From the NCBI RefSeq assembly GCF_039654945.1, contig NW_027361711.1, positions 1,240,001 to 1,304,000 of the forward strand: a DNA stretch of 64,000 nucleotides, in the 5' to 3' direction. Of this stretch, positions 1-64,000 are shown piece by piece (the first letter of the stretch is position 1; every line of letters begins with the position of its first letter). The translations under genes were made by a program, and so were the position numbers. The stretch comes from Dendrobates tinctorius (Eukaryota). The notes under the pieces were generated by a model that saw only the letters and a program-made list of their open reading frames with translations, made no database searches and was not told where the DNA came from.

Positions 1-700
1 ACCACTAAATAGGGAGGGAAAGCTGTTCACCATAGTTTGTACATCCATATCCACAGGGTCAGTTATGGTATGAATAATCTGGATGAGCCCTAGCTCCAAG
101 GCAGTGTGATAGCTGAGAAGACATCCTCCCGATCCTTGTAATGTGTGGAAAGTGGTTTTCTGCCTGTTTTCTTTATATCTAATTTCAGCATCAAATTGTC
201 CCATTATAGCTAGAGGTGTTTTAGATCCATAAGGAAAAATTTTAGTCTGCACTTGTTGTAAGACTGGCCTTGTTTTCAATTGTTCATATGTAGTGCCATC
301 TATGATATCCACTGAAGCTCCTGTATCTATTGTAAAGGTAATGTCAGTGTTGCAGATTGAGAGTGTAACACAGGGAGACTGTACTGAACCAGTGACAGAG
401 GTAGTGAACACATAGTTCTCAGTCGCAGACATTTCTTCTGTGTCCTGATTTATCACTTTTACATCTGCAGATTTTGTCATAGGCAGCGGAGGCTTGTAGT
501 GCGCTGATTTGCAAACAGCTGCAAAATGATTCCCTTTTCCACATTTACTGCAGGTTTGTCCCATAGCTGGACATTTGTTCTGGTGGTGAGGGAAATCCTG
601 TTCACATCTATAACATTTCTTCTGTTTCTGGGCTTGTTTGTCTGGTAAATTTTTCTGTTTGAGATTATGCACATGATAGAGTCTCTCAGTGGTGCTGGCG
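1..700 (-). pseudogene. Mag-like Gypsy gag C-terminus (two zinc knuckles) plus aspartic protease, running off the window edge
   Basis: Manual minus-strand translation is open throughout: CYRCEQDFPHHQNKC, CSKCGKGNHFAAVC, then FTIDTGASVDII (DTGA at 316-327), IFPYGSKTPL, GCLLSY, FPSLFSG. It is absent from the ORF track, probably because no stop falls inside the window. Confidence 0.85.
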
Positions 701-747
701 TGTGTAGCGGTAAAATAGAGTCCGTACTCACAGCAGTAGGTGATTAT

Positions 748-765
748 ATCCCATCCTCGTCGCCA
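748..765 (-). promoter_or_regulatory. Primer-binding site for tRNA-Ser(GCU)
   Basis: Minus strand reads TGGCGACGAGGATGGGAT, 2 nt after the LTR end, complementary to the tRNA-Ser 3' end. Confidence 0.85.
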
Positions 766-767
766 GT

Positions 768-974
768 TGTAATATCCACACGTTATGACGAATTCAATGT
801 ATTAAACTTTAGATATGTTTTATTCTTCGTCCTCCAGCACACAGCATAACACTTGCATTCCCATGCTACCAGAAGTGAAACTGAAACTTCCCTTCTCATC
901 CCTCTTGTCTCCACCCTCCAAGTCCCATAAGTCTGGCTTGCTTAAAGAGACAGATCTAATTATTATACATTACA
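768..974 (-). mobile_element. 5' LTR (207 bp) of the Mag-like Gypsy element
   Basis: TGTAAT...ATTACA inverted termini, AATAAA on the minus strand at 818-823, adjacent PBS. Confidence 0.8.
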
Positions 975-983
975 ACCGCTTTT

Positions 984-1304
984 GTGGTTTATGTTCTGTT
1001 TTGTCCTTGCGGCTTTTTTTATATCGGAAAAACGATTCAGCCCCTTTATGTTAGATTTAGGGAACACTTTAATTCTATTAATACAGGAAAAGGTGTCCCT
1101 AGACTCATAGAACATATGAGAAAATTCCATGGAGGGAATGCGGAGGCATTGCGCTTTGCTGGTATTGAACGAGTTTCTGTGCCGCAGCATGGAGGGAATC
1201 ATGGTAGACGTCTTTTACAAGCAGAAGCCAAATGGATCCTTCGCACAAAAGCCACAGGTCCGTTGGGCCTAAATGAAAAGATAGACATGTCCGATTTCCT
1301 TTAA
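984..1304 (+). pseudogene. GIY-YIG endonuclease (C-terminus) of a Penelope-like retroelement, cut on its 5' side by the Gypsy insertion
   Basis: VYVLFCPCGFFYIGKT...RFREH...EAKWI...GLNE: GIY-YIG motifs with the CxC and His residues typical of PLE endonucleases. Confidence 0.88.
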
Positions 1305-1860
1305 TCAGTTATGATTGTATATTTTTAATTATGATGTGGTGTCTGTAATATATGGATATTTGTAATTTTTGTTATTTTTCGTTGTTTTGTCTTTTTGAGA
1401 TAGAAGGGTTATAAGACATGCTCAGGTGAAGGGGTGGAGTTTTTTTACCTACACATGTGGTATAAATAGATGTTTTCCTCAGTCTGAGCATAGGACCTGT
1501 TGAAGCGCATTGTGCGCGAAATGGCTGTTGTCCGTCTTTTACACGTTACTCCTGTGCCTATGCCTATGCCTCGTTTTTATGAAATAAAGTAAACTGTTAC
1601 AAGAGAACGGTGAGTGCCATCCTGTTTTCTTCTCTTACAATGATATTTCATGTTTTTTCTACATGGGATTGAGCACCCATTCTATAGGGGAAAAAGGTGT
1701 GTTACTGACCACGGATGTGAAGTCACAGGTGCTATCATCGAGGGTAATTTTTTCTCACATAACGGTGTCAGATTTTTTCTTCTTTTATGAAATTTTTGAT
1801 CCCTTTAAGAACCGGCCCTGTATCGAGTATCCCAACAGCCCTGGCGTACACTCAATTTGC
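1305..1860 (+). mobile_element. Penelope pseudo-LTR / 3' UTR
   Basis: Follows the GIY-YIG stop: TATAAATA 1461-1468, hammerhead motif, AATAAA 1583-1588, GTGAGT donor 1610-1615. Right boundary approximate. Confidence 0.6.
1493..1533 (+). ncRNA. Decayed minimal type-I hammerhead ribozyme
   Basis: GGAC-CTGtTGA-A-GCGCA ttg TGCGC-GAAA-tGGCtG-Tt-GTCC. Helix I is GGAC/GTCC and stem II is intact. Restoring CpGs gives GAAACGGCCGTC. Confidence 0.75.
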
Positions 1861-1977
1861 ACCTTACTACTTATATATTCGGTTCCATTATCTGCATGCA
1901 GAGCTTTTAGCATTCTTGCAAATTTGTTAAACACTACAGCAAGATATTATTCAAGTTTCTGTGGAACTTCATCCTTA

Positions 1978-2198
1978 GGCCGGGGTCACACTTGCATGTG
2001 CAATGCGAGAAACTCGCTCAAGTCTCTCGCATCAATACCTGGCACTGCTGCCGGCACTCGGACCGGAGTGTGCGGCTGCATGTACAGTATTTCTATGCAA
2101 CAGCACACTCCGGTCCCGAGTGCCAGCGGCACTGCAGATATTTATGCAAGAGACTCGCACGAGCTGCTTGCATTGCACACGCAAGTGTGACCCCAGCC
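1978..2198. mobile_element. PIF/Harbinger-type fold-back MITE
   Basis: TIRs GGCCGGGGTCACACTTGC / GCAAGTGTGACCCCAGCC, near-palindromic interior, TTA/TGA flanks. Confidence 0.75.
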
Positions 2199-2201
2199 TG
2201 A

Positions 2202-2430
2202 CCCCAGATGGTGCGTTTGGCGCAGGTCGGCGCAGCGACGAAAGGATGCATGCGCCGTCAAACGCATACCTGCGCATGGCCTGCGTACCCAATGCTAAAG
2301 ATAGGGTACGCAGGCCGTATGCAGTGTCATGCGCCCGTAGGCGGAGCTGACCGGAGGAGGCCATGGGCGGAGCTTAGCGGCGGCCGTGTGCAGCCCAACG
2401 CAGCTCCAATAAACACAAGTGTGAAAGTAG
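2202..2430. mobile_element. Second Harbinger-type MITE fragment
   Basis: GC-rich hairpins (GGCCTGCGTACCC/GGGTACGCAGGCC) and a TIR-like end AAGTGTGAAAGTAG. Confidence 0.45.
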
Positions 2431-4063
2431 AATTACTGCTTCTGGGTCTCTGTGCCTAAGATGTCTGTGCCATACATGGATACAGTTCTGCAGCTCTTGT
2501 CTACAACTGTACACTCTTTCTTTGCATTTTAGCTGATAAAGTTCATCTTGGGTTTTTTCTTTTGCAAGAGTGTGACCTTTCTTTGAGATGATGCAGCTGT
2601 TATCTTTAAAAGAAACTACATTCCCCTTTTGCGTGAGCTTCTTTACTTACAGAAGATTGCTTTCAAGGCTGGGAACATAGAGAACATCCTTTATTGGGAT
2701 CTTTCTGCTGAGGAAACTGGACATTGGAGGTAGCATCTCCTACTCTTTCTGAAACCATATAGTGACCATTAGCTAAGATGACCCTTCCTGACCTGCTCTC
2801 ACCAAGGCCAGCTAAGAAATCCTTGTTATTTGTCATATGACTACTTACACTGAAATCTACACACCATATATGCTTTGCAGATGTGCCTATAATGACATTA
2901 AATGCAGCTTCAGCACATGCAAAATCTTCCTTTAACCCTTTGATGACGTTTCTGCTTTTTAAGCTGACTCATTCTTGCTTTTCAAATTCTGCAGTCTGCT
3001 TTCAGGTGGCCAGGTTTTTTACAGACAAAACATTCATGAGTTTCTCTTAGATTGCTCTTTATATTTAGGGAAATTCTCTGCCTTTTTCTGCTCTGGATTC
3101 ATTAACGCTGCTTACATACTGCATTTTTCTCTTGAATTCATCCACAGGTTTGCCTTTAACATACTCTTGTGTCAGCTCATCATCTGGCCGTGCATCTAGT
3201 GCAGTCACAAGTGTGTCATGACTCTCTGGAAGACCACTTAATAGAAGTGCAGAAACATGAAAATCTTTAATTTCTTCTCCAATACCCCTGAGACGCTCCA
3301 CAATCTCTAGGGCGTTTCTTATATAGTCTGGCATATTCTGTCCATCACTTAGCTTAGACTGCTACAGCTTTCTCTTGAGATAAAGCTTATTGCTGAGATT
3401 TGATCTTTCATGCACTTTCTGTTACTCATCCCACATCTCCTTTGCAGGTTGCACACTTGCATATATGCACAATCTGATTATCATCTACACTGAGGGAGAT
3501 CGTGCTTTGTGCTTTCTGATTTTTCTCTAGCCAATAATCTGATAATGGATGAGGCACTTGTTCCTGAGAATATTCCACATAACTTTTCTTATGAGCAGCT
3601 TCTTCACTTTGAAATTCCAGGACTGGTAGTTCTGGTTAGTTAGGATTGGCACTGAGAACTTGACAGGATTGCTGCTAGTGGACATCTTTTCTGTTGCTCT
3701 GTGCTGCTTTTGCCTTCTGTTACTGTGTTACTCTGGTCCCATAACCTGTTGGCAGTAGATTATTCAGTATACTCTCCAAGTGTGTGACAACAGGGCTTCT
3801 TTATTCAGGAACAATCAGGAACAAAATATGATAAGCTTAATAGATCAGGAATTGATCATTTGTGTGTCTCTTTCTGTGCAGCATCTGCAACAGGCTGCTT
3901 CATCTTCCATACACAGACACAGGAAAAACAGGAAATAGTCACATGCTATCCGTGTGTGAGCCTCTGGGAGTTTTTTTGTTCGAACTTTATGATCAGCATA
4001 CAAATCTAGCAATTAAACACTCATAGACAGTAATGGAGTTGTTGCACCAAACATATTCCAACA
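2431..4063 (-). mobile_element. Ty1/Copia LTR retrotransposon, 5' half (LTR 3747-4063, gag, degenerate protease, pre-integrase)
   Basis: LTR TGTTGG...CCAACA. PBS GGTTATGGGACCAG at 3733-3746. Gag start MSTSSNPVKFSVPILTNQNYQSW, UBN2-like ORF 3065-3334, knuckle CFVCKKPGHLKADC, WCVDFSVSSHMTN, DVLYVPSLESNLL, WHRHLRH. Confidence 0.9.
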
Positions 4064-4199
4064 TTTTATTCTAGGTTTTGCTTGTTAATGGCCTCAGTGT
4101 GAGTGAACGCATACACAGTTCACTTATACTAACAGGAATGCTGGCCAATCATTTTGGTCCTGTCATCATATTAGTTATAAATATGCTTTTGGGACATCA

Positions 4200-4990
4200 A
4201 GCTATACATAAGGGGCTGTATAGGCCATAATACTCTATACAGGTACCCCTAAGGACCGTAACACTTCATTTAAGGGGCTGTGGGGTTCATCATACTGGAA
4301 AATGGGGCCTATGGGGGCCATGATATTGCATTTAAGATGCTATGGGGGCATTGTACTGCCTATAAAGACCTGTGGGGGGCTTCATACTGCATTTAGAGGA
4401 TTGTTGGAGCTTTCATCCTGCTATAGGACCCTTGGGAGCCATTATATTGCATTTAAAGGGATGCGGGCACCATCATGCTGCATTTAGGGGACTGTGTGGG
4501 CCATTATAATTATACTGCATACAGGGTGCTGTGGGGGTATCATACTGCGTATTGGGGGCTGTGGGAGACATCATAAGGTACCATAATAATAACGCACCAT
4601 AAGATGGACAGTGTGGGGATTCTATTTTGTGCAGTGGGTACAGTGAGAAGTAATTATTTTTAAGGGGAAGAGCAAAGGGTAGTTTCTTTATTCATAAGCA
4701 TTTTAACGATACTGCTGTTTTTAAGAACACAGTGTCGAGATGTACAGCAGAAAACCAGAGAAGATGTAATTCTGCAGAGGTGAGCTGTGGATGTCCAAAG
4801 TCATCATGACGACTGGACCAAATTGTGACAAAAGGGATGAGAATAACTCTAATCAGAAAATATGCCATCTATAAGATATCTGGATATAAATGTTTATTCA
4901 TGATACTGACTGTTTCCCATCAGTACTGTGGTTCCTGCATGGTCCACAATTTGAAGATGACTGGTAAGAAGAACTCTTACTATGTCCTCA
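4200..4990 (+). mobile_element. Degraded interior of a non-autonomous hAT-like element with a ~31-bp CATCATACTG/GGGGC array
   Basis: Array followed by a core resembling 45100-45290 of the TSD-bounded hAT element. No termini found. Confidence 0.4.
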
Positions 4991-5275
4991 CCTTTGCTAA
5001 AGACATACTAGGAGTTGTAGGTTCATGTTACACTAATCTATATTGTGAGGGCTGACTTGACATTGCAATTGATTTCTGTACTAAGCTTGGTGCTGTATTA
5101 TTGTATTGATGGTGTTTCTAGTGTTGTAGTCACATAATGATGGTGCTTCTGGTGCTATATTTATATACTGATGGTAGTTCTGCTGCTATACTCATGTACT
5201 GTTGGTGTTTATGGTGCTGAATTCCTGTACCTATGGTGGTTCTGGTGCTGTATTCATGTACTGATGGTGGTAATG

Positions 5276-5921
5276 TGTCACAGACCTAGTTTGTGGAACC
5301 ACTGTGCCACAGACCACGGAAAGCCTGGAGGGGTGTGACTAAGCGAGCACCAGACTGTTCACTAGAGCTTCTGATGGTGAGGTTAGACTTGGCTCCTGAT
5401 GAACGCTAGGTGCCACTCTAGGACAAACCAACGGATGCGCAGCAGCTGGATCCAGTAGGATAGATTGGATGGTGCAGCAGGCAGGATCTGCACCAGAGTG
5501 CAACAGGCAGGATCTGCACCAGAGTGCAGCAGGCAGGATCTGCACCAGAGTGCAGAAGGCAGGATCTGCACCAGAGTGCAGCAGGCAGGATCTGCACCAG
5601 AGCGCAGCAGGGAGTGGTACGCAACCTTACACAACTTAGACTGCAGAACAGGAAGGTTGCTCAGGCACCTCCCCAGTGAGGAGGAAGAAATATACACATA
5701 ATGTCCTGCAGCCATTTGCTGGGGAGGAAATAGCAAGTGCACACGCTGGCCCTTCAAGAGGGCGGGAGCGTGCTCTAAGGACATGGCTGGAGGCCAGGCT
5801 GGAAGCTCTGCTGGAAGCACGCAGAGCATGGAGAAGGGAAGAACCGACCGCAGTGTGGGTGAGTGAAGTGACATGCCATAGACCCTTCCTGTCAGAGCAG
5901 GGATCCAGCATGGTGCTAACA
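5276..5921 (-). mobile_element. Solo LTR (646 bp), Gypsy-type
   Basis: TG...CA termini and exact 5-bp TSD TAATG (5271-5275 / 5922-5926). Orientation is tentative. Confidence 0.85.
5475..5604. repeat. 5 x 26-bp tandem repeat inside the solo LTR
   Basis: Unit CAGCAGGCAGGATCTGCACCAGAGTG. Confidence 0.92.
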
Positions 5922-6038
5922 TAATGGTTCTATATTCATGTACTATTGGTTGTTTTGATAATGTTTTCATGTGCTAATGGTGATTATGGAGCTGTACTCA
6001 TGTACTGATGATGATTCTGGTGATGCATTTGTATAAGC

Positions 6039-6400
6039 CAGGGCTCGGCAAACTTCTGGCCCTTTGGCTGTGCCCGTTCGGCCCATGGGCAGGCACAGAC
6101 AAAGAGGCTGGTATGAATGCTTCAGCAGTGCGAGCTAGTCGGCGTTTGGTGCTGACGGCGATGTGGAGAGCAGTGTTAAGGATGGTGAGGAGAGTGGAGC
6201 AGAAGGCGGGAAGGAGGGTGGAGTGGAGGTCTGTGCTGTACATGGTGCTGAGCTGTGTGCACCTGACTTGCATAGAGATACGTACGGATGCAGGTCATAT
6301 GATTACAGCATGATGCCTGACTTCACACAGTTAGCGCTCCAGCCTATTGCCTCATCACTGCACATAAAGTTTGTTCACCCCCACGCTACCAAAACATAGC
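6039..6400 (+). mobile_element. hAT-Charlie-like left-end fragment
   Basis: Starts CAGGGCTCGGCAAAC with CGGCCC-type subterminal motifs. No right TIR found. Confidence 0.4.
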
Positions 6401-7399
6401 CTACAGTTGCAATCTTTTTTTTTTTTTTTAACATACAGAAAAAAACACTGTTGGATTACTCTTCCCTTGTGGGGGTACTGTGCCTCATGGTAATGTTGTG
6501 GACAAAATCATGTGTGCACTGTGCAATGTTTATGTTCTATGTAATTTCATAGGCACAAGTACTAATATACTAATGGTGAGGGGCAGAACAAGTAGAGGCA
6601 GCTTGAGATTGGATGGCTGAATGCCTCCAATTCCTTGTTTTGTGTTACATTGGGTCCCCTCTTAATCATGGCCCCAGTTCCAGCAAACAAGAAAACAGAA
6701 ATGGAGTACAATTACAATAACCCTACCTGAAGAATTAAGGTGTGTCTGCCTGCTTTGAACAATCATTTTTACAAGGAAAACACTTCACGCCCCTTAAGGC
6801 AACAGCATTGGGGAGGCATCCTAATGCAAATGGGCTGGCACTGCCACAATCAAACTACAAGCTTTTTATCTGCAGCTGCTATACTGTACGCTCCTGAAGG
6901 TTAAAGTTTGGTTCTGTAGGTTGTGGTAGATTGACTCACTCAGCTGCACATGGAGGTAGACAAAGGAGACACGGCCTCTTTAAGTCTTCCACTGGTTTAT
7001 TATATACATGCAGGGCTGCCACTAGGAATTTCAGGGCTAACCTCACACTGACAAAATTTTAGGGGCCCCCTTGAGAGTCCACCCAGGTTCCGCCCCAGCC
7101 CCGACTCCACCCCTCGAACCGTCCAGTCCCACCGCCCTCTCTTGAAAAAACTCCACTTGTGCACCACATCCTCACCAATCACACATTTACAGTTCTCATC
7201 ACCACATACATAGCCAGCAATTTTTGCATTGGCCAAAAAAATTTACTCTGCTACCATGACAAGGTAGACTCTTTTGGCCAGGCTCTACTCTACTGTAACT
7301 TACTAAACATTTGTTAAAATATCCAATACAATTTCGGTATATTTTTACTTATTTTTACATTTTTTAAATGACCAATATATATATATATATATATAAATA

Positions 7400-8130
7400 T
7401 CACAAACAAGCAACAAATACTGCCACACCATGACCAGATCACATATTACCACCAAATAGTGATCAAGTAATAGCACATACAAGGAACAAAAACCACCACA
7501 CCATGACCAGACTATGTATTACTACCACATAGTGACCGAATACTACATATAAGGAACAAATACTGCAACACCATGATCAGACCACATAATACCACCACAC
7601 ACTTTGACCGAATAATAGCACATATAAGGAACAAATACCACCACACCATGTCCAGACCACATATTACCACCACAGTGACAGAATAATAGCACATACAAGG
7701 AACAAATACCGCAAAACCATGATCAGATCACATATTACCACCATATAGTGATCAAATAATAGCACATACAAGGAACAAAAACCACCACACCATGACCAGA
7801 CTATGTATTACTACCACATAGGGACCGAATAATACTACATACAAGGAACAAATACTGCCACACCATGATCAGACAACATAATACCACCACACACTTTGAC
7901 CGAATAATAGCACATATAAGGAACAAATACCACCACACCATGTCCAGACCACATATTACCACCACAGTGACAGAATAATAGCACATATAAGGAACAAATA
8001 CCGCAAAACCATGACCAGATCACATATTACCACAACATAATGACCAAATAATAGCACATACAAGGAACAAATACCACAACACCATGACCAGATAACATAT
8101 TACCACAACATAGTGACTGAATACTACAAT
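7400..8130. repeat. ~72-bp tandem array (about 10 units) with a ~289-bp higher-order duplication
   Basis: Unit ACCATGACCAGACCACATATTACCACC...AATAATAGCACATACAAGGAACAAATACC. ORFs at 7512 and 7801 are near-identical. Confidence 0.9.
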
Positions 8131-8413
8131 ACAGATCATTAATAAATAAAAAAAAAACTAATATCACCATGAGTGCCATTATACACAGGCGATCTGTACT
8201 TCGTATACAGTGTCAGTGTACAGGCAATATACAGTGATCACCGGTAACATTATATACAGGAGCTCTGTATATAGTATTCAGTGTATAATGTCCTTACTGG
8301 TGATGTCTCTAGTTGAAGTCCTTCATCTTTGCTTTTCATCTTCACTCAGCGCACACCACCATAACTTCTTCCAGCCAGGACTCGTCTCTGAAGACTATAA
8401 AAGTTATCTAGAG

Positions 8414-8575
8414 CAGGATTCCCCAACTCCAATCCTCAAGGCCCACCAACAGATCATGTTTTCAGGTTTTTCTTAGTATTGCTCAGGTGATAATTGCTTC
8501 ACCTGTGCAATACAAAGGAAATCCTGAAAACATGATCTGTTGGTGGGCCTTGAGGACTGGAGTTGGGGAACCCTG
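8414..8575. mobile_element. hAT-Charlie MITE (162 bp) nested in the hAT element
   Basis: Near-perfect fold-back with TSD ATCTAGAG. The empty site CTCTAGAT is present in the sister copy at 53845-53852. Confidence 0.92.
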
Positions 8576-8789
8576 ATCTAGAGCACATTCCCCAATTTTT
8601 CCCTAACCTCTATACTACGCCAGATGAAGAAAAAAGCGACTGTGTCATCCTGCACAATAACAGAACCTCTTCTCCCCCACGCTGAAAACAGTATCCTCAA
8701 AAATAATATCCTTTAGTTAGCTCATACAGTAATAAAATCCCACATTCTGGACCCCACGTGTCCTCCCATTCCTCCTCATGTCTCTCCAT

Positions 8790-9030
8790 ATTGCCCCCAT
8801 AATCATCCATAATAGTATATTGTACCTCATAGTCATATATAGCAGTATAATGCAGCCCCATAGTAGTATAATGTACCCTATAGTCATATATAGTATAATG
8901 CAACCACATAGTAGTATAATGTACCCCATAGTCATATACAGTATATGGTATTATGCACCCACATAGCAGTATAATGCAGCACCATAGTACTATAATCACC
9001 CATATAGTAGTATACTGCACTCCCATAGGG
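8790..9030. repeat. AT-rich array (CATAGTAGTATAATG...CCCCATAGTCATAT)
   Basis: Degenerate repeated units. Confidence 0.7.
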
Positions 9031-10600
9031 TAAGGCATGCCCCATACAGTGGCTTTACAAAAAAAAGTTTCTCCTTACCTGGCTGAGCTCCAGCAGGGAC
9101 CTCCTCTCTGATTTAGCTGAGGCGCGCAGCGTCGTTCCGGCGTATGACAGTGACATCATACATCGGCGACGTGTTCACTGACGTCAGCTGTCAGCCTGTG
9201 ATTGGCTGGCGGCTGTTAACTGTTGCCGTGCAGGAGGAATCTCCTGCATGGCAACAGATTTTAACTGATTGTGTGTCAGAAGACGCACGATCAGTCACTG
9301 AAGCGGCAGCATCCTGCCACTGGGACCCGGTGACCACGGCAGTAATACCCTGATGGCGGCCCTGTATACATGTGGCATAAACCAGTGTAAAGTAAAAATA
9401 AACATAGTCCTTCTGGCAAAACATGAAAGCAAAACAAAATTGTATAGAATTTTTCAGCTGTTGGAATCCGCCTGCTCAGTATTACCAAAACATACAATGG
9501 TTCAGCTTTTCTTAACAGGACACATAGCTCTTGAGTTCCACTCTTCAAGCCTACCGAACACCTAATGACCGAGAAGGCTGACAATTTACCTTCTAAACCC
9601 AAAACTGGGGTGGAGATATGGTGAACAACCTCCCACAAGCTCTTTAGTTGTTCACTTAAAAGCCTAGCCCTTAAAATGGCTAGGCTCTCAGCACTTAGTG
9701 TGCTGAAGCAAACTTCTAGGTTTCAAATCACTGAAGCTAATAGCCTCAGTGAAACATATCTCACCTCCAGTACTTTGCCAGTGAATTTGCCGAGGAATGT
9801 GAAAACATGCTCTGTGGGTGAAATTTGTCAGCTTCTGTGGGAGAAATGTGAAAATATGCTCTGTGGGTGAAATTTTTAACTGGACTGCCGGTAGCAAGCT
9901 TCATGGCACACAACCAGCTCAATCAAAGATCATGCAAAAAGATTTTCAGTGGCAGCATTTGTAATGTATGCTTTTGGAGCTGACATTTTGGAGCTGTGGG
10001 GGTACTGTGCCCCATGCTCTGTGGGTGAAATATTTGTGGTGCCCGTATAGCGCGGACAGCTCCGTAATGTTAGAAGAAAGGAACCCAGCCATCCAGGGCC
10101 CAGAGGGCCAGAAGAGCAGCTGAGGCAGAGTGGTGACAACAGTGGTGCAGCAGAAGTTAAAACAGAGCATACAAGGACACAGTTCATTCTACAATGTGGC
10201 AGCTCACTGCATGGGCAGATTCCTTCATGTCTGGGGCGAAATGGACGAGGGAACTCCTAAGTGTAGTGAGTCTGAACAGAGACGACGCTGCGGTACCGGT
10301 TGAGACCGTATCACCCGGGCATGTACTGGAGAATGTAGGAAAGAGTGCAGGGAAAGTAAATAATGTGAACTGTATGGAACCCTATGCTGATGTTGTATCT
10401 GACAGAGATGTGCTGCGAAAAGGAATAAGTAAAATTCTACGTTTTAAGTTTTAACTGGACTGTGTCTCTGTTTGTATGGAAGGGGTCTGCAGCAGCTGAA
10501 GAGAAGACCCTGAAGGTGCAGAGAGCAGAGAGGCAAGTACACTGACAAAAGGATGTTCTTTGTATGTGACAGGAGACCAGGGTGCGCAAGAGCTGTTAGC

Positions 10601-10913
10601 TAGTGATGGGTGAGTAGCATCATTGCTCGAGTCTCCCTAAGCATGCTCGGGTGATCTCCAAGTATTTTGGCATGCTCAGAAATTTAGTTTTCCTCATCTC
10701 AGCTGCATGATTTGTGACTTGTAGACAGGCTGAATACATGTGGGAATTCCCTAACAAACAGGCATTCCACACATGTATTGAAGCTGTCTATCAGTCGCAA
10801 ATCATATAGTTGAGGCGACGAAAACTTAATCTCTGAGCACGCCAAAATACTCGGAGACCACCAGAGCATGCTCGGGGAGAGACCCGAGCAACGAGTATAC
10901 TAGCTCATTACTA
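10601..10913. mobile_element. hAT MITE (TAGTGATG... family)
   Basis: TIRs TAGTGATGGGTGAGTA / TACTAGCTCATTACTA with a fold-back interior. Flanks CTGTTAGC / CCATTAGC fit a CpG-decayed TSD CCGTTAGC. Confidence 0.82.
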
Positions 10914-11049
10914 CCATTAGCCTCAACCACGACTACAGCCCTGGCACTCCCTCACAGTAGCAAGCCTTAGTATCTGTGAGGGCATTGTTAAAATGTTTGG
11001 TATTCATTTACTTCCTATTTTACCATGTTTGCTCTTTTGACAGAACCCC

Positions 11050-11292
11050 TTTAAGTCATTTCCCTATCCCCATCTATTTGCAGTGAAATTGTCCTGCTCT
11101 TACCCCCATTTTTCTTCCTATTGCAGCCCCTAGCCCTTAGTCAGACCATTTTATAGCCATTATGCAGCACTGAAGGTCGGGTCTCCATTGACTTATATAG
11201 GGTTCGGGATGCTGGGGTCAAGTTCGGGTCCTGAATTGGACTTTTTAAAAAGTACGATCGAACCCGAACATCCACGGGTTCGCTCATTACTA
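11050..11292. mobile_element. hAT terminal fragment
   Basis: GTTCGGG/CCCGAAC subterminal motifs ending GGTTCGCTCATTACTA. Confidence 0.6.
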
Positions 11293-11429
11293 ATTTTATT
11301 GTAAAAAGTAGAATTTTGTAATAATGCTTTAAAAATATATAAAATCTGTTTTAAATGCTGCATAAAATTTAGATCACTACAAAGAAAAAAATAGAGAGCA
11401 CCAGACTAGATCTCCCTGCACTGTCACAA

Positions 11430-13450
11430 AGCCTCTATGGAGCCCTTGAGCAGGGGGGAGCCTGCACCCGGCTCCCCTCCTGTCATCGCAAGTACAACTG
11501 TATAGGCTGGATGCCAATACAGTTGAAAGCACCGATGAGACAGGAAGCGTTACCCTCCCTCTTCCATCAGTCCACTTTTCAGCATCTGACGTTCCTGAGG
11601 CAGACACTGACAGGGATCACGTCATTACTTGGCACTCGCTGTCCTGAGATGAGCTGGCATTCATAACAGCGTGGGAACAAGGAGGAGAGGTGAGTATTGT
11701 AATTTTTATATGGGGCGTGCCTTATACTATTAGGGTCTGTCTGTGGGGGTGCTTTATACAATAGAGGTCTATGGTCTATACTGTAGAGGTATATGTGGGT
11801 GCTTCATACTACAGATGCCTTTTGGGGGTGCTTTATGCTATATAGAGTCTGTCTATGCGGGTGCTTCAAACTATATAGAGTCTACCTATAAGGGTAAATT
11901 ATACTATATCGAGTCTGCCTATGGGGGGGTGCTGTATACTATAAAGGCCTATGGGGTGCATTATACCATATAGAGTCTACCTATGGGGAGTACATTATAC
12001 TATATAGTGTGCCTATGGGAAGAGCAGTAAACTACAGTCTGTCTATGGGGAGTGCATTATTTTATACTGGCCTAAGGGGGTGCTTTATACTATACAGTAT
12101 AGTCTGCCTATGGGGAGTGCATTACAATATACAGGTCTATGGGGGTGCTTATACTATATAGAATCTGTCTATGGGGTGCTTTATACTACATAGATTCTGC
12201 CTATGGGGAGTGTATTATACTATATAGTCTGCCTATGGGGAATGCATTATACTATACAGGCCTATGGAGGTGCTTTATACTATATACAGCCTGCCTTTGG
12301 GGATTGCATTATACTATACAGGCCTATGGGGGTGCATTATACTATACAGAGTCTGCCTATGGGGGTGCATTATACTGTATGGAGGACTATGGGGAGTGCA
12401 TTATACTATATAGTCTGCTTATGACTGCATTATACTATATATTCTACCTATGAGGTGTGCATTATATTATATGGAGGCCTATGGGAGTGCATTATACTAT
12501 ATAGAGTCTTCCAATGTGGAGTACATTATACTATATGTATGCCTATGTGGAGTGCATTATATTATAGAGTCTGCCTATGGGGAATGCATTATACTATATA
12601 TAGTCTACCTATGTGGAGTGCATTATACTGTATGGAGGCCTATGTGGAATGCATTATACTATATAGTCTACCTATGGGGAGTGCATTATACTATATAGTC
12701 TCATTATGATGATGCATTATACCATATATTCTGCCTATGAGGAGTGCATTATACTACATAGAGGCCTATGGGGAGTGCATTATACTAAACCAAGGAGTAT
12801 TTGGTGCATTATATTATATGGAGGCTATTTAGGGGCCATCATACAGTATTGGAGCCATCAAACAGTTTTGGGGGCTTCTATGGGTCAGTATTCTGTGTTG
12901 GCGGTACTATACAGTGTGAGGGCATTATACTTTGTATAAGAGAACATTATACGGTGTAGAGGGGAACTGTACAGGGTGGAGACTCAGGACATTATTAAAT
13001 GTTACTGTGATATATGAGAACTCAGGTTATTGTGACTGTCAAAGAGGTACACAAAGGACATTATTACTTTCTAGAGGGCAAAATGTCAGCACTGTTTTCT
13101 AGGGCACTTGTACACAACACTATTACATTCTAGAATCTTATTATCTAGAGGCTTACAGTATCTTACCATCTAGAGGGCACGCAGAAGGTGCAGTAATGTC
13201 AAGAAAATGAGTTTATGTAGGTTGGGAATAGATGGGGATGGGGCTGGAAATGTGAACAAATGTGTCTTTGTTGTGATCTCTGCATCTGAATCATGGCTGC
13301 AAAAGTTGTTGCGATGGTCTGAGACAGATGGAAAGATAGGAAAAGTGAATGATTCCACCAGAAAGAATATCAGCTGTAAGTCACTATCTGTAACTATACT
13401 TTAATCTATTACATGTTCTGCAGGACTTGTATCTACCACAATATGGTCAC
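11430..13450 (+). mobile_element. Non-autonomous hAT-like element, termini eroded, with a ~30-35-bp array at 11710-12940
   Basis: Array unit GTGCATTATACTATATAGTCTGCCTATGGGG. Same layout as the TSD-bounded hAT copies (donor at ~11690, array, exon-like core). Confidence 0.6.
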
Positions 13451-13682
13451 TATGTAGGGGTGGACTGACCTATGGACATGTCTGATGAAGCGGGAAATGT
13501 AAAGAGATGATGTATACTATGCTTTATTATGACTTGTATGTATATGTGTGGGACAACAGCTGGAATTAGGGAAAGATGGTGTAGTACCGGGTTTTGGCCA
13601 CAAGATGAAGACAGAGAGCAGGGGGGAGCACCCGTTGAGTAGTCCGGGTGGTCCTACCCCAATGAAAGGGAATTGTTATAGA

Positions 13683-14215
13683 GATCAAAATTATGTTTAC
13701 TAAATACCCTTATCATTATTATTACCTTTATGCATCATTTGCAGTTTATTTTTTACTTTTTAGTTCAGGATATTAGTGTTTTTTGCTTTTTGTTTTCTCT
13801 GATTAATGGTCATGTGTTAATATGCACTTACATTGTGCATACACATTAACTTACTTTCTCAGTTCAGATTCGTTTTTTATTCATTTCATTGTGCATTCAG
13901 TGCATATATGGGTGTGACCGCCCTCTTTCTGAGCTGGGAAAACCATCCTGCCTGGCCTAAGCTTTTACTAGTGGTTCAGCTGCTCGATCCTTGTTCACAT
14001 TCACGTCACTTGGCAAGTGAAAAGGTTTTAAATACTAGAGTAGGGACTGTCCCACAAGGGTTGCCGTGACGTGGCGGGATGGCTTGTACATTATTTTGAT
14101 CAAAATTATGTTTACTAAATACCCTTATCATTATTATTACCTTTATGCATTATTTGCAGTTTATTTTTTACTTTTTAGTTCAGGATATTAGTGTTTTTTG
14201 CTTTTTGTTTTCTCT
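13683..14215 (+). mobile_element. Non-coding PLE/retrozyme-like insertion: about 1.28 head-to-tail copies of a 415-nt unit
   Basis: 118-bp direct repeat at 13683-13800 and 14098-14215 (one mismatch seen), T-rich 3' end, contains the pseudoknot motif. Confidence 0.55.
14036..14126 (+). ncRNA. Candidate HDV-like double-pseudoknot RNA, family 2
   Basis: P2 AAGGGT/ACCCTT, P3 GCC/GGC with loop GTGACGT, candidate P1 CTGTCCC/GGGATGG, palindromic P4 centred on TGATCA, J4/2 CTAAAT. Confidence 0.5.
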
Positions 14216-14401
14216 TGTTGAGGGCACAGCAGAATACTGCAGTACGCAGGCGCCGGACCTTTAAACGAGAGGTACCAACAATTTTGACTACATGTGTAAA
14301 AGCTACTAATATCAAATATAAAAATTGCACACTACAAGTAAAAATTATACATGAGTAATATAAATATGTTTAAAATGCAAATAGCTCAGTCTTAACTTTA
14401 A

Positions 14402-17400
14402 CCCCTTTCTAACATCAGACGTACTATCCCGTCCACGGTACCCGGGCCCGTATGACCGGGATAGTACGTCTAAGCAATCAGCGGCGCTCTCGGGAGGGCG
14501 CCGCTGATAGCGGCAGGGTGTCAGCTGATTATCACAGCTGACACCCAGCACTATGTGTCTGGGGCGGTCACGGACCGCCCCGGCACATTAACCCCTGGCA
14601 CACTGCGATCAAACATGATCGCAGTGTACCGGGGGATTAGGGAAGCATCGCCAGGGAGGTGGCTCACTGCGTGCTTCCCTGAGGCCCCCGGAGCAGCGCA
14701 ATGTGCTGCGCTGGTCCGAGGGTCTCCTTCCCTGCAGGCCCCTGGATCCATGATGGCCGCGGGGGCCTGCAATGAGGCGGTTTCCTCAGTGCCTGATGAG
14801 AGCAGGCACTGAGCGAGCCTGCAGCAGCGCTTGTCAGATTGCTGATCTGACAGAGTCCTGGGCAAACTGTCAGATCAGTGATCTGACACATTACAATAAT
14901 GCCCCCCCCGGACAATAAAATAAGGTAAAAATAAAGAAACGTGTAGAAATAATTTGTAAAAAATCCCTAAATAAATAAAAAAATATATTCCCTAATAAAT
15001 TCATTTTTTTGGAAATAATAAAAAAAAATAAAAGTACACATATTTAGTATCGCCGTAACGACCCGCCCTATAAAACTGTCCCACTAGTTAACCCCTTTAG
15101 AGAACCCCTTAAAAAATAAAAATAAAAAACAAAGCAAAAAACAATGGTTTATCATCATATCGCCGAACAAAAAGTGCAATGACGCGCGATAAATAGACGG
15201 ATATAAATAACTATGGCACCTCTGGAAACGTAATCTTGTCCTGCAAAAAACGAGCCATCATACAGCATAATCAGCAAAAAAATAAAAAAGTTATAGCTTG
15301 CAGAATAAAGCGATGCAAAAATTATTATTTTTTATATAAAATTGTTTTCATTGCATAAAAGCGCCAAAACATAAAAAAAGACGTAAATGAGGTATCGCTG
15401 TAATCATACTGACCCGAAGAATGAAACCGCTTTATCAATTTTACCACACGTGGAACGATGTAAACGTGCCCCCCAAAAGAAATTCATGAAATGCTGGTTT
15501 TTGTTCATTATGCGTCCAAAAAAATCGGAATAAAAAGCGATCAAAAAATGTCACGTGCCCTAAAATGGTGCCAATAAAAACTTCAACTCGTCCCACAAAA
15601 AATAAGACCTAACATGACTCAGTGGGTCAAAATATGGAAAAATTATTGCTCTCAAAATGTGGTGATGCAAAAACTAATTTACAATAAAAAGCGTCTTTTA
15701 GCATATGACAGCTGCCAAACATAAAAACCCGCTATAAATAGTAAATCAAACCCCCCTTTTATCATCCCCTTAGTTAGGGAAAAATAATAAAGTTAAAAAA
15801 AATGTATTTATTTCTATTTTCCCATTATGGTTAGGGTTAGGGTTAGGGCTAGGGTTAGGGTTGTGTTAGGGTTAGGGTTGGAGTTAGAATTGGGAGGTTT
15901 CCACTATTTTGGCACATCAGGTGCTCTCCAAACGCAACATGGCGTCTGATCTCAATTCCAGCCAATTCTGCATTGAACAAGTCAAACGGTGCTCCTTTCC
16001 TTCCAAGCTCTGCCATACGCCCAAACAGTTGTTTACCCTCACATATGGGGTATCAGCCTACTCAAGACAAATTGCACAACAACTTTTGGGGTCCAATTTC
16101 TCCTGTTACCCTTGGGAAAATAAAAAATTGGGGGCAAAAATATAATTTTTGTGGAAAAACAATATGATTTTTTTATTTTTATGGCTCGACGTTATAAACT
16201 TCTGTGAAGCACTTGGGGGTTCAAAGTGCTCCCCACTCATCTAGATAAGTTCCCTGGGGGGTCTAGTTTCCAAAATGGGGTCACTTGTGGGGGGTTTCAA
16301 CAGTTTAGACACATCAGAGGCTCTCCAAACACAACATGACACCCGCAGACCATTCCATCAAAGTCTGCATTTCAAAACATCACTACTTTCCTTCCAAGCC
16401 CCGACATGTGCACATACAGTAGTTTTCTCCTACATATGGGGTATCAGCGTACTCAGGACAAATTGGACAACAACTTTTGGGGTCCAATTTCTCCTGTTAC
16501 CCTTGGGAAAATAAAAAAATTGGGGACTAAAAGATCATGTTTGTGGAAAAAATATGATTTTTTTATTTTCACGCCCAAGCGTTATAAACTTCTGTGAAGT
16601 CCTTGGGGGTTCAAAGTGCTCACCACACAATTAGATAAGTTCCTTGGGGGGTCTAGCTTACAAAATGCCATAATTTGTGGGGGAGTTTCCACTGTTTAGG
16701 CACATCAGGGGCTTTCCAAACGCGGCATGGCGTCCAATCTCAATTCCAGCAAAAAAAGTCAAATGATGCTGCTTCCCTTCCGAGCTCTGCCATGCACCCA
16801 AATAGTGGTTTACCCCCACATGTGGGGTATCAGCGTACTCAGGACAAATTGCACATTAACTTTTGGGGTCCTGTTACCCTTGGGAAAATAAAAATTGGGG
16901 GTGAAAAGATCATTTTTGTTTCCAAAATGGTATCTTTTGTGGGGGGGCACATCAGGGGCTCTCCATACGTGACATGGCGTCCGATCTGAATTCCAGCCAA
17001 TTTTGCATTGAAAAAGTCAAACGGTGCTCCTTCCCATCTGAGCTCTGCCATGCGCCGAAACAGTGGTTCCCCCTCCCCCCCACATATCAGGTATCAGCGT
17101 ACTCAGGACAAATTGCACAATAACTTTTGCAGTCCAATTTCTCCTTTTACCCTTGGTAAAATAAAAAAATTAGACCTGAAGTAATTTTTTTGTGAAAAAA
17201 GTTAAATGTTAATTTTTTTTAAACATTCAAAGATTTCCTGTGAAGCACCTGAAGGGTTAATAAACTTCAACTTGAATGTGGTTTTGAGCACCTTGAGGAG
17301 TGCAGTTTTTAGAATAGTGTCACTTTTGGGTAATTTCTATCATATAGACCCCTCAAAGTGACTTCAAATGTGATATGGTCCCTAAAAATAAAATGCTGTT

Positions 17401-17807
17401 GTAAAAATGAGAAATCGCTGGTCAACTTTTAATCCTTATAAATTCCTAACAAAAAAAATGTTGTTTCCAAAATTGTGCTGATGTAAAGTAAACATATGGG
17501 AAATGTTATTTATTAAGTTTTTTGTGTTCCAAATCTCTGTGATTTAAGGGTATAAAAATTCCCTTAATAAAAAAGTTAGAAAATTGCAAAGCTTTCAAAA
17601 TTTTCGCCAAATTTACGTTTTTTGTGAAAAGCAAGTTATATGAATGAAATTTTCCCACTAACATGACGTACAATATGCCAAGAGAAAACAATGTCAGAAT
17701 CACCGGGATCCATGGAAGCGTTCCAGAGTTATTACCTAATAAAGGGACAGTGGTCAGAATTGTAAAAATTGTCACGGACATGAACGTGCAAAACACCCTT
17801 AAAGGGG
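14402..17807. mobile_element. Non-autonomous piggyBac-like element (3.4 kb) with ~400-bp internal repeats
   Basis: TTAA-CCCCTT...AAGGGG-CTAA. Repeat units start near 15911, 16310, 16699 and 16946. No transposase. Confidence 0.78.
15831..15877 (+). repeat. Interstitial telomere-like (TTAGGG)n
   Basis: About 8 units, some degenerate, inside the piggyBac-like element. Confidence 0.85.
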
Positions 17808-17811
17808 CTAA

Positions 17812-19700
17812 AAACTCTTGAAACAATGCTGGCTAATTTTAAAATCCATTTTCTCTCCATTACAGACATCTTTTGAATGTAATCACCCCTTCTGCAATCT
17901 TTGGGTACCTATTCTATCAGTGAAAGTACCAATCTTTTAATGTCCTCTTTATGTGTTTATATAAAATGATGAGATACAGGGTGTACAAAAAATGTTTTGG
18001 CTATATTTCTAAAATATTGTCATAATTTGATTTACAGTGTTCTTTTTGTATGGCCCACGTGGAATTTACCATATCCATATTTGATGTAATAAATTACCCT
18101 TCGTGAAAAGCATGAGATAAGCGCTTTGATTTTAAATGCTATTTTTCCATCTGGACTTTTGATGTCCTTGATACACTGATTGGTTTTGCATACTTTAAGT
18201 TTGCATGCATAACAATGTTTTCAAGCTCTAAAAATTTTTGCATGACTGATAAAGGTATTTACTGATTTTGAGCACCATAACTTTAATTGTTGGCACTGCT
18301 GGACTCTCCACCATAAATACCTTTCTAAACACATCCTTGGGGATGTCATGTAGCAGTTCCAATGACTTTGTCCTCTTTCAAGATTGACCAGTATTTACTA
18401 CCACTTGTTTTAATGTTCCTATCTGGCTATTACAGTATAATATTCAGAATAGTGGATAACTCACTTTACAAAGTGCACGGTGTTGTGTCCTGTTTGTAAT
18501 TAGTAATCAAGTCCACACAGGAGTATTGTTTGACATTTGCTTTAGCTGCTACAAGGGTATCCTGTCACAGCCTGTATTAATTGTTTTTCTAAATATTTAG
18601 CTTCTTAATATATTAATTCTTGTCCATGCAATTATGAGGAACCCAAAGGAATCTACTTTTTAAGTATTTTTGTAAGCTAAACTGAAAATTAACGCTGAAT
18701 GTACTTTATGATCAAGAAATTGTAAACTGAACTCATGATGTTTGATTTATGAAAAATGTTTTATATATAAATTCTTTAAACTCCTTCTAAACACAATATT
18801 ATCAATAAGATTCATTAGATTCAAACAGATTTGCTCAAACGCTCCCTGGAGAAAATGATAAAATGCTCCCAGCAAGTATGCAGATTAATAAAACTTGGAG
18901 CTAATTTTGTCCCCATAGCAGTTCCTTATGGTTGCTAAAAAAAATTGTCCTTCATATAAAATAGTTGTGATTCAAGATAAAATTACTGCACTGCATGATA
19001 AATTCTATTTGTTCCTCTGAGTAAATGACCATCATTTTCAAAAAGGGATGAATTGCCTAACAATCTTTTCTGTTATATCACATTATAGAGGTATATAACA
19101 CTAAGAGTACAATGTAATGATCCTGCAACTCAGTTGTTTGTAAAATATGTGCAGTATCTTTTAGGTTATTGATTTTTATACAGATAATACCATTGGCTTC
19201 ACCTAGTGACTAAATTGGCACAATTTGTAGTAATGTTATAGATATAGGTATTTATTAAGGTGGTCTTTTCATCACCATGTTATATTTAGGGTTGAGTTCC
19301 TGCAACTCAGTTGAAGGAACCACACTGATTATGCTATGCAGTTTGTTTGTTTTTTAAAATAAATGCTTCTGCAAGCACGAAACATGTAAAAATAAAAACT
19401 ACAAAATTACTATTCTATTCTAGAACTGCTTCCTTTCTACAGCAGGGCGGTTTACTTTTAAAGATCAATCTCCTTTTCCTACTAATCGATATGCAAAAGA
19501 AGGTTCACCATTTGCCGGCAAGACTTCAGCAGTTGTAGTATTTATGGGCTGTTATTGGAGTTGTAACAATCACTTCCTTTTTAGGTTAGCAACTGCATCA
19601 TTCCCTTCTTATCTGTACCTTTCTTTATTACTTTATGCGTGTGTGTATTCACTCCTTATTTTCTCTATAAGATAAAAATTGGTAAGAGCTCCTGTTCTTT
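17812..19700 (-). pseudogene. Old Penelope-like RT + GIY-YIG fossil
   Basis: Minus-strand motifs in PLE order: LYTSI (~19090), ILNHNYF...GTAMGTKLAPSFINL (~18880-18980), GYP (~18560), KYWSILKEDKVIG, CYAC, ISCFSRRVIYYIKYGYGKFHVGHTKRTL (~18030-18120), HPVSHHF, ERKWILKL. Many stops and frameshifts. Confidence 0.8.
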
Positions 19701-19737
19701 ATGGCGCTTTATGCTACCCACTACCTTCTCTGTGTTA

Positions 19738-21553
19738 AGGCCCTGTCACACACAGCAATCTCGCTAGCGAGATCGCTGATTTTGTGACGTCACAGCGATC
19801 TCACCAGCGAGATTGCTGTGTGTGACGGGGATCAGCGACCGCCCCCCCCGCCAGGTATCGCTGATCGTGCACTATCGTGCTCATCCGTTTTTTGATCGTT
19901 GCTCTCCCGCTGGCCGCTGGGAGCTGGTAACCAAGGTAAATATAGGGTTACTAAGCGTCACGCGTCACTTAGTTACCCGATGTCTACCTTAGAAATCTGC
20001 GTGCTCGCAGCTCCCGGCGCGAGCATGCAGGTTTCTAAGGTACATGGGATGCCCTCACACCCAGGGCTGTGGGGTACTCGGTACCGGGCCTGATGAGCTT
20101 CAATGGGAGATGTCACGGCAGCTGGGACCCGGCCCGTGGCCCTGGGCGCCCATTGTAAAAGGGAAATGTTCAGTGTGCTTATGATGAGTGATTTGTAACG
20201 CCACCTGTGGTGTTCGGCAATAGAGATGTAAGCCGACGCTGCAGACAGATCCTCTGGGACAGATGGTGTGGTGCAGCAGTGATGGTATAGCCCTCCACAG
20301 GCAGGGCTGTAGTCCCAGGGCAGTGTAGGTGAAGTGACACGTAGATGGTGTAGTGTCAGGCGCAAGGGATGTAGCAGTGCTAGGCAGGTTGGCGCAGGAA
20401 TAAGTGGAGGACACCAGGGCATGTAGTTCCAAAGCTTTACTCACAGTCTGTTGCAGGTACAGGTACCCGCATCCGTGTCCTCTGGGTCAGGAGCTCAGCC
20501 AACTTCCAGGCAAGATGAAGTACTCCCAACACTCCGCCAACATATGTGCCTTTTCTGAACGTCTCCTCTTATAGCGCCTTTGAATGAAGTACTCCTAGTA
20601 CTGAGTTACACTGGAGTTCCTCCTGTCAGATGTTCCTAAGAACTCTACTTGTACGGCAGACAGCTGTAGCCTGCTTCGGGGACTCCTTGCTACCAAGTCC
20701 CGGCTCACTAATATGTTGCTGTTGTGCCCCCAAGTCTTGTGTGGGAATAAAGTGGTTACTACTTCTATTCCTCCGGTGTCTGCTGCAGGACCATTAGTAT
20801 CCGTACAACCTCGGGGACCGGACCCCGGCCTTGCGCTTAGAACTTGAAAAGGGTTCTCCTCGAACCCTGGTCCTTGTTCTCTTATTCTCCTCACGTTCCG
20901 TGCTAATCCTTCTTCCCAAAGGAGAATCAAGCTTCCTTTCTCTGTCTCTTTCCTGTGCCAGCAGACCCAGATCACTGTGGCCTGCTGCAGCACTTCCTTC
21001 TTCCATCCCTCTCCCGGGGATCTTCTCTGTCTCACTCTCTGTCCTTCTACATCCTCACTCATTGACTGAATGAAAAAATGACTGACTGACTCAACTCTTC
21101 CCACTCTTTTATGTGAACTAACTCCACCCACCTCCTAGCACGTTTCGTGTTCCAAGCAGGGAGCCACCAAGGGGTGCTATGCTACACTCCAAGCAGGGAG
21201 CTGCTGAAGGTGCTTTGCTACACTACTTTGTGGTGTGGGGTGCAGGTGTTGGAGCGTGGTCCGGTGTCTCCACCTTACCTGGATGGTGGGGTACCACACC
21301 TCAGGAGGAGGTGCAGTACCTCTGTGGCGACTGAACCCTCAAGGGCGTCACATACACATCGGGTAACTAAGTGACGCGCGCTGCTTAGTAACCCGATATT
21401 TACCTTAGAGACCAGCATCCTCGCTGGTGCTGATCGCTGGTGAAGCTGCCTGTTTGGCAGCTCACCAGCGATCATGTAGTGATGCACCAGCGATCCTGAC
21501 AAGGTCATATCGTTGTCGGGATCACTGGTGCATCGTTTAGTGTAACTGGGCCT
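19738..21553. mobile_element. PIF/Harbinger MITE interrupted by a solo LTR
   Basis: TTA-AGGCCC...GGGCCT-TTA. Internal CAGCGATC and GTTACC palindromes continue on both sides of the LTR. Confidence 0.8.
20045..21352. mobile_element. Solo LTR (1308 bp), Gypsy-type with 4-bp TSD
   Basis: TGGGATGCCCT...AGGGCGTCACA inverted ends and TSD TACA (20041-20044 / 21353-21356). Confidence 0.85.
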
Positions 21554-21739
21554 TTAGAGGTAGCAGCAAATAGAGGAAGGGGATTGTTCACAGGTTGCAA
21601 GACATATACAAAGACCTCACATCCAACCTATATTATTGGGACACACCTACAGGAGAAAAATCTCAAACTTGTATCAGGTAAGAGAATGTATGTCAGGGGT
21701 CTGAAAATTAAATAAGGACTAAAGATTGCTGAAATTTAA

Positions 21740-22152
21740 AGAAGTTGTCCACTACTTGGACAACTTCTTTTCATACCTCTCTCTTGGCCCCCATAAAATA
21801 ATAAAGCTTATACTCACCTCCTGTGCAGCCGTTCCTGCAGTGTGGGGACTCGACCTCCCAGCGCTCCTGTCCTGTTGTTGTGAAACGTGACACCCAGTCA
21901 GTGCTGTCGTCACCGTCCCTGCCTCCTGTCAAATTGAGCAGGACAAGGAAGTTCAAGATTGTCTGCAGCCCGGACTTCCTCTTCATGTTCAATTTGTCCG
22001 AAGGCGGGAACAGTGGCGGCAGCGCTGATTGGGCGCCTGTGTCACAACACTGCATGAGTGCCAACACCACGGGAACAGCACCAGCATGGGAGGTGAGTAT
22101 TAGCTTTATTTTATGGTGGCCAAACATTTTGATCAATAAGGGGTTGTCCTCT
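21740..22152. mobile_element. T2/Kolobok-type MITE
   Basis: TTAA on both sides, AG...CT termini, inverted TATACTCACCTCC / GGAGGTGAGTAT. Confidence 0.65.
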
Positions 22153-22959
22153 TTAATTTGATTTCATTAACTAAAGGTAACTATAAACATAATTAAAAAT
22201 ATTTTCCATATCCTTTCATTTGACCTAACCACAGTACTCTTAAGAGCAGACAAACCTCATTAAGCAAGTTCAGAAATTCAGCTTCAAACAAAATAAGAGA
22301 AAAAAAACATTATGTCATCTATATACAATAGGAAATTCTTAAAACAAATGTATAACAATAGATTTAATCAGAATTTATGTAGATTTACAGTTTATGTAGG
22401 ATGAGTTTTAGTTTTTAATGCCATTATTTCATGAACAATATATTGTGTTGGAAAACAGGGAAAAAAATGTCTTTGAAATTTAAATGAGAAAAAGTTGCAA
22501 TTCCACCATTTTTGTTCAGGACTTGTTACTACTACTGTGCAGTAAAACCACATGTTAACTTTATTCTGTGGGTGAAGCTGATTATTGTAATACCACACAC
22601 AGACTGAGCTGTGTAATGACTAGTTTTTTTTTTGCTGTAGTTTTTACTTGTTCAGTTTTGGGATACATAGGACTTGTTAGCTTTTTGCTCTTTTTTTTTT
22701 CTGGCATTTTTATTTATTTTTTATGCAATTCACTGTGAAAAATACTGTAATGTTTTAACATTTCTATCTTTAACAGATTAAAAAAAATGTGATTTATTAC
22801 TAGCTGAAGAGCATGGAATTACCCGGGCATAGTAACTAGCAACAAATTATAATGATTATACTGCACATAAAACATTTCACATCATATATTCAACACTACA
22901 GATTTGCAACACAAATTAACTAATTGATTACCTAAGTATTGATAGCATTTTATTTTCAA

Positions 22960-23252
22960 CTCATTGAAGAGCCTTTTGATAAACATTTTTGTTTTTTCCT
23001 TTTGGTGCAAAGATGAACAGATTTTTGGTAGTTCCAATTCTTAAACAGGCCACGTAAAGTTGACCATGAGAAAAGCATGGGGGTTGCAAATCAATCCCTA
23101 CTTCTTTCAAGCGCTGTCCCTGAGCCTTGTTAATGGACATTGCAAATGCCAGTCAAAGTGGAAACTGGAGGCGTTTAAAATCAAAAGGCAAATCAGATAG
23201 AATGAGTGGAATTCTTGGAATGAATATGTCCTCTCCTTTGGCACATCCTGTT
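22960..23252 (-). pseudogene. Pif1-like helicase C-terminus of Helitron RepHel
   Basis: [59 protein letters not shown]. Confidence 0.92.
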
Positions 23253-23450
23253 GCTGAGCTGTGCATCTAATCCTATTCTGTGTGTTACTGTCTGCTGAGC
23301 CGTGTATCTAATTCTGTTCTATGTGATACTGTCTGCTGAGCCGTGTATCTAATCCTATCCTGTGTTACTGACTGCTGAGCTGTGGATCTAATTATAGCCT
23401 GTGTGATACAGTGTCCTGACCATGTATCTAATCCTATCCTGTGTGATGCT
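23253..23450. repeat. ~41-bp tandem repeat in the Helitron
   Basis: About 5 units of GCTGAGCCGTGTATCTAATCCTATCCTGTGTGATACTGTCT. Confidence 0.85.
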
Positions 23451-24363
23451 AGGATCCCCCTGGAATCCCCGTGCAGTCTGTGTCAGAGGGTGGTCTGTGT
23501 CGTCACGGTAATAAATTGTGTTATTTCAAGTTTTACAGAAGTACGATAACACCATGGAAATGATAAGAATAATAGGCCTCAATTACCTCAACTGTCTACA
23601 AGGAAAACTGTTGCTCATAGCAACCAATCACAGTTCAGCTTCTTTTAAACAGCTCTGGTAAAATGATAGATGCTTAGTGTCATGATCCCAGTGCAGGTTT
23701 TGACCTGCACGTCAGGGGTTAATGTTTGGAGCCCAGTGAGGCTTTGACCTGCACGCCTGGGGTTAATTATGGTGGCCTCTCTTTGGTTCAGGGAGAGCTT
23801 CTTATACCCCTGAGAAACTCCAATCCCCGTCAGTTATACTTTTGCCTTTGGCCAAGTGTGTTGACCCCTGTGTGCCTGTGCCTCTTCGTTGTCTTATAGT
23901 TTGCTTATATGGTTCTGACCCGGTTCTGTCCCCCGTTGTGAGTTTGCTTGTTGATTCTGTACTGCACTACCCTCTCTGTGTATGACTCATTGGCTATGTC
24001 CTGACTATCCTTCCTGCCTAATCCTCTGGTTTTGTTATGCTATCTCGTGCTTTGACCCCGGCCTGATCTGTTTTCGTCCCTGTCTATGCCCCTTGGTAAC
24101 TTTGTCCCATAGTTACCCTGCTAGGAGTTTTCCTGCAGCTCCTAGCTCTCTGAGGTTTAGACCACGCCCCCAGCAGTCACGTGCTTCAGGTTCTGCTGTT
24201 CTGAAGTACACACCTTCTCTACTGCTGCCCGCTCCACAGGTATCTCTGAGTACAGTTTATTTTACTCAGGACATGCGCACTGGCTCAGTGAGCAAGTTCA
24301 GTGCGGTGTTCCTGACATTATAACTGACCATGAACTTTTTTTTTCTCTCCTCATTTCTGCAGC

Positions 24364-25030
24364 ATGGACCCAATGTGTGCTTTATCTGAGCAGGTGAAAT
24401 GCTTGACTCAGTCGCTGCAGAAGCTAAGTTTGGAACACCAAGCTCTGGTCCAGTCCCAACGGCAGGTTGCGGACTCGATTCAGGGGGTGCTTTCCGCAGG
24501 CTTTCAGCAGGTGGGGAATAGAGATGTCATTTTAGTCCCATCCGAATCCCCGGTTAAATTGCCAGATACGTTTGCTGGTAACAAAAATGAATTTAGAGCA
24601 TTTAAGGAGGGCTGTAAGCTCTTTTTCTCCTTGAGACCCCGCTCCTCTGGGGATGAGAAACAGAGGGTGGGGGTGGTTATGCCCCTGCTTAGGGGGTCCT
24701 CACAAGCCTGGGCGTTTTTGCTTTCCTCTTCTGCCCCTGAGAGAATGACTGTGGATACGTTTTTTGAGGCCTTAGGGCTTAGTTACGATGAGCCTGATAG
24801 AGTGCGTTTGGCTGAGGACAAGGTGATGAGTGTCTGTCAGGGGAAGCACTCGGCCAAGTGGTTCTGTTCTGAATTCAGACGTTGAGCAGCCGAGATCTCT
24901 TGGAGTGATGCCGCCCTTCGGGGGCTGTTCCGTAGAAGCCTGTGTGAACGTCTGAAGGATGCCTTGGCACTCCATCCTCCACTTGACTCCCTGGAGGAAG
25001 CCATGACCCAAGCGGTTTGCATGGATCGCA
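24364..25030 (+). pseudogene. gag: gag of provirus 1 (premature stop, C-terminus deleted)
   Basis: PVKLPDTFAG...LLRGSSQAWA, homologous to 33544-34200. Confidence 0.88.
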
Positions 25031-25032
25031 GA

Positions 25033-28000
25033 CTTCTGTGTCACCTGTGGCAGCAGGATTCTTCTGTGTGAAGAAGAAAGATGGTGGTTTGTGGCCGTGC
25101 CTCGACTTTCGGGAACTTAACAAGATAATTGTTAGGAACACTTACCCGCTTCTCCTCATCCCAGACTTATGTAACCAGTTAGCTGGGGCCCAATGGTTCT
25201 CCAAGTTAGATCTCCGGGGGGCCTACAATCTGATAAGGGTTCGGGAAGGGGACGAGTGGAAAACTGCGTTCCTCACATCAGAAGGACTCTTTGAAAGCCT
25301 GGTAATGCCGTTTGGGCTAACTAATGCACCCGCCATTTTCCAGAATTTCATCAATGTTGTGTTTTCTGACCTGATAGGCTGTTTTGCTATAATTTATTTG
25401 GATGACATTTTGGTGCATTCCCCGGACAGTCAGTCTCACTTGCAACATCTACAGACAGTTCTCCAGAGACTCAGGGAGAACCAATTGTTTGCTAAATTGG
25501 AAAAATGTTCGTTTTTCGTACAGGAACTGTCTTCTTTGGGGCTGATTGTGTCCTGTGAGGGGTTTCGTATGGATCCTAAGAAGGTGCTGGCGATCGCTGA
25601 CTGGGTTCAGCCTCGAGATCTCAAGGGGCTCCAGCTCTTCTTAGGATTTGCTAACTATTATCGGAGATTCACTAAAGGTTTCTCACAAGTGGTTAAACCA
25701 CTCACGGATCTTACCCGGAAGGGGGCTGATGTAAAAAATTGGTCTGTACTCGCTAAGGAGTCCTCAGCTATTAAGAAATGTTTCATGTCCGCCCTGGTGT
25801 TGGTCCAACCAGACCCGTCCAAACCATTCATTGTGGAGGTGGATGCTTCTGAAGTGGGGGTGGGGGCTGTGCTGTCCCAGGGTCTGGCCACCCTTACTAA
25901 TCTCAAACCCTGTGCCTTCTTCTCCAAGAAGTTCAATTCAGCCGAGATAAACTATGATGTAGGCAATAGAGAACTTCTTGCGGTCAAGCTGGCATTCGAG
26001 GAATGGAGGCACTTTTTGGAAGGGGCGGCTCACCCTATCACTGTTATCACGGATCACAAAAATTTGGCATACCTTGAATCTGCTAAGAGGCTTACTCCTA
26101 GACAAGCCCGTTGGTCACTTTTTTTTTCACGATTTCAATTCTCCATTACCTTTCGGTCCAAAAATGTTAAAGCGGATGCCCTGTCCAGAAGTTTTGACCT
26201 GGTGTCTCCCCCCGAGCTGCCGTCCTCCATTCTTCCCCCAGGGGTGGAAATGGTGGGGGTCTCAACTGAGTTTGAACAAGAAATTTTAAGGGCTCAGGCC
26301 CTAGCTCCGGCAACCAGGCCAGGGGATAAATTGTTTGTTCCAGATTTATTGCGGCCTAGACTTCTGCAGGAGTTTCATGAGTCTAGGCTGAGTGCTCATC
26401 CTGGTATCACGGCCACTAGAGAGGCAGTGGCCAGGGGCTTTTGGTGGCCTTCACTGAGGTCTGATGTCAAGAAATTTATTTTTGCTTGTGGTGTGTGTGC
26501 CCGTTCCAAAAGCTTGCATAACCGGCAAGCTGGGGAACTCATACCTTTACCAGTTCCTGATAGGCCATGGACTCATCTCTCCATGGACTTTATTACCGGC
26601 CTTCCACCTTCCAGGGGCAATACCGTGATCTGGGTGGTGGTGGATAGGTTTTTGAAACAGGCCCATTTCATTCCCTTGGCAGCATTACCCTCAGCAGAAA
26701 CATTGTCAAGGTTGTTTGTGCAGCATGTGGTCCGATTGCATGGGTTACCCCTGAATGTTGTGTCTGACAGAGATGTGCAGTTTGTGGCCAAATTTTGGAG
26801 GGCATTCTGTATGAAATTGGGCATCTCACTCTCCTTCTCATCGGCATATCACCCGGAGCGTAATGGTCAGACGGAACGCACCAATCAATCCCTGGAACAA
26901 ATTCTCAGGTGTCTGATGTCATGATCCAGTTTGGAGTATGACAGTTAAAAGCACATGTAACCTTTTTGTTCCTTAAGCTGTGTGCTTGGGTTTGGTTTTG
27001 ACCCCGGTGGCCATTAGGATTATTACACAGTGGTGTCTTTTGTTCTAGTTTGCCCCTGGTGGTGGTTAGCGTTATTACATGGGAATCACTGACAGGTGTG
27101 ATTCCTCTGGCTTAGCTATAAAGGTGTGTCATGTGCTCTCACTGGTGTTGGTGATAGTGTTCATTTCCAACCATCCTTGGTGGAGAAAGGAGCTAGAGTG
27201 AGTTCCTTGCAGCACAGTCAGAGTCCTGGTGTGGAAGGAGTCAGAGGGGATTTCCTTGCAGCTCTGATAGAGCTTGGTGGCAGCTGTTCAGGAGGAAAGC
27301 TGCATTCTGGTGGTGGACTCTGTTGCTGGGAGCAAGAGCAACAGAGCAAAGCTAAGTGGTGTTTCCCTGTTTGTGCCTTTCCTTTATGTGTGTTTCAGTG
27401 CAGTGGTGGGATTAGTCTCTGCACCGGCCTTTTCACTAGAAAGGGGTAGGTGCAGGGCGAGCTAGGGTTTAAAGGTATCCAGATCGGCGCCCGGTGCGGA
27501 AGCGGCCTAGGGATCGGTAGGAGTGTAGAGACACTGACTCAGGGGAGTTCAGGAGGTCTCCACGTCCCCGTTCCCTATCGCAAGGCCCACCATTGTAATT
27601 TTTTCCCTGATGTTTCCCCTCATTATTTAAATTCGCCTGCTGGAGGTGGTGTATCTGGTTTCACGTGTATTTCTGAAATTCGCCTGCTGGAGGCGGTGTA
27701 TCCGGCTGCACGTCTTATTATTTAAATTCGCCCTACTGGAGGCGGTGTATCCAGGGTTGCGTGTGTCATATAAATTCGCCCTGCTGGAGGCGGTGTGTCC
27801 AGTCACACGTTGACCATTACATTTGACCTCCGACAGACAGGAGGATTGGTGTGATGCATTGCCGTTGGCGGAATTCGCTTTTAAACCGGGTGAGTCAGTC
27901 CACCAACATGTCCCCATTCCTGATTAATAATGCATTTATTCCTCATTTTGGGGAGTTTTCACGGGTGGATTCCGGTTGTCGAGGGGTAGAGGAGTCCGTT

Positions 28001-28546
28001 CAACGGATAAAAAACCTCTGGGCTGAAGTCCAGCGTAATATCTCTCGGGCCCAGGGGAGGTACAAATATTTTGCTGACAAAAAGAGAGCCCCGGGACACA
28101 TGTTTCAGTTAGGAGAGAAGATTTGGCTTTCCACACGTAACATCAGCTTAAAGGTACCATCAGCTAAATTGGGACCAAAGTTCATTGGTCCATACGAGAT
28201 TATGGAGATAGTAAACCCAGTGGCATATAGGTTGTGTCTCCCCGCATCCTTAAAAGTATCCAATGTGTTCCATAAATCTCTGTTGAAACCCATAGGGTCT
28301 GTCAAGGAGGACTCCGAGTCTGTTGTTCCTCCAGTGTTGGTGGAGGGTCAATTGGAGTATGAGGTCGGACATATTGTGGACTCTCGGCGGGTGCGCCGCT
28401 CCTTGCAGTACCTGGTCCACTGGAAGGGATATGGACCAGAGGATCGCTCATGGGTCCCTGCTCACTCTGTACATGCAGATCGCCTGGTTCGGACTTTCCA
28501 TGCCAAATACCCAGGGAAGCCTGGGGGTCCAGAGGCCCCCCGTTGA
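25033..28546 (+). pseudogene. pol: pol of provirus 1 (RT-RNaseH-integrase-chromodomain), split by a solo LTR
   Basis: LDLRGAY, MPFGL, YLDD, VEVDAS, HHCC, SMDFI...VSDR...GQTE, GPKFIGPY, YEVGHIVDSR...YLVHWKGY. Confidence 0.95.
26917..27821 (+). mobile_element. Solo LTR (905 bp) nested in the integrase
   Basis: TGTCATG...CATTACA, TSD TCTGA/TTTGA, integrase resumes afterwards. Four ~48-bp AAATTCGCC...CTGGAGGCGGTGT repeats. Related to 48238-50362. Confidence 0.88.
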
Positions 28547-28611
28547 GAGGGGGGTACTGTCATGTTCCCAGTGCAGGTTTTGACCTGCACGTCAGGGGTT
28601 AATGTCTGGAG

Positions 28612-28935
28612 CCTATCCTGTGTTACTGACTGCTGAGCTGTGGATCTAATTATAGCCTGTGTGATACAGTGTCCTGACCATGTATCTAATCCTATCCTGT
28701 GTGATGCTAGGATCCCCCTGGAATCCCCGTGCAGTCTGTGTCAGAGGGTGGTCTGTGTCGTCACGGTAATAAATTGTGTTATTTCAAGTTTTACAGAAGT
28801 ACGATAACACCATGGAAATGATAAGAATAATAGGCCTCAATTACCTCAACTGTCTACAAGGAAAACTGTTGCTCATAGCAACCAATCACAGTTCAGCTTC
28901 TTTTAAACAGCTCTGGTAAAATGAAAGATGCTTAG
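28612..28935 (+). repeat. 324-bp duplicate of the upstream flank 23354-23677
   Basis: Near-identical, one difference seen (GATAGATG / GAAAGATG). Confidence 0.92.
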
Positions 28936-29649
28936 TGTCATGATCCCAGTGCAGGTTTTGACCTGCATGTCAGGGGTTAATGTCTGGAGCCCAGTGAGGC
29001 TTTGACCTGCATGCCTGGGGTTAATTATGGTGGCCTCTCTTTGGTTCAGGGAGAGCTTCTTATACCCCTGAGAAACTCCAATCCCCGTCAGTTATACTCT
29101 TGCCTTTGGTCGAGTGTGTTGACCCCTGTGTGCTTGTGCCTGTTCGTTGTCTTATAGCTTGCTTATATGGTTCTGACCCAGTTCTGTCCCCCATTGTGAG
29201 TTTGCTTGTTGATTCTGTACTGCGCTACCCTCTCTGTGTATGACTTATTGGCTACGTCCTGACTATCCTTCCTGTCTAATCCTCTGGTTTTGTCGTGCTA
29301 TCTCGTGCTTTGACCCCGGCCTGATCTGTTTTCATCCCTGTCTATGCCCCTTGGTAACTTTGTCCCGTAGTTACCCTGCTAGGAGTTTTCCTGCAGCTCC
29401 TAGCTCTCTGAGGTTTAGACCACGCCCCCAGCAGTCACGTGCTTCAGGTCCTGCTATTCTGAAGTACGCCCCATCTTTTCTGCTGCTGCCCCGCTCCACA
29501 GATATCTCTGAACACAGTTTGTTTTACTCAGGACACGCGCACTGGCTCAGTGAGCAAGTTCAGTGCGGTGTTCCTGACACTTAGTGATTGGTTGCTTTGT
29601 GGAGTGGGCGTGGCTGACACACACACTCATTTTTATATATATATATATA

Positions 29650-29760
29650 TTATTATTTATTAGAGCACCATTTTTTCCATGGCGCTCTACATGTGAAAGC
29701 GATATACATAATAAAAAAATAAGTACAATAATCATGAACAATATAAGTCACCGACTGGGT
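29650..29760 (-). mobile_element. L2-type LINE/SINE 3' end
   Basis: Reverse complement TGTAGAGCGCCATGGAAAAAATGGTGCTCTAATAAATAATAAT, a stem-loop plus tail as at 47480-47549. Confidence 0.65.
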
Positions 29761-29899
29761 ATCATTATTATTTTATTTTATTTATTTTATCCCGGAATGG
29801 TTGATTAAAACTTTGATGATTCTTAATTTTTTTTAAACTGTATTTATTGAAGTTTTCGTATAAGGGGTATATAAGAAATAGATATATACTGTATGTAAG

Positions 29900-32160
29900 T
29901 ACGGTACATTCCATATGAGGGCTTGATTTTTTGAGGGACAAATTGTACTTTTGAATGACATTTTACCATTTCCTGTACTGGAAAATGGGAAAAAAATCCA
30001 GTTGCAGTGAAATTATAAAAAATAACTGCAATTCTGACGGATACTACCTGGTTTACTGTATATCATATCTATAGCAATAGCATAGAGCAAGAGCATAGCA
30101 ACAAGTATCAAGCAGTAATATATGAGATGTGAATATACGATTAGTAAGATCAAACTTGAAATGTGAGAAACTAATAATGCTTGATCATATCAGTCACATG
30201 TAGTGTTATTTCTCTTTGTTAAGCCAATAAAAAGATGTTTAAAACAAAACAAAAATAACTGCAATTCTGACATTGTTTTATTGGAATTGTTTTTACGGCA
30301 TACATTGTGTGGTAAAATTTACCTGGCAGTATGATTCTCCTTGTCATTACAATTACGGTGATACCAAACTTGTCCTATTTTTTATTACAATGGTGAAAAA
30401 ATAATCAGAAATTAGCAAAAAAAAATTTTGATTGTGATGCCATGTTCTGACACACGTAACATTTTCATGTTTTGGTCGATGAAGCTGTGTAAGGGTTTAT
30501 TTTTTGCAGGACCAGACAACCTTTTATTGATATCATTTTGGGATAGATATGACATTTTGATCGCTTCTAATAGCAATATGTTACTGTGTTGCCGTAACTG
30601 AAAAACCACAGTTTATGTTTTTAACCCATTGTGACCTAGTGATTTTCCGTGTTCATTTTTTCCTCCTCTTCTTACATGAAGGCTTGTTTTTTTTTGCGGG
30701 ACGAGATGTACTTTTGGATGACACCATTGATTTTTACCATATAGCGTACTGAAAAGAGCAAAAAAATGCTGGGGATAGCGACGGCCGTGCGCAGGCCGTC
30801 GCTGCGCCCTGAAACGCTAATGTGAAACCACCATTATTCAGCACATTCACTATATGGTAAAACTGACCTGGCAATATGATTCGGGGGCCAAAAAAATGTA
30901 TTTCTTGCCTTTTGATCTCTTTTCTCATTACGCCGCTTACTGATCTGATTTTATATATTTATATAGATTGGACATTTCTGTATGCAGTGATGACAAATAT
31001 TTGGGTTTTTATTGTTTTAGTTTCAATGTTACAAAAGAGGGGTGATTTGAACTTTTTTATTTTGTCAAAAATGTAGTTTTTACTGTTTTAATAGTTCCCG
31101 TAGGAGACTTGAAGCTGCGATAATCTGATCGCTTGTGCTATATATAGCATACTTTAGCACTGCTATGTATAGCAGAAATCACGATCTCGTATGAATGCCA
31201 ACCATGAGTCAGCATTCACAGGAGTATTATAATGACACGTATGGAGGTCTTCTGCAGACCTGGCTGTCATAACAACCCATCGGCGCCCCGCAATCACATG
31301 AAAGGGGAGCCAATGGGTGAGATTAGGATCCACTTCCTGCTGGCACATGATTGACAGCAGGACTTAACTGGTTAACAGCTCCACCTGCGGCTGTTAGAGG
31401 CACTTGATGGCTGATCGTGTCAGCCATCAAGTGTGGGGAAAGATGTAGGCGTATGAGCCCACATCAAATGCAGGGACATGACCTTTGACGTAAAAATACA
31501 TCAAAAGGTCATGAAGAGGTTAATATTTATGGTGTTTACATGATCTGGCTAAGTATTTTATCATTTGATAATTCAGGCTTTTATGGATATGGTGATACCA
31601 CATATGTGTATTTTTAAAATTGTGTTAAAATGTTTATTTTAAACATGAGAAAAGGGAGGTGATGCAAACTATTTTTTTTACACTTTTTTTTTCTTTTACT
31701 GCATTTGTCAGTAGCTTTAGAGGACTTAAACTTGTGATCATGCAATCGCTTATGCTATATACAGTATTACTGAAGTATTGCTGTACATAGCAAAAATAAT
31801 GGTCTAGTTTGTAACCCAGTCACAGGCTGGAATTCAACGTAGCTTCGTGATGACAGCCATGGAGGGCTTCAACAGACCCCCAACTGTCATAACAACAAAT
31901 CAGTGTCAGCCAATGGAAGCATAGAAAGATTTATCTCCATGCTGGTGCGCTCTTAATGCCGTTTTCAAAGATTAATAGCGGCATTTAACAGGTGAACAGT
32001 TGTGGGCGAAGCTCCATTTGACCCAAGGCTGTTAGAGGCAAATCCTGGCTGTTTGTTGTAGCCATTATCTGCTGTGTATGGGGTGGGCTCAGCCTGTGAG
32101 TACGTTCCATAAGCTTGTTTCCGACTGTGCCGAACTTGTATAAGAGACATTGGGAAGGGG
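29900..32160. mobile_element. Degraded piggyBac-like non-autonomous fragments (two right ends)
   Basis: Ends AAGAGG-TTAA (31514-31523) and AAGGGG-TTAA (32155-32164), with mutually similar subterminal blocks. Confidence 0.55.
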
Positions 32161-32859
32161 TTAATGGAAACTTGTCAAACGTTTCACAAAGTTCAAACAT
32201 CAGACAATGTGAAACACATATGGGCTCCTCAGAAACAGAAAACTCTGAAATGTCAGAGAAAAAAATAGTTTGGAATATGAGCAGAACACAGAGAGTAGTG
32301 ATGGGCGAGCACTAAAATGCTCGGGTGCTCGTTGCTCGGGTCGAGCACATTGGAATGCTTGGGTGCTCGACCCAAGCAACGAGCCCAATGTAAGTCTATG
32401 GGAAACTCGAGCATTTTTCCAGCAGCCACCATCCCCGGCAGTCTGCAGAGGGACTAGAAATTGTGGAAATCAATGGGTACAGTGCTCAAATGACATGTGA
32501 GCAGCATGGGGAAGATGACTGGTAGCATTTCTGACTCCCGGGTCACTGCTGATGTTGTCAGAGTCTAACACCACTTTTAGAGAATCACAATAAAACATAT
32601 AAAAACTAAACCAAAATAGATTTTCCTGGAAATTTGTTAAGGAACATCCTTTCCAGGGTAATGACTTGTATATAAGGCAAAATAAATAACCAAAAACTAA
32701 AATGCTGCTCCACACCTTGGGCTATGTTCACACATAGCGGTTTTGATACATTTTTGAACTTTAGCATTGCTTTCAACCAAGACAAATGCATTCACTGGGA
32801 AATGTCATTTTAACATTTTACAACCTGATCTGGCCATGTGGTGTGTGACACATCATCAG

Positions 32860-35800
32860 TGTCATGATCCAGGACGGGGTTTCGCTTTGGCCCGTCCTGG
32901 TCTGACTGGGGGTTAATTGTTCCGCCTCTCCCTGGCAGAGGGCAGCTATTTAATGCTCACTGGACCTAGGTCCGGTGTCAGTTATACTCCTGCCCTCGGC
33001 TGAGTTAGTTGACCTTGTGCATACGTGTGCCTTGTGCCTGATATCTTGTTTGCTTGTTTGGTTTTGATCCGGTTCTGTCCCTGTTACGAGTTCTGCCTGT
33101 CCCTCTTGTACTGCGCAACCTCTCGTGTATGACTCTCTGCTTGTGACCCGACTTCTCTCTGCTCGTCCCCTTGGTACCACGTCGCCCTCTTGTGTATGAC
33201 CTTTGGCTTTGTCTGACCTCTCGTCTGTTTATCCCTCCTGTACCTCACTGTCCGTACTGTGCATGAACTCCGTTTTGCCTGACTCTGAGTTTTCTGTCTT
33301 CTCTGAAAGCAGGACGCTAAGCCCCACCCCCTTGCAGTCATGTGATCGTTGGTCCCGTGCCGGCTTGCTAAACTTCATCACTCAGGTCCTGTGCACCTAT
33401 ACTTTCTGGCTGTCCTGATCCCCAGGGGTCCCTACAGTGCGGGTGAGTCCCTGCTCAGCGGAGGCTGTACGCCGGCGCTGTCAGGATCCTGATATTATAA
33501 CTGACCGATACCATTTTTTTTTTCTCTCTGCTCCCCTTCTTCTGTGTATGTGATGGATCCTATGCAAGCTCTTTCTGAGCAGGTTAAACACCTGACCCAG
33601 ATGTCTCAGAAACTCCTTGGAGAACAACGAGTCCTGGCTCAGTCTCAGCAGCTGATCGCTGACACTGTGCAGGGGGTTTTTTCATCGGGGGCTCGGGATA
33701 TTACATTAGTTTCACCTGAGTCTCCAGTGAAGTTACCGGATACCTTTACTGGAGATAAAAAAGAGTTCAGAGTTTTCAAGGAGGGCTGTAAGCTTTTTTT
33801 TTCCTTAAGACCACACTCTTCTGGGGATGAAAGTCAGAGAGTGGGGGTCATTATGTCTCTGTTAAGGGGAGTCCTCCAAGCTTGGACTTTCTCCCTTCCG
33901 ACCACGGCCCCATAGTGTATGACGGTAGATGCATTTTTTGAGGCCCTGGGGCATATTTATGATGAGCCTGATCGTATGCATATGACTGAGGACATGGTGA
34001 TGAGTGTGTGCAAGGGGAAGCATTCAGCCGAGTGGTTTTGCTCAGAGTTCAGACGCTGGGCTGCTGAGGTCTGCTGGAATGATGCCGCCCTCCGGGGTTT
34101 GTTCCGTAGAGGTCTGTCTGAACATCTAAACGATGCTTTGGCTCTCCACCCTCCGCCTGATTCCCTGGAGGAGGCTATGACACAGGCCATCCGAACAGAT
34201 CACAGGCTATGGGCGAGGGGAGTGATGCAAAGTGAAAGACTGCTATTCTCTCAAGGAAGGGGAGCCAGTCCTATATTGGAGATCATGGAGATGGGAACCA
34301 TCGACCTCAAAGAAAATGAAAGGAGACAACGGCGCATAGGAAAAGGCTGTTTTCACTGTGGCGATTCTGGACATTGGAGAAAGGTTTGCCCCTCCCATCC
34401 ACTAACCAAGCGACTGAGCCCGGGTGATTGTCGTGGAGGTCACCCAGGCTCTCAGGTACCTTTTTCTGCCTTCTCTAAAATGTTGTTGCAAGTGGAACTT
34501 TGTTGTGGGAGTGTCTCCACATCCTCTTCTGCCTTCGTGGATTGCGGATCAGCATTGAACTTTATTGACTCTGATTTGGTATCCAGGTGTAATTTAGGGA
34601 CAGGTAGGTTGGAGACTCCTATTCACATTGTGGCCATTGACAAAACACTACTGGTAAAGAATGACATTATGTTTCGTACTGAAGAGTTTCTCCTTAAAGT
34701 GAGTTCCTTGCACCAGGAACGTATTTCATGTTTTGTGATGGACAACCTGCCAGCGGGACTGGTGTTGGGGTTCCCCTGGCTACAATTGCATAATCCTGTA
34801 ATTAATTGGGAATGTCGGGCCATTGCTAAATGGGGTCCCTATTGTTCTGAGAAATGTCTTGATACTGTGTCTGTGTCGTCCGTGGGTCTGGAAGGTATTC
34901 CGGAGTGCCTGATAGACTATACAGACGTTTTCTCCCAAAAAGAGGCTGAGGTTTTACCACCATACCGCCCATTTGATTGTGCCATTGACCTGGTTCCAGG
35001 TTCTAAATTGCCCAAGGCCCGCTTGTATAACCTTTCGGGTCCTGAACGGGCTGCGATGAAGGAGTATATTTCCGAGAGCCTCCGTAAGGGACACATTCGT
35101 CCTTCTGTTTCTCCTGTGGCGGCGGGGTTCTTTTTTGTAAAGAATAAAGACGGTGGTTTACGCCCATGCCTCGATTTTCGTGAGTTAAATAAGATAACTG
35201 TGAGGAATATGTATCCCCTTCCACTTATTCCTGATTTATACAACCAATTGTCCGGAGCTAAGTGGTTTTCAAAATTAGATCTACGGGGAGCGTAAAACCT
35301 TATCCGAGTCCGAGACTGAGATGAATGGAAAACCGCTTTTCTCACTACTGAAGGGTTGTTTGAAAATCTGGTCATGCCTTTCGGCTTGACCAATGCTCCA
35401 GCTGTCTTCCAAAACTTCATAAATCACGTGTTCTCTGATTTTATTGGACGTTTTTTGGTGGTATATTTGGATGACATATTGATCTATTCTCCTGATAAAT
35501 AGACTCACATTGGTCATGTTCGGGCAGTTCTCCAAAGACTCCAGGAGAACTGTCTCTTTGCTAAACTGGAAAAATGTTTGTTTTTTGTTCAGGAACTGTC
35601 GTTTCTGGGGTTCATTGTGTCTGCTGAAGGGTATCGCATGGATCCTAATACGGTGCAGGCCATTGTCGAGTGGGTTCAACCTTGTGATTTGAAGGCTCTG
35701 CAGCGTTTCCTAGGATTCGCCAATTACTATCGCAAATTTATAAAGGGGTTCTCACAGGTGATTAAACCCCTCACAGACATGACTCAAAAGGGGCCGATAT

Positions 35801-38351
35801 CAAGAATTGGTCAACCGCAGCGGTAGCGGCATTTCAGTTTTTGAAAACATGTTTCATGTCGGCCCCGGTTCTTGTTCAACCGGACCCGTCGGAACCATTT
35901 ATTGTTGAGGTAGATGCCTCAGAGGTGGGGGTGGGGGCGGTATTGTCCCAGGGACTCGCCACTTTGACCAATTTAAGACCTTGCGCCTTTTTCTCAAAGA
36001 AATTCTCTCCTGCGGAGAGAAATTATGATGTGGGAAATAGAGAACTTCTGGTCTTTAAGTTGGCCTTTGAAGAATGGAGGCATTTTTTGGAGGAGGCTGT
36101 CCATCCTATAACCGTAATTACGGATCACAAAAACCTAGCTTATATTGAGTCAGCTAAGAGGTTGACTCCTAGACAGGCTAGATGGTCACTTTTTTTCCCG
36201 ATTCAACTTCTCGATCACTTTTCGGCCAGGGTCCAAAAATGTCACAGCAGATGCTTTGTCACGCAGCTTAGATCCGGTGTGTCCCCCGGAACCTCCATCC
36301 TCCATTCTTCAGCCTGGGGTGGTGGTGGCAGGTATTTCGAATATGTTGGAACGAGAGATTTGGGAAGCCCAGTCTCTTGCACCGCCGGCTAAGCCAGTGG
36401 ACAAACTTTTTGTGCCAGCTCAGCTTCGCCTTAAGGTCCTCCGGGAGTTCCATGACTCAGTTCTGGGTGGACATCCAGGGATCTCGGCTACCCGGAAGGC
36501 CTTTGCTAGAATATTCTGGTGGTCTTCTTTAGCCTCTGATGTTGGGGAATATGTGTCTGCGTGTGATGCTTGTGCCCGTGCAAAAACCCCCCATAACCGG
36601 CTGGCCAGGGAATTGGTACCACTGCCAATTCCTGAGAGACCATGGACGCATTTGTCCATGGATTTCATCACCAACCTTCCCACCTCCAAGGGTAATACCG
36701 TCGTCTGGGTTGTGGTGGACAGGTTTAGTAAGCAGGCACATTTTGTACCTTTGGCAGCTCTACCTAATGCGGAAACATTGTCCAGATTGTTTGTTGAGCA
36801 TGTGGTGCGGTTGCATGGGGTACCCTTGAATGTGGTGTCTGATAGAGGAGTGCAATTTGTTTCCAGATTTTGGAGGGCTTTTTTTTAAAAGGGTATTGGT
36901 CTGTCCTTTTCATCCGCTTATCATCCAGAGACTAATGGGCAGACCGAGCGGACCAATCAGTCGCTGGAGCAAATTCTGCGTTGCTTGACCTCAGTCCGAC
37001 AAGATGATTGGTGTTCTGTGTTACTGGTGGCTGAGTTTGCATTTAACAACCGCGTTGACCAGTCTACGGGTACATCTCCCTTTTTCTGCAATTATGGGTT
37101 TCATCCTCATTTTGGAGAATTTTCCCATTTGAATTCTGGGTGTCCTGGGGCGGATGAGACGATCCAGCGGTTGGGGGAGGTATGGCGAGAGGTCCAGAGT
37201 AACATTACGAAGGCCCAGGACAAATTTAAATTTTTTGCGGACAAAAAAGATCCGCGGAACCGGTGTTTCAGATTGGGGATAAGGTATGGTTGTCCACCAA
37301 GAATATAAGACTCAAGGTCCCCTCTGCGAAGCTTGGACCCAAGTTTATCAGTCCTTATGAAATTACCGAGGCAGTTAACCCGGTGGCTTTTCGGTTGCGT
37401 CTCCCGGCGTCTCTGCGGATCCCAAATGTTTTTCATAAGGCCCTTTTGAAACCTGTGAGGTCTGCTGGGGAGGGATCATCAGCTTCCCCAACACCGATTT
37501 TGGTAGACGGGCAGTCGGAGTACGAGGTGGAACGAATTGTCGACTCCAGGTTGGTCCGTCGTGCCCTTCAATATTTGGTACATTGGAAAGGCTACGGTCC
37601 TGAAGAACGCTCGTGGGTTCCTGCTCGATCGGTTCATGCGGATCGGTTGGTCCGGGCCTTTCACGCCAAGTACCCTGAGAGACCTGGGGGTCCAGTGGCC
37701 CCCCATTGAGAGGAGGGTACTGTCATGATCCAGGATGGGGTTTCACTTTGGCTCATCCTGGTCTGACTGGGGGTTAATTGTTCTGCCTCTCCCTGGCAGA
37801 GGGCGGCTATTTAATGCTCACTGGACCTAGGTCTGGTGTCAGTTATACTCCTGCCCTCGGCTGAGTTAGTTGACCTTGTGCGTATGTGTGCCTTGTGCCT
37901 GATATCTTGCTTGTTTGGTTTTGATCCGGTTCTGTCCCTGTTACGAGTTCTGCCTGTCCCTCTTGTACTGCGCTACCTCTCGTGTATGACTCTCTACTTG
38001 TGACCCGACTTCTCTCTGCTCATCCCCTTGGTACCACGTCGCCATCTTGTGTATGACCTTTGGCTTTGTCTGACCTCCCGTCTGTTTATCCCTCCTGTAC
38101 CTCGCTGTCCGTACTGTGTGTGAACTCCGTTTTGCCTGACTCTGAGTTTTCTGTCTTCTCTGAAAGCAGCACACTAAGCCCCGCCCCCTTGCAGTCACGT
38201 GACTGTAGGTCCCGTTCCGGCTTGCTAAACTTTATCACTCAGGTCCTGTGCACCTATACTTTCTGGCTGTCCTGATCCCCAGGGTTCCCTACAGTGCGGG
38301 TGAGTCCCTGCTCAGCGGAGGCTGTACGCCGGCGCTGTCAGGATCCTGATA
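32860..38351 (+). mobile_element. Chromoviral Gypsy provirus 2, full length
   Basis: LTRs 32860-33494 and 37721-38351, TSD ATCAG, PPT GAGAGGAGGGTAC. Confidence 0.97.
33544..37709 (+). pseudogene. pol: gag-pol of provirus 2 with stops and frameshifts
   Basis: Knuckle CFHCGDSGHWRKVC, protease AFVDCGS, RT, RNase H, integrase, chromodomain YEVERIVDSR...WKGY. Confidence 0.95.
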
Positions 38352-39042
38352 ATCAGACACATCTTGTTTCATTTATGAAGGAGGGACTCTGAAAATCACA
38401 AAGCCTATTTTTATAGGGCCATCAGGCGGCCTTTACTATTCTTAAAGGGCCAGCAGTCGGCCCTCACGATTCTTAGAAAGCCATCAGCTGGCTATGCTTT
38501 GTTGTTCCCATTATCAAACAGTGGGTCTCCTATACTGTTATTGTATATGCAGTAAGTGGCAGGGCTGCCCAAAATTTGGACGCACTCCAATACCCCTTTG
38601 AAGAGATGTACAGGAGGGCCTCCTGAAAACCATCTTCCCATTATTAGGAAGTGGTTCTACCATACTGTTTGCCTATGCAGTGAATGCAAGGGCTGCCAAA
38701 AATTTGGAGGCTCTCCAATGCCCTTTGGAAGACATGTGGAGGAGCTGGTCTCCTATACTTATAATGCCCGTGCACTAAGTGTATGGACTGACAAACATTT
38801 TCCCCTGGGGGGTATACATGAACATATTGTATGCCAATTTTTTTTACGGACATCATAAACACCCTTTAAAAAAAATTATGTGGGTGTTGCATCATGGACC
38901 ACGGTCACCCTAGTGATATGGTGGTGGAGGATGAGGAGAAGTAGGAGGACAACAGCAAGTAGCCAAAATCAGGAAGCGTATACCCATGTGTGGGTGTGAA
39001 GAGGTGCATGGGAATAGCCCTCCCAAAAAACTGGATTTGAGT

Positions 39043-41904
39043 TTATGTTACACTGCTATTATTCAGTAGTGTAGAGAGGTCTGGCCCAATGCACCCCTCT
39101 TTCATTTTTATAAGAGTCAGCCTGTCAGCATTTTCAGTTGACAGGCGGATGTGCTTATCAGTTATAATTCCACCAGCGGCACTAAAAACCCGCTCTGATA
39201 AAACGCTAGCGGCAGGGCAGGCCAGTACCTCCAAGGCGTATAGAGCCAGTTCATGCCATGTGTCCAGCTTGGATACCCAATAATTATAAGGCACAGATGA
39301 ATCACGGAGGACGTTTGTACAGTCAGCAAAGTACGCCCTCAGCATCTTCCCAAACTTTGCACTCCTTATGAGAATACCCCACTCCTCAGGGCCTGTGTGA
39401 TGTGAGGGACTGAGAAAACTCTGCCAGAACTTTGACAGTGTTGCGCTGCCTCTGTTGGATTGGAGTTGTCTCTCTCGCCTATACTTCTTGGTTGCCCAAC
39501 GAACTGTGACCTCTGTCGCCAGCGTTTTCAGTTGGGAATTTTTTAATAATTCCGCAACAAGGGAATTCTGGTACTGCCCCATTTTAGTAGACCTGTCCAC
39601 CTCGGGAATAAGAGACAGAAAGTTCTCCTTGTAGCGTGGGTCTAGAAGTGTCACCAACCACTAATGACTATCAACCAAAATTTGGAGAACTCAAGGGTCA
39701 CGGGAAAGGCAGCGTAGCGTACCATAAACTCAGTCATGTTTACCAGACTGCTAACAGGCAAGACTTCCGTGTCCTCACCAAGAAGGTGACTGACCATGCT
39801 CTCTTCCTCCTCCTCCCTGTCCTCAGGTCATGCATGCTTAACAGACGGTTGGACAGTTGTGCAGGTAATACTATCTATAGCGAAAGAAGTAGCTCCTCCT
39901 GTTCTTCCTCCTCTTTCTCATTGTCACCCACTCCATGTTGGAATGAGATGAGGCGGGGCTGTGTAAAATCACCCTGTATGGTTTCTTGCTCCATATGATT
40001 GTGCTTCCCCTGCAATGAACCCTCTTTGATTGTGAGCAGAGAGCATTTCAGAAGACAGAAAAGTGGGATGTGATGCTAATTATGGCGTCATCGCCGCTCA
40101 CCATCTTAGTGGAGTCCTCAAAGTTTTGGAGGATGGTACATATGTCTGACATCCATGTCCACTCCTGAGGTGTTGTGTGAAGTCTGAACTGAATACTGAC
40201 GGCTTTGTTGATGCTGGTCGTCAACAACTGCCCTCTTCTGCTCACAAATCCTTTTCAACATCTGCAATGTAGAGTTCCAAGGCGTGGGGACATCACACAT
40301 CAGTACGTAAGCTGGAAGCTGTAAACACTGCTGAAGCACGGCATGGGTGGCGGAAGCTGTAGCTGACTTTCTAAAATGGGCACACAGGCGGCGTACCTTG
40401 ACAAGCAGATCCAGCAGCTCCGGGTAGGTTTTGAGAAACCGTTGAACCACGAGGTTAAGCACATGGACCCGGCATGGTATGTGTGTGAGCTCTCCTTGCC
40501 TCAGAGCCACCACCAGGTTCTGGCCATTGTGACACCCAACCATGCCTGGCTGTAGGTTCAGCGGTGTCAGTCACAGATCTGCCTGCTCTATCAGAGCTGT
40601 CCACAACTCTTCAGCATTGTGTGGTTTGTCACCTAAGCATTAGCTTCAGCACAGCCTTTTGCCGCTTGGCTGAGGAAGTGCTGCAGTTCTTCCAGCTTGT
40701 GACTGATGTGGTCATTTCGGAGATGGAGGCTGAAGAGGAAGAGGATGAGGTGCAGAAGCTGTAGACTGTGGGAGCAACCCCGATTGTCATAGGGCCCGCA
40801 ATCCTCGGCATCAGGAGGAGGTGTTCGATTCCGAGGTCCGACTGGGTCCCTGCTTTCACTATGTTAATCTGAGATGTACCGTCCCTGCCCACAAGCACTT
40901 GTCCACATGTCTGTAGTTAGGTGGACTTTCCAAGTAACTGCATTGTTGAGGGCACGGCTAATGTTGCGAGACACATGCGGGGATGGCACACCGGGAGAAA
41001 TAGTGGCAGCTGGGGACTGAGTACCGAGGGACGGCCGCCGACATCAGATTGCAGAAAGCTTCCATCTCCACAAGCCGAAAAGGCAACATCTCGAGCACAA
41101 GCAGTCGTAAAATGTGTGAATTTAGTAGTGTGGCTTGTGGGGCGTTGGCTGTGTATTTGCGCTTGTGTTCCAAGGACTGGGGTATGGACAACTGAACGCT
41201 AGGCTGGGACGTGGACGTGCTTGATGATGGTGCTAGTTGAGTGTGTGCAACGACAGGTGCAGGGCAGGAGTCATCATCGCACGCACTATGGACAGGGGAT
41301 TGGCTTGCACGCACAACAGTGGAAGAAGCAGTGGTATCACCTGCAGACACTGTTCCTGGACCCTGTGGTTCAGCCCACAAAGTCAGGTGTTTTGGTGCCA
41401 TCTGACTGAGCATGCTGGTGGTGGTCAGGCTAGTAGTTTTGCTGCTGATGCTGATGCTGGCCTGGCAGGTGCTGCAAATGGCCTTTTGGGGTTATCGGCA
41501 GAGTCTTTAAAAAACAACCATACTCAGGAAGACCTAACAGTTGTACTGGCAACTTCCATCATATTGGTGTTACGGGGAACGGTTGCCTGTCTTCTGTCTG
41601 CGGCCACCACACTGCTTCTTCCTGCCTGCTGGGGTGCTACTCCTCCCTCCCCCTGTGTGCTGCTGTCCTCACTCTGCATGTCCTCCTGCCAGGGTGAGTC
41701 AGTTACTATATCATCCACCACCTCGTCTTCCATTTCCCCACCCTGGTGCTCCTGACTTTCTGGCAATTGTGTCTCATCATCGTCTACCTCTTGTGACACT
41801 TTCCCACCATCGCCTTTGTGTGAACGTGGCTGCTCAAATATTTGGGCATCGTTACATGCAATCTCCTCTTGCCCCGCTTCAAGTTGACTGGGCGAGAGGC
41901 CCAA
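39043..41904 (-). pseudogene. hAT (ZBED-like) transposase, disrupted
   Basis: HIPCRVHVLNLVV, DVPTPWNST, LLDPRYK, dimerisation domain PAASVLSERVFSAAG. Confidence 0.92.
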
Positions 41905-41959
41905 ATCTATAAAAGTGAACAGCTCTTCGGAGTATTTTGTCAGCTCTTCGGAGTATTTT

Positions 41960-42040
41960 TGTCAGATTCAAGTTATTTCCGTCACCATTGTGTGTTTTTC
42001 TGTCATTAAACGAGGGGTACCAACAATTTTGACCGTGTGT
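41960..42040. mobile_element. Tc1 TIR remnant (a similar remnant lies at ~14262-14297)
   Basis: TAAACGAGGGGTACCAACAATTTTGACCGTGTG-TA. Confidence 0.55.
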
Positions 42041-42044
42041 AAAT

Positions 42045-43269
42045 GAACTGTTAAGATCTATGGGCCGGACACTGACCTCCCTGAGAATCTGCCTCCAGAG
42101 CTTATTTTAAATTAAAGGGGGTGCTACCAGTGTGAAACATGTAATGGTTGGCAGTTCACTCTCCTGATCTACATGCCTCTCACTGGTAACTCCATTTAAA
42201 ATACATAGTAACATAGTTTTTAAAGTTGAAGGAAGACTTTAAGTCCATCTAGTTCAACCCATAGCCTAACATGTTGATCCAGAGCAATGCAAAAAAAAAC
42301 CATGTGGCACACACTAAGCTCCACATTGGGAAAAAAAATTCCTTCCCGACTCAACATATGCTAATCAGACTAGTTCCCTGGATCAACGCCCTATCAAGGA
42401 ATCTAGTATATATACCTTGTAACATTATATTTTCAAGAAAGGCCCTTCTTAAACTTTAGTAGTGATTCACTTCTTACAATATCATAGAGCAGAGTGTACC
42501 CCAAGATATAACCTGTCTTGGTATTGCAGACCCCCAGTGCTCTAATAACCTTGGTCGCTCTTCACTGCACCGGCTCCAGTTCAGCTGTCTTTCTTATACA
42601 CCGGAGACCAGAACTGTACACAGTATTGTAAGTGTGGTCGCACTATTGACTTGTGTAGAGGTAAAATTATGTTCTCCTCATGAGCATCTATGCCTCTTTT
42701 AATGCATCCCATTATTTTATTTGCCTTTGCAGCAGCTGCCTAACACTGGCCACTAAACGTGAGTTTGTGGTCCACCCATACACCCAGGTCTTTTTCAGTG
42801 ACAGTTTTACCCAGTGTTTTACAATTAAGCACCTAATTATACATCTTATTTCTTCTGCCCAAGTGCATGACCTTACATTTAGCCCCATTAAAGCTCATTT
42901 GCCATTTATCAGCCCAAGCTTCTAGTTTACATAAATCCTCCTGTAATATAAAATTGTCCTCTTCTGTATTGATTACCCTGCAGAGTTTAGAGTCATCTGC
43001 AAATATTGAAATTCTACTCTGTATGCCCCCTACAAGGTCATTAATAAATACATTAAAATGAATAAAATAAAATCTGGAAGCAGATTTTCAGGAAGATCTG
43101 TGTTTAGCCCACAGATCTTAACAGCTTATTAATACATTAGGAAAAATATGAATTTATTGGAAATAAGACATTATATCGCAGATTTCAAGATATCATTTTA
43201 TTCAACTTTCTATGACCTACATACCCATACTGATGGCTTAGGCTGGTTGCTCATACTGATATATTCCCT
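42045..43269. mobile_element. T2/Kolobok-type fold-back MITE interrupted by CR1
   Basis: Inverted CTGTTAAGATCT / AGATCTTAACAG on either side of the CR1, right end CCCCT-TTAA. Confidence 0.5.
42203..43058 (-). mobile_element. CR1 LINE 3' fragment
   Basis: FINDL...IFADDSKL...LQEDL...WADKWQMSFN..KCKVMHLG, with 3' end GGTTGAACTAGATGGAC...ACTATGTTACTATGT. Confidence 0.92.
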
Positions 43270-43718
43270 TTAAACAATTTTTTCTCTCAAATGTCAGTGT
43301 TTCAAGAGAAGACATAATTTTCCTGAATGGGTGGGTGCCTGTCTTATTTTAATGCTGCTCATTGTATAGGAAGCAGGGAAATGACTGAAAGGTTTTCTTT
43401 AAAACAGCAGTTTTTAAAATATAAAGCTCATCCATCTAAGTATTAATTTTTTTTTGTACTAAATCAACCTGATAATATAGTATTGCACTGCTAAATAAAA
43501 CCATAATTAATCTAATTCTTTGAAGCATGACTCTTCCATAAAATATTTGACAAATAATTGTACTGAGGACTTTGGAAAAACTGTTGGGTTGACTGATAAG
43601 ATATATATAGGTTATAGGATAATTTAGTCGTAAAGTTCTATTAATGGTTAATCTGTTTGCCTAAGGTATAATGTTCCATTATCATGATATTATTGATGAA
43701 ACACATATCATCTCCAAT

Positions 43719-45873
43719 CAGTGGCGTATCTAGGGGGGGCAGCCGGGGCAGTTGCCCCGGGCGCAGCCAGCAGGGGGGCGCAGTCGGGCCGCCTAATGCA
43801 GCGGTCCGCAGTGTCTCCCCTGGCGGCTGCGTTCTGCCGCCCCCCCCGGCCTGAGAGTCGGCGGTTCTCTGTGTCAGCTGTCAAGCTGACAGCCGGCGCA
43901 GAGAAGGAGGCCGTGCCGGCTCCCAGGGAGCAATTGTACTGTCGTCTATACAGACGCCTGTACAATTGAAGCTCTGACCGCCGGGCCAGAGCGATGTCAG
44001 CAGCGTGATCAGGTCATGTGATCACGCTGCTGACGTCACTCCCCGGCGCCCAGAGCAAACGCTGGTGGTAAGTGTGCTCCACTGTGGAGCTGAAGAACCA
44101 CCGAAGATGGGAGATGAGGGGGAGTTAATGAGTGGAGATGGGGGGGGGATTTGTAGAGGGGATGGCGGTTAATGTGTGGGGGTATTTAGAGTGGGGATGG
44201 GGGTTAATGAGTGGGGATGGGGGTTAATGTGTGGGGGGGTTAATGAGTGGGGATGCCATGGGGTTAATGTGTGGGGGGATTTGGAGTGGAGATGGGGGTT
44301 ATTTAATGTGATGGGGGTTAATGAGTGGGGGGGTTAATGAATGGGGATGGGGATTAATGTGTGGGGGCATCAATGAGTGGGGATGGGGGTTAATGTGTGT
44401 GGGGGTATTTGGAGTGCAGATGGTTATTTAATGTGTGGGGGGATTTGGAGTGGTGATGGGGTTAATGAGTGGGGATTGGGTTAATGTGCGCGGGGGTTAA
44501 TGAATGGGGATGGGGGTTAATATATGGGGGCGTTAATGAGTGGGGATGGGGGTTAATGTGTGTGGGGGTATTTGGAGTGCAGATGGTTATTTAATGTGTG
44601 GGGGGATTTGGAGTGGTGATGGGGTTAATGAGTGGGGATTGGGTTAATGTGCGCGGGGGTTAATGAATGGGGATGGGGGTTAATGTATGGGGGCGTTAAT
44701 GAGTGGGGTTGGGGTTAATGTGTGGGGGTATTTGGAGTGGGGGTGGGGGGATTTGGAGTGCTGATGGGGTTAATGAGTGGGGATTGGGTTAATGTGTGGG
44801 GGGATTTGGAGTGGGGATGGGGGGATTTAATGTGTGGGGAGATTTGAGGACACAAAATAAAGAGTATGTATGAGGAAACAGTATGGGGGATTGGTGCACA
44901 CAGTATGGGGAGCGAATGGGTTAATGTATGTGGATGGACACAGTATGGGGAGTCAGGGGTATGTGTGAGTAGACAGTATAGAGAGTGAGGGGGTAAATAT
45001 ATGAGGAGACAGTATGGTGAACAGGTGGGATGCTAGAGGGGAATAGTGTGAGGTGACAGTATATTGCAGATATTTGTATTTAGGGGCATTATAATGACAC
45101 TTCTATCTTTAAGGGCATCGTGTGGAGATTTGCTGCAGAAGACCGGAGAAGATGGAAGTCTGCAGAGACGAGATGTGGATGAGAAAACTCATCATGGGGT
45201 CTAGAAGAAAAGGTGACTGATTCCAGAGACGTCATCTATAAGGTACCTGGATGTAAATGTTATTTGTGATACTGACTAATTCTCATGTTTTTATTTGTTA
45301 GGAACATTAAAGGGGTTGTCCAGGTTTGTGCTGAGTCTGCAGTCATTCTATGTGACTGCAGACTTCTGAATTCTCACAGTGCTCACTGAACGCTGTCAGG
45401 ATTCTCTCGTGCCGGTAATTTACATACATGCGGTCACATGCTGACTAGACATGTGTGGCCTCACTCAATGAAAATGAACAGAGCGAGGCCGGGCACGTCT
45501 AGTCGGAATGTGGCCAGAAGTATATAAATCACATACTTGTGCTGACATGACGGTACATCAGCAAGGGAGAATCCTAAATGTGTGCAGTGCATTCATTGTG
45601 AGAATTCAGAAGCTGCAGTGTCAGGATTCAGCTCTGCAGGTTCCAGTGTCATCACATGGACACTTCACTCATATGCGATTTTCATAGGTATGGTCCTGTG
45701 ACAACGAGCTTCTCATCCTGCTTCTCTCAGTTTTTTACTGAACATTGAGAGCATTAGGAGGAGCAGCTCGTGGGTACATGGCTAAGTGTGCAAGTCGCAT
45801 ATGTACTTGGGCGGGGGGGGGGCGCCGAACCGAATTCTTGCCCCGGGTGCCAGAAAGCCTAGATACGCCTCTG
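43719..45873 (+). mobile_element. Non-autonomous hAT element with a G-rich array
   Basis: TIRs CAGTGGCGTATCTAGG / CCTAGATACGCCTCTG and exact 8-bp TSD TCTCCAAT. Confidence 0.93.
44115..44845 (+). repeat. G-rich minisatellite (GGGGTTAATG[A/T]GTGGGGAT)
   Basis: Dozens of G4-G6 runs, with a ~181-bp higher-order duplication. Confidence 0.9.
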
Positions 45874-46172
45874 TCTCCAATATTCAGTAAATTACGAAGG
45901 CTACACTAAGTACAGTAACAAGTACATGTGTCATGTTTTAACGTTAAAGGGATAGTCCCAAAATCACAATGTGGTCTTATAATAGTACAGTATATACAAA
46001 TATTTGTTAATTTGTGCCAATATTAACAATTTTTAAATCAGCCCCATTTTGAACTATCATCCCTTTTCCCCAAAGATGCCCCTTTAGGCTCTATTTACCC
46101 TCCAGTTGCCATTCAAATTGTCCCATAGTAGATCCAGTTAATGGTCAATCATGTGTAGCACAATGTCTCTCA

Positions 46173-46660
46173 GGCCTGTTTCACACATCCGTTTGTATCC
46201 TTCAGTCAAAATCCGCCGTTTTGCAAAAAAAAACGGATCCGCCATTTTTCTTGGCGGATCCGTTTTTTTCCCATTGAGTTGCATTACCGGCGGATCTTGA
46301 TGGATGGCCATCTGTTGGATCCGTTTTTTTGCGGATCCGCCAAAATTTTGACGTCCGCCTACATGCCCAAACAAACCATGCAACGTTTTTTCGGCCGGCA
46401 GGATCCGCACTTCTCACTGCGCATGCCCGAAAGACTTCACTCAGCTGGAAATTTAACCCTACACTCTGTTCTGGCGGGTGAAAAATGTTTCTCTCTCTCG
46501 CTCTCTCTCTCTCTCCTTCCCCAGGTAGCGGTTCCTTTAAAATTCATCCGTTAAAATAACGGTCCGGTGACAAACGTTGTGGTCAGTACAGGAACGGATC
46601 CGCTATCCGCCATTTTAGCGGATTTTGACTGACCAAAAAAACTGATGTGTGAAACAGGCC
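46173..46660. mobile_element. PIF/Harbinger MITE
   Basis: TIR GGCCTGTTTCACACATC, TSD TCA, CGGATCCG palindromes. Confidence 0.9.
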
Positions 46661-47334
46661 TCAGCTGACTTCTTGCTTTAGGATATGTCTAGGTATAGTT
46701 CATACCAGGAAGCAGCAGTATGCCTGTGTGCTGTTAACCAAAAGGATATACTGCAGGGGGGGTGAGAATAGACAAATACTAAAGGAGTGGGCTGAAAGAA
46801 AGATATTATAGACTGGGGCTCTGTATAAAGAAGCTGAGATTTGTTGAGTTTTGTTTGTTGCCTTGTGCAGAGAGACCAGTGATGTGAAACTGTCAATGCA
46901 GTTCTATTGATGTACATGGCAGATGATTATCTTTTGTCATAGAGAATTGAGCTCTACTATACCAGTTATGGAAAACCACACAGCAGATATACTGATGTAG
47001 ATGGCAGGAGATAAAATAGTACGCAGTAACAGAAAGTGAATTCTACATGTGGATTAGCTTGATAGTTTAGAGAGGTGTCTAGTCAGGAGCACACAGTAAA
47101 GGGATGGGTCTGCAAAACTGATAAGAAGCAGGGTGCTGCTGGGAAATGTAGTTTTAGCAGATAACAATAGGACAGCCCATTCAGCTAAGAGAAGATGGAT
47201 GCATTGAAGGAGGGCAGATATAGATTAAAAAAAGATACAAGGGTACAAGGAAACTTTATGTTGGGTTTAATCTGTATAATAATATGTAGGCATTTATTGT
47301 GCCTGCAATGATCCTCGGTCTACTGAACCACAGC

Positions 47335-47517
47335 AAGACCTGCTCTACCCTCTCCTGCTGTATCCTCCCCCATCCCTGTAGACTGTGAGCCCTCGCGGGC
47401 AGGGTCCCCTCTCCTTATGTACTTGTGTGTCCCTTGTCTTACACGTTTATTATACTTGTCTATATTTCCCCTTTTTACATGTAAAGCACCATGGAATAAA
47501 TGGCGCTATATAAATGC

Positions 47518-47549
<32 letters not shown>
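47335..47549 (+). mobile_element. L2-type LINE 3' end
   Basis: TAGACTGTGAGCCCTCGCGGGCAGGG...TGTAAAGCACCATGGAATAAATGGCGCT-(AAT)n. Confidence 0.75.
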
Positions 47550-47550
<1 letters not shown>

Positions 47551-48277
47551 TGTGATTTGAAAAAAATATTCTGGGAATAACCCTTTAATTATAGTTATCA
47601 ATATTTATGCCTATTTTAATTCATTTAATAATAAAACTAGAAAAAAAAGTAAGATGTGATGGTGACAAACATTAATCTCATCCTTTGAGCCCCCCATGCT
47701 ACAGATAGTCTGAGAGAAGGAGGTGATACGATAATGTAGTAAAATAACAAAAAGGACTTAAAGGGGCTTTCCCAAAATCACAAGTTATCATTTCACTACA
47801 TAATAGAGGCTAACTTGCTGATTTTTGGGGCTCCAGAACCACGAAAATATGGCTTACAGGAATATTTTGTGACTTTGGGAAAAACTACTTCAACATGACA
47901 CTACATGCATTATTTCTTTTTCTTTTTAGATGGTTTTCAAAAAATGCATTTCTATCTGTAGTCACATAAAAATAGTCTTTTTGTTATAAGAGGACCTAAC
48001 ATTTCCTAAAAAAAAACAGTGGTGACAGCCAATTTCATATATTTAAATGAGGAAGAAACTAAAGATTAAGTGGTACAAATAATTGAATTTATAAATGAAG
48101 TAATATATGGCAAAGTTATCTTATCTTTTTATAAGATGAGCTATAAGGTTTTCTCAATATTCATCTAGTATATAAAGTTTACTTAGGTAAAATCTATTTG
48201 GGACACCTTAATGTGTCTCTATATTACATTTAAAAGGTGTCATGATCTGAAGTGGATCTGACAGTTTTAAAAGCACA

Positions 48278-49397
48278 AAAAAAGAAAAAAGAAGCCAGAG
48301 ATGCTAAGGTTAGAACGCATAACATAAAGTGCATATGCACATAATATCTAACTGTATTCAAAATGAGATATTTAGCAAAAAAATTGATCAATTCAATTGA
48401 GCCACCCCGCCGCGCCAAGGCAATCTCATGTGGGGGGTCCTACTCTACGTTTTAATAAACTGTGCCATTACGGCCTCCTAGATAAATTAAAAGCAAGACC
48501 ACTTTAAGTGCAATCCGTACCCGAGCATTTCTGGATCGCTCCCATGATGCCAGAAAAAGCAAGTGCGAATGAAGGCCAACCAGGTCTGAATGCAGACATG
48601 TCAGGTTTAGCTTCCACACATTGCCTGAGCAGCAAGCATAGATGAAGGGCAATGCAGGTTCAGATACAGGTGCACAATTAAATAAAGCTTGGGGTAGGGC
48701 AGGGCTGCTGTGTGTGTGTGCACAGCAGCCTAGATCCATCACAGTGAACACAGAAAAAATGGCGAACATAACCCAGCGCGCACGGCAACAATGGTGGTCA
48801 GCGCATGTTATGCGTTCTAACCTTAGCATCGCTGGCTTCTTTTTTCTTTTTTTGTATATTGGTATGTGGCTGACCACCACTGTTGCCGTGCGCGCTGGGT
48901 TATGTTCGCCATTTTTTCTGTGTTCACTGTGATGGATCTAGGCTGCTGTGCACACACACACAGCAGCCCTGCCCTGCCCCAAGCTTTATTTAATTGTGCA
49001 CCTGTATCTGAACCTGCATTGCCCTTCATCTATTCTTGCTGGTCAGGCAATGTGTGGAAGCTAAACCTGACATGTCTGCATTCAGACCTGGTTGGCCTTC
49101 ATTCGCACTTGCTTTTTCTGGCATCATGGGAGCGATCCAGAAATGCTCAGGTACGGATTGCACTTAAAGTGGTCTTGCTTTTAATGAATCTAGGAGGCCG
49201 TAATGGCACAGTGTTTATTAAAAATGTAGAGTAGGACCCCCCACATGAGATTGCCTTGGCGCGGCGGGGTGGCTCAATTGAATTGATCAATTTTTTTGCT
49301 AAATATCTCATTTTGAATACAGTTAGATATTATGTGCATATGCACTTTATGTTATGCGTTCTAACCTTAGCATCGCTGGCTTCTTTTTTCTTTTTTT
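48278..49397. mobile_element. Non-coding PLE/retrozyme-like inverted insertion (544-nt unit)
   Basis: Arms 48278-48802 and 48869-49397. The spacer holds an extra copy of the unit's 3' end. TSD TTTTAAAAGCACA. Confidence 0.8.
49227..49311 (+). ncRNA. Candidate HDV-like double-pseudoknot RNA, family 1 (mirror copy 48363-48447 on minus)
   Basis: P2 ATGAGAT/ATCTCAT, P3 GCC/GGC with loop TTGGCGC, P1' GGGGTGG, P4 AATTGATCAATT, J4/2 CTAAAT. Confidence 0.5.
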
Positions 49398-50829
49398 TTT
49401 TAAAAGCACAGGGTGAACTTTTTTTACTTTGGCAAGTGCCAAGTGACTTGACTGTCCCCGGTGGTGGTTAGTGGAATCGCACTTTAGGTTTAATGTGCAC
49501 GTAATTATGAATCAGGTGTGGGGCTCTATAAGTGAGTCTCAGGGTGTGCAATCACTGCTGGTGATATTGATTCATTCTGAGTTTATGAAGCCTGGGTGAA
49601 CATGGAGCTGAAGAGGAGTCCTGCGCAGTCAGCCAGAGGAGACGAGTGGCAGCTAATGGTGTCTGCAGGAATTGCTGGCATGGTGTGGAGGAGTCGCAGT
49701 TTATGGTGTCGGCGGGAAGTGCGTGCATGGCTTTGTGGAGTGGCGACTATGGAGAGAGTTGCACTCGGCATGCTCGACTTGGTGGCCGAGAGCTGGACTC
49801 AAGCATGCTTAGAATTTTGGCAGAGGCTGACTCATCCTTGGGACTCTGTTATTGGACTGCTGCAACTGGAGATGGACTCTGCTCCAAGGCTGCACTATGG
49901 TGTAGGATCCAGGATGGTGATGGATCTGGGTGGAGGAGAAGACGCACACAGGTGGTGGGGCTCTGTTGCAGGAGCATAAGCACAGAGCATAAAGCTAAGT
50001 GGTGTTTCCCCTGTATTGTCTTCTTTCCTTTTGTGTCTCTAGTGCAGTGGTGGGATTAGTCTCCGCACTGACCAATTCCCTAGTGAGGGTTTAGGGTCAG
50101 GGCGAGCAAGGGTTTAAGGTTCGCGTGCGGCGACAGGTGCGGAGCCTGTATAGGGAATGTGAGGAAGTGCAGGGACACTGCCTCAGGGGAGTGCAGGAGG
50201 TCTCCATGTCCCCATTCCCTATCGCAGGGCCCACCATTGTTAATGTTTCCCAGGTTCCCCTTATTATTTAAATTAGCCACTGGAGGCGCTGTATCCAGGG
50301 TCACGTGTGTTATGGGTCCGCCTTGTGGTATCATCTGCGTCCACACACACGTGACCATGACAAAAGGAACCTTGCAGATGATACATGCTGTCTGATCCAC
50401 AGACAGCATGTATCAGTCGCTGATTTCAGCCATGTATGTTTGACTCTGAAATGTTCCAGTGTGACAAAGAAAAATATACTTTAATAGCCGCCAGGGACCA
50501 AACTGCATGAGAGACTAGTCGGAAAGGGGGATCCCCAGTGGCTTCGTCTCATCTGCTGCCAGTGAATCACAGGGAACTAGGTGGGAGAAGTTGCCGGGGA
50601 CAAGTCTTTCTGACTAGTCACTCGTGCAGCTTGGTCACCTGCAGATTTCAAAGTATGTTTTATAAGCAAGATTTTAGCGTAACCTCTAAGTCAGCATAAA
50701 GTGAGAATTCTGAGGTTAGTTTGGTGAAATCAAACATATACCTTTAGACTGCATTCACACTTTAAGGCTGCAGTGCATTTTGCCACTATCATGGGACTTT
50801 TTGACAATCATTGCAACAAAAACCACACC

Positions 50830-51110
50830 GTACTATGGATCTTAAGCAGAGGCAGGAGTGGCCCCTAAATCTGATGAGAAGGATACAAAAATGATGAGCA
50901 TCTCCAAATTAATGTACCAGATCCAGACACATCCCATACTTATAAAATATATAGACATTAACTTGTTGAATAAAGAAATATCTAAGTTAATATGCAGAGG
51001 CAAAATACCTTGTATTAACCTCAGAAAATTGATAACCATGAAAACTTGGGGATGAATGAATACAATATTGCATGTTTAAAGAATCTAGTATAGACTGTAG
51101 GTGGTGCTAG
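50830..51110 (+). pseudogene. L1 ORF2 fragment (post-RT region)
   Basis: KMMSISKLMYQIQTHPI...LNKEISKLICRGKIPCI...KTWG resembles the KM..LPKLLY.FQTLPI...FIW.GK.PRI...GG pattern. Confidence 0.6.
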
Positions 51111-51292
51111 TAACTGATGAAGGAAACCGTGTTTTTTCCAAAACTAGTCGGAGAGAAATTGGTCCACTGTCCTCCCTGTAATTTATCACATGACCGGTGA
51201 CATCACGAAGGTCCTGTTGGCTCATATCACGCCACAGCTTCACATCGTGCACACTGCACACCGGTGCGCCGCTGGAAGAGGGGAGCGTGGAG

Positions 51293-54200
51293 CAGGGCCG
51301 CCATCAGGGCATGACAGCCCTTACTGCTGTTTGGGGCCCCGTGAACAGCAGTACAGAAGGGGGCCCCGCAGATCAGGGGCCCCGCTCCTGTGCTTCTAGT
51401 CATCGGGCCCCAAGTGCTGTGCGTCATTGGGCACTGGGCGGGCCCCAAGTGTGTGCTGCGGCTGGGCCTGCAGCACACACATCAGCAGAGCCGCCACAGC
51501 GGCCGACATCAGAGGTACAGAAGTGCTGAAGGACCTGTGGTGACGTTATCATTACCACAGGCCTTCACCATTGATCAGCCCGCCCCCTTATCACATGACG
51601 ATGACGTCACCACAGGTCCTTTCAGCTCACACAGCAGCAGCTCCCATCTTCAACGCAGGAGCGTGGCCAGGTAAGAAAAAAGTTTTTATTTTATTTTATT
51701 ATTGAAAGGGGCAAAACAGTTCCCTGACAGGATGGAAACACACAGGGGCAGAATGGAGACTCAAGGGCAGGATTGGAGACACCGGGGCAAATATGGAGTA
51801 ATGGGGGCAGAATGCAAGACATGGGGCAGAATGCAGACATGATGGGGGCAGAATGCAGACATGATGGGGCAGAATGCAAGACATGATGGGGGCAGAATGC
51901 AAGACATGATGGGGGCAGAATGCAGACAAGGGGGAAGATTGCAAGACATGGGGTCAGAATGCAGACATGATGGGGCAGAATGCAATAAATGGGGGCAGAA
52001 TGCAGACATGGGGCAGAATGCAGACATGATGGGGGCAGAATGCAGACATGATGGGGCAGAATGCAAGACATGATGGGGCAGAATGCAAGACATGATGGGG
52101 GCAGAATGCAGACAAGGGGGAAGATTGCAAGACATGGGGTCAGAATGCAGACATGATGGGGCAGAATGCAATAAATGGGGGCAGAATGCAAGACATGATG
52201 GGGCAGAATGCAAGACATGATGGGGGCAGAATGCAGACATGATGAGGGCATAATGCAGACACGGGGCAGATTGCAAGACATGGGGGCAGAATGCAAGACA
52301 TGATGGGGCTGAATGCAAACACGGGGCAGATTGCAAGACATGGGGCACAATACAGACATGGAGACAGAATGGGGGGCAGAATGAAGACATGATGGGGACA
52401 GAATGCAGACATGATGGGGGCAGAATGCAGACACGGGGGCAGATTGCAAGACATGATGGGGCAGAATGCAGACATGATGGGGCAGAATGCAGACACGGGA
52501 GCAGATTGCAAGACACGGGGCAGAATGCAGACATGGGGACAGAATGCAGACATGATGGGGGCAGAATGCAGACATGATGGGGGCAGAATGAAAGACATGA
52601 TGGGGCAGAATGCAAGACATGATGGGGCAGAATGCAAGACATGATTGGGGCAGAATGCAATACATGATGGGGGCAGATTGTAAGACATGGGGCAGAATGC
52701 AGACATGATGGGGGCAGAATGCTGGACATGATGGGGGCAGAATGCAAGACATGGGGGCAGAATGTGCCAGTAAGACAGGATGGGCAGAATGTGACAGTGA
52801 GACACAGGAGGGGGCAGAAAGTGAGACATGGGGCAGAATGCAAGACATGGGGGCAGAATATGACAGTAAGATACAGCAGGGGGCAGAATGTAAGAGTGAG
52901 ACACAGGAGGGGGCAGAATGTGAGACATGGGGGCAGAATGTGACAGTGAGACACGGACAGTGAGACAGGAGGGGGCAGAATGTGACAGTGAGACACAGGA
53001 GGGGGCAGAATGTGACAGTGAGACACAGGAGGGGGCAGAATGCGACAGTGAGACACAGGAGGGGGCAGAATGTGACAGTAGTGACACAGGAGGGGGCAGA
53101 ATATGAGACACGGGGGCAGAATGGACATGGGGCAGAATGTGACAGTAAGACACAGGAGGGGGCAGAATGTGACAGTGAGACACAGGAGGGGGCAGAATGT
53201 GACAGTAAGACACAGGAGGGGGCAGAATGTGACAGTGACACACAGGAGGGGGCAGAATGTGACAGTGACACACAGGAGGGGGCAGAATGTGAGGCACGGG
53301 GGGCAGAATGTGACAGTAAGACACAGGAAGGGGCAGAATGTGAAAGTAAGACACAGGAGGGGCAGAATGTGACAGTGAGATACAAGAGGGAGCAGAATGT
53401 GAAGCACAGGGCAGAATGTGACAGTAAGACACAGGAAGGGGCAGAATGTGAAAGTGAGACACAGGACGGGGCAGAATGTGAGACACGGGGGGCAGGATGG
53501 GAGACATGGTGCAGGATCAAGGGGCAGGAGAGATACGATGTAGACGAGGCAGGATCGGGAGATCATATGAGGCAGAATGGATACTCATGAAGGCAGAATG
53601 AGAGAAAATATGGCTGAAGCCAGGAATGAGACACACGGGGGCCAGGATGAGGGATATTATTACCATAGGGGCTAATTAAGGGATATTATTACTGCAGTGA
53701 TGTATTTATTTTATTTTTTTGAGGATACTGTTTTAAATGGGGGGGTCCTATTACTGTGCAGAGCGACACTATGTCACCTTTTTTTCTTCATCTGGTGTAG
53801 TGTAGAAGTTGGGAAAAAATTAGTAATGTGTTCTGCAAGTGGAGCTCTAGATAACTGTGTTATTTCCTGCAGAGACGAGCCCTGGCTGGAAGACGTGATG
53901 GCGATCTGTGCTGGATGAAAGATGAAAAGCAAAGATGAAGGACTTCACCTAGAGATGTCACTGGTGAGTCAGTGTGTTAAACCTGTGCACTGACACTATA
54001 TACAGAGTGCCTTTGTACAATGTCACCAGTGATCACTGTATTACCTGTACACAGACACTACATACTAAGTACAGATCTCCTGTGTATAATGGCACTTATG
54101 GTGATAGTATTGTTTTTTTTAATTAATGATCAGTATTGTACCGTGTGGTGGAAATATGTGGTCTGGGCATGGTGCCGTGGTATTTGTTCCCTGTATGTGC

Positions 54201-54767
54201 TATTATTCTATCACTGCTGGTAATATGTGGTCTGGTCATGGTGTGGCTGTATTTGTTCCTTGTATGTGGTATTATTGGTCACCATGTGGTGGTAATATGT
54301 GGTCTGGACATGGTGTGGCTGTATTTGTTCCTTGTATGTGGTATTATAGGTCACCATGTGGTGGTAATATGTGGTCTGGACATGGTGCGGTGGTATTTGT
54401 CCCTTTGGATGTGATATTATTGGTCATTTTAAAAATTGAAAAATAAATAAAAAATATACCTAAATTGTATTGGATATTTTAGCAAATGTTTAATAGGTTA
54501 GAGAGGGCCCAGTCAAAAGAGTTTACCTTGTCATGGTGGCAGATTTAAAAAAACTTTTGGCCAAAACAAGAGCTGCTGGCTAGATGTGTGATCTGGTAAT
54601 GGGAACTGTTAATGTGTGATTGATGAGAAGTGCAGCTTTTCCGAGAGATGGGACTGTGGACAATTTGAGGGTGGAAGGCGGGGATGGGGTGGAGCCTGGG
54701 CGGAGTCTCAAGGGGGCCCCGAAAATTTTGCCAGTATGGGGCCCCAAAATTCCTAGTGGCAGCCCTG
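51293..54767 (+). mobile_element. Non-autonomous hAT transposon with a large internal array
   Basis: TIRs CAGGGCCGCCA / TGGCAGCCCTG and exact TSD GCGTGGAG. Right part homologous to 7011-8410. Confidence 0.93.
51745..53500. repeat. GGGGCAGAATG-anchored minisatellite (18-23-bp units, then ~30-bp units)
   Basis: Directly visible, and the source of the long low-complexity ORFs. Confidence 0.95.
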
Positions 54768-55129
54768 GCGTGGAGTGTCTGTCACCGGCCGGGACAGCAC
54801 TCCTGAAGAGCCATGGTATTAACACGTTTATCTGGCAAACATCATTCAATCTGACTTCACATCAAGACACACAGCGCTCTTTACTGGTCCTCTGGAGTCC
54901 AGACATTCACTCAGATTACACCTTAAGGTAATAACTACCTAACTTGGAGCAATCCAATTCAATTGTGTGTATTTTTTAGGTCACTACAAGCTAAAGGGGT
55001 TCAATATTGCATGTTTCTCTAGATATATATTTGATTGGATCCATGGTCTCAATCGATCTTCAGCCTATAAATGGGAATGGGATTATGCCTGCCCATGGGA
55101 TTTGAAGGCGTTTCTCCATGCAAGACAAC

Positions 55130-55406
55130 AAATATGAACCTAGCACTCAACTTAAAGGTATTTGTAAGGCGGTTTATTGTAGTACACAAAAAAAGATGTT
55201 TCGGTCAATGTGACCCGTCTTCAGTTATGAGGAGAATGATCTCTCTAAGGTAATGAGCTTGTCAGTATATAGGAGAGGGGCAAACGTGCCTCAAGATGAG
55301 GTGTCCATGTGGACATGCTAGGTTCATATTTGTTGCTTTAACAGTTTGGGAACCTAACCTTTGCACCATCTTGAGTTGTGCTCACGGTGTTCTTTCTATA
55401 CGTGTC
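55130..55406. mobile_element. 277-bp PLE-type insertion with an inversion and a hammerhead
   Basis: 17-bp TSD TCTCCATGCAAGACAAC and a 20-bp inverted repeat at 55126-55145 / 55316-55335. Confidence 0.7.
55193..55227 (-). ncRNA. Minimal hammerhead ribozyme motif
   Basis: CTGAAGA-CG-GGTCA cat TGACC-GAAACaTC (GAAACGTC before CpG decay), followed by AATAAA. Confidence 0.7.
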
Positions 55407-58299
55407 TCTCCATGCAAGACAACCTAGACTGCCTATCTATATCAAAAACTCATCATTATTCAGAGAGACTATATTCGCATGAAAGGCAGTTAGAAAAAAT
55501 ACAAGTTGTCATTTAGATTTTGTAAATACTTGCCTCTCTGGAATAGTTCAGAATTCATACAGAGAGTGGAAAATAAACTATTCAAGGAATGAAGGTCAAA
55601 GTGGATAAATGCTCTACTGCTGTTACATCCCACAGAACCAAGGTTAATGAATAAAGGTGACTTAATTGAGAAATTCAACCTAAATCCCAACAAAACTATC
55701 CAATATGATCAGATTAGACATTCTTGATGGGAGTCCAACTTGAAACTTTATTTAAACACTGGGAGAACGCACTTAATGACCAAGACATTGGATCTAAAAG
55801 TAATACTCAATGAGATGTGGAGGGAAACCCAATACATGATCATACCCAAGGCAATATATGCCTTTGATCTCCCAAAAACACCCCTTAAAGTGAACCTGCC
55901 AGCAGGATTTTGCTAAGTAAACTACAGGCATTGTCAGATTGGCAGTGTTAAACTGATTAAAATGATACCTGGTGTGAAGAAATTCGTCTTGTTGGATCTT
56001 GTCTAATCAGTGTTAAAAGTTTTCAGTTAATGATATGCCTGTGCTGCGGGGGGCATCATACTGTGTAAAGAAGGCTCTAGTGACCACCATACTGTGTGTG
56101 GGGCAGTGTGAGAAGGGGGTACAATTTGTAGAGTGCAGCATTGTGGGCAGTATGAAGGCATTGTGTGAAATGAGGGTACAGTATGAAGAGGGGTTAGCAT
56201 GCTGTGGGGACAGTGTGGAAATATGTAGTGAGCATACTGTAAGTGAAAACAGTGGAGAGGGCACAGTCATAGTATAGGCCATTGTTCATTAGGGCAGACA
56301 TTGTGGTAGTAATAGCTTATAAGAGCAGACAGTGTGGTAGTTAAAGCTGATAATGGCAGACGATGTAGCAGTTATAGCTCATAAGAGAGGTGTGATGCAG
56401 TGACCGGTATTAGATGTGAGGGTCACTGTGTCCCCTAAGATGCGTACAGAAGAGTACTGAGGCTACGGAAGTGCAATGCAGTCACAGGCAAAGCTGTGAT
56501 TGCAATGCATAATAAAAGTAAGTGTTGGTCTTGGGCAAGCTATTTGTCCAAGGCAGATTTAGAAGACCTGTCATGGGCTTTTATGTTTGAAGCGGACTAT
56601 AGAATGGTAGTGGGGCAGTTCGCTTCCTTCCCGGCCAGGTCTTCCAAGTGGCCTACGGTCACAGATTCCTCGTAAAAACCATGCAGTAGAGGGTTGGGTA
56701 TGTCAGTTTTGGGTTTCCAAGCATGCAGAGCAAAAGGCTCTGCAGAGCTCAACCTGTGCGAGGTAACACAGAGCCAAAAGGCTTGGCAACCCTCAGCATA
56801 GCACAGTGGTGCAGTCGCCCATGGCAACCAGTCTCGGATGTGGACTGTCTTGTTTCCCGGCTGCGATCCGGAGGATACCGTGTGCTGTTTATTTCTGTGA
56901 GTTTGGACATTAAATATATTTTGCTTTGAACTTTACTGCATAAATTGGTCAATTCATGTGTACTCGGCAGCCAGGATCCTACCCCTCCAAGAAGATATAT
57001 AGACTTCAGTCTGAGTGAGGATTCACATTAGGTTCCCATAGAGGTTTAGACTTCAGTTTAAGAGAGGATAGGCATTAGGTCCTGGCAACGAGAATCGCCT
57101 TATCATGGCTGCCAGGTTCACATGAATTGACAAGTTTATGAGTTAAGCATTCTCAATTTTTCACATTTCTAGTGCAATAATGCAATTACATTTTCATATT
57201 TCATGTTTGCATGCTATAGTGCTACAGACTGCTGCTTTTTGCTTGATTGTATATGAGTTGGCTACTCTAGGTAAGCACCTGTTCAGACCTTATTTATGTT
57301 TGGATGTGACGGTCAGTTTTTTTATATTTGTATGTAATAGCCTTCTGACTGAGCACTCCGCCCCTTAGCCTATGGCATTTTTAATTGCAACAGGATCCTA
57401 CCCCTTCATAGACATATACTGTAGACTTCAGTATAAGAGAGGATTCACATTAGGTTCCCATAGAGGTTTAGACTTCAGTCTAAGACTATGTGCACACATT
57501 CCGGATTTGTTGCAAATCCACAGCGTTTTTTCCACGCGGAATTGCTCAAGCAATGTTAATCAATGAGAATCCAGAATTGGTGTGCACATGCTGCGGAAAA
57601 TTCCGCACTGATTCACAGCGTTTTATTTTCCGCAGCATGTCAATTGTTTTTGCAGATCTGCAGCATTTCTGAACCCATTGACTTACATTGAGTCAGTCAA
57701 ATCCGCAGCCAAACCACAGGTATAAAAAGGTCTGTGGATTTGCGTGCCAAAAGCGCTGCAGAAAAGAAGGAGGAAGAGTTTATGGGCGGAGAATAAGTGT
57801 GAGCAGAGAATATGTGGGTGTCTGTCTGCGGATGTCTGTGTGTGTGTAGCCAGGCATCAACTGATGGGACTACTACTCCCGTCTGGCTATGTCTGCTGTC
57901 ACACATAACAGTGACAGCATGAGCCAATGATGGGACACTAGGCCCATCATCTGGCGACTGTGTTCAATTGTAAAACAAAAAAAAAACATTCATACTCACC
58001 AAACACCTAATACACCGACAGGTAAAGTGCTCTACCCGGCCTCCAATGATACACTACGGGAGGGATCACCTCCTGTCAGTGTATCATTGCGCCGCCAGAA
58101 GAGTTCATCGCAGTTCATGCTGTCATTTGCAGCACCGCTGCTTGAGAAAACAACCTTCAGTGGCACAGAAGAGAACCTGATGATGCTGGACCTGAAGTCA
58201 CAGGTAAGCTGACTAATGGACATTATTTTTATGTGACGGGAGGCCAGGTCCTAGAACCCATGTTGTCCTCTGCCATGACTACAGCCCTGGCCCTCCCTC

Positions 58300-58395
58300 A
58301 TATAGGGAATTTAGATTGAGTTCCATTAGGGACAGTGATGATAATGTATGCAAAGCGCTGCAGAATATGATAGCGCTATATAAGTAATGCATATG
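58300..58395 (+). mobile_element. L2-type 3' tail
   Basis: AAAGCGCTGCAGAATATGATAGCGCTATATAAGTAA stem-loop. Confidence 0.5.
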
Positions 58396-60134
58396 TTGTT
58401 TATGTAATTACATTTGTTGGTTAGAAATAAAACTGACCCTAAAAGATGGGGAAACAAAAACTGTGCACAATCTAAGTGTAGTAAAAACTGTTTCTAGATT
58501 GCTCACTATACTAGTTGCACTCACCAGATGTAGGCATAATGAGGCATAGAAGGCGGATCCTACAGAAATCACAAGAAGGCGGACTGCAGCTCGACCAGCT
58601 GGGCTCAGGGAAGGCTTCAGACGACCGTGGTGAAAGCAATCAGTAACCAAAAAAACATCCAGATAATTGTTGGCGCTTCCATCACAAAATTCTCGTGAAT
58701 ACCAAATATAATCATTTATTCAAAAATGCAGAATAAAACGTGTATTGACGTCAAAATCCCGGAGTCTTCTTTAGGTTTTTAAAAATAAAGCACCAATAGA
58801 AAATAAGCAGCCTTTAGATCAGGCAAACTAAAGTAACAATGTCCATAGCAGGGCTCTGCTCTGTCAGGCCTGTGGTCACACAGGCTTGGTTAGTGTCCAG
58901 TATTCAAGCTCGGTCTGGAGCCAAACACACACAGGAGGCCTCTCCCTCCCAACACACAGACCATGTGCCAAACAGCCACCATTATATAGGATGCAACCAC
59001 ACCCAGATGTGAGGTATGTGGGTAGCCAGACCCATCCAGCTCTCATAGCTACCCACAACCCAAACAGAGGTGCACCAAATGACCCTTTCAGGGCTTATGT
59101 GCACTAAAGAAAATACTCCGGGTTACATCACAGAGACAACCCATCTCTGTGACACCTACCTCCCAACGACTATGTGACCATTAGCCACACTACAATGTAC
59201 ACTGCTCAAAAAGATAAAAGGAGCACTTAAACAACAGAATATAAATACAAGTAAATCAAACTTCAGTGAAATCAAACTGTCCACGTTGGAAGCAACACTG
59301 ATTGACAATCAATTTCACATGCTGTTGTGCAAATGGAATAGACAACAGATGGAAATTATTGGCAATTATCAAGACACCCTCAAAAAAGGAGTAGTTCTGC
59401 AGGTGGGGACCGCAGCCCACATGTCAATACCAATGCTTTCTGGCTGATGTTTTGGTCACTTTTGAATGTTGGTTGTGCTTTCACACTCATGGTAGCATGA
59501 GACGGACTCTACAACCCATACAAGTGGCTCAGGTATTGCAGCTCATCCAGGATGGCATATCACTGTGAGCTGTGGCAAGAACGTTTGCTGTGGCTGTCAG
59601 CATAGTGTCCAGAGGCTGGAGGTGTTACCTGGGGACAGGCCAGTACACCAGGAGATGTGGAGGGGGCCGTAGGAGGGCAACAACCCAGCAGCTGGACCGC
59701 TACCTCCGCCTTTGTGCAAAGAGGAACAGGTGGAGCACTGCCAGAGCCCTGCAAAATGACCTCCAGCAGGCCACAAATGTGCATGTGTCTCCTCAAATGG
59801 TTAGAAACAGACTCCATGAGGATGGTCTGAGTGCCTGACATGCACAGATGGGGGTTGTGCTCACAGCCCAACACCATGCAGGATGCTTGGCATTTGCCAC
59901 AGAACACCAGGTTTGGCAAATTCACCACTGGCGCCCTGTGCTCTTCACAGATGAAAGCAGGTTCACACTGAGCACATGTGACAGACGTGACAGCGTCTGG
60001 GGACGCCGTGGAGTGCAATCTGCTGCCTGCAACATCCTTCAGCATGACCGGTTTGGCAGTGGGTCAGTAATGGTGTGGGGTGGCATTTCTTTGGAGGGCT
60101 GCACAGCCCTCCATGTGCTCGCCAGAGGTAGCCT

Positions 60135-61708
60135 TGATTAAAGAAGAGAAAAAAGTACTGCCAGAAAAATGCACACCACAGAAAAATATATATGAAAAAT
60201 ATAAATCACAACAATTTTATTGGCACACAATACAATTAAAACACACTTAAAACCATAGAACTGTGTCCACAGAGAAAAATTGATGCAATAATAACCCACA
60301 TGCATGAGAGTAGACAATAAATGACCCTCAATTAACCCCTCTCCTAGTGGCTCATGAGGCTAAAGCAATACATATAAATATAACCTGTCCAATAGGACCT
60401 GGAAAGCTTGATAGAATAATATTCCCAAAGGGAGAATAATCCCATGGGGAGAGCAAAGAAAAATATATATATTAAGCGTCTCACCAGTCTAATAACCGAT
60501 GAACAATATGAACCCAGAAGAAAAGCTCAAACAATGAAAACACATTAAAAAAAAAAAAGCCCCAATGTCAGCATATTACCAGAAGAGAGTCAGGAACCCA
60601 TTGCTCCCAAGGGTCAGAAATCTAAGTGGACCGCAGACATAACCCCACACGTATCGCCCCCTCAAGTGAGGCTTCGTCAGGGGAAGTGAGACACATTATG
60701 GCCAATCAACCTTAAATACAATGAAAGTAATTATTTAATAACCCACCGGTGTGTGGCACGCCAGCAGCCCAGGGCCAGTATACCACGAGATGTACGGCAC
60801 ATGACTGCTGTACTCACAGTAGGTGTAACAGGAAACCCATGTCATGTGGGGCACAAAGACGTCATTGTGCATAAACGTGCAGTTTATCCTAATTGTTTAT
60901 GCACAATGACGTCTTTGTGCACCACATGACATGGGTTTCCTGCTACACCTACTGTGATTAGAGCAGTCATGTGTGGCACATCTCGTGGTATCCTGGCCCT
61001 GGGCTGCTGGCCTGCCAAACACCGGTGGGTTATTAAATAATTACTTTCATTGTATTTAAGGTCGATTGGCCATAATGTGTCTCACTTCCCCTGACGAAGC
61101 CTCACTTGAGGGGGCTATACGCGTGGGGTTATGTCTGTGGTCCACTTAGATTTCTGACCCTTGGGAGCAATGGGTTCCTGACTCTCTTCTGGTAATATGC
61201 TGACATTGGGGCCTTTTTTTTGGAATGTGTTTTCATTGTTTGAGCTTTCCTTCTGGGTTCATATTGTCCATCGGTTATTAGACTGGTGAGACGGTTCATA
61301 TACTCGTATATATTTTTCTTTGCTCTCCCCTTGGGATTATTCTCCCTTTGGGATTATTATTCTATCGAGCTTTTCAGGTCCTATTGGACAGGTTATATTT
61401 ATATGTATTGCTTTAGCCTCATGAGCCACTAGGAGAGGGGTTAATTGAGGGTCATTTATTGTCTACGCTCATGCATGTGGGTTATTATTGTATCAATTTT
61501 TCTCTGTGGACATAGTTCTATGGTTTTAAGTGTGTTTTAATTGTATTGTGTGCCTATAAAATTGTTGTGATTTATAGTTTTCATATATATTTTTCTGTGT
61601 TGTGCATTTTTCCAGTAGTACTTTTTTCTCTTCATTAATCATAGCTTTGTTTGACTACTTGGTTGCACCCCTATTTCATACATATAACTGTTATATATTT
61701 TTTTTTTC
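60135..61708. mobile_element. Inverted Penelope pLTR-type insertion inside the Tc1
   Basis: Arms 60135-60876 and 60895-61641, 18-bp spacer, 67-bp T-rich extension, 17-bp TSD CTCGCCAGAGGTAGCCT. Confidence 0.88.
61088..61128 (+). ncRNA. Variant minimal hammerhead (mirror copy 60643-60683 on minus)
   Basis: Consensus of the two arms: CCC-CTGACGA-A-GCCTC...GGGGC-GATA-CGCG-TG-GGG. Confidence 0.68.
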
Positions 61709-62685
61709 CTCGCCAGAGGTAGCCTGACTTCCATTTGGTACCGAGATTAGATCCTCCCCTTGTGAGACCATATGCTGGTACGGTTGGCCCTGGGTTCCTC
61801 CTAATGCAGGACAATGCCAGACCTCATGTGGCTGCAGTGTGTCAGCAGTTCCTGCAATATGAAGGCATTGAAGCTATTGACTAGCCCGCCCGTTCCCCAG
61901 ACCTGAATCCGATTGAACCTATCTGGGACATCATGTCTCGCTCTATCCACCAACGTCATGTTGCACCACAGACTGTCCAGGAGTTGGCGGATGCTTTAGT
62001 CCAGGTCTGGAAGGAGATCCCTCAGGAGACAATCCACCGCCTTAGCAGGAGCATGCCCAGGTGTTGTCGGGAGGTCATACAGGCACAGGGAGGTCATACA
62101 GGCACGTGGAGGCCACACACACTACTGAGCATCATTTTGACTTGTTTTAAGGACATTATATTCCACTTTAATTTTGTGTGTAACTCCAAATCCAGGCCTC
62201 CATTGGTTAATAAATTTGATTTCCATTGATGATTTTTTGTGTGATTTTGTTGTCAGCACATTCAACTTTGTACAGAACAAAGTATTCAATGAGAATATTT
62301 CATTCATTCAGATCTAGGATGTGTTATTTGAGTGTTCCCTTTATTTTATGAGCAGTGTATATGCCTGACTTATAAGGCTTTTAATTATATGTTAGTGGTT
62401 TAAAAAAATTCTGTGCGGTACTTAAAAAAAAAAATTGTCTGCCACCACTTTCTGAGACTTGTAGTTTCTATATTTTTTCCATCAATAAAACTGTGTGAAG
62501 GGCCAGGCTTGCTGTTTGCACATCGAATTGTCATATTTATTGACAGCATTTTTTGCTACAGACAATGTTTTGATAGCTTTTTTATTGATATTTTGGGGGA
62601 GCGTGCGGCGATCAAAAAACGGTGATTCTGCCATTTCAATTTTTTCTCATTTCAGAGTTTGCCATCAAAACTCAGTGATTGACAG

Positions 62686-63511
62686 TGTAAGGGGGTGAAA
62701 AGAAGGAGAAACTTAAATGGGGTTACCTCTCCTGTTCTGTGTCCAGAACCACCTGGCCAGGCAGCAGCGTTTCCTGGGGGAAGATTATCAGACCTGGACG
62801 ATCCTACCTTGTGACTGCAGGGGGCGGTGACCTATTAGAAGTGGATGTGCACAGGAAACAGAGCAGAGTCAAGGCGGGAAAGTACAGCGCACAGTAGAGA
62901 GAGCTGTCTGCTGCACCGCATTCCTGGTGGGAGAGAGCCCTCTGGCTGAGGACTGAGACAGACAGTAGGCGGTGATTGCCCTTTGTGTGAATGTGGACCC
63001 GCCAACCTCCGTGACCGGAGGAGACTCCCCTGACAAGTCAGAGACAGTCGCTAGTGTGTGCAGGCCTGGCGTGCTCAGTGACAGACCTGAGCCCCTGAGA
63101 GAAGTAGCTGGACTGACCGAGGAGCGCGGCATCGTTCCTGGGGTGACATGTACTGAGTGTGAACTTGTGACTAAGAGTGGTGAGAGCAGGACCCCTCTCA
63201 CTGCCCAACATCCTGCTGTTTTCCCTGGAGGCCATTTCTTCATGGTGGACAGAAACTTGAGAGTCTGCACGTGCTGCTGTTGACGGTGCTAACGTTGGAG
63301 AAGTAGACCCTTCAATCAAGCCTCCTACAGACTGATAAGTTTAGTCCTGCTTACATTTATCTCTTTAATCACCCTATTACCGTTTACTTGTTGCAATTAA
63401 CCCCTGTTGTTCCCCCTCCCTGCGTGAAGTGATAATCCCTGTAAATAAACCTTTAACTCTTGGTCTGCCTCTGATCCGTGGCAACATCCTCCACACCTGC
63501 AGGTTAATACA
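62686..63511 (+). mobile_element. 5' LTR (826 bp) of a Gypsy element
   Basis: TGTAA...ATACA, AATAAA near 63444, PBS follows. Left boundary is inferred. Confidence 0.72.
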
Positions 63512-63513
63512 AG

Positions 63514-63531
63514 TGGCGTAGTCGGCAGGAT
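63514..63531 (+). promoter_or_regulatory. Primer-binding site for tRNA-Ser(AGA)
   Basis: TGGCGTAGTCGGCAGGAT. Confidence 0.88.
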
Positions 63532-64000
63532 GTCGCACAATGGAACGGAGGCGGCAGACCAAGCAGTTGGGGGAGGCCCCAGGTCTAGCATCTCCCTGAG
63601 AGCCATGTTAAATAATTTGCCAAAATTCTCTGGGAACAATGTTATGTTGTGGAATTGGACGGAGTCCATCCGAGGGATGATGCGGATGCATCCCATGATG
63701 CCAGCCCTGGAAGCAGAGATAGCAGTGATGGCCCTAGAGGGGGAGGCCCAGACGAGAGATACCCTGGACAAAGTTCTACTTATACTCGAGGAGACACATG
63801 GGGACCCCACTGACGTAGGTTAGCTGCGCATGCGACTGTTCCACCGGGTTCAAAGAGAGGGGGAGACAGTGACGCAGTTTATGAATGCCCTGCAGGAACT
63901 CTATACTGCCATTACCCGGAAGGATGGCATAGGCGTAGGGACGATTGACATTGTGCTGCGAGACCAGCTGGTGATGGGTTTGCGTGACGTGATGATGAAG
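63530..64000 (+). pseudogene. gag: PNMA-like Gypsy gag with an in-frame stop, running off the window edge
   Basis: LPKFSG...MALEGEA...LEETHGD...*LRMRLFHRVQREGETVTQFMNALQEL...LRDQLVMGL. Confidence 0.82.

What the first reader, a model, noticed from the sequence alone, without database searches (positions are those of the whole stretch)
49227..49311. Covarying HDV-like double pseudoknot shared by two dissimilar non-coding retro-insertions
Seen in the sequence: 49227-49311 (mirror 48363-48447) and 14036-14126 align as TAGAGTAGG(G)AC..CCCAC-[P2]-T-GCC-NTGRCGY-GGC-GGGRTGG-CT-[palindrome centred on TGATCA]-CTAAAT-[P2']. P2 changes sequence but stays paired (ATGAGAT/ATCTCAT versus AAGGGT/ACCCTT). 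The motif ends 86 and 89 nt before a T-rich 3' end in the two families, which otherwise do not align by eye. Established: the order P1-P2-P3-L3-P3'-P1'-P4-J4/2-P2', a 7-nt L3 ending CGY and a CUAA J4/2 define HDV-like ribozymes. Departures from the canon: L3 position 3 is G and the base after P1' is C (an apparently flipped P1.1 pair), and the nearest P1 (CTGTCCC, or CCCCCC with a bulge) does not begin with G1. The true 5' P1 strand may be distal, for example GACCACC at ~48872 or GACCGCC at ~13917. Inference: a variant HDV-fold ribozyme doing the job that hammerheads do in Penelope-type elements. I do not know of a description but could not search for one.
Basis: partly seen in the sequence, partly recalled or inferred. 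Interest (0 to 1): 0.85.

Follow-up and report, generated by a model that had tools for sequence, protein, structure and literature searches.

The report
HDV-like ribozyme in frog retroelements
Three unrelated-looking non-coding jumping repeats in this frog-like genome share an ~80-base RNA fold of the hepatitis-delta self-cutting type, in a little-noticed form already shown to cut in trypanosome elements, placed where related repeats normally carry a hammerhead ribozyme.

Summary
The motif is at 49237-49311(+), its mirror at 48363-48437(-), and 14047-14126(+). I found a third, diverged family at 57081-57154(+). P1 and P2 are fully compensated between families, and the proposed P1.1 pair changes from G-C to A-U. 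No Rfam model matches.

The same core (P1 starting with C, L3 UUGRCGY, C after P1') occurs in dozens of phage and metagenome lineages. There, P1 and P2 pair although they were not part of the search pattern. One copy starts exactly after a tRNA-Tyr 3' end. Another lies upstream of a LINE endonuclease gene. A covariance model built only from those sequences ranks the four frog copies as the top four hits in the window.

The supposed departures from the canon (C1-G37, reversed GC pairs in P1, a different P1.1) were published for the cleaving L1Tc/ingi ribozymes. No distal P1 is needed.

The carriers are hammerhead-free, non-coding units with Penelope-type insertion anatomy. What looks new is a retrozyme-like element carrying an HDV-type ribozyme.

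Cleavage was not tested. The local copies are imperfect: family 1 has a bulged P1, and family 3 has U in place of the catalytic C. The scan noted this motif earlier on other pieces of this genome, with mixed verdicts.

The parts
14047..14126 (+). Family-2 HDV-like fold, the best copy. P1 14047-53, J1/2 14054-55, P2 14056-61, P3 14063-65, L3 14066-72, P3' 14073-75, P1' 14076-82, C38-U 14083-84, P4 14085-14114, J4/2 CUAAAU 14115-20 (candidate catalytic C at 14115), P2' 14121-26. The predicted cut is between A14046 and C14047.
   Evidence: pairing-only descriptor; 37.0 bits, E 2.7e-7 with a model built only from non-frog sequences.
14036..14046 (+). Upstream box TAGAGTAGGGA, just 5' of the predicted cut. 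It is also at 49227-49236, and a weaker form (GGATAGGCATTAGGT) precedes the family-3 fold. Its function is unknown.
   Evidence: Similar TAGG-rich boxes precede the fold in metagenome group A and in L018.
13801..14216 (+). Family-2 unit (416 nt), ending in a T-rich tail.
13676..13800 (+). Upstream partial tandem copy of the family-2 3' end (97% identical). Its 5' end lies inside the P4 hairpin, not at the predicted cut site.
49237..49311 (+). Family-1 HDV-like fold. P1 has only 6 bp, with a bulged U at 49270. The rest of the core is intact, with the candidate catalytic C at 49299.
   Evidence: 20.9 bits, E 0.005; the model places a 1-nt deletion in the 5' strand of P1.
48363..48437 (-). Mirror copy of the family-1 fold in the inverted arm.
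48277..49399 (.). One family-1 insertion. It consists of an inverted copy (48277-48802, minus), a 51-nt 3'-tail fragment (48805-48855, plus), then a full 544-nt unit (48856-49399, plus). Target-site duplication TTAAAAGCAC lies at 48267-48276 and 49400-49409.
57081..57154 (+). Family-3 HDV-like fold. P1 CCTGGCA 57081-87 pairs with TGCCAGG 57110-16. P2 GAGAAT 57090-95 pairs with ATTCTC 57149-54. P3 is GCC/GGC, L3 is UUAUCAU, and U57117 follows P1'. P4 is 57119-42. J4/2 is UUAAGC 57143-48, so the catalytic C is replaced by U and the L3 CG has become CA. This copy is probably dead.
   Evidence: 16.9 bits, E 0.06; the minimum-free-energy fold is exactly P1+P3+P4.
56931..57485 (.). Family-3 locus. 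It holds an inverted fragment covering L3 to P4 (56931-56977, minus), then about 1.2 direct units with a 419-422 nt period (56972-57485, plus). The right end is not at the canonical 3' end, so the locus is probably interrupted or rearranged.
30039..30250 (-). 5'-truncated family-3-like copy (P4 3' half, J4/2 UCAAGC, tail). A short inverted piece precedes it. It is flanked by the 21-bp duplication GTCAGAATTGCAGTTATTTTT at 30251-30271 and 30018-30038.

Best explanation
The ~80-nt motif is an HDV-like self-cleaving ribozyme fold of the L1Tc-type subclass. In this subclass P1 starts with C paired to G37. A single P1.1 pair joins L3 position 3 to the base after P1'. L3 reads UUGRCGY, and J4/2 starts with the catalytic C (CUAAAU). 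The fold sits in a shared ~175-nt 3' module (ribozyme plus ~90-nt tail) of at least three otherwise dissimilar non-coding retroelement families. These families insert the way Penelope-like elements do: target-site duplications, 5' truncation, and partial tandem and inverted upstream copies.

Inferred mechanism: in transcripts of tandem or read-through copies the ribozyme cuts just 5' of C1, after ...UAGAGUAGGGA. This leaves a 5'-OH on the ribozyme side and a 2',3'-cyclic phosphate upstream. The cut frees unit-length element RNA, which may be ligated into a circle, for reverse transcription starting at the U-rich tail.

Shown here: the fold, its covariation and the insertion anatomy. Inferred: catalysis, the partner enzyme and any circular intermediate. 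The individual copies in this window are dead-end insertions. Family 2 looks catalytically intact. Family 1 has a bulged 6-bp P1. Family 3 has lost the catalytic C.
For: - **Fold in the window.** The pattern has 3 hits against 0 expected. A pairing-only descriptor finds families 2 and 3, with about 1 chance locus expected per window.
- **Covariation between frog families.** 4 of 7 P1 pairs change on both sides and 100% of cells are paired, against 28-61% when partners are slid. P2 is ATGAGAT/ATCTCAT, AAGGGT/ACCCTT and GAGAAT/ATTCTC. P1.1 is G-C in families 1 and 2 and A-U in family 3.
- **Strand.** G-U pairs in P1 fix the plus strand as the RNA strand.
- **Same core elsewhere.** Among 76 distinct phage sequences chosen on the core plus P2 only, 64 have a 7/7 P1 (null 6%), with 48 different P1' sequences.
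- **P1.1 across the class.** L3 position 3 and nt 38 occur as G-C (28), U-A (13) and C-G (22). The G-C state always comes with C1-G37.
- **Independent alignment.** In 16 non-frog sequences, 99.4% of cells are paired and 6 of 7 P1 pairs are compensatory.
- **Functional contexts of this core.** In L001, P1 starts at 6185, directly after tRNA-Tyr 6100-6184, which is the published theta-ribozyme context. In L025 the fold lies about 840 nt upstream of an APE endonuclease ORF of a LINE.
- **Model built without frog sequences.** The four frog copies are the top four window hits at 37.0, 20.9, 20.9 and 16.9 bits. The next hit scores 11.6 bits.
- **Literature.** L1TcRz cleaves in vitro and its product starts at C1, paired to G37, with J4/2 CUAAGC (PMC3185411). 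Trypanosomatid ribozymes differ from R2 and HDV in the orientation of the GC pairs in P1 and in P1.1 (PMC4035085).
- **Element type.** Target-site duplications and inverted plus tandem copies are present. No CUGANGA hammerhead box occurs on either strand. The element ORFs have no homologues. The three families are colinear over ribozyme plus tail.
Against: - No cleavage data exist.
- No Rfam HDV-like model matches, even at E of 10 or less.
- Family 1, the abundant ~544-nt unit, lacks a clean 7-bp P1. It has 6 bp plus a bulged U.
- Family 3 has U for the catalytic C and CA for the L3 CG. Its A-U P1.1 therefore rests on two transitions in a decayed copy.
- In family 2, L3 position 1 is G where the class has U.
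- None of the five copy 5' ends or junctions in the window lies at the predicted cut site. Three lie in or next to P4 or L3.
- The DNA 3' ends are at the tail, not at the sequence just upstream of the cut. A linear cleaved monomer therefore cannot be the template.
- The public sequences used for the model were fished with a frog-derived core, so agreement in P3, L3 and nt 38-39 is partly circular.
- Thermodynamic z-scores of the nested parts are unremarkable.
- No Penelope reverse transcriptase carrying this module was seen.
Confidence: 0.6

Rival explanations
1. The fold is real but no longer, or never, catalytic in these elements. It would serve as the structured 3' recognition module that the partner reverse transcriptase binds, as LINE/SINE 3' tails do. 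It could be an ex-ribozyme kept for its shape.
For: The fold sits about 90 nt from the 3' end, inside a module that is colinear in three families whose bodies differ. That is where RT-recognition elements lie. The abundant family 1 keeps P2, P3, L3, P4 and J4/2 but has a defective P1. Family 3 keeps all helices although the catalytic C is lost. No copy 5' end in the window lies at the cut site.
Against: The positions kept are exactly the catalytic ones of the class: the CG in L3, the P1.1 partner and the first C of J4/2. These are also kept in phage and LINE contexts where only cleavage makes sense. The two roles do not exclude each other.
Confidence: 0.25
2. The elements depend on a LINE, as NARTc and SIDER depend on L1Tc, rather than on a Penelope-like element. 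The ribozyme module would be borrowed from the end of an endonuclease-bearing LINE.
For: The same core, with a similar TAGG-rich upstream box, lies upstream of an APE-type endonuclease ORF in metagenome group A (L025). All published retroelement HDV-like ribozymes are in non-LTR LINEs and their non-autonomous partners (PMC3185411, PMC4035085).
Against: In LINEs the ribozyme is at the 5' end, and copies end in poly(A) or simple repeats. Here it is 165-170 nt from a T-rich 3' end. The insertions show full-length inverted twins primed from both target strands, plus partial tandems. Those features are hallmarks of Penelope-type insertion. Earlier scan notes report abundant Penelope-like elements in this genome (unchecked).
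Confidence: 0.12
3. The resemblance is a chance similarity within conserved repeat sequence and there is no RNA structure.
For: Only three independent sequences exist in the window. Nested-fold energies are not better than those of shuffles. There is no Rfam hit.
Against: Three helices are fully compensated between families that otherwise do not align. The identical core is tied to compensated P1 and P2 in dozens of unrelated lineages. The frog-free model hits the copies at E values down to 2.7e-7.
Confidence: 0.03

Closest known systems
L1TcRz and the L1Tc/ingi-clade HDV-like ribozymes of trypanosomatids, including the non-autonomous NARTc, RIME and SIDER elements (PMC3185411, PMC4035085)
   Same: Both are HDV-like double pseudoknots whose product starts at C1, paired to G37. 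Both have GC pairs at the base of P1 reversed relative to HDV and R2, a minimal P1.1 and a 6-nt J4/2 (CUAAGC there; CUAAAU and UUAAGC here). Both are carried by retroelements, including non-coding non-autonomous ones. L1TcRz cleaves in vitro.
   Different: The trypanosomatid ribozyme is the first 77 nt of a LINE or SINE-like element and doubles as an internal promoter. Here the fold is 165-170 nt from the 3' end of tandem-unit, Penelope-type elements of a vertebrate. It has a long AU-rich palindromic P4 and a conserved purine-rich box upstream of the cut. I could compare only nt 1-5 and 27-77 of L1Tc, taken from primer sequences.
Theta ribozymes, the minimal HDV-like ribozymes next to phage tRNAs (PMC10879173)
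   Same: The architecture and many core letters match: P3 GCC/GGC or ACC/GGT, L3 U-NN-ACGU, J4/2 CUAA. They are active in vitro and are killed by changing the catalytic C to U. One phage copy of the frog-type core (L001) sits exactly at a tRNA-Tyr 3' end.
   Different: Every published theta sequence I read (68 rows) has G at +1 and a C...G inner P1.1 pair, apparently fixed by the search descriptor. P4 is reduced to a few nucleotides. The frog type has C1-G37, G-C38 and a 24-30 nt P4.
Animal non-LTR retrozymes and hammerhead ribozymes in Penelope-like pseudo-LTRs (PMC7229834; bioRxiv 10.64898/2026.07.22.740005)
   Same: Both are non-coding, tandem-unit, non-autonomous elements that insert in the Penelope manner and carry a small self-cleaving ribozyme in every unit. 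The cleavage chemistry is the same, which would allow circularisation.
   Different: The ribozyme class differs: HDV-like here, type I hammerhead there. No hammerhead core is present in these units. Circular RNA and Penelope dependence are not shown here.
R2 and other LINE 5' HDV-like ribozymes (PMC3774820)
   Same: An HDV-like fold is used by a retroelement to process its RNA out of a longer transcript.
   Different: Those ribozymes have the canonical G1 and a C-G P1.1. They sit at the extreme 5' end, and their copies start at the cut site.

Membership tests
HDV-like ribozymes | Segment order P1-J1/2-P2-P3-L3-P3'-P1'-P1.1'-P4-J4/2-P2', forming a nested double pseudoknot | tested here: met
   Read directly in all three families. 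The pairing-only descriptor recovers families 2 and 3.
HDV-like ribozymes | A 6-7 bp P1 next to the cut site, supported by covariation | tested here: met
   Family 2 has CTGTCCC/GGGATGG and family 3 has CCTGGCA/TGCCAGG. Four of 7 pairs change on both sides. At class level, 64 of 76 sequences have 7/7 against 6% in the null, and 6 of 7 pairs are compensatory. Family 1 reaches only 6 bp plus a bulged U.
HDV-like ribozymes | A P1.1 pair between L3 and the base(s) after P1' | tested here: met
   The pair is G-C in families 1 and 2 and A-U in family 3. In phage sequences with the same L3 frame the pair occurs as G-C, U-A and C-G and almost never unpaired. Only one pair forms; the second position is U/U.
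HDV-like ribozymes | Catalytic cytosine at the first position of J4/2 | tested here: met
   C14115 in family 2 and C49299 (mirror 48375) in family 1. It is not met in family 3, which has U57143. In public sequences where my pattern's CTAAAT matched elsewhere, the true J4/2 still starts with C.
HDV-like ribozymes | G1-U37 wobble at the cleavage site | tested here: not met
   All frog copies have C1-G37. This is not a universal feature: L1TcRz cleaves and its product starts at C1 (PMC3185411).
HDV-like ribozymes | Match to a curated Rfam HDV-like covariance model | tested here: not met
   There was no hit at gathering score in the window, nor at E of 10 or less in 271-nt stretches around both families. 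The Rfam models cover narrow canonical subfamilies.
HDV-like ribozymes | Mg2+-dependent self-cleavage giving 5'-OH and 2',3'-cyclic phosphate, abolished by changing the catalytic C to U | not testable with these tools
   This needs in vitro transcription and cleavage assays.
Animal non-LTR retrozymes | Type I hammerhead ribozyme in each tandem unit | tested here: not met
   There is no Rfam hammerhead hit and no CUGANGA box on either strand of the three families.
Animal non-LTR retrozymes | Non-coding tandem units with at least two ribozymes in the same orientation, able to release a unit-length RNA | tested here: inconclusive
   The units are non-coding. The loci here hold 1.1-1.3 direct units with only one complete ribozyme per strand. 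Longer arrays are reported in earlier scan notes, which I did not check.
Animal non-LTR retrozymes | Circular RNA intermediate | not testable with these tools
   No transcript data were available.
Penelope-type (PLE-mobilised) insertions | Target-site duplication, 5' truncation, and an upstream partial tandem and/or inverted copy | tested here: met
   Family 1 has a 10-bp duplication around an inverted copy, a tail fragment and a full unit. Family 2 has a partial tandem. The family-3-like copy has a 21-bp duplication with inverted and direct pieces.
Penelope-type (PLE-mobilised) insertions | An autonomous partner (RT plus GIY-YIG) sharing the terminal module | not tested
   The window has no Penelope RT. 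Its RT ORFs are Ty3/gypsy.

The most novel reading that the evidence does not exclude
These frog families are a second class of animal retrozyme. They would be non-autonomous passengers of Penelope-like elements whose tandem transcripts are cut to unit length by an L1Tc-type HDV-like ribozyme instead of a hammerhead. The units would then be circularised by the host RNA ligase and copied in rolling-circle fashion from the U-rich tail. This would show that the retrozyme lifestyle is ribozyme-agnostic and that this HDV subclass spans phages, protists, invertebrate LINEs and vertebrate repeats.
Probability: 0.3. Interest if true: 0.8.

Novelty: new variant of a known kind. Interest (0 to 1): 0.6.

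Why it matters
HDV-like ribozymes in eukaryotic mobile elements are known only at the 5' ends of LINEs and their SINE-like partners. Penelope-like elements and animal retrozymes are known only with hammerheads.

A hammerhead-free, Penelope-type, non-coding tandem element carrying an HDV-like ribozyme in every unit would broaden both pictures. It would also give a concrete, testable vertebrate example. The prediction is specific: a cut at A14046/C14047 that depends on C14115.

The work also shows that the subclass with C1-G37 and G-C38 is common in phage and metagenome DNA. Published descriptors fix G1 and a C-G P1.1, so they would miss it, and current censuses of HDV-like ribozymes are therefore probably incomplete.

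Tried and rejected
- **Rfam.** A scan of the whole window at gathering score, and permissive scans around both families, gave only chance hits (SNORD29, DUF805b).
- **Protein route to more frog copies.** Searching with the 122-aa ORF of the family-1 unit found nothing.
- **Frog-specific DNA pattern.** A pattern including the TAGAGTAGG box found 0 loci in metagenome contigs. I obtained no further frog copies, and the frog-side covariation rests on three families.
I rejected them. The adjacent strand fits the class rule: P1 starts with C, 9-12 nt before P3. It is also what the model aligns.
- **Thermodynamic support.** Nested folds of the three copies are no more stable than shuffles (z from -1.8 to +0.7). 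The minimum-free-energy fold of family 2 uses an alternative GCCGU/AUGGC helix. This is uninformative for a pseudoknot.
- **Cut site against copy ends.** None of the five junctions lies at C1.
- **tRNA adjacency as a general context.** Only 1 of 36 phage copies of the G-C subclass is next to a tRNA.
- **Phrase search of the theta supplement** for the TG/CT variant failed because of the '|' separators. I read 68 rows instead.
- **Target-site duplication of the family-2 insertion.** I could not define it (TTGTT..AG only).
- **L1Tc nt 6-26.** This stretch was not available, so its L3 and P1.1 could not be compared letter by letter.
Full report
**1.

The 22-nt core GCCNTGRCGYGGCGGGRTGGCT occurs at 14063(+), 49253(+) and 48400(-), and nowhere else in the window. 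None is expected in 100 shuffles. The box TAGAGTAGGRMC precedes each copy.

In family 2, the candidate catalytic C is at 14115. In family 1, it is at 49299.

- Family 2: A^CUGUCCC-AC-AAGGGU-U-GCC-GUGACGU-GGC-GGGAUGG-CU-[30-nt hairpin]-CUAAAU-ACCCUU (14047-14126)
- Family 1: A^CCCCCC-AC-AUGAGAU-U-GCC-UUGGCGC-GGC-GGGGUGG-CU-[24-nt hairpin]-CUAAAU-AUCUCAU (49237-49311)

The copy at 48363-48437(-) is the mirror arm of a 98-99% identical inverted duplication, so it is not independent. Apart from the motif, blastn finds no significant similarity between the two families.

**2. A third family in the same window.**

A weak blastn hit led to 57081-57154(+). It reads U^CCUGGCA-AC-GAGAAU-C-GCC-UUAUCAU-GGC-UGCCAGG-UU-[24-nt hairpin]-UUAAGC-AUUCUC.

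- P1 and P2 are perfect and completely different in sequence from family 2.
- L3 position 3 is A and the base after P1' is U, where families 1 and 2 have G and C. The proposed one-pair P1.1 is therefore kept.
- This copy has U in place of the J4/2 C, and CA in place of the L3 CG. It is probably a decayed, inactive copy, and its P1.1 'compensation' rests on two transitions.

A descriptor that demands only pairing (P1 7 bp, P2 6-7 bp, P3 3 bp) finds three loci in the window: families 2 and 3 plus one unrelated locus at 32639. About 0.96 loci are expected per shuffled window.

The frog copies were aligned to a model built without them. On that alignment, 4 of 7 P1 pairs change on both sides and all comparable cells are paired. 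With partners slid, 28-61% are paired. The G-U pairs in the family-2 P1 would be A/C mismatches on the other strand, so the plus strand is the RNA.

**3. The core is a real and widespread HDV-like subclass.**

No Rfam family matches. I therefore scanned public collections for the core alone, leaving P1 (5' strand) and P2 free.

- **First scans.** Viral contigs gave 13 loci and metagenome contigs gave 54. In more than 10 independent lineages a 7-bp P1 starting with C lies 9-12 nt upstream and a P2 closes the fold. Loci lacking these look like chance matches.
- **Second viral scan.** It gave 76 distinct sequences selected on core plus P2 only. Of these, 64 have a 7/7 P1, against 6% when the P1' letters are shuffled. 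They carry 48 different P1' sequences.
- **P1.1 covaries across the class.** Among the real folds the P1.1 positions occur as G-C (28), U-A (13) and C-G (22, of which 17 have a 6-bp P1). The G-C state always comes with C1-G37.
- **Gap-free alignment.** Sixteen non-frog sequences give 99.4% paired cells and 6 of 7 compensatory P1 pairs. Slid controls give 38-56%. Those 16 were chosen for having a full P1, so one search is the unbiased figure.
- **Independent evidence for the catalytic C.** In several lineages my pattern's CTAAAT matched by accident downstream. The true J4/2 (CUAAGA, CUAA, CAAGC or CAAA) still begins with C.

**4. Functional contexts of that subclass.**

- In phage contig L001, P1 begins at 6185, the base after tRNA-Tyr (6100-6184, ending CCA) in a tRNA array. 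This is the context of the published theta ribozymes, which cleave in vitro and are killed by changing the catalytic C to U (PMC10879173). It is the only one of 36 G-C-subclass phage copies next to a tRNA.
- Metagenome group A is a repeat present on 16 short contigs. In L025 the fold lies about 840 nt upstream, on the same strand, of an ORF with an APE-type endonuclease domain (Exo_endo_phos_2, E 1e-22). That is a LINE. A TAGG-rich box like the frog one precedes the cut site there and in L018.

**5. Model-based membership.**

A covariance model (41 positions: P1 and P3 plus L3 and nt 38-39) was built only from phage and metagenome sequences. It was run unfiltered on the window.

| Hit | Coordinates | Bits | E-value |
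|---|---|---|---|
| Family 2 | 14044-14084 (+) | 37.0 | 2.7e-7 |
| Family 1 | 49234-49274 (+) | 20.9 | 0.005 |
| Family 1 mirror | 48400-48440 (-) | 20.9 | 0.005 |
| Family 3 | 57078-57118 (+) | 16.9 | 0.06 |
| Best noise hit | 39119-39148 (-) | 11.6 | 1.5 |

For family 1 the model places a 1-nt deletion in the 5' strand of P1. This leaves 6 C-G pairs and a bulged U (49270).

The test is partly circular for P3, L3 and nt 38-39, because the training sequences were fished with a frog-derived core. It is not circular for P1.

**6. The 'departures from the canon' are published.**

- L1TcRz, the HDV-like ribozyme at the 5' end of Trypanosoma cruzi L1Tc and NARTc, cleaves co-transcriptionally. Its product starts at C1, with strong RT stops at G37 attributed to three GC pairs at the base of P1 (PMC3185411).
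- The primers in that paper give ...CUCAG^CCCUG for the cut site. They give UGGUGCCAGGGUC...GAAGCUAAGCGCCUGCUG for nt 27-77. So L1TcRz has C1-G37 and a 6-nt J4/2 CUAAGC. Family 3 has UUAAGC and families 1 and 2 have CUAAAU.
[quoted passage not shown] It adds that the original search descriptor was too restrictive (PMC4035085).
- All 68 published theta sequences I read have G at +1 and a C...G inner P1.1 pair. That census would have missed the subclass.

The ribozyme is a new member of a known subclass, not a new fold.

**7. The carriers.**

- **Family 1.** This is one insertion, 48277-49399, bounded by TTAAAAGCAC on both sides. It contains an inverted copy, a 51-nt tail fragment and a full 544-nt unit, so both outer ends are element 3' ends.
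- **Family 2.** A 416-nt unit is preceded by a 125-nt copy of its own 3' end.
- **Family 3.** An inverted fragment is followed by about 1.2 direct units.
- **Family-3-like copy.** A truncated copy at 30039-30250(-) has a 21-bp duplication.

The units have no ORF with homologues, no hammerhead hit and no CUGANGA box. The three families are colinear over ribozyme plus ~90-nt tail, while their bodies differ.

This anatomy matches what the literature describes for Penelope-like elements and their non-autonomous 'non-LTR retrozymes'. Both are known only with hammerheads (PMC7761336; bioRxiv 10.64898/2026.07.22.740005). Full-text searches found no paper linking HDV-like ribozymes with Penelope elements, retrozymes or frogs.

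**8. Mechanism, and what is not shown.**

Inferred: cleavage 5' of C1 in multimeric or read-through transcripts releases element RNA.

The DNA 3' ends lie at the tail, 165-170 nt downstream of the cut, and the insertions cross tail-to-head junctions. The template must therefore be a multimer or a circle, and reverse transcription must start internally at the U-rich tail.

None of this is demonstrated:
- No junction in the window lies at C1. Three lie in P4 or L3, which fits RT stalling or switching at the stable fold.
- The local copies cannot release a unit, because each strand carries only one complete ribozyme.
- Families 1 and 3 are defective here.

A structural role in RT recognition is the main rival, and it is compatible with catalysis.

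**9. Earlier scan notes.**

The scan has flagged this motif many times on other pieces of the same frog-like genome, with follow-up verdicts ranging from 'real variant' to 'does not hold up'. I used those notes only as leads. The phage occurrence and the insertion anatomy were re-derived here. The claim that some copies start at the cut site was not checked.

Noticed in passing
window 14036-14046, 49227-49236, 57064-57080; L023:473-487, L018:59-63: A purine-rich TAGG-containing box lies directly upstream of the predicted cut site in all frog families. A similar box is in two eukaryote-like metagenome lineages with the same ribozyme core, but not in the phage copies. An HDV-type fold needs nothing upstream of the cut, so this conservation is unexplained. 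It could be the 3' end of the released unit, a folding attenuator or a protein site.
   Followed up: partly
window 13683, 56977, 30190-30200: Three of the five copy 5' ends or inverted/direct junctions fall inside the palindromic P4 hairpin or L3 of the fold. This suggests reverse-transcriptase stalling or strand switching at this structure.
   Followed up: partly
viral loci (e.g. L005, L069, L073, L087, L107): Minimal (~55-60 nt) HDV-like ribozymes with C1-G37 and a G-C38 P1.1 are common in phage contigs (28 of 64 clean folds in a truncated sample). They are mostly not next to tRNAs. The 68 published theta sequences I read all have G1 and a C-G P1.1.
   Followed up: partly
L025:1297-2298 (minus strand) and group A loci L020-L064: A high-copy repeat of an unidentified, probably invertebrate, host in JGI metagenomes carries the same ribozyme core upstream of an APE-endonuclease LINE ORF. 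Copies stay similar for 45-200 nt upstream of the predicted cut site, so the fold is not at the extreme 5' end of the repeat.
   Followed up: partly
window 51784-53514: A 1.7-kb minisatellite with 22-nt and 30-nt periods (units GGGGCAGAATGCAAGACATG... and GGGGGCAGAATGTGACAGTGAGACACAGGA). It produces spurious ~600-aa ORFs on the minus strand.
   Followed up: partly
window 24364-28546 and 33919-36888; 39043-39657(-): Two Ty3/gypsy-type retrotransposon coding regions (RT, RNase H, integrase, chromodomain) and a hAT transposase C-terminal remnant. No Penelope-type RT is present in the window.
   Followed up: partly
window 32620-32700: One further locus satisfies the pairing-only HDV descriptor (TCCTGGA/TCCAGGG, P3 AAG/CTT). 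It has none of the conserved core letters and no J4/2 C. It is consistent with the roughly one chance hit expected per window.
   Followed up: yes
window 57486-57760: The family-3 direct copy stops abruptly at 57485, where a sequence with internal inverted repeats begins (CTATGTGCACAC...; arms 57586-57601 and 57625-57640). This may be a later DNA-transposon insertion that interrupts the element.
   Followed up: no
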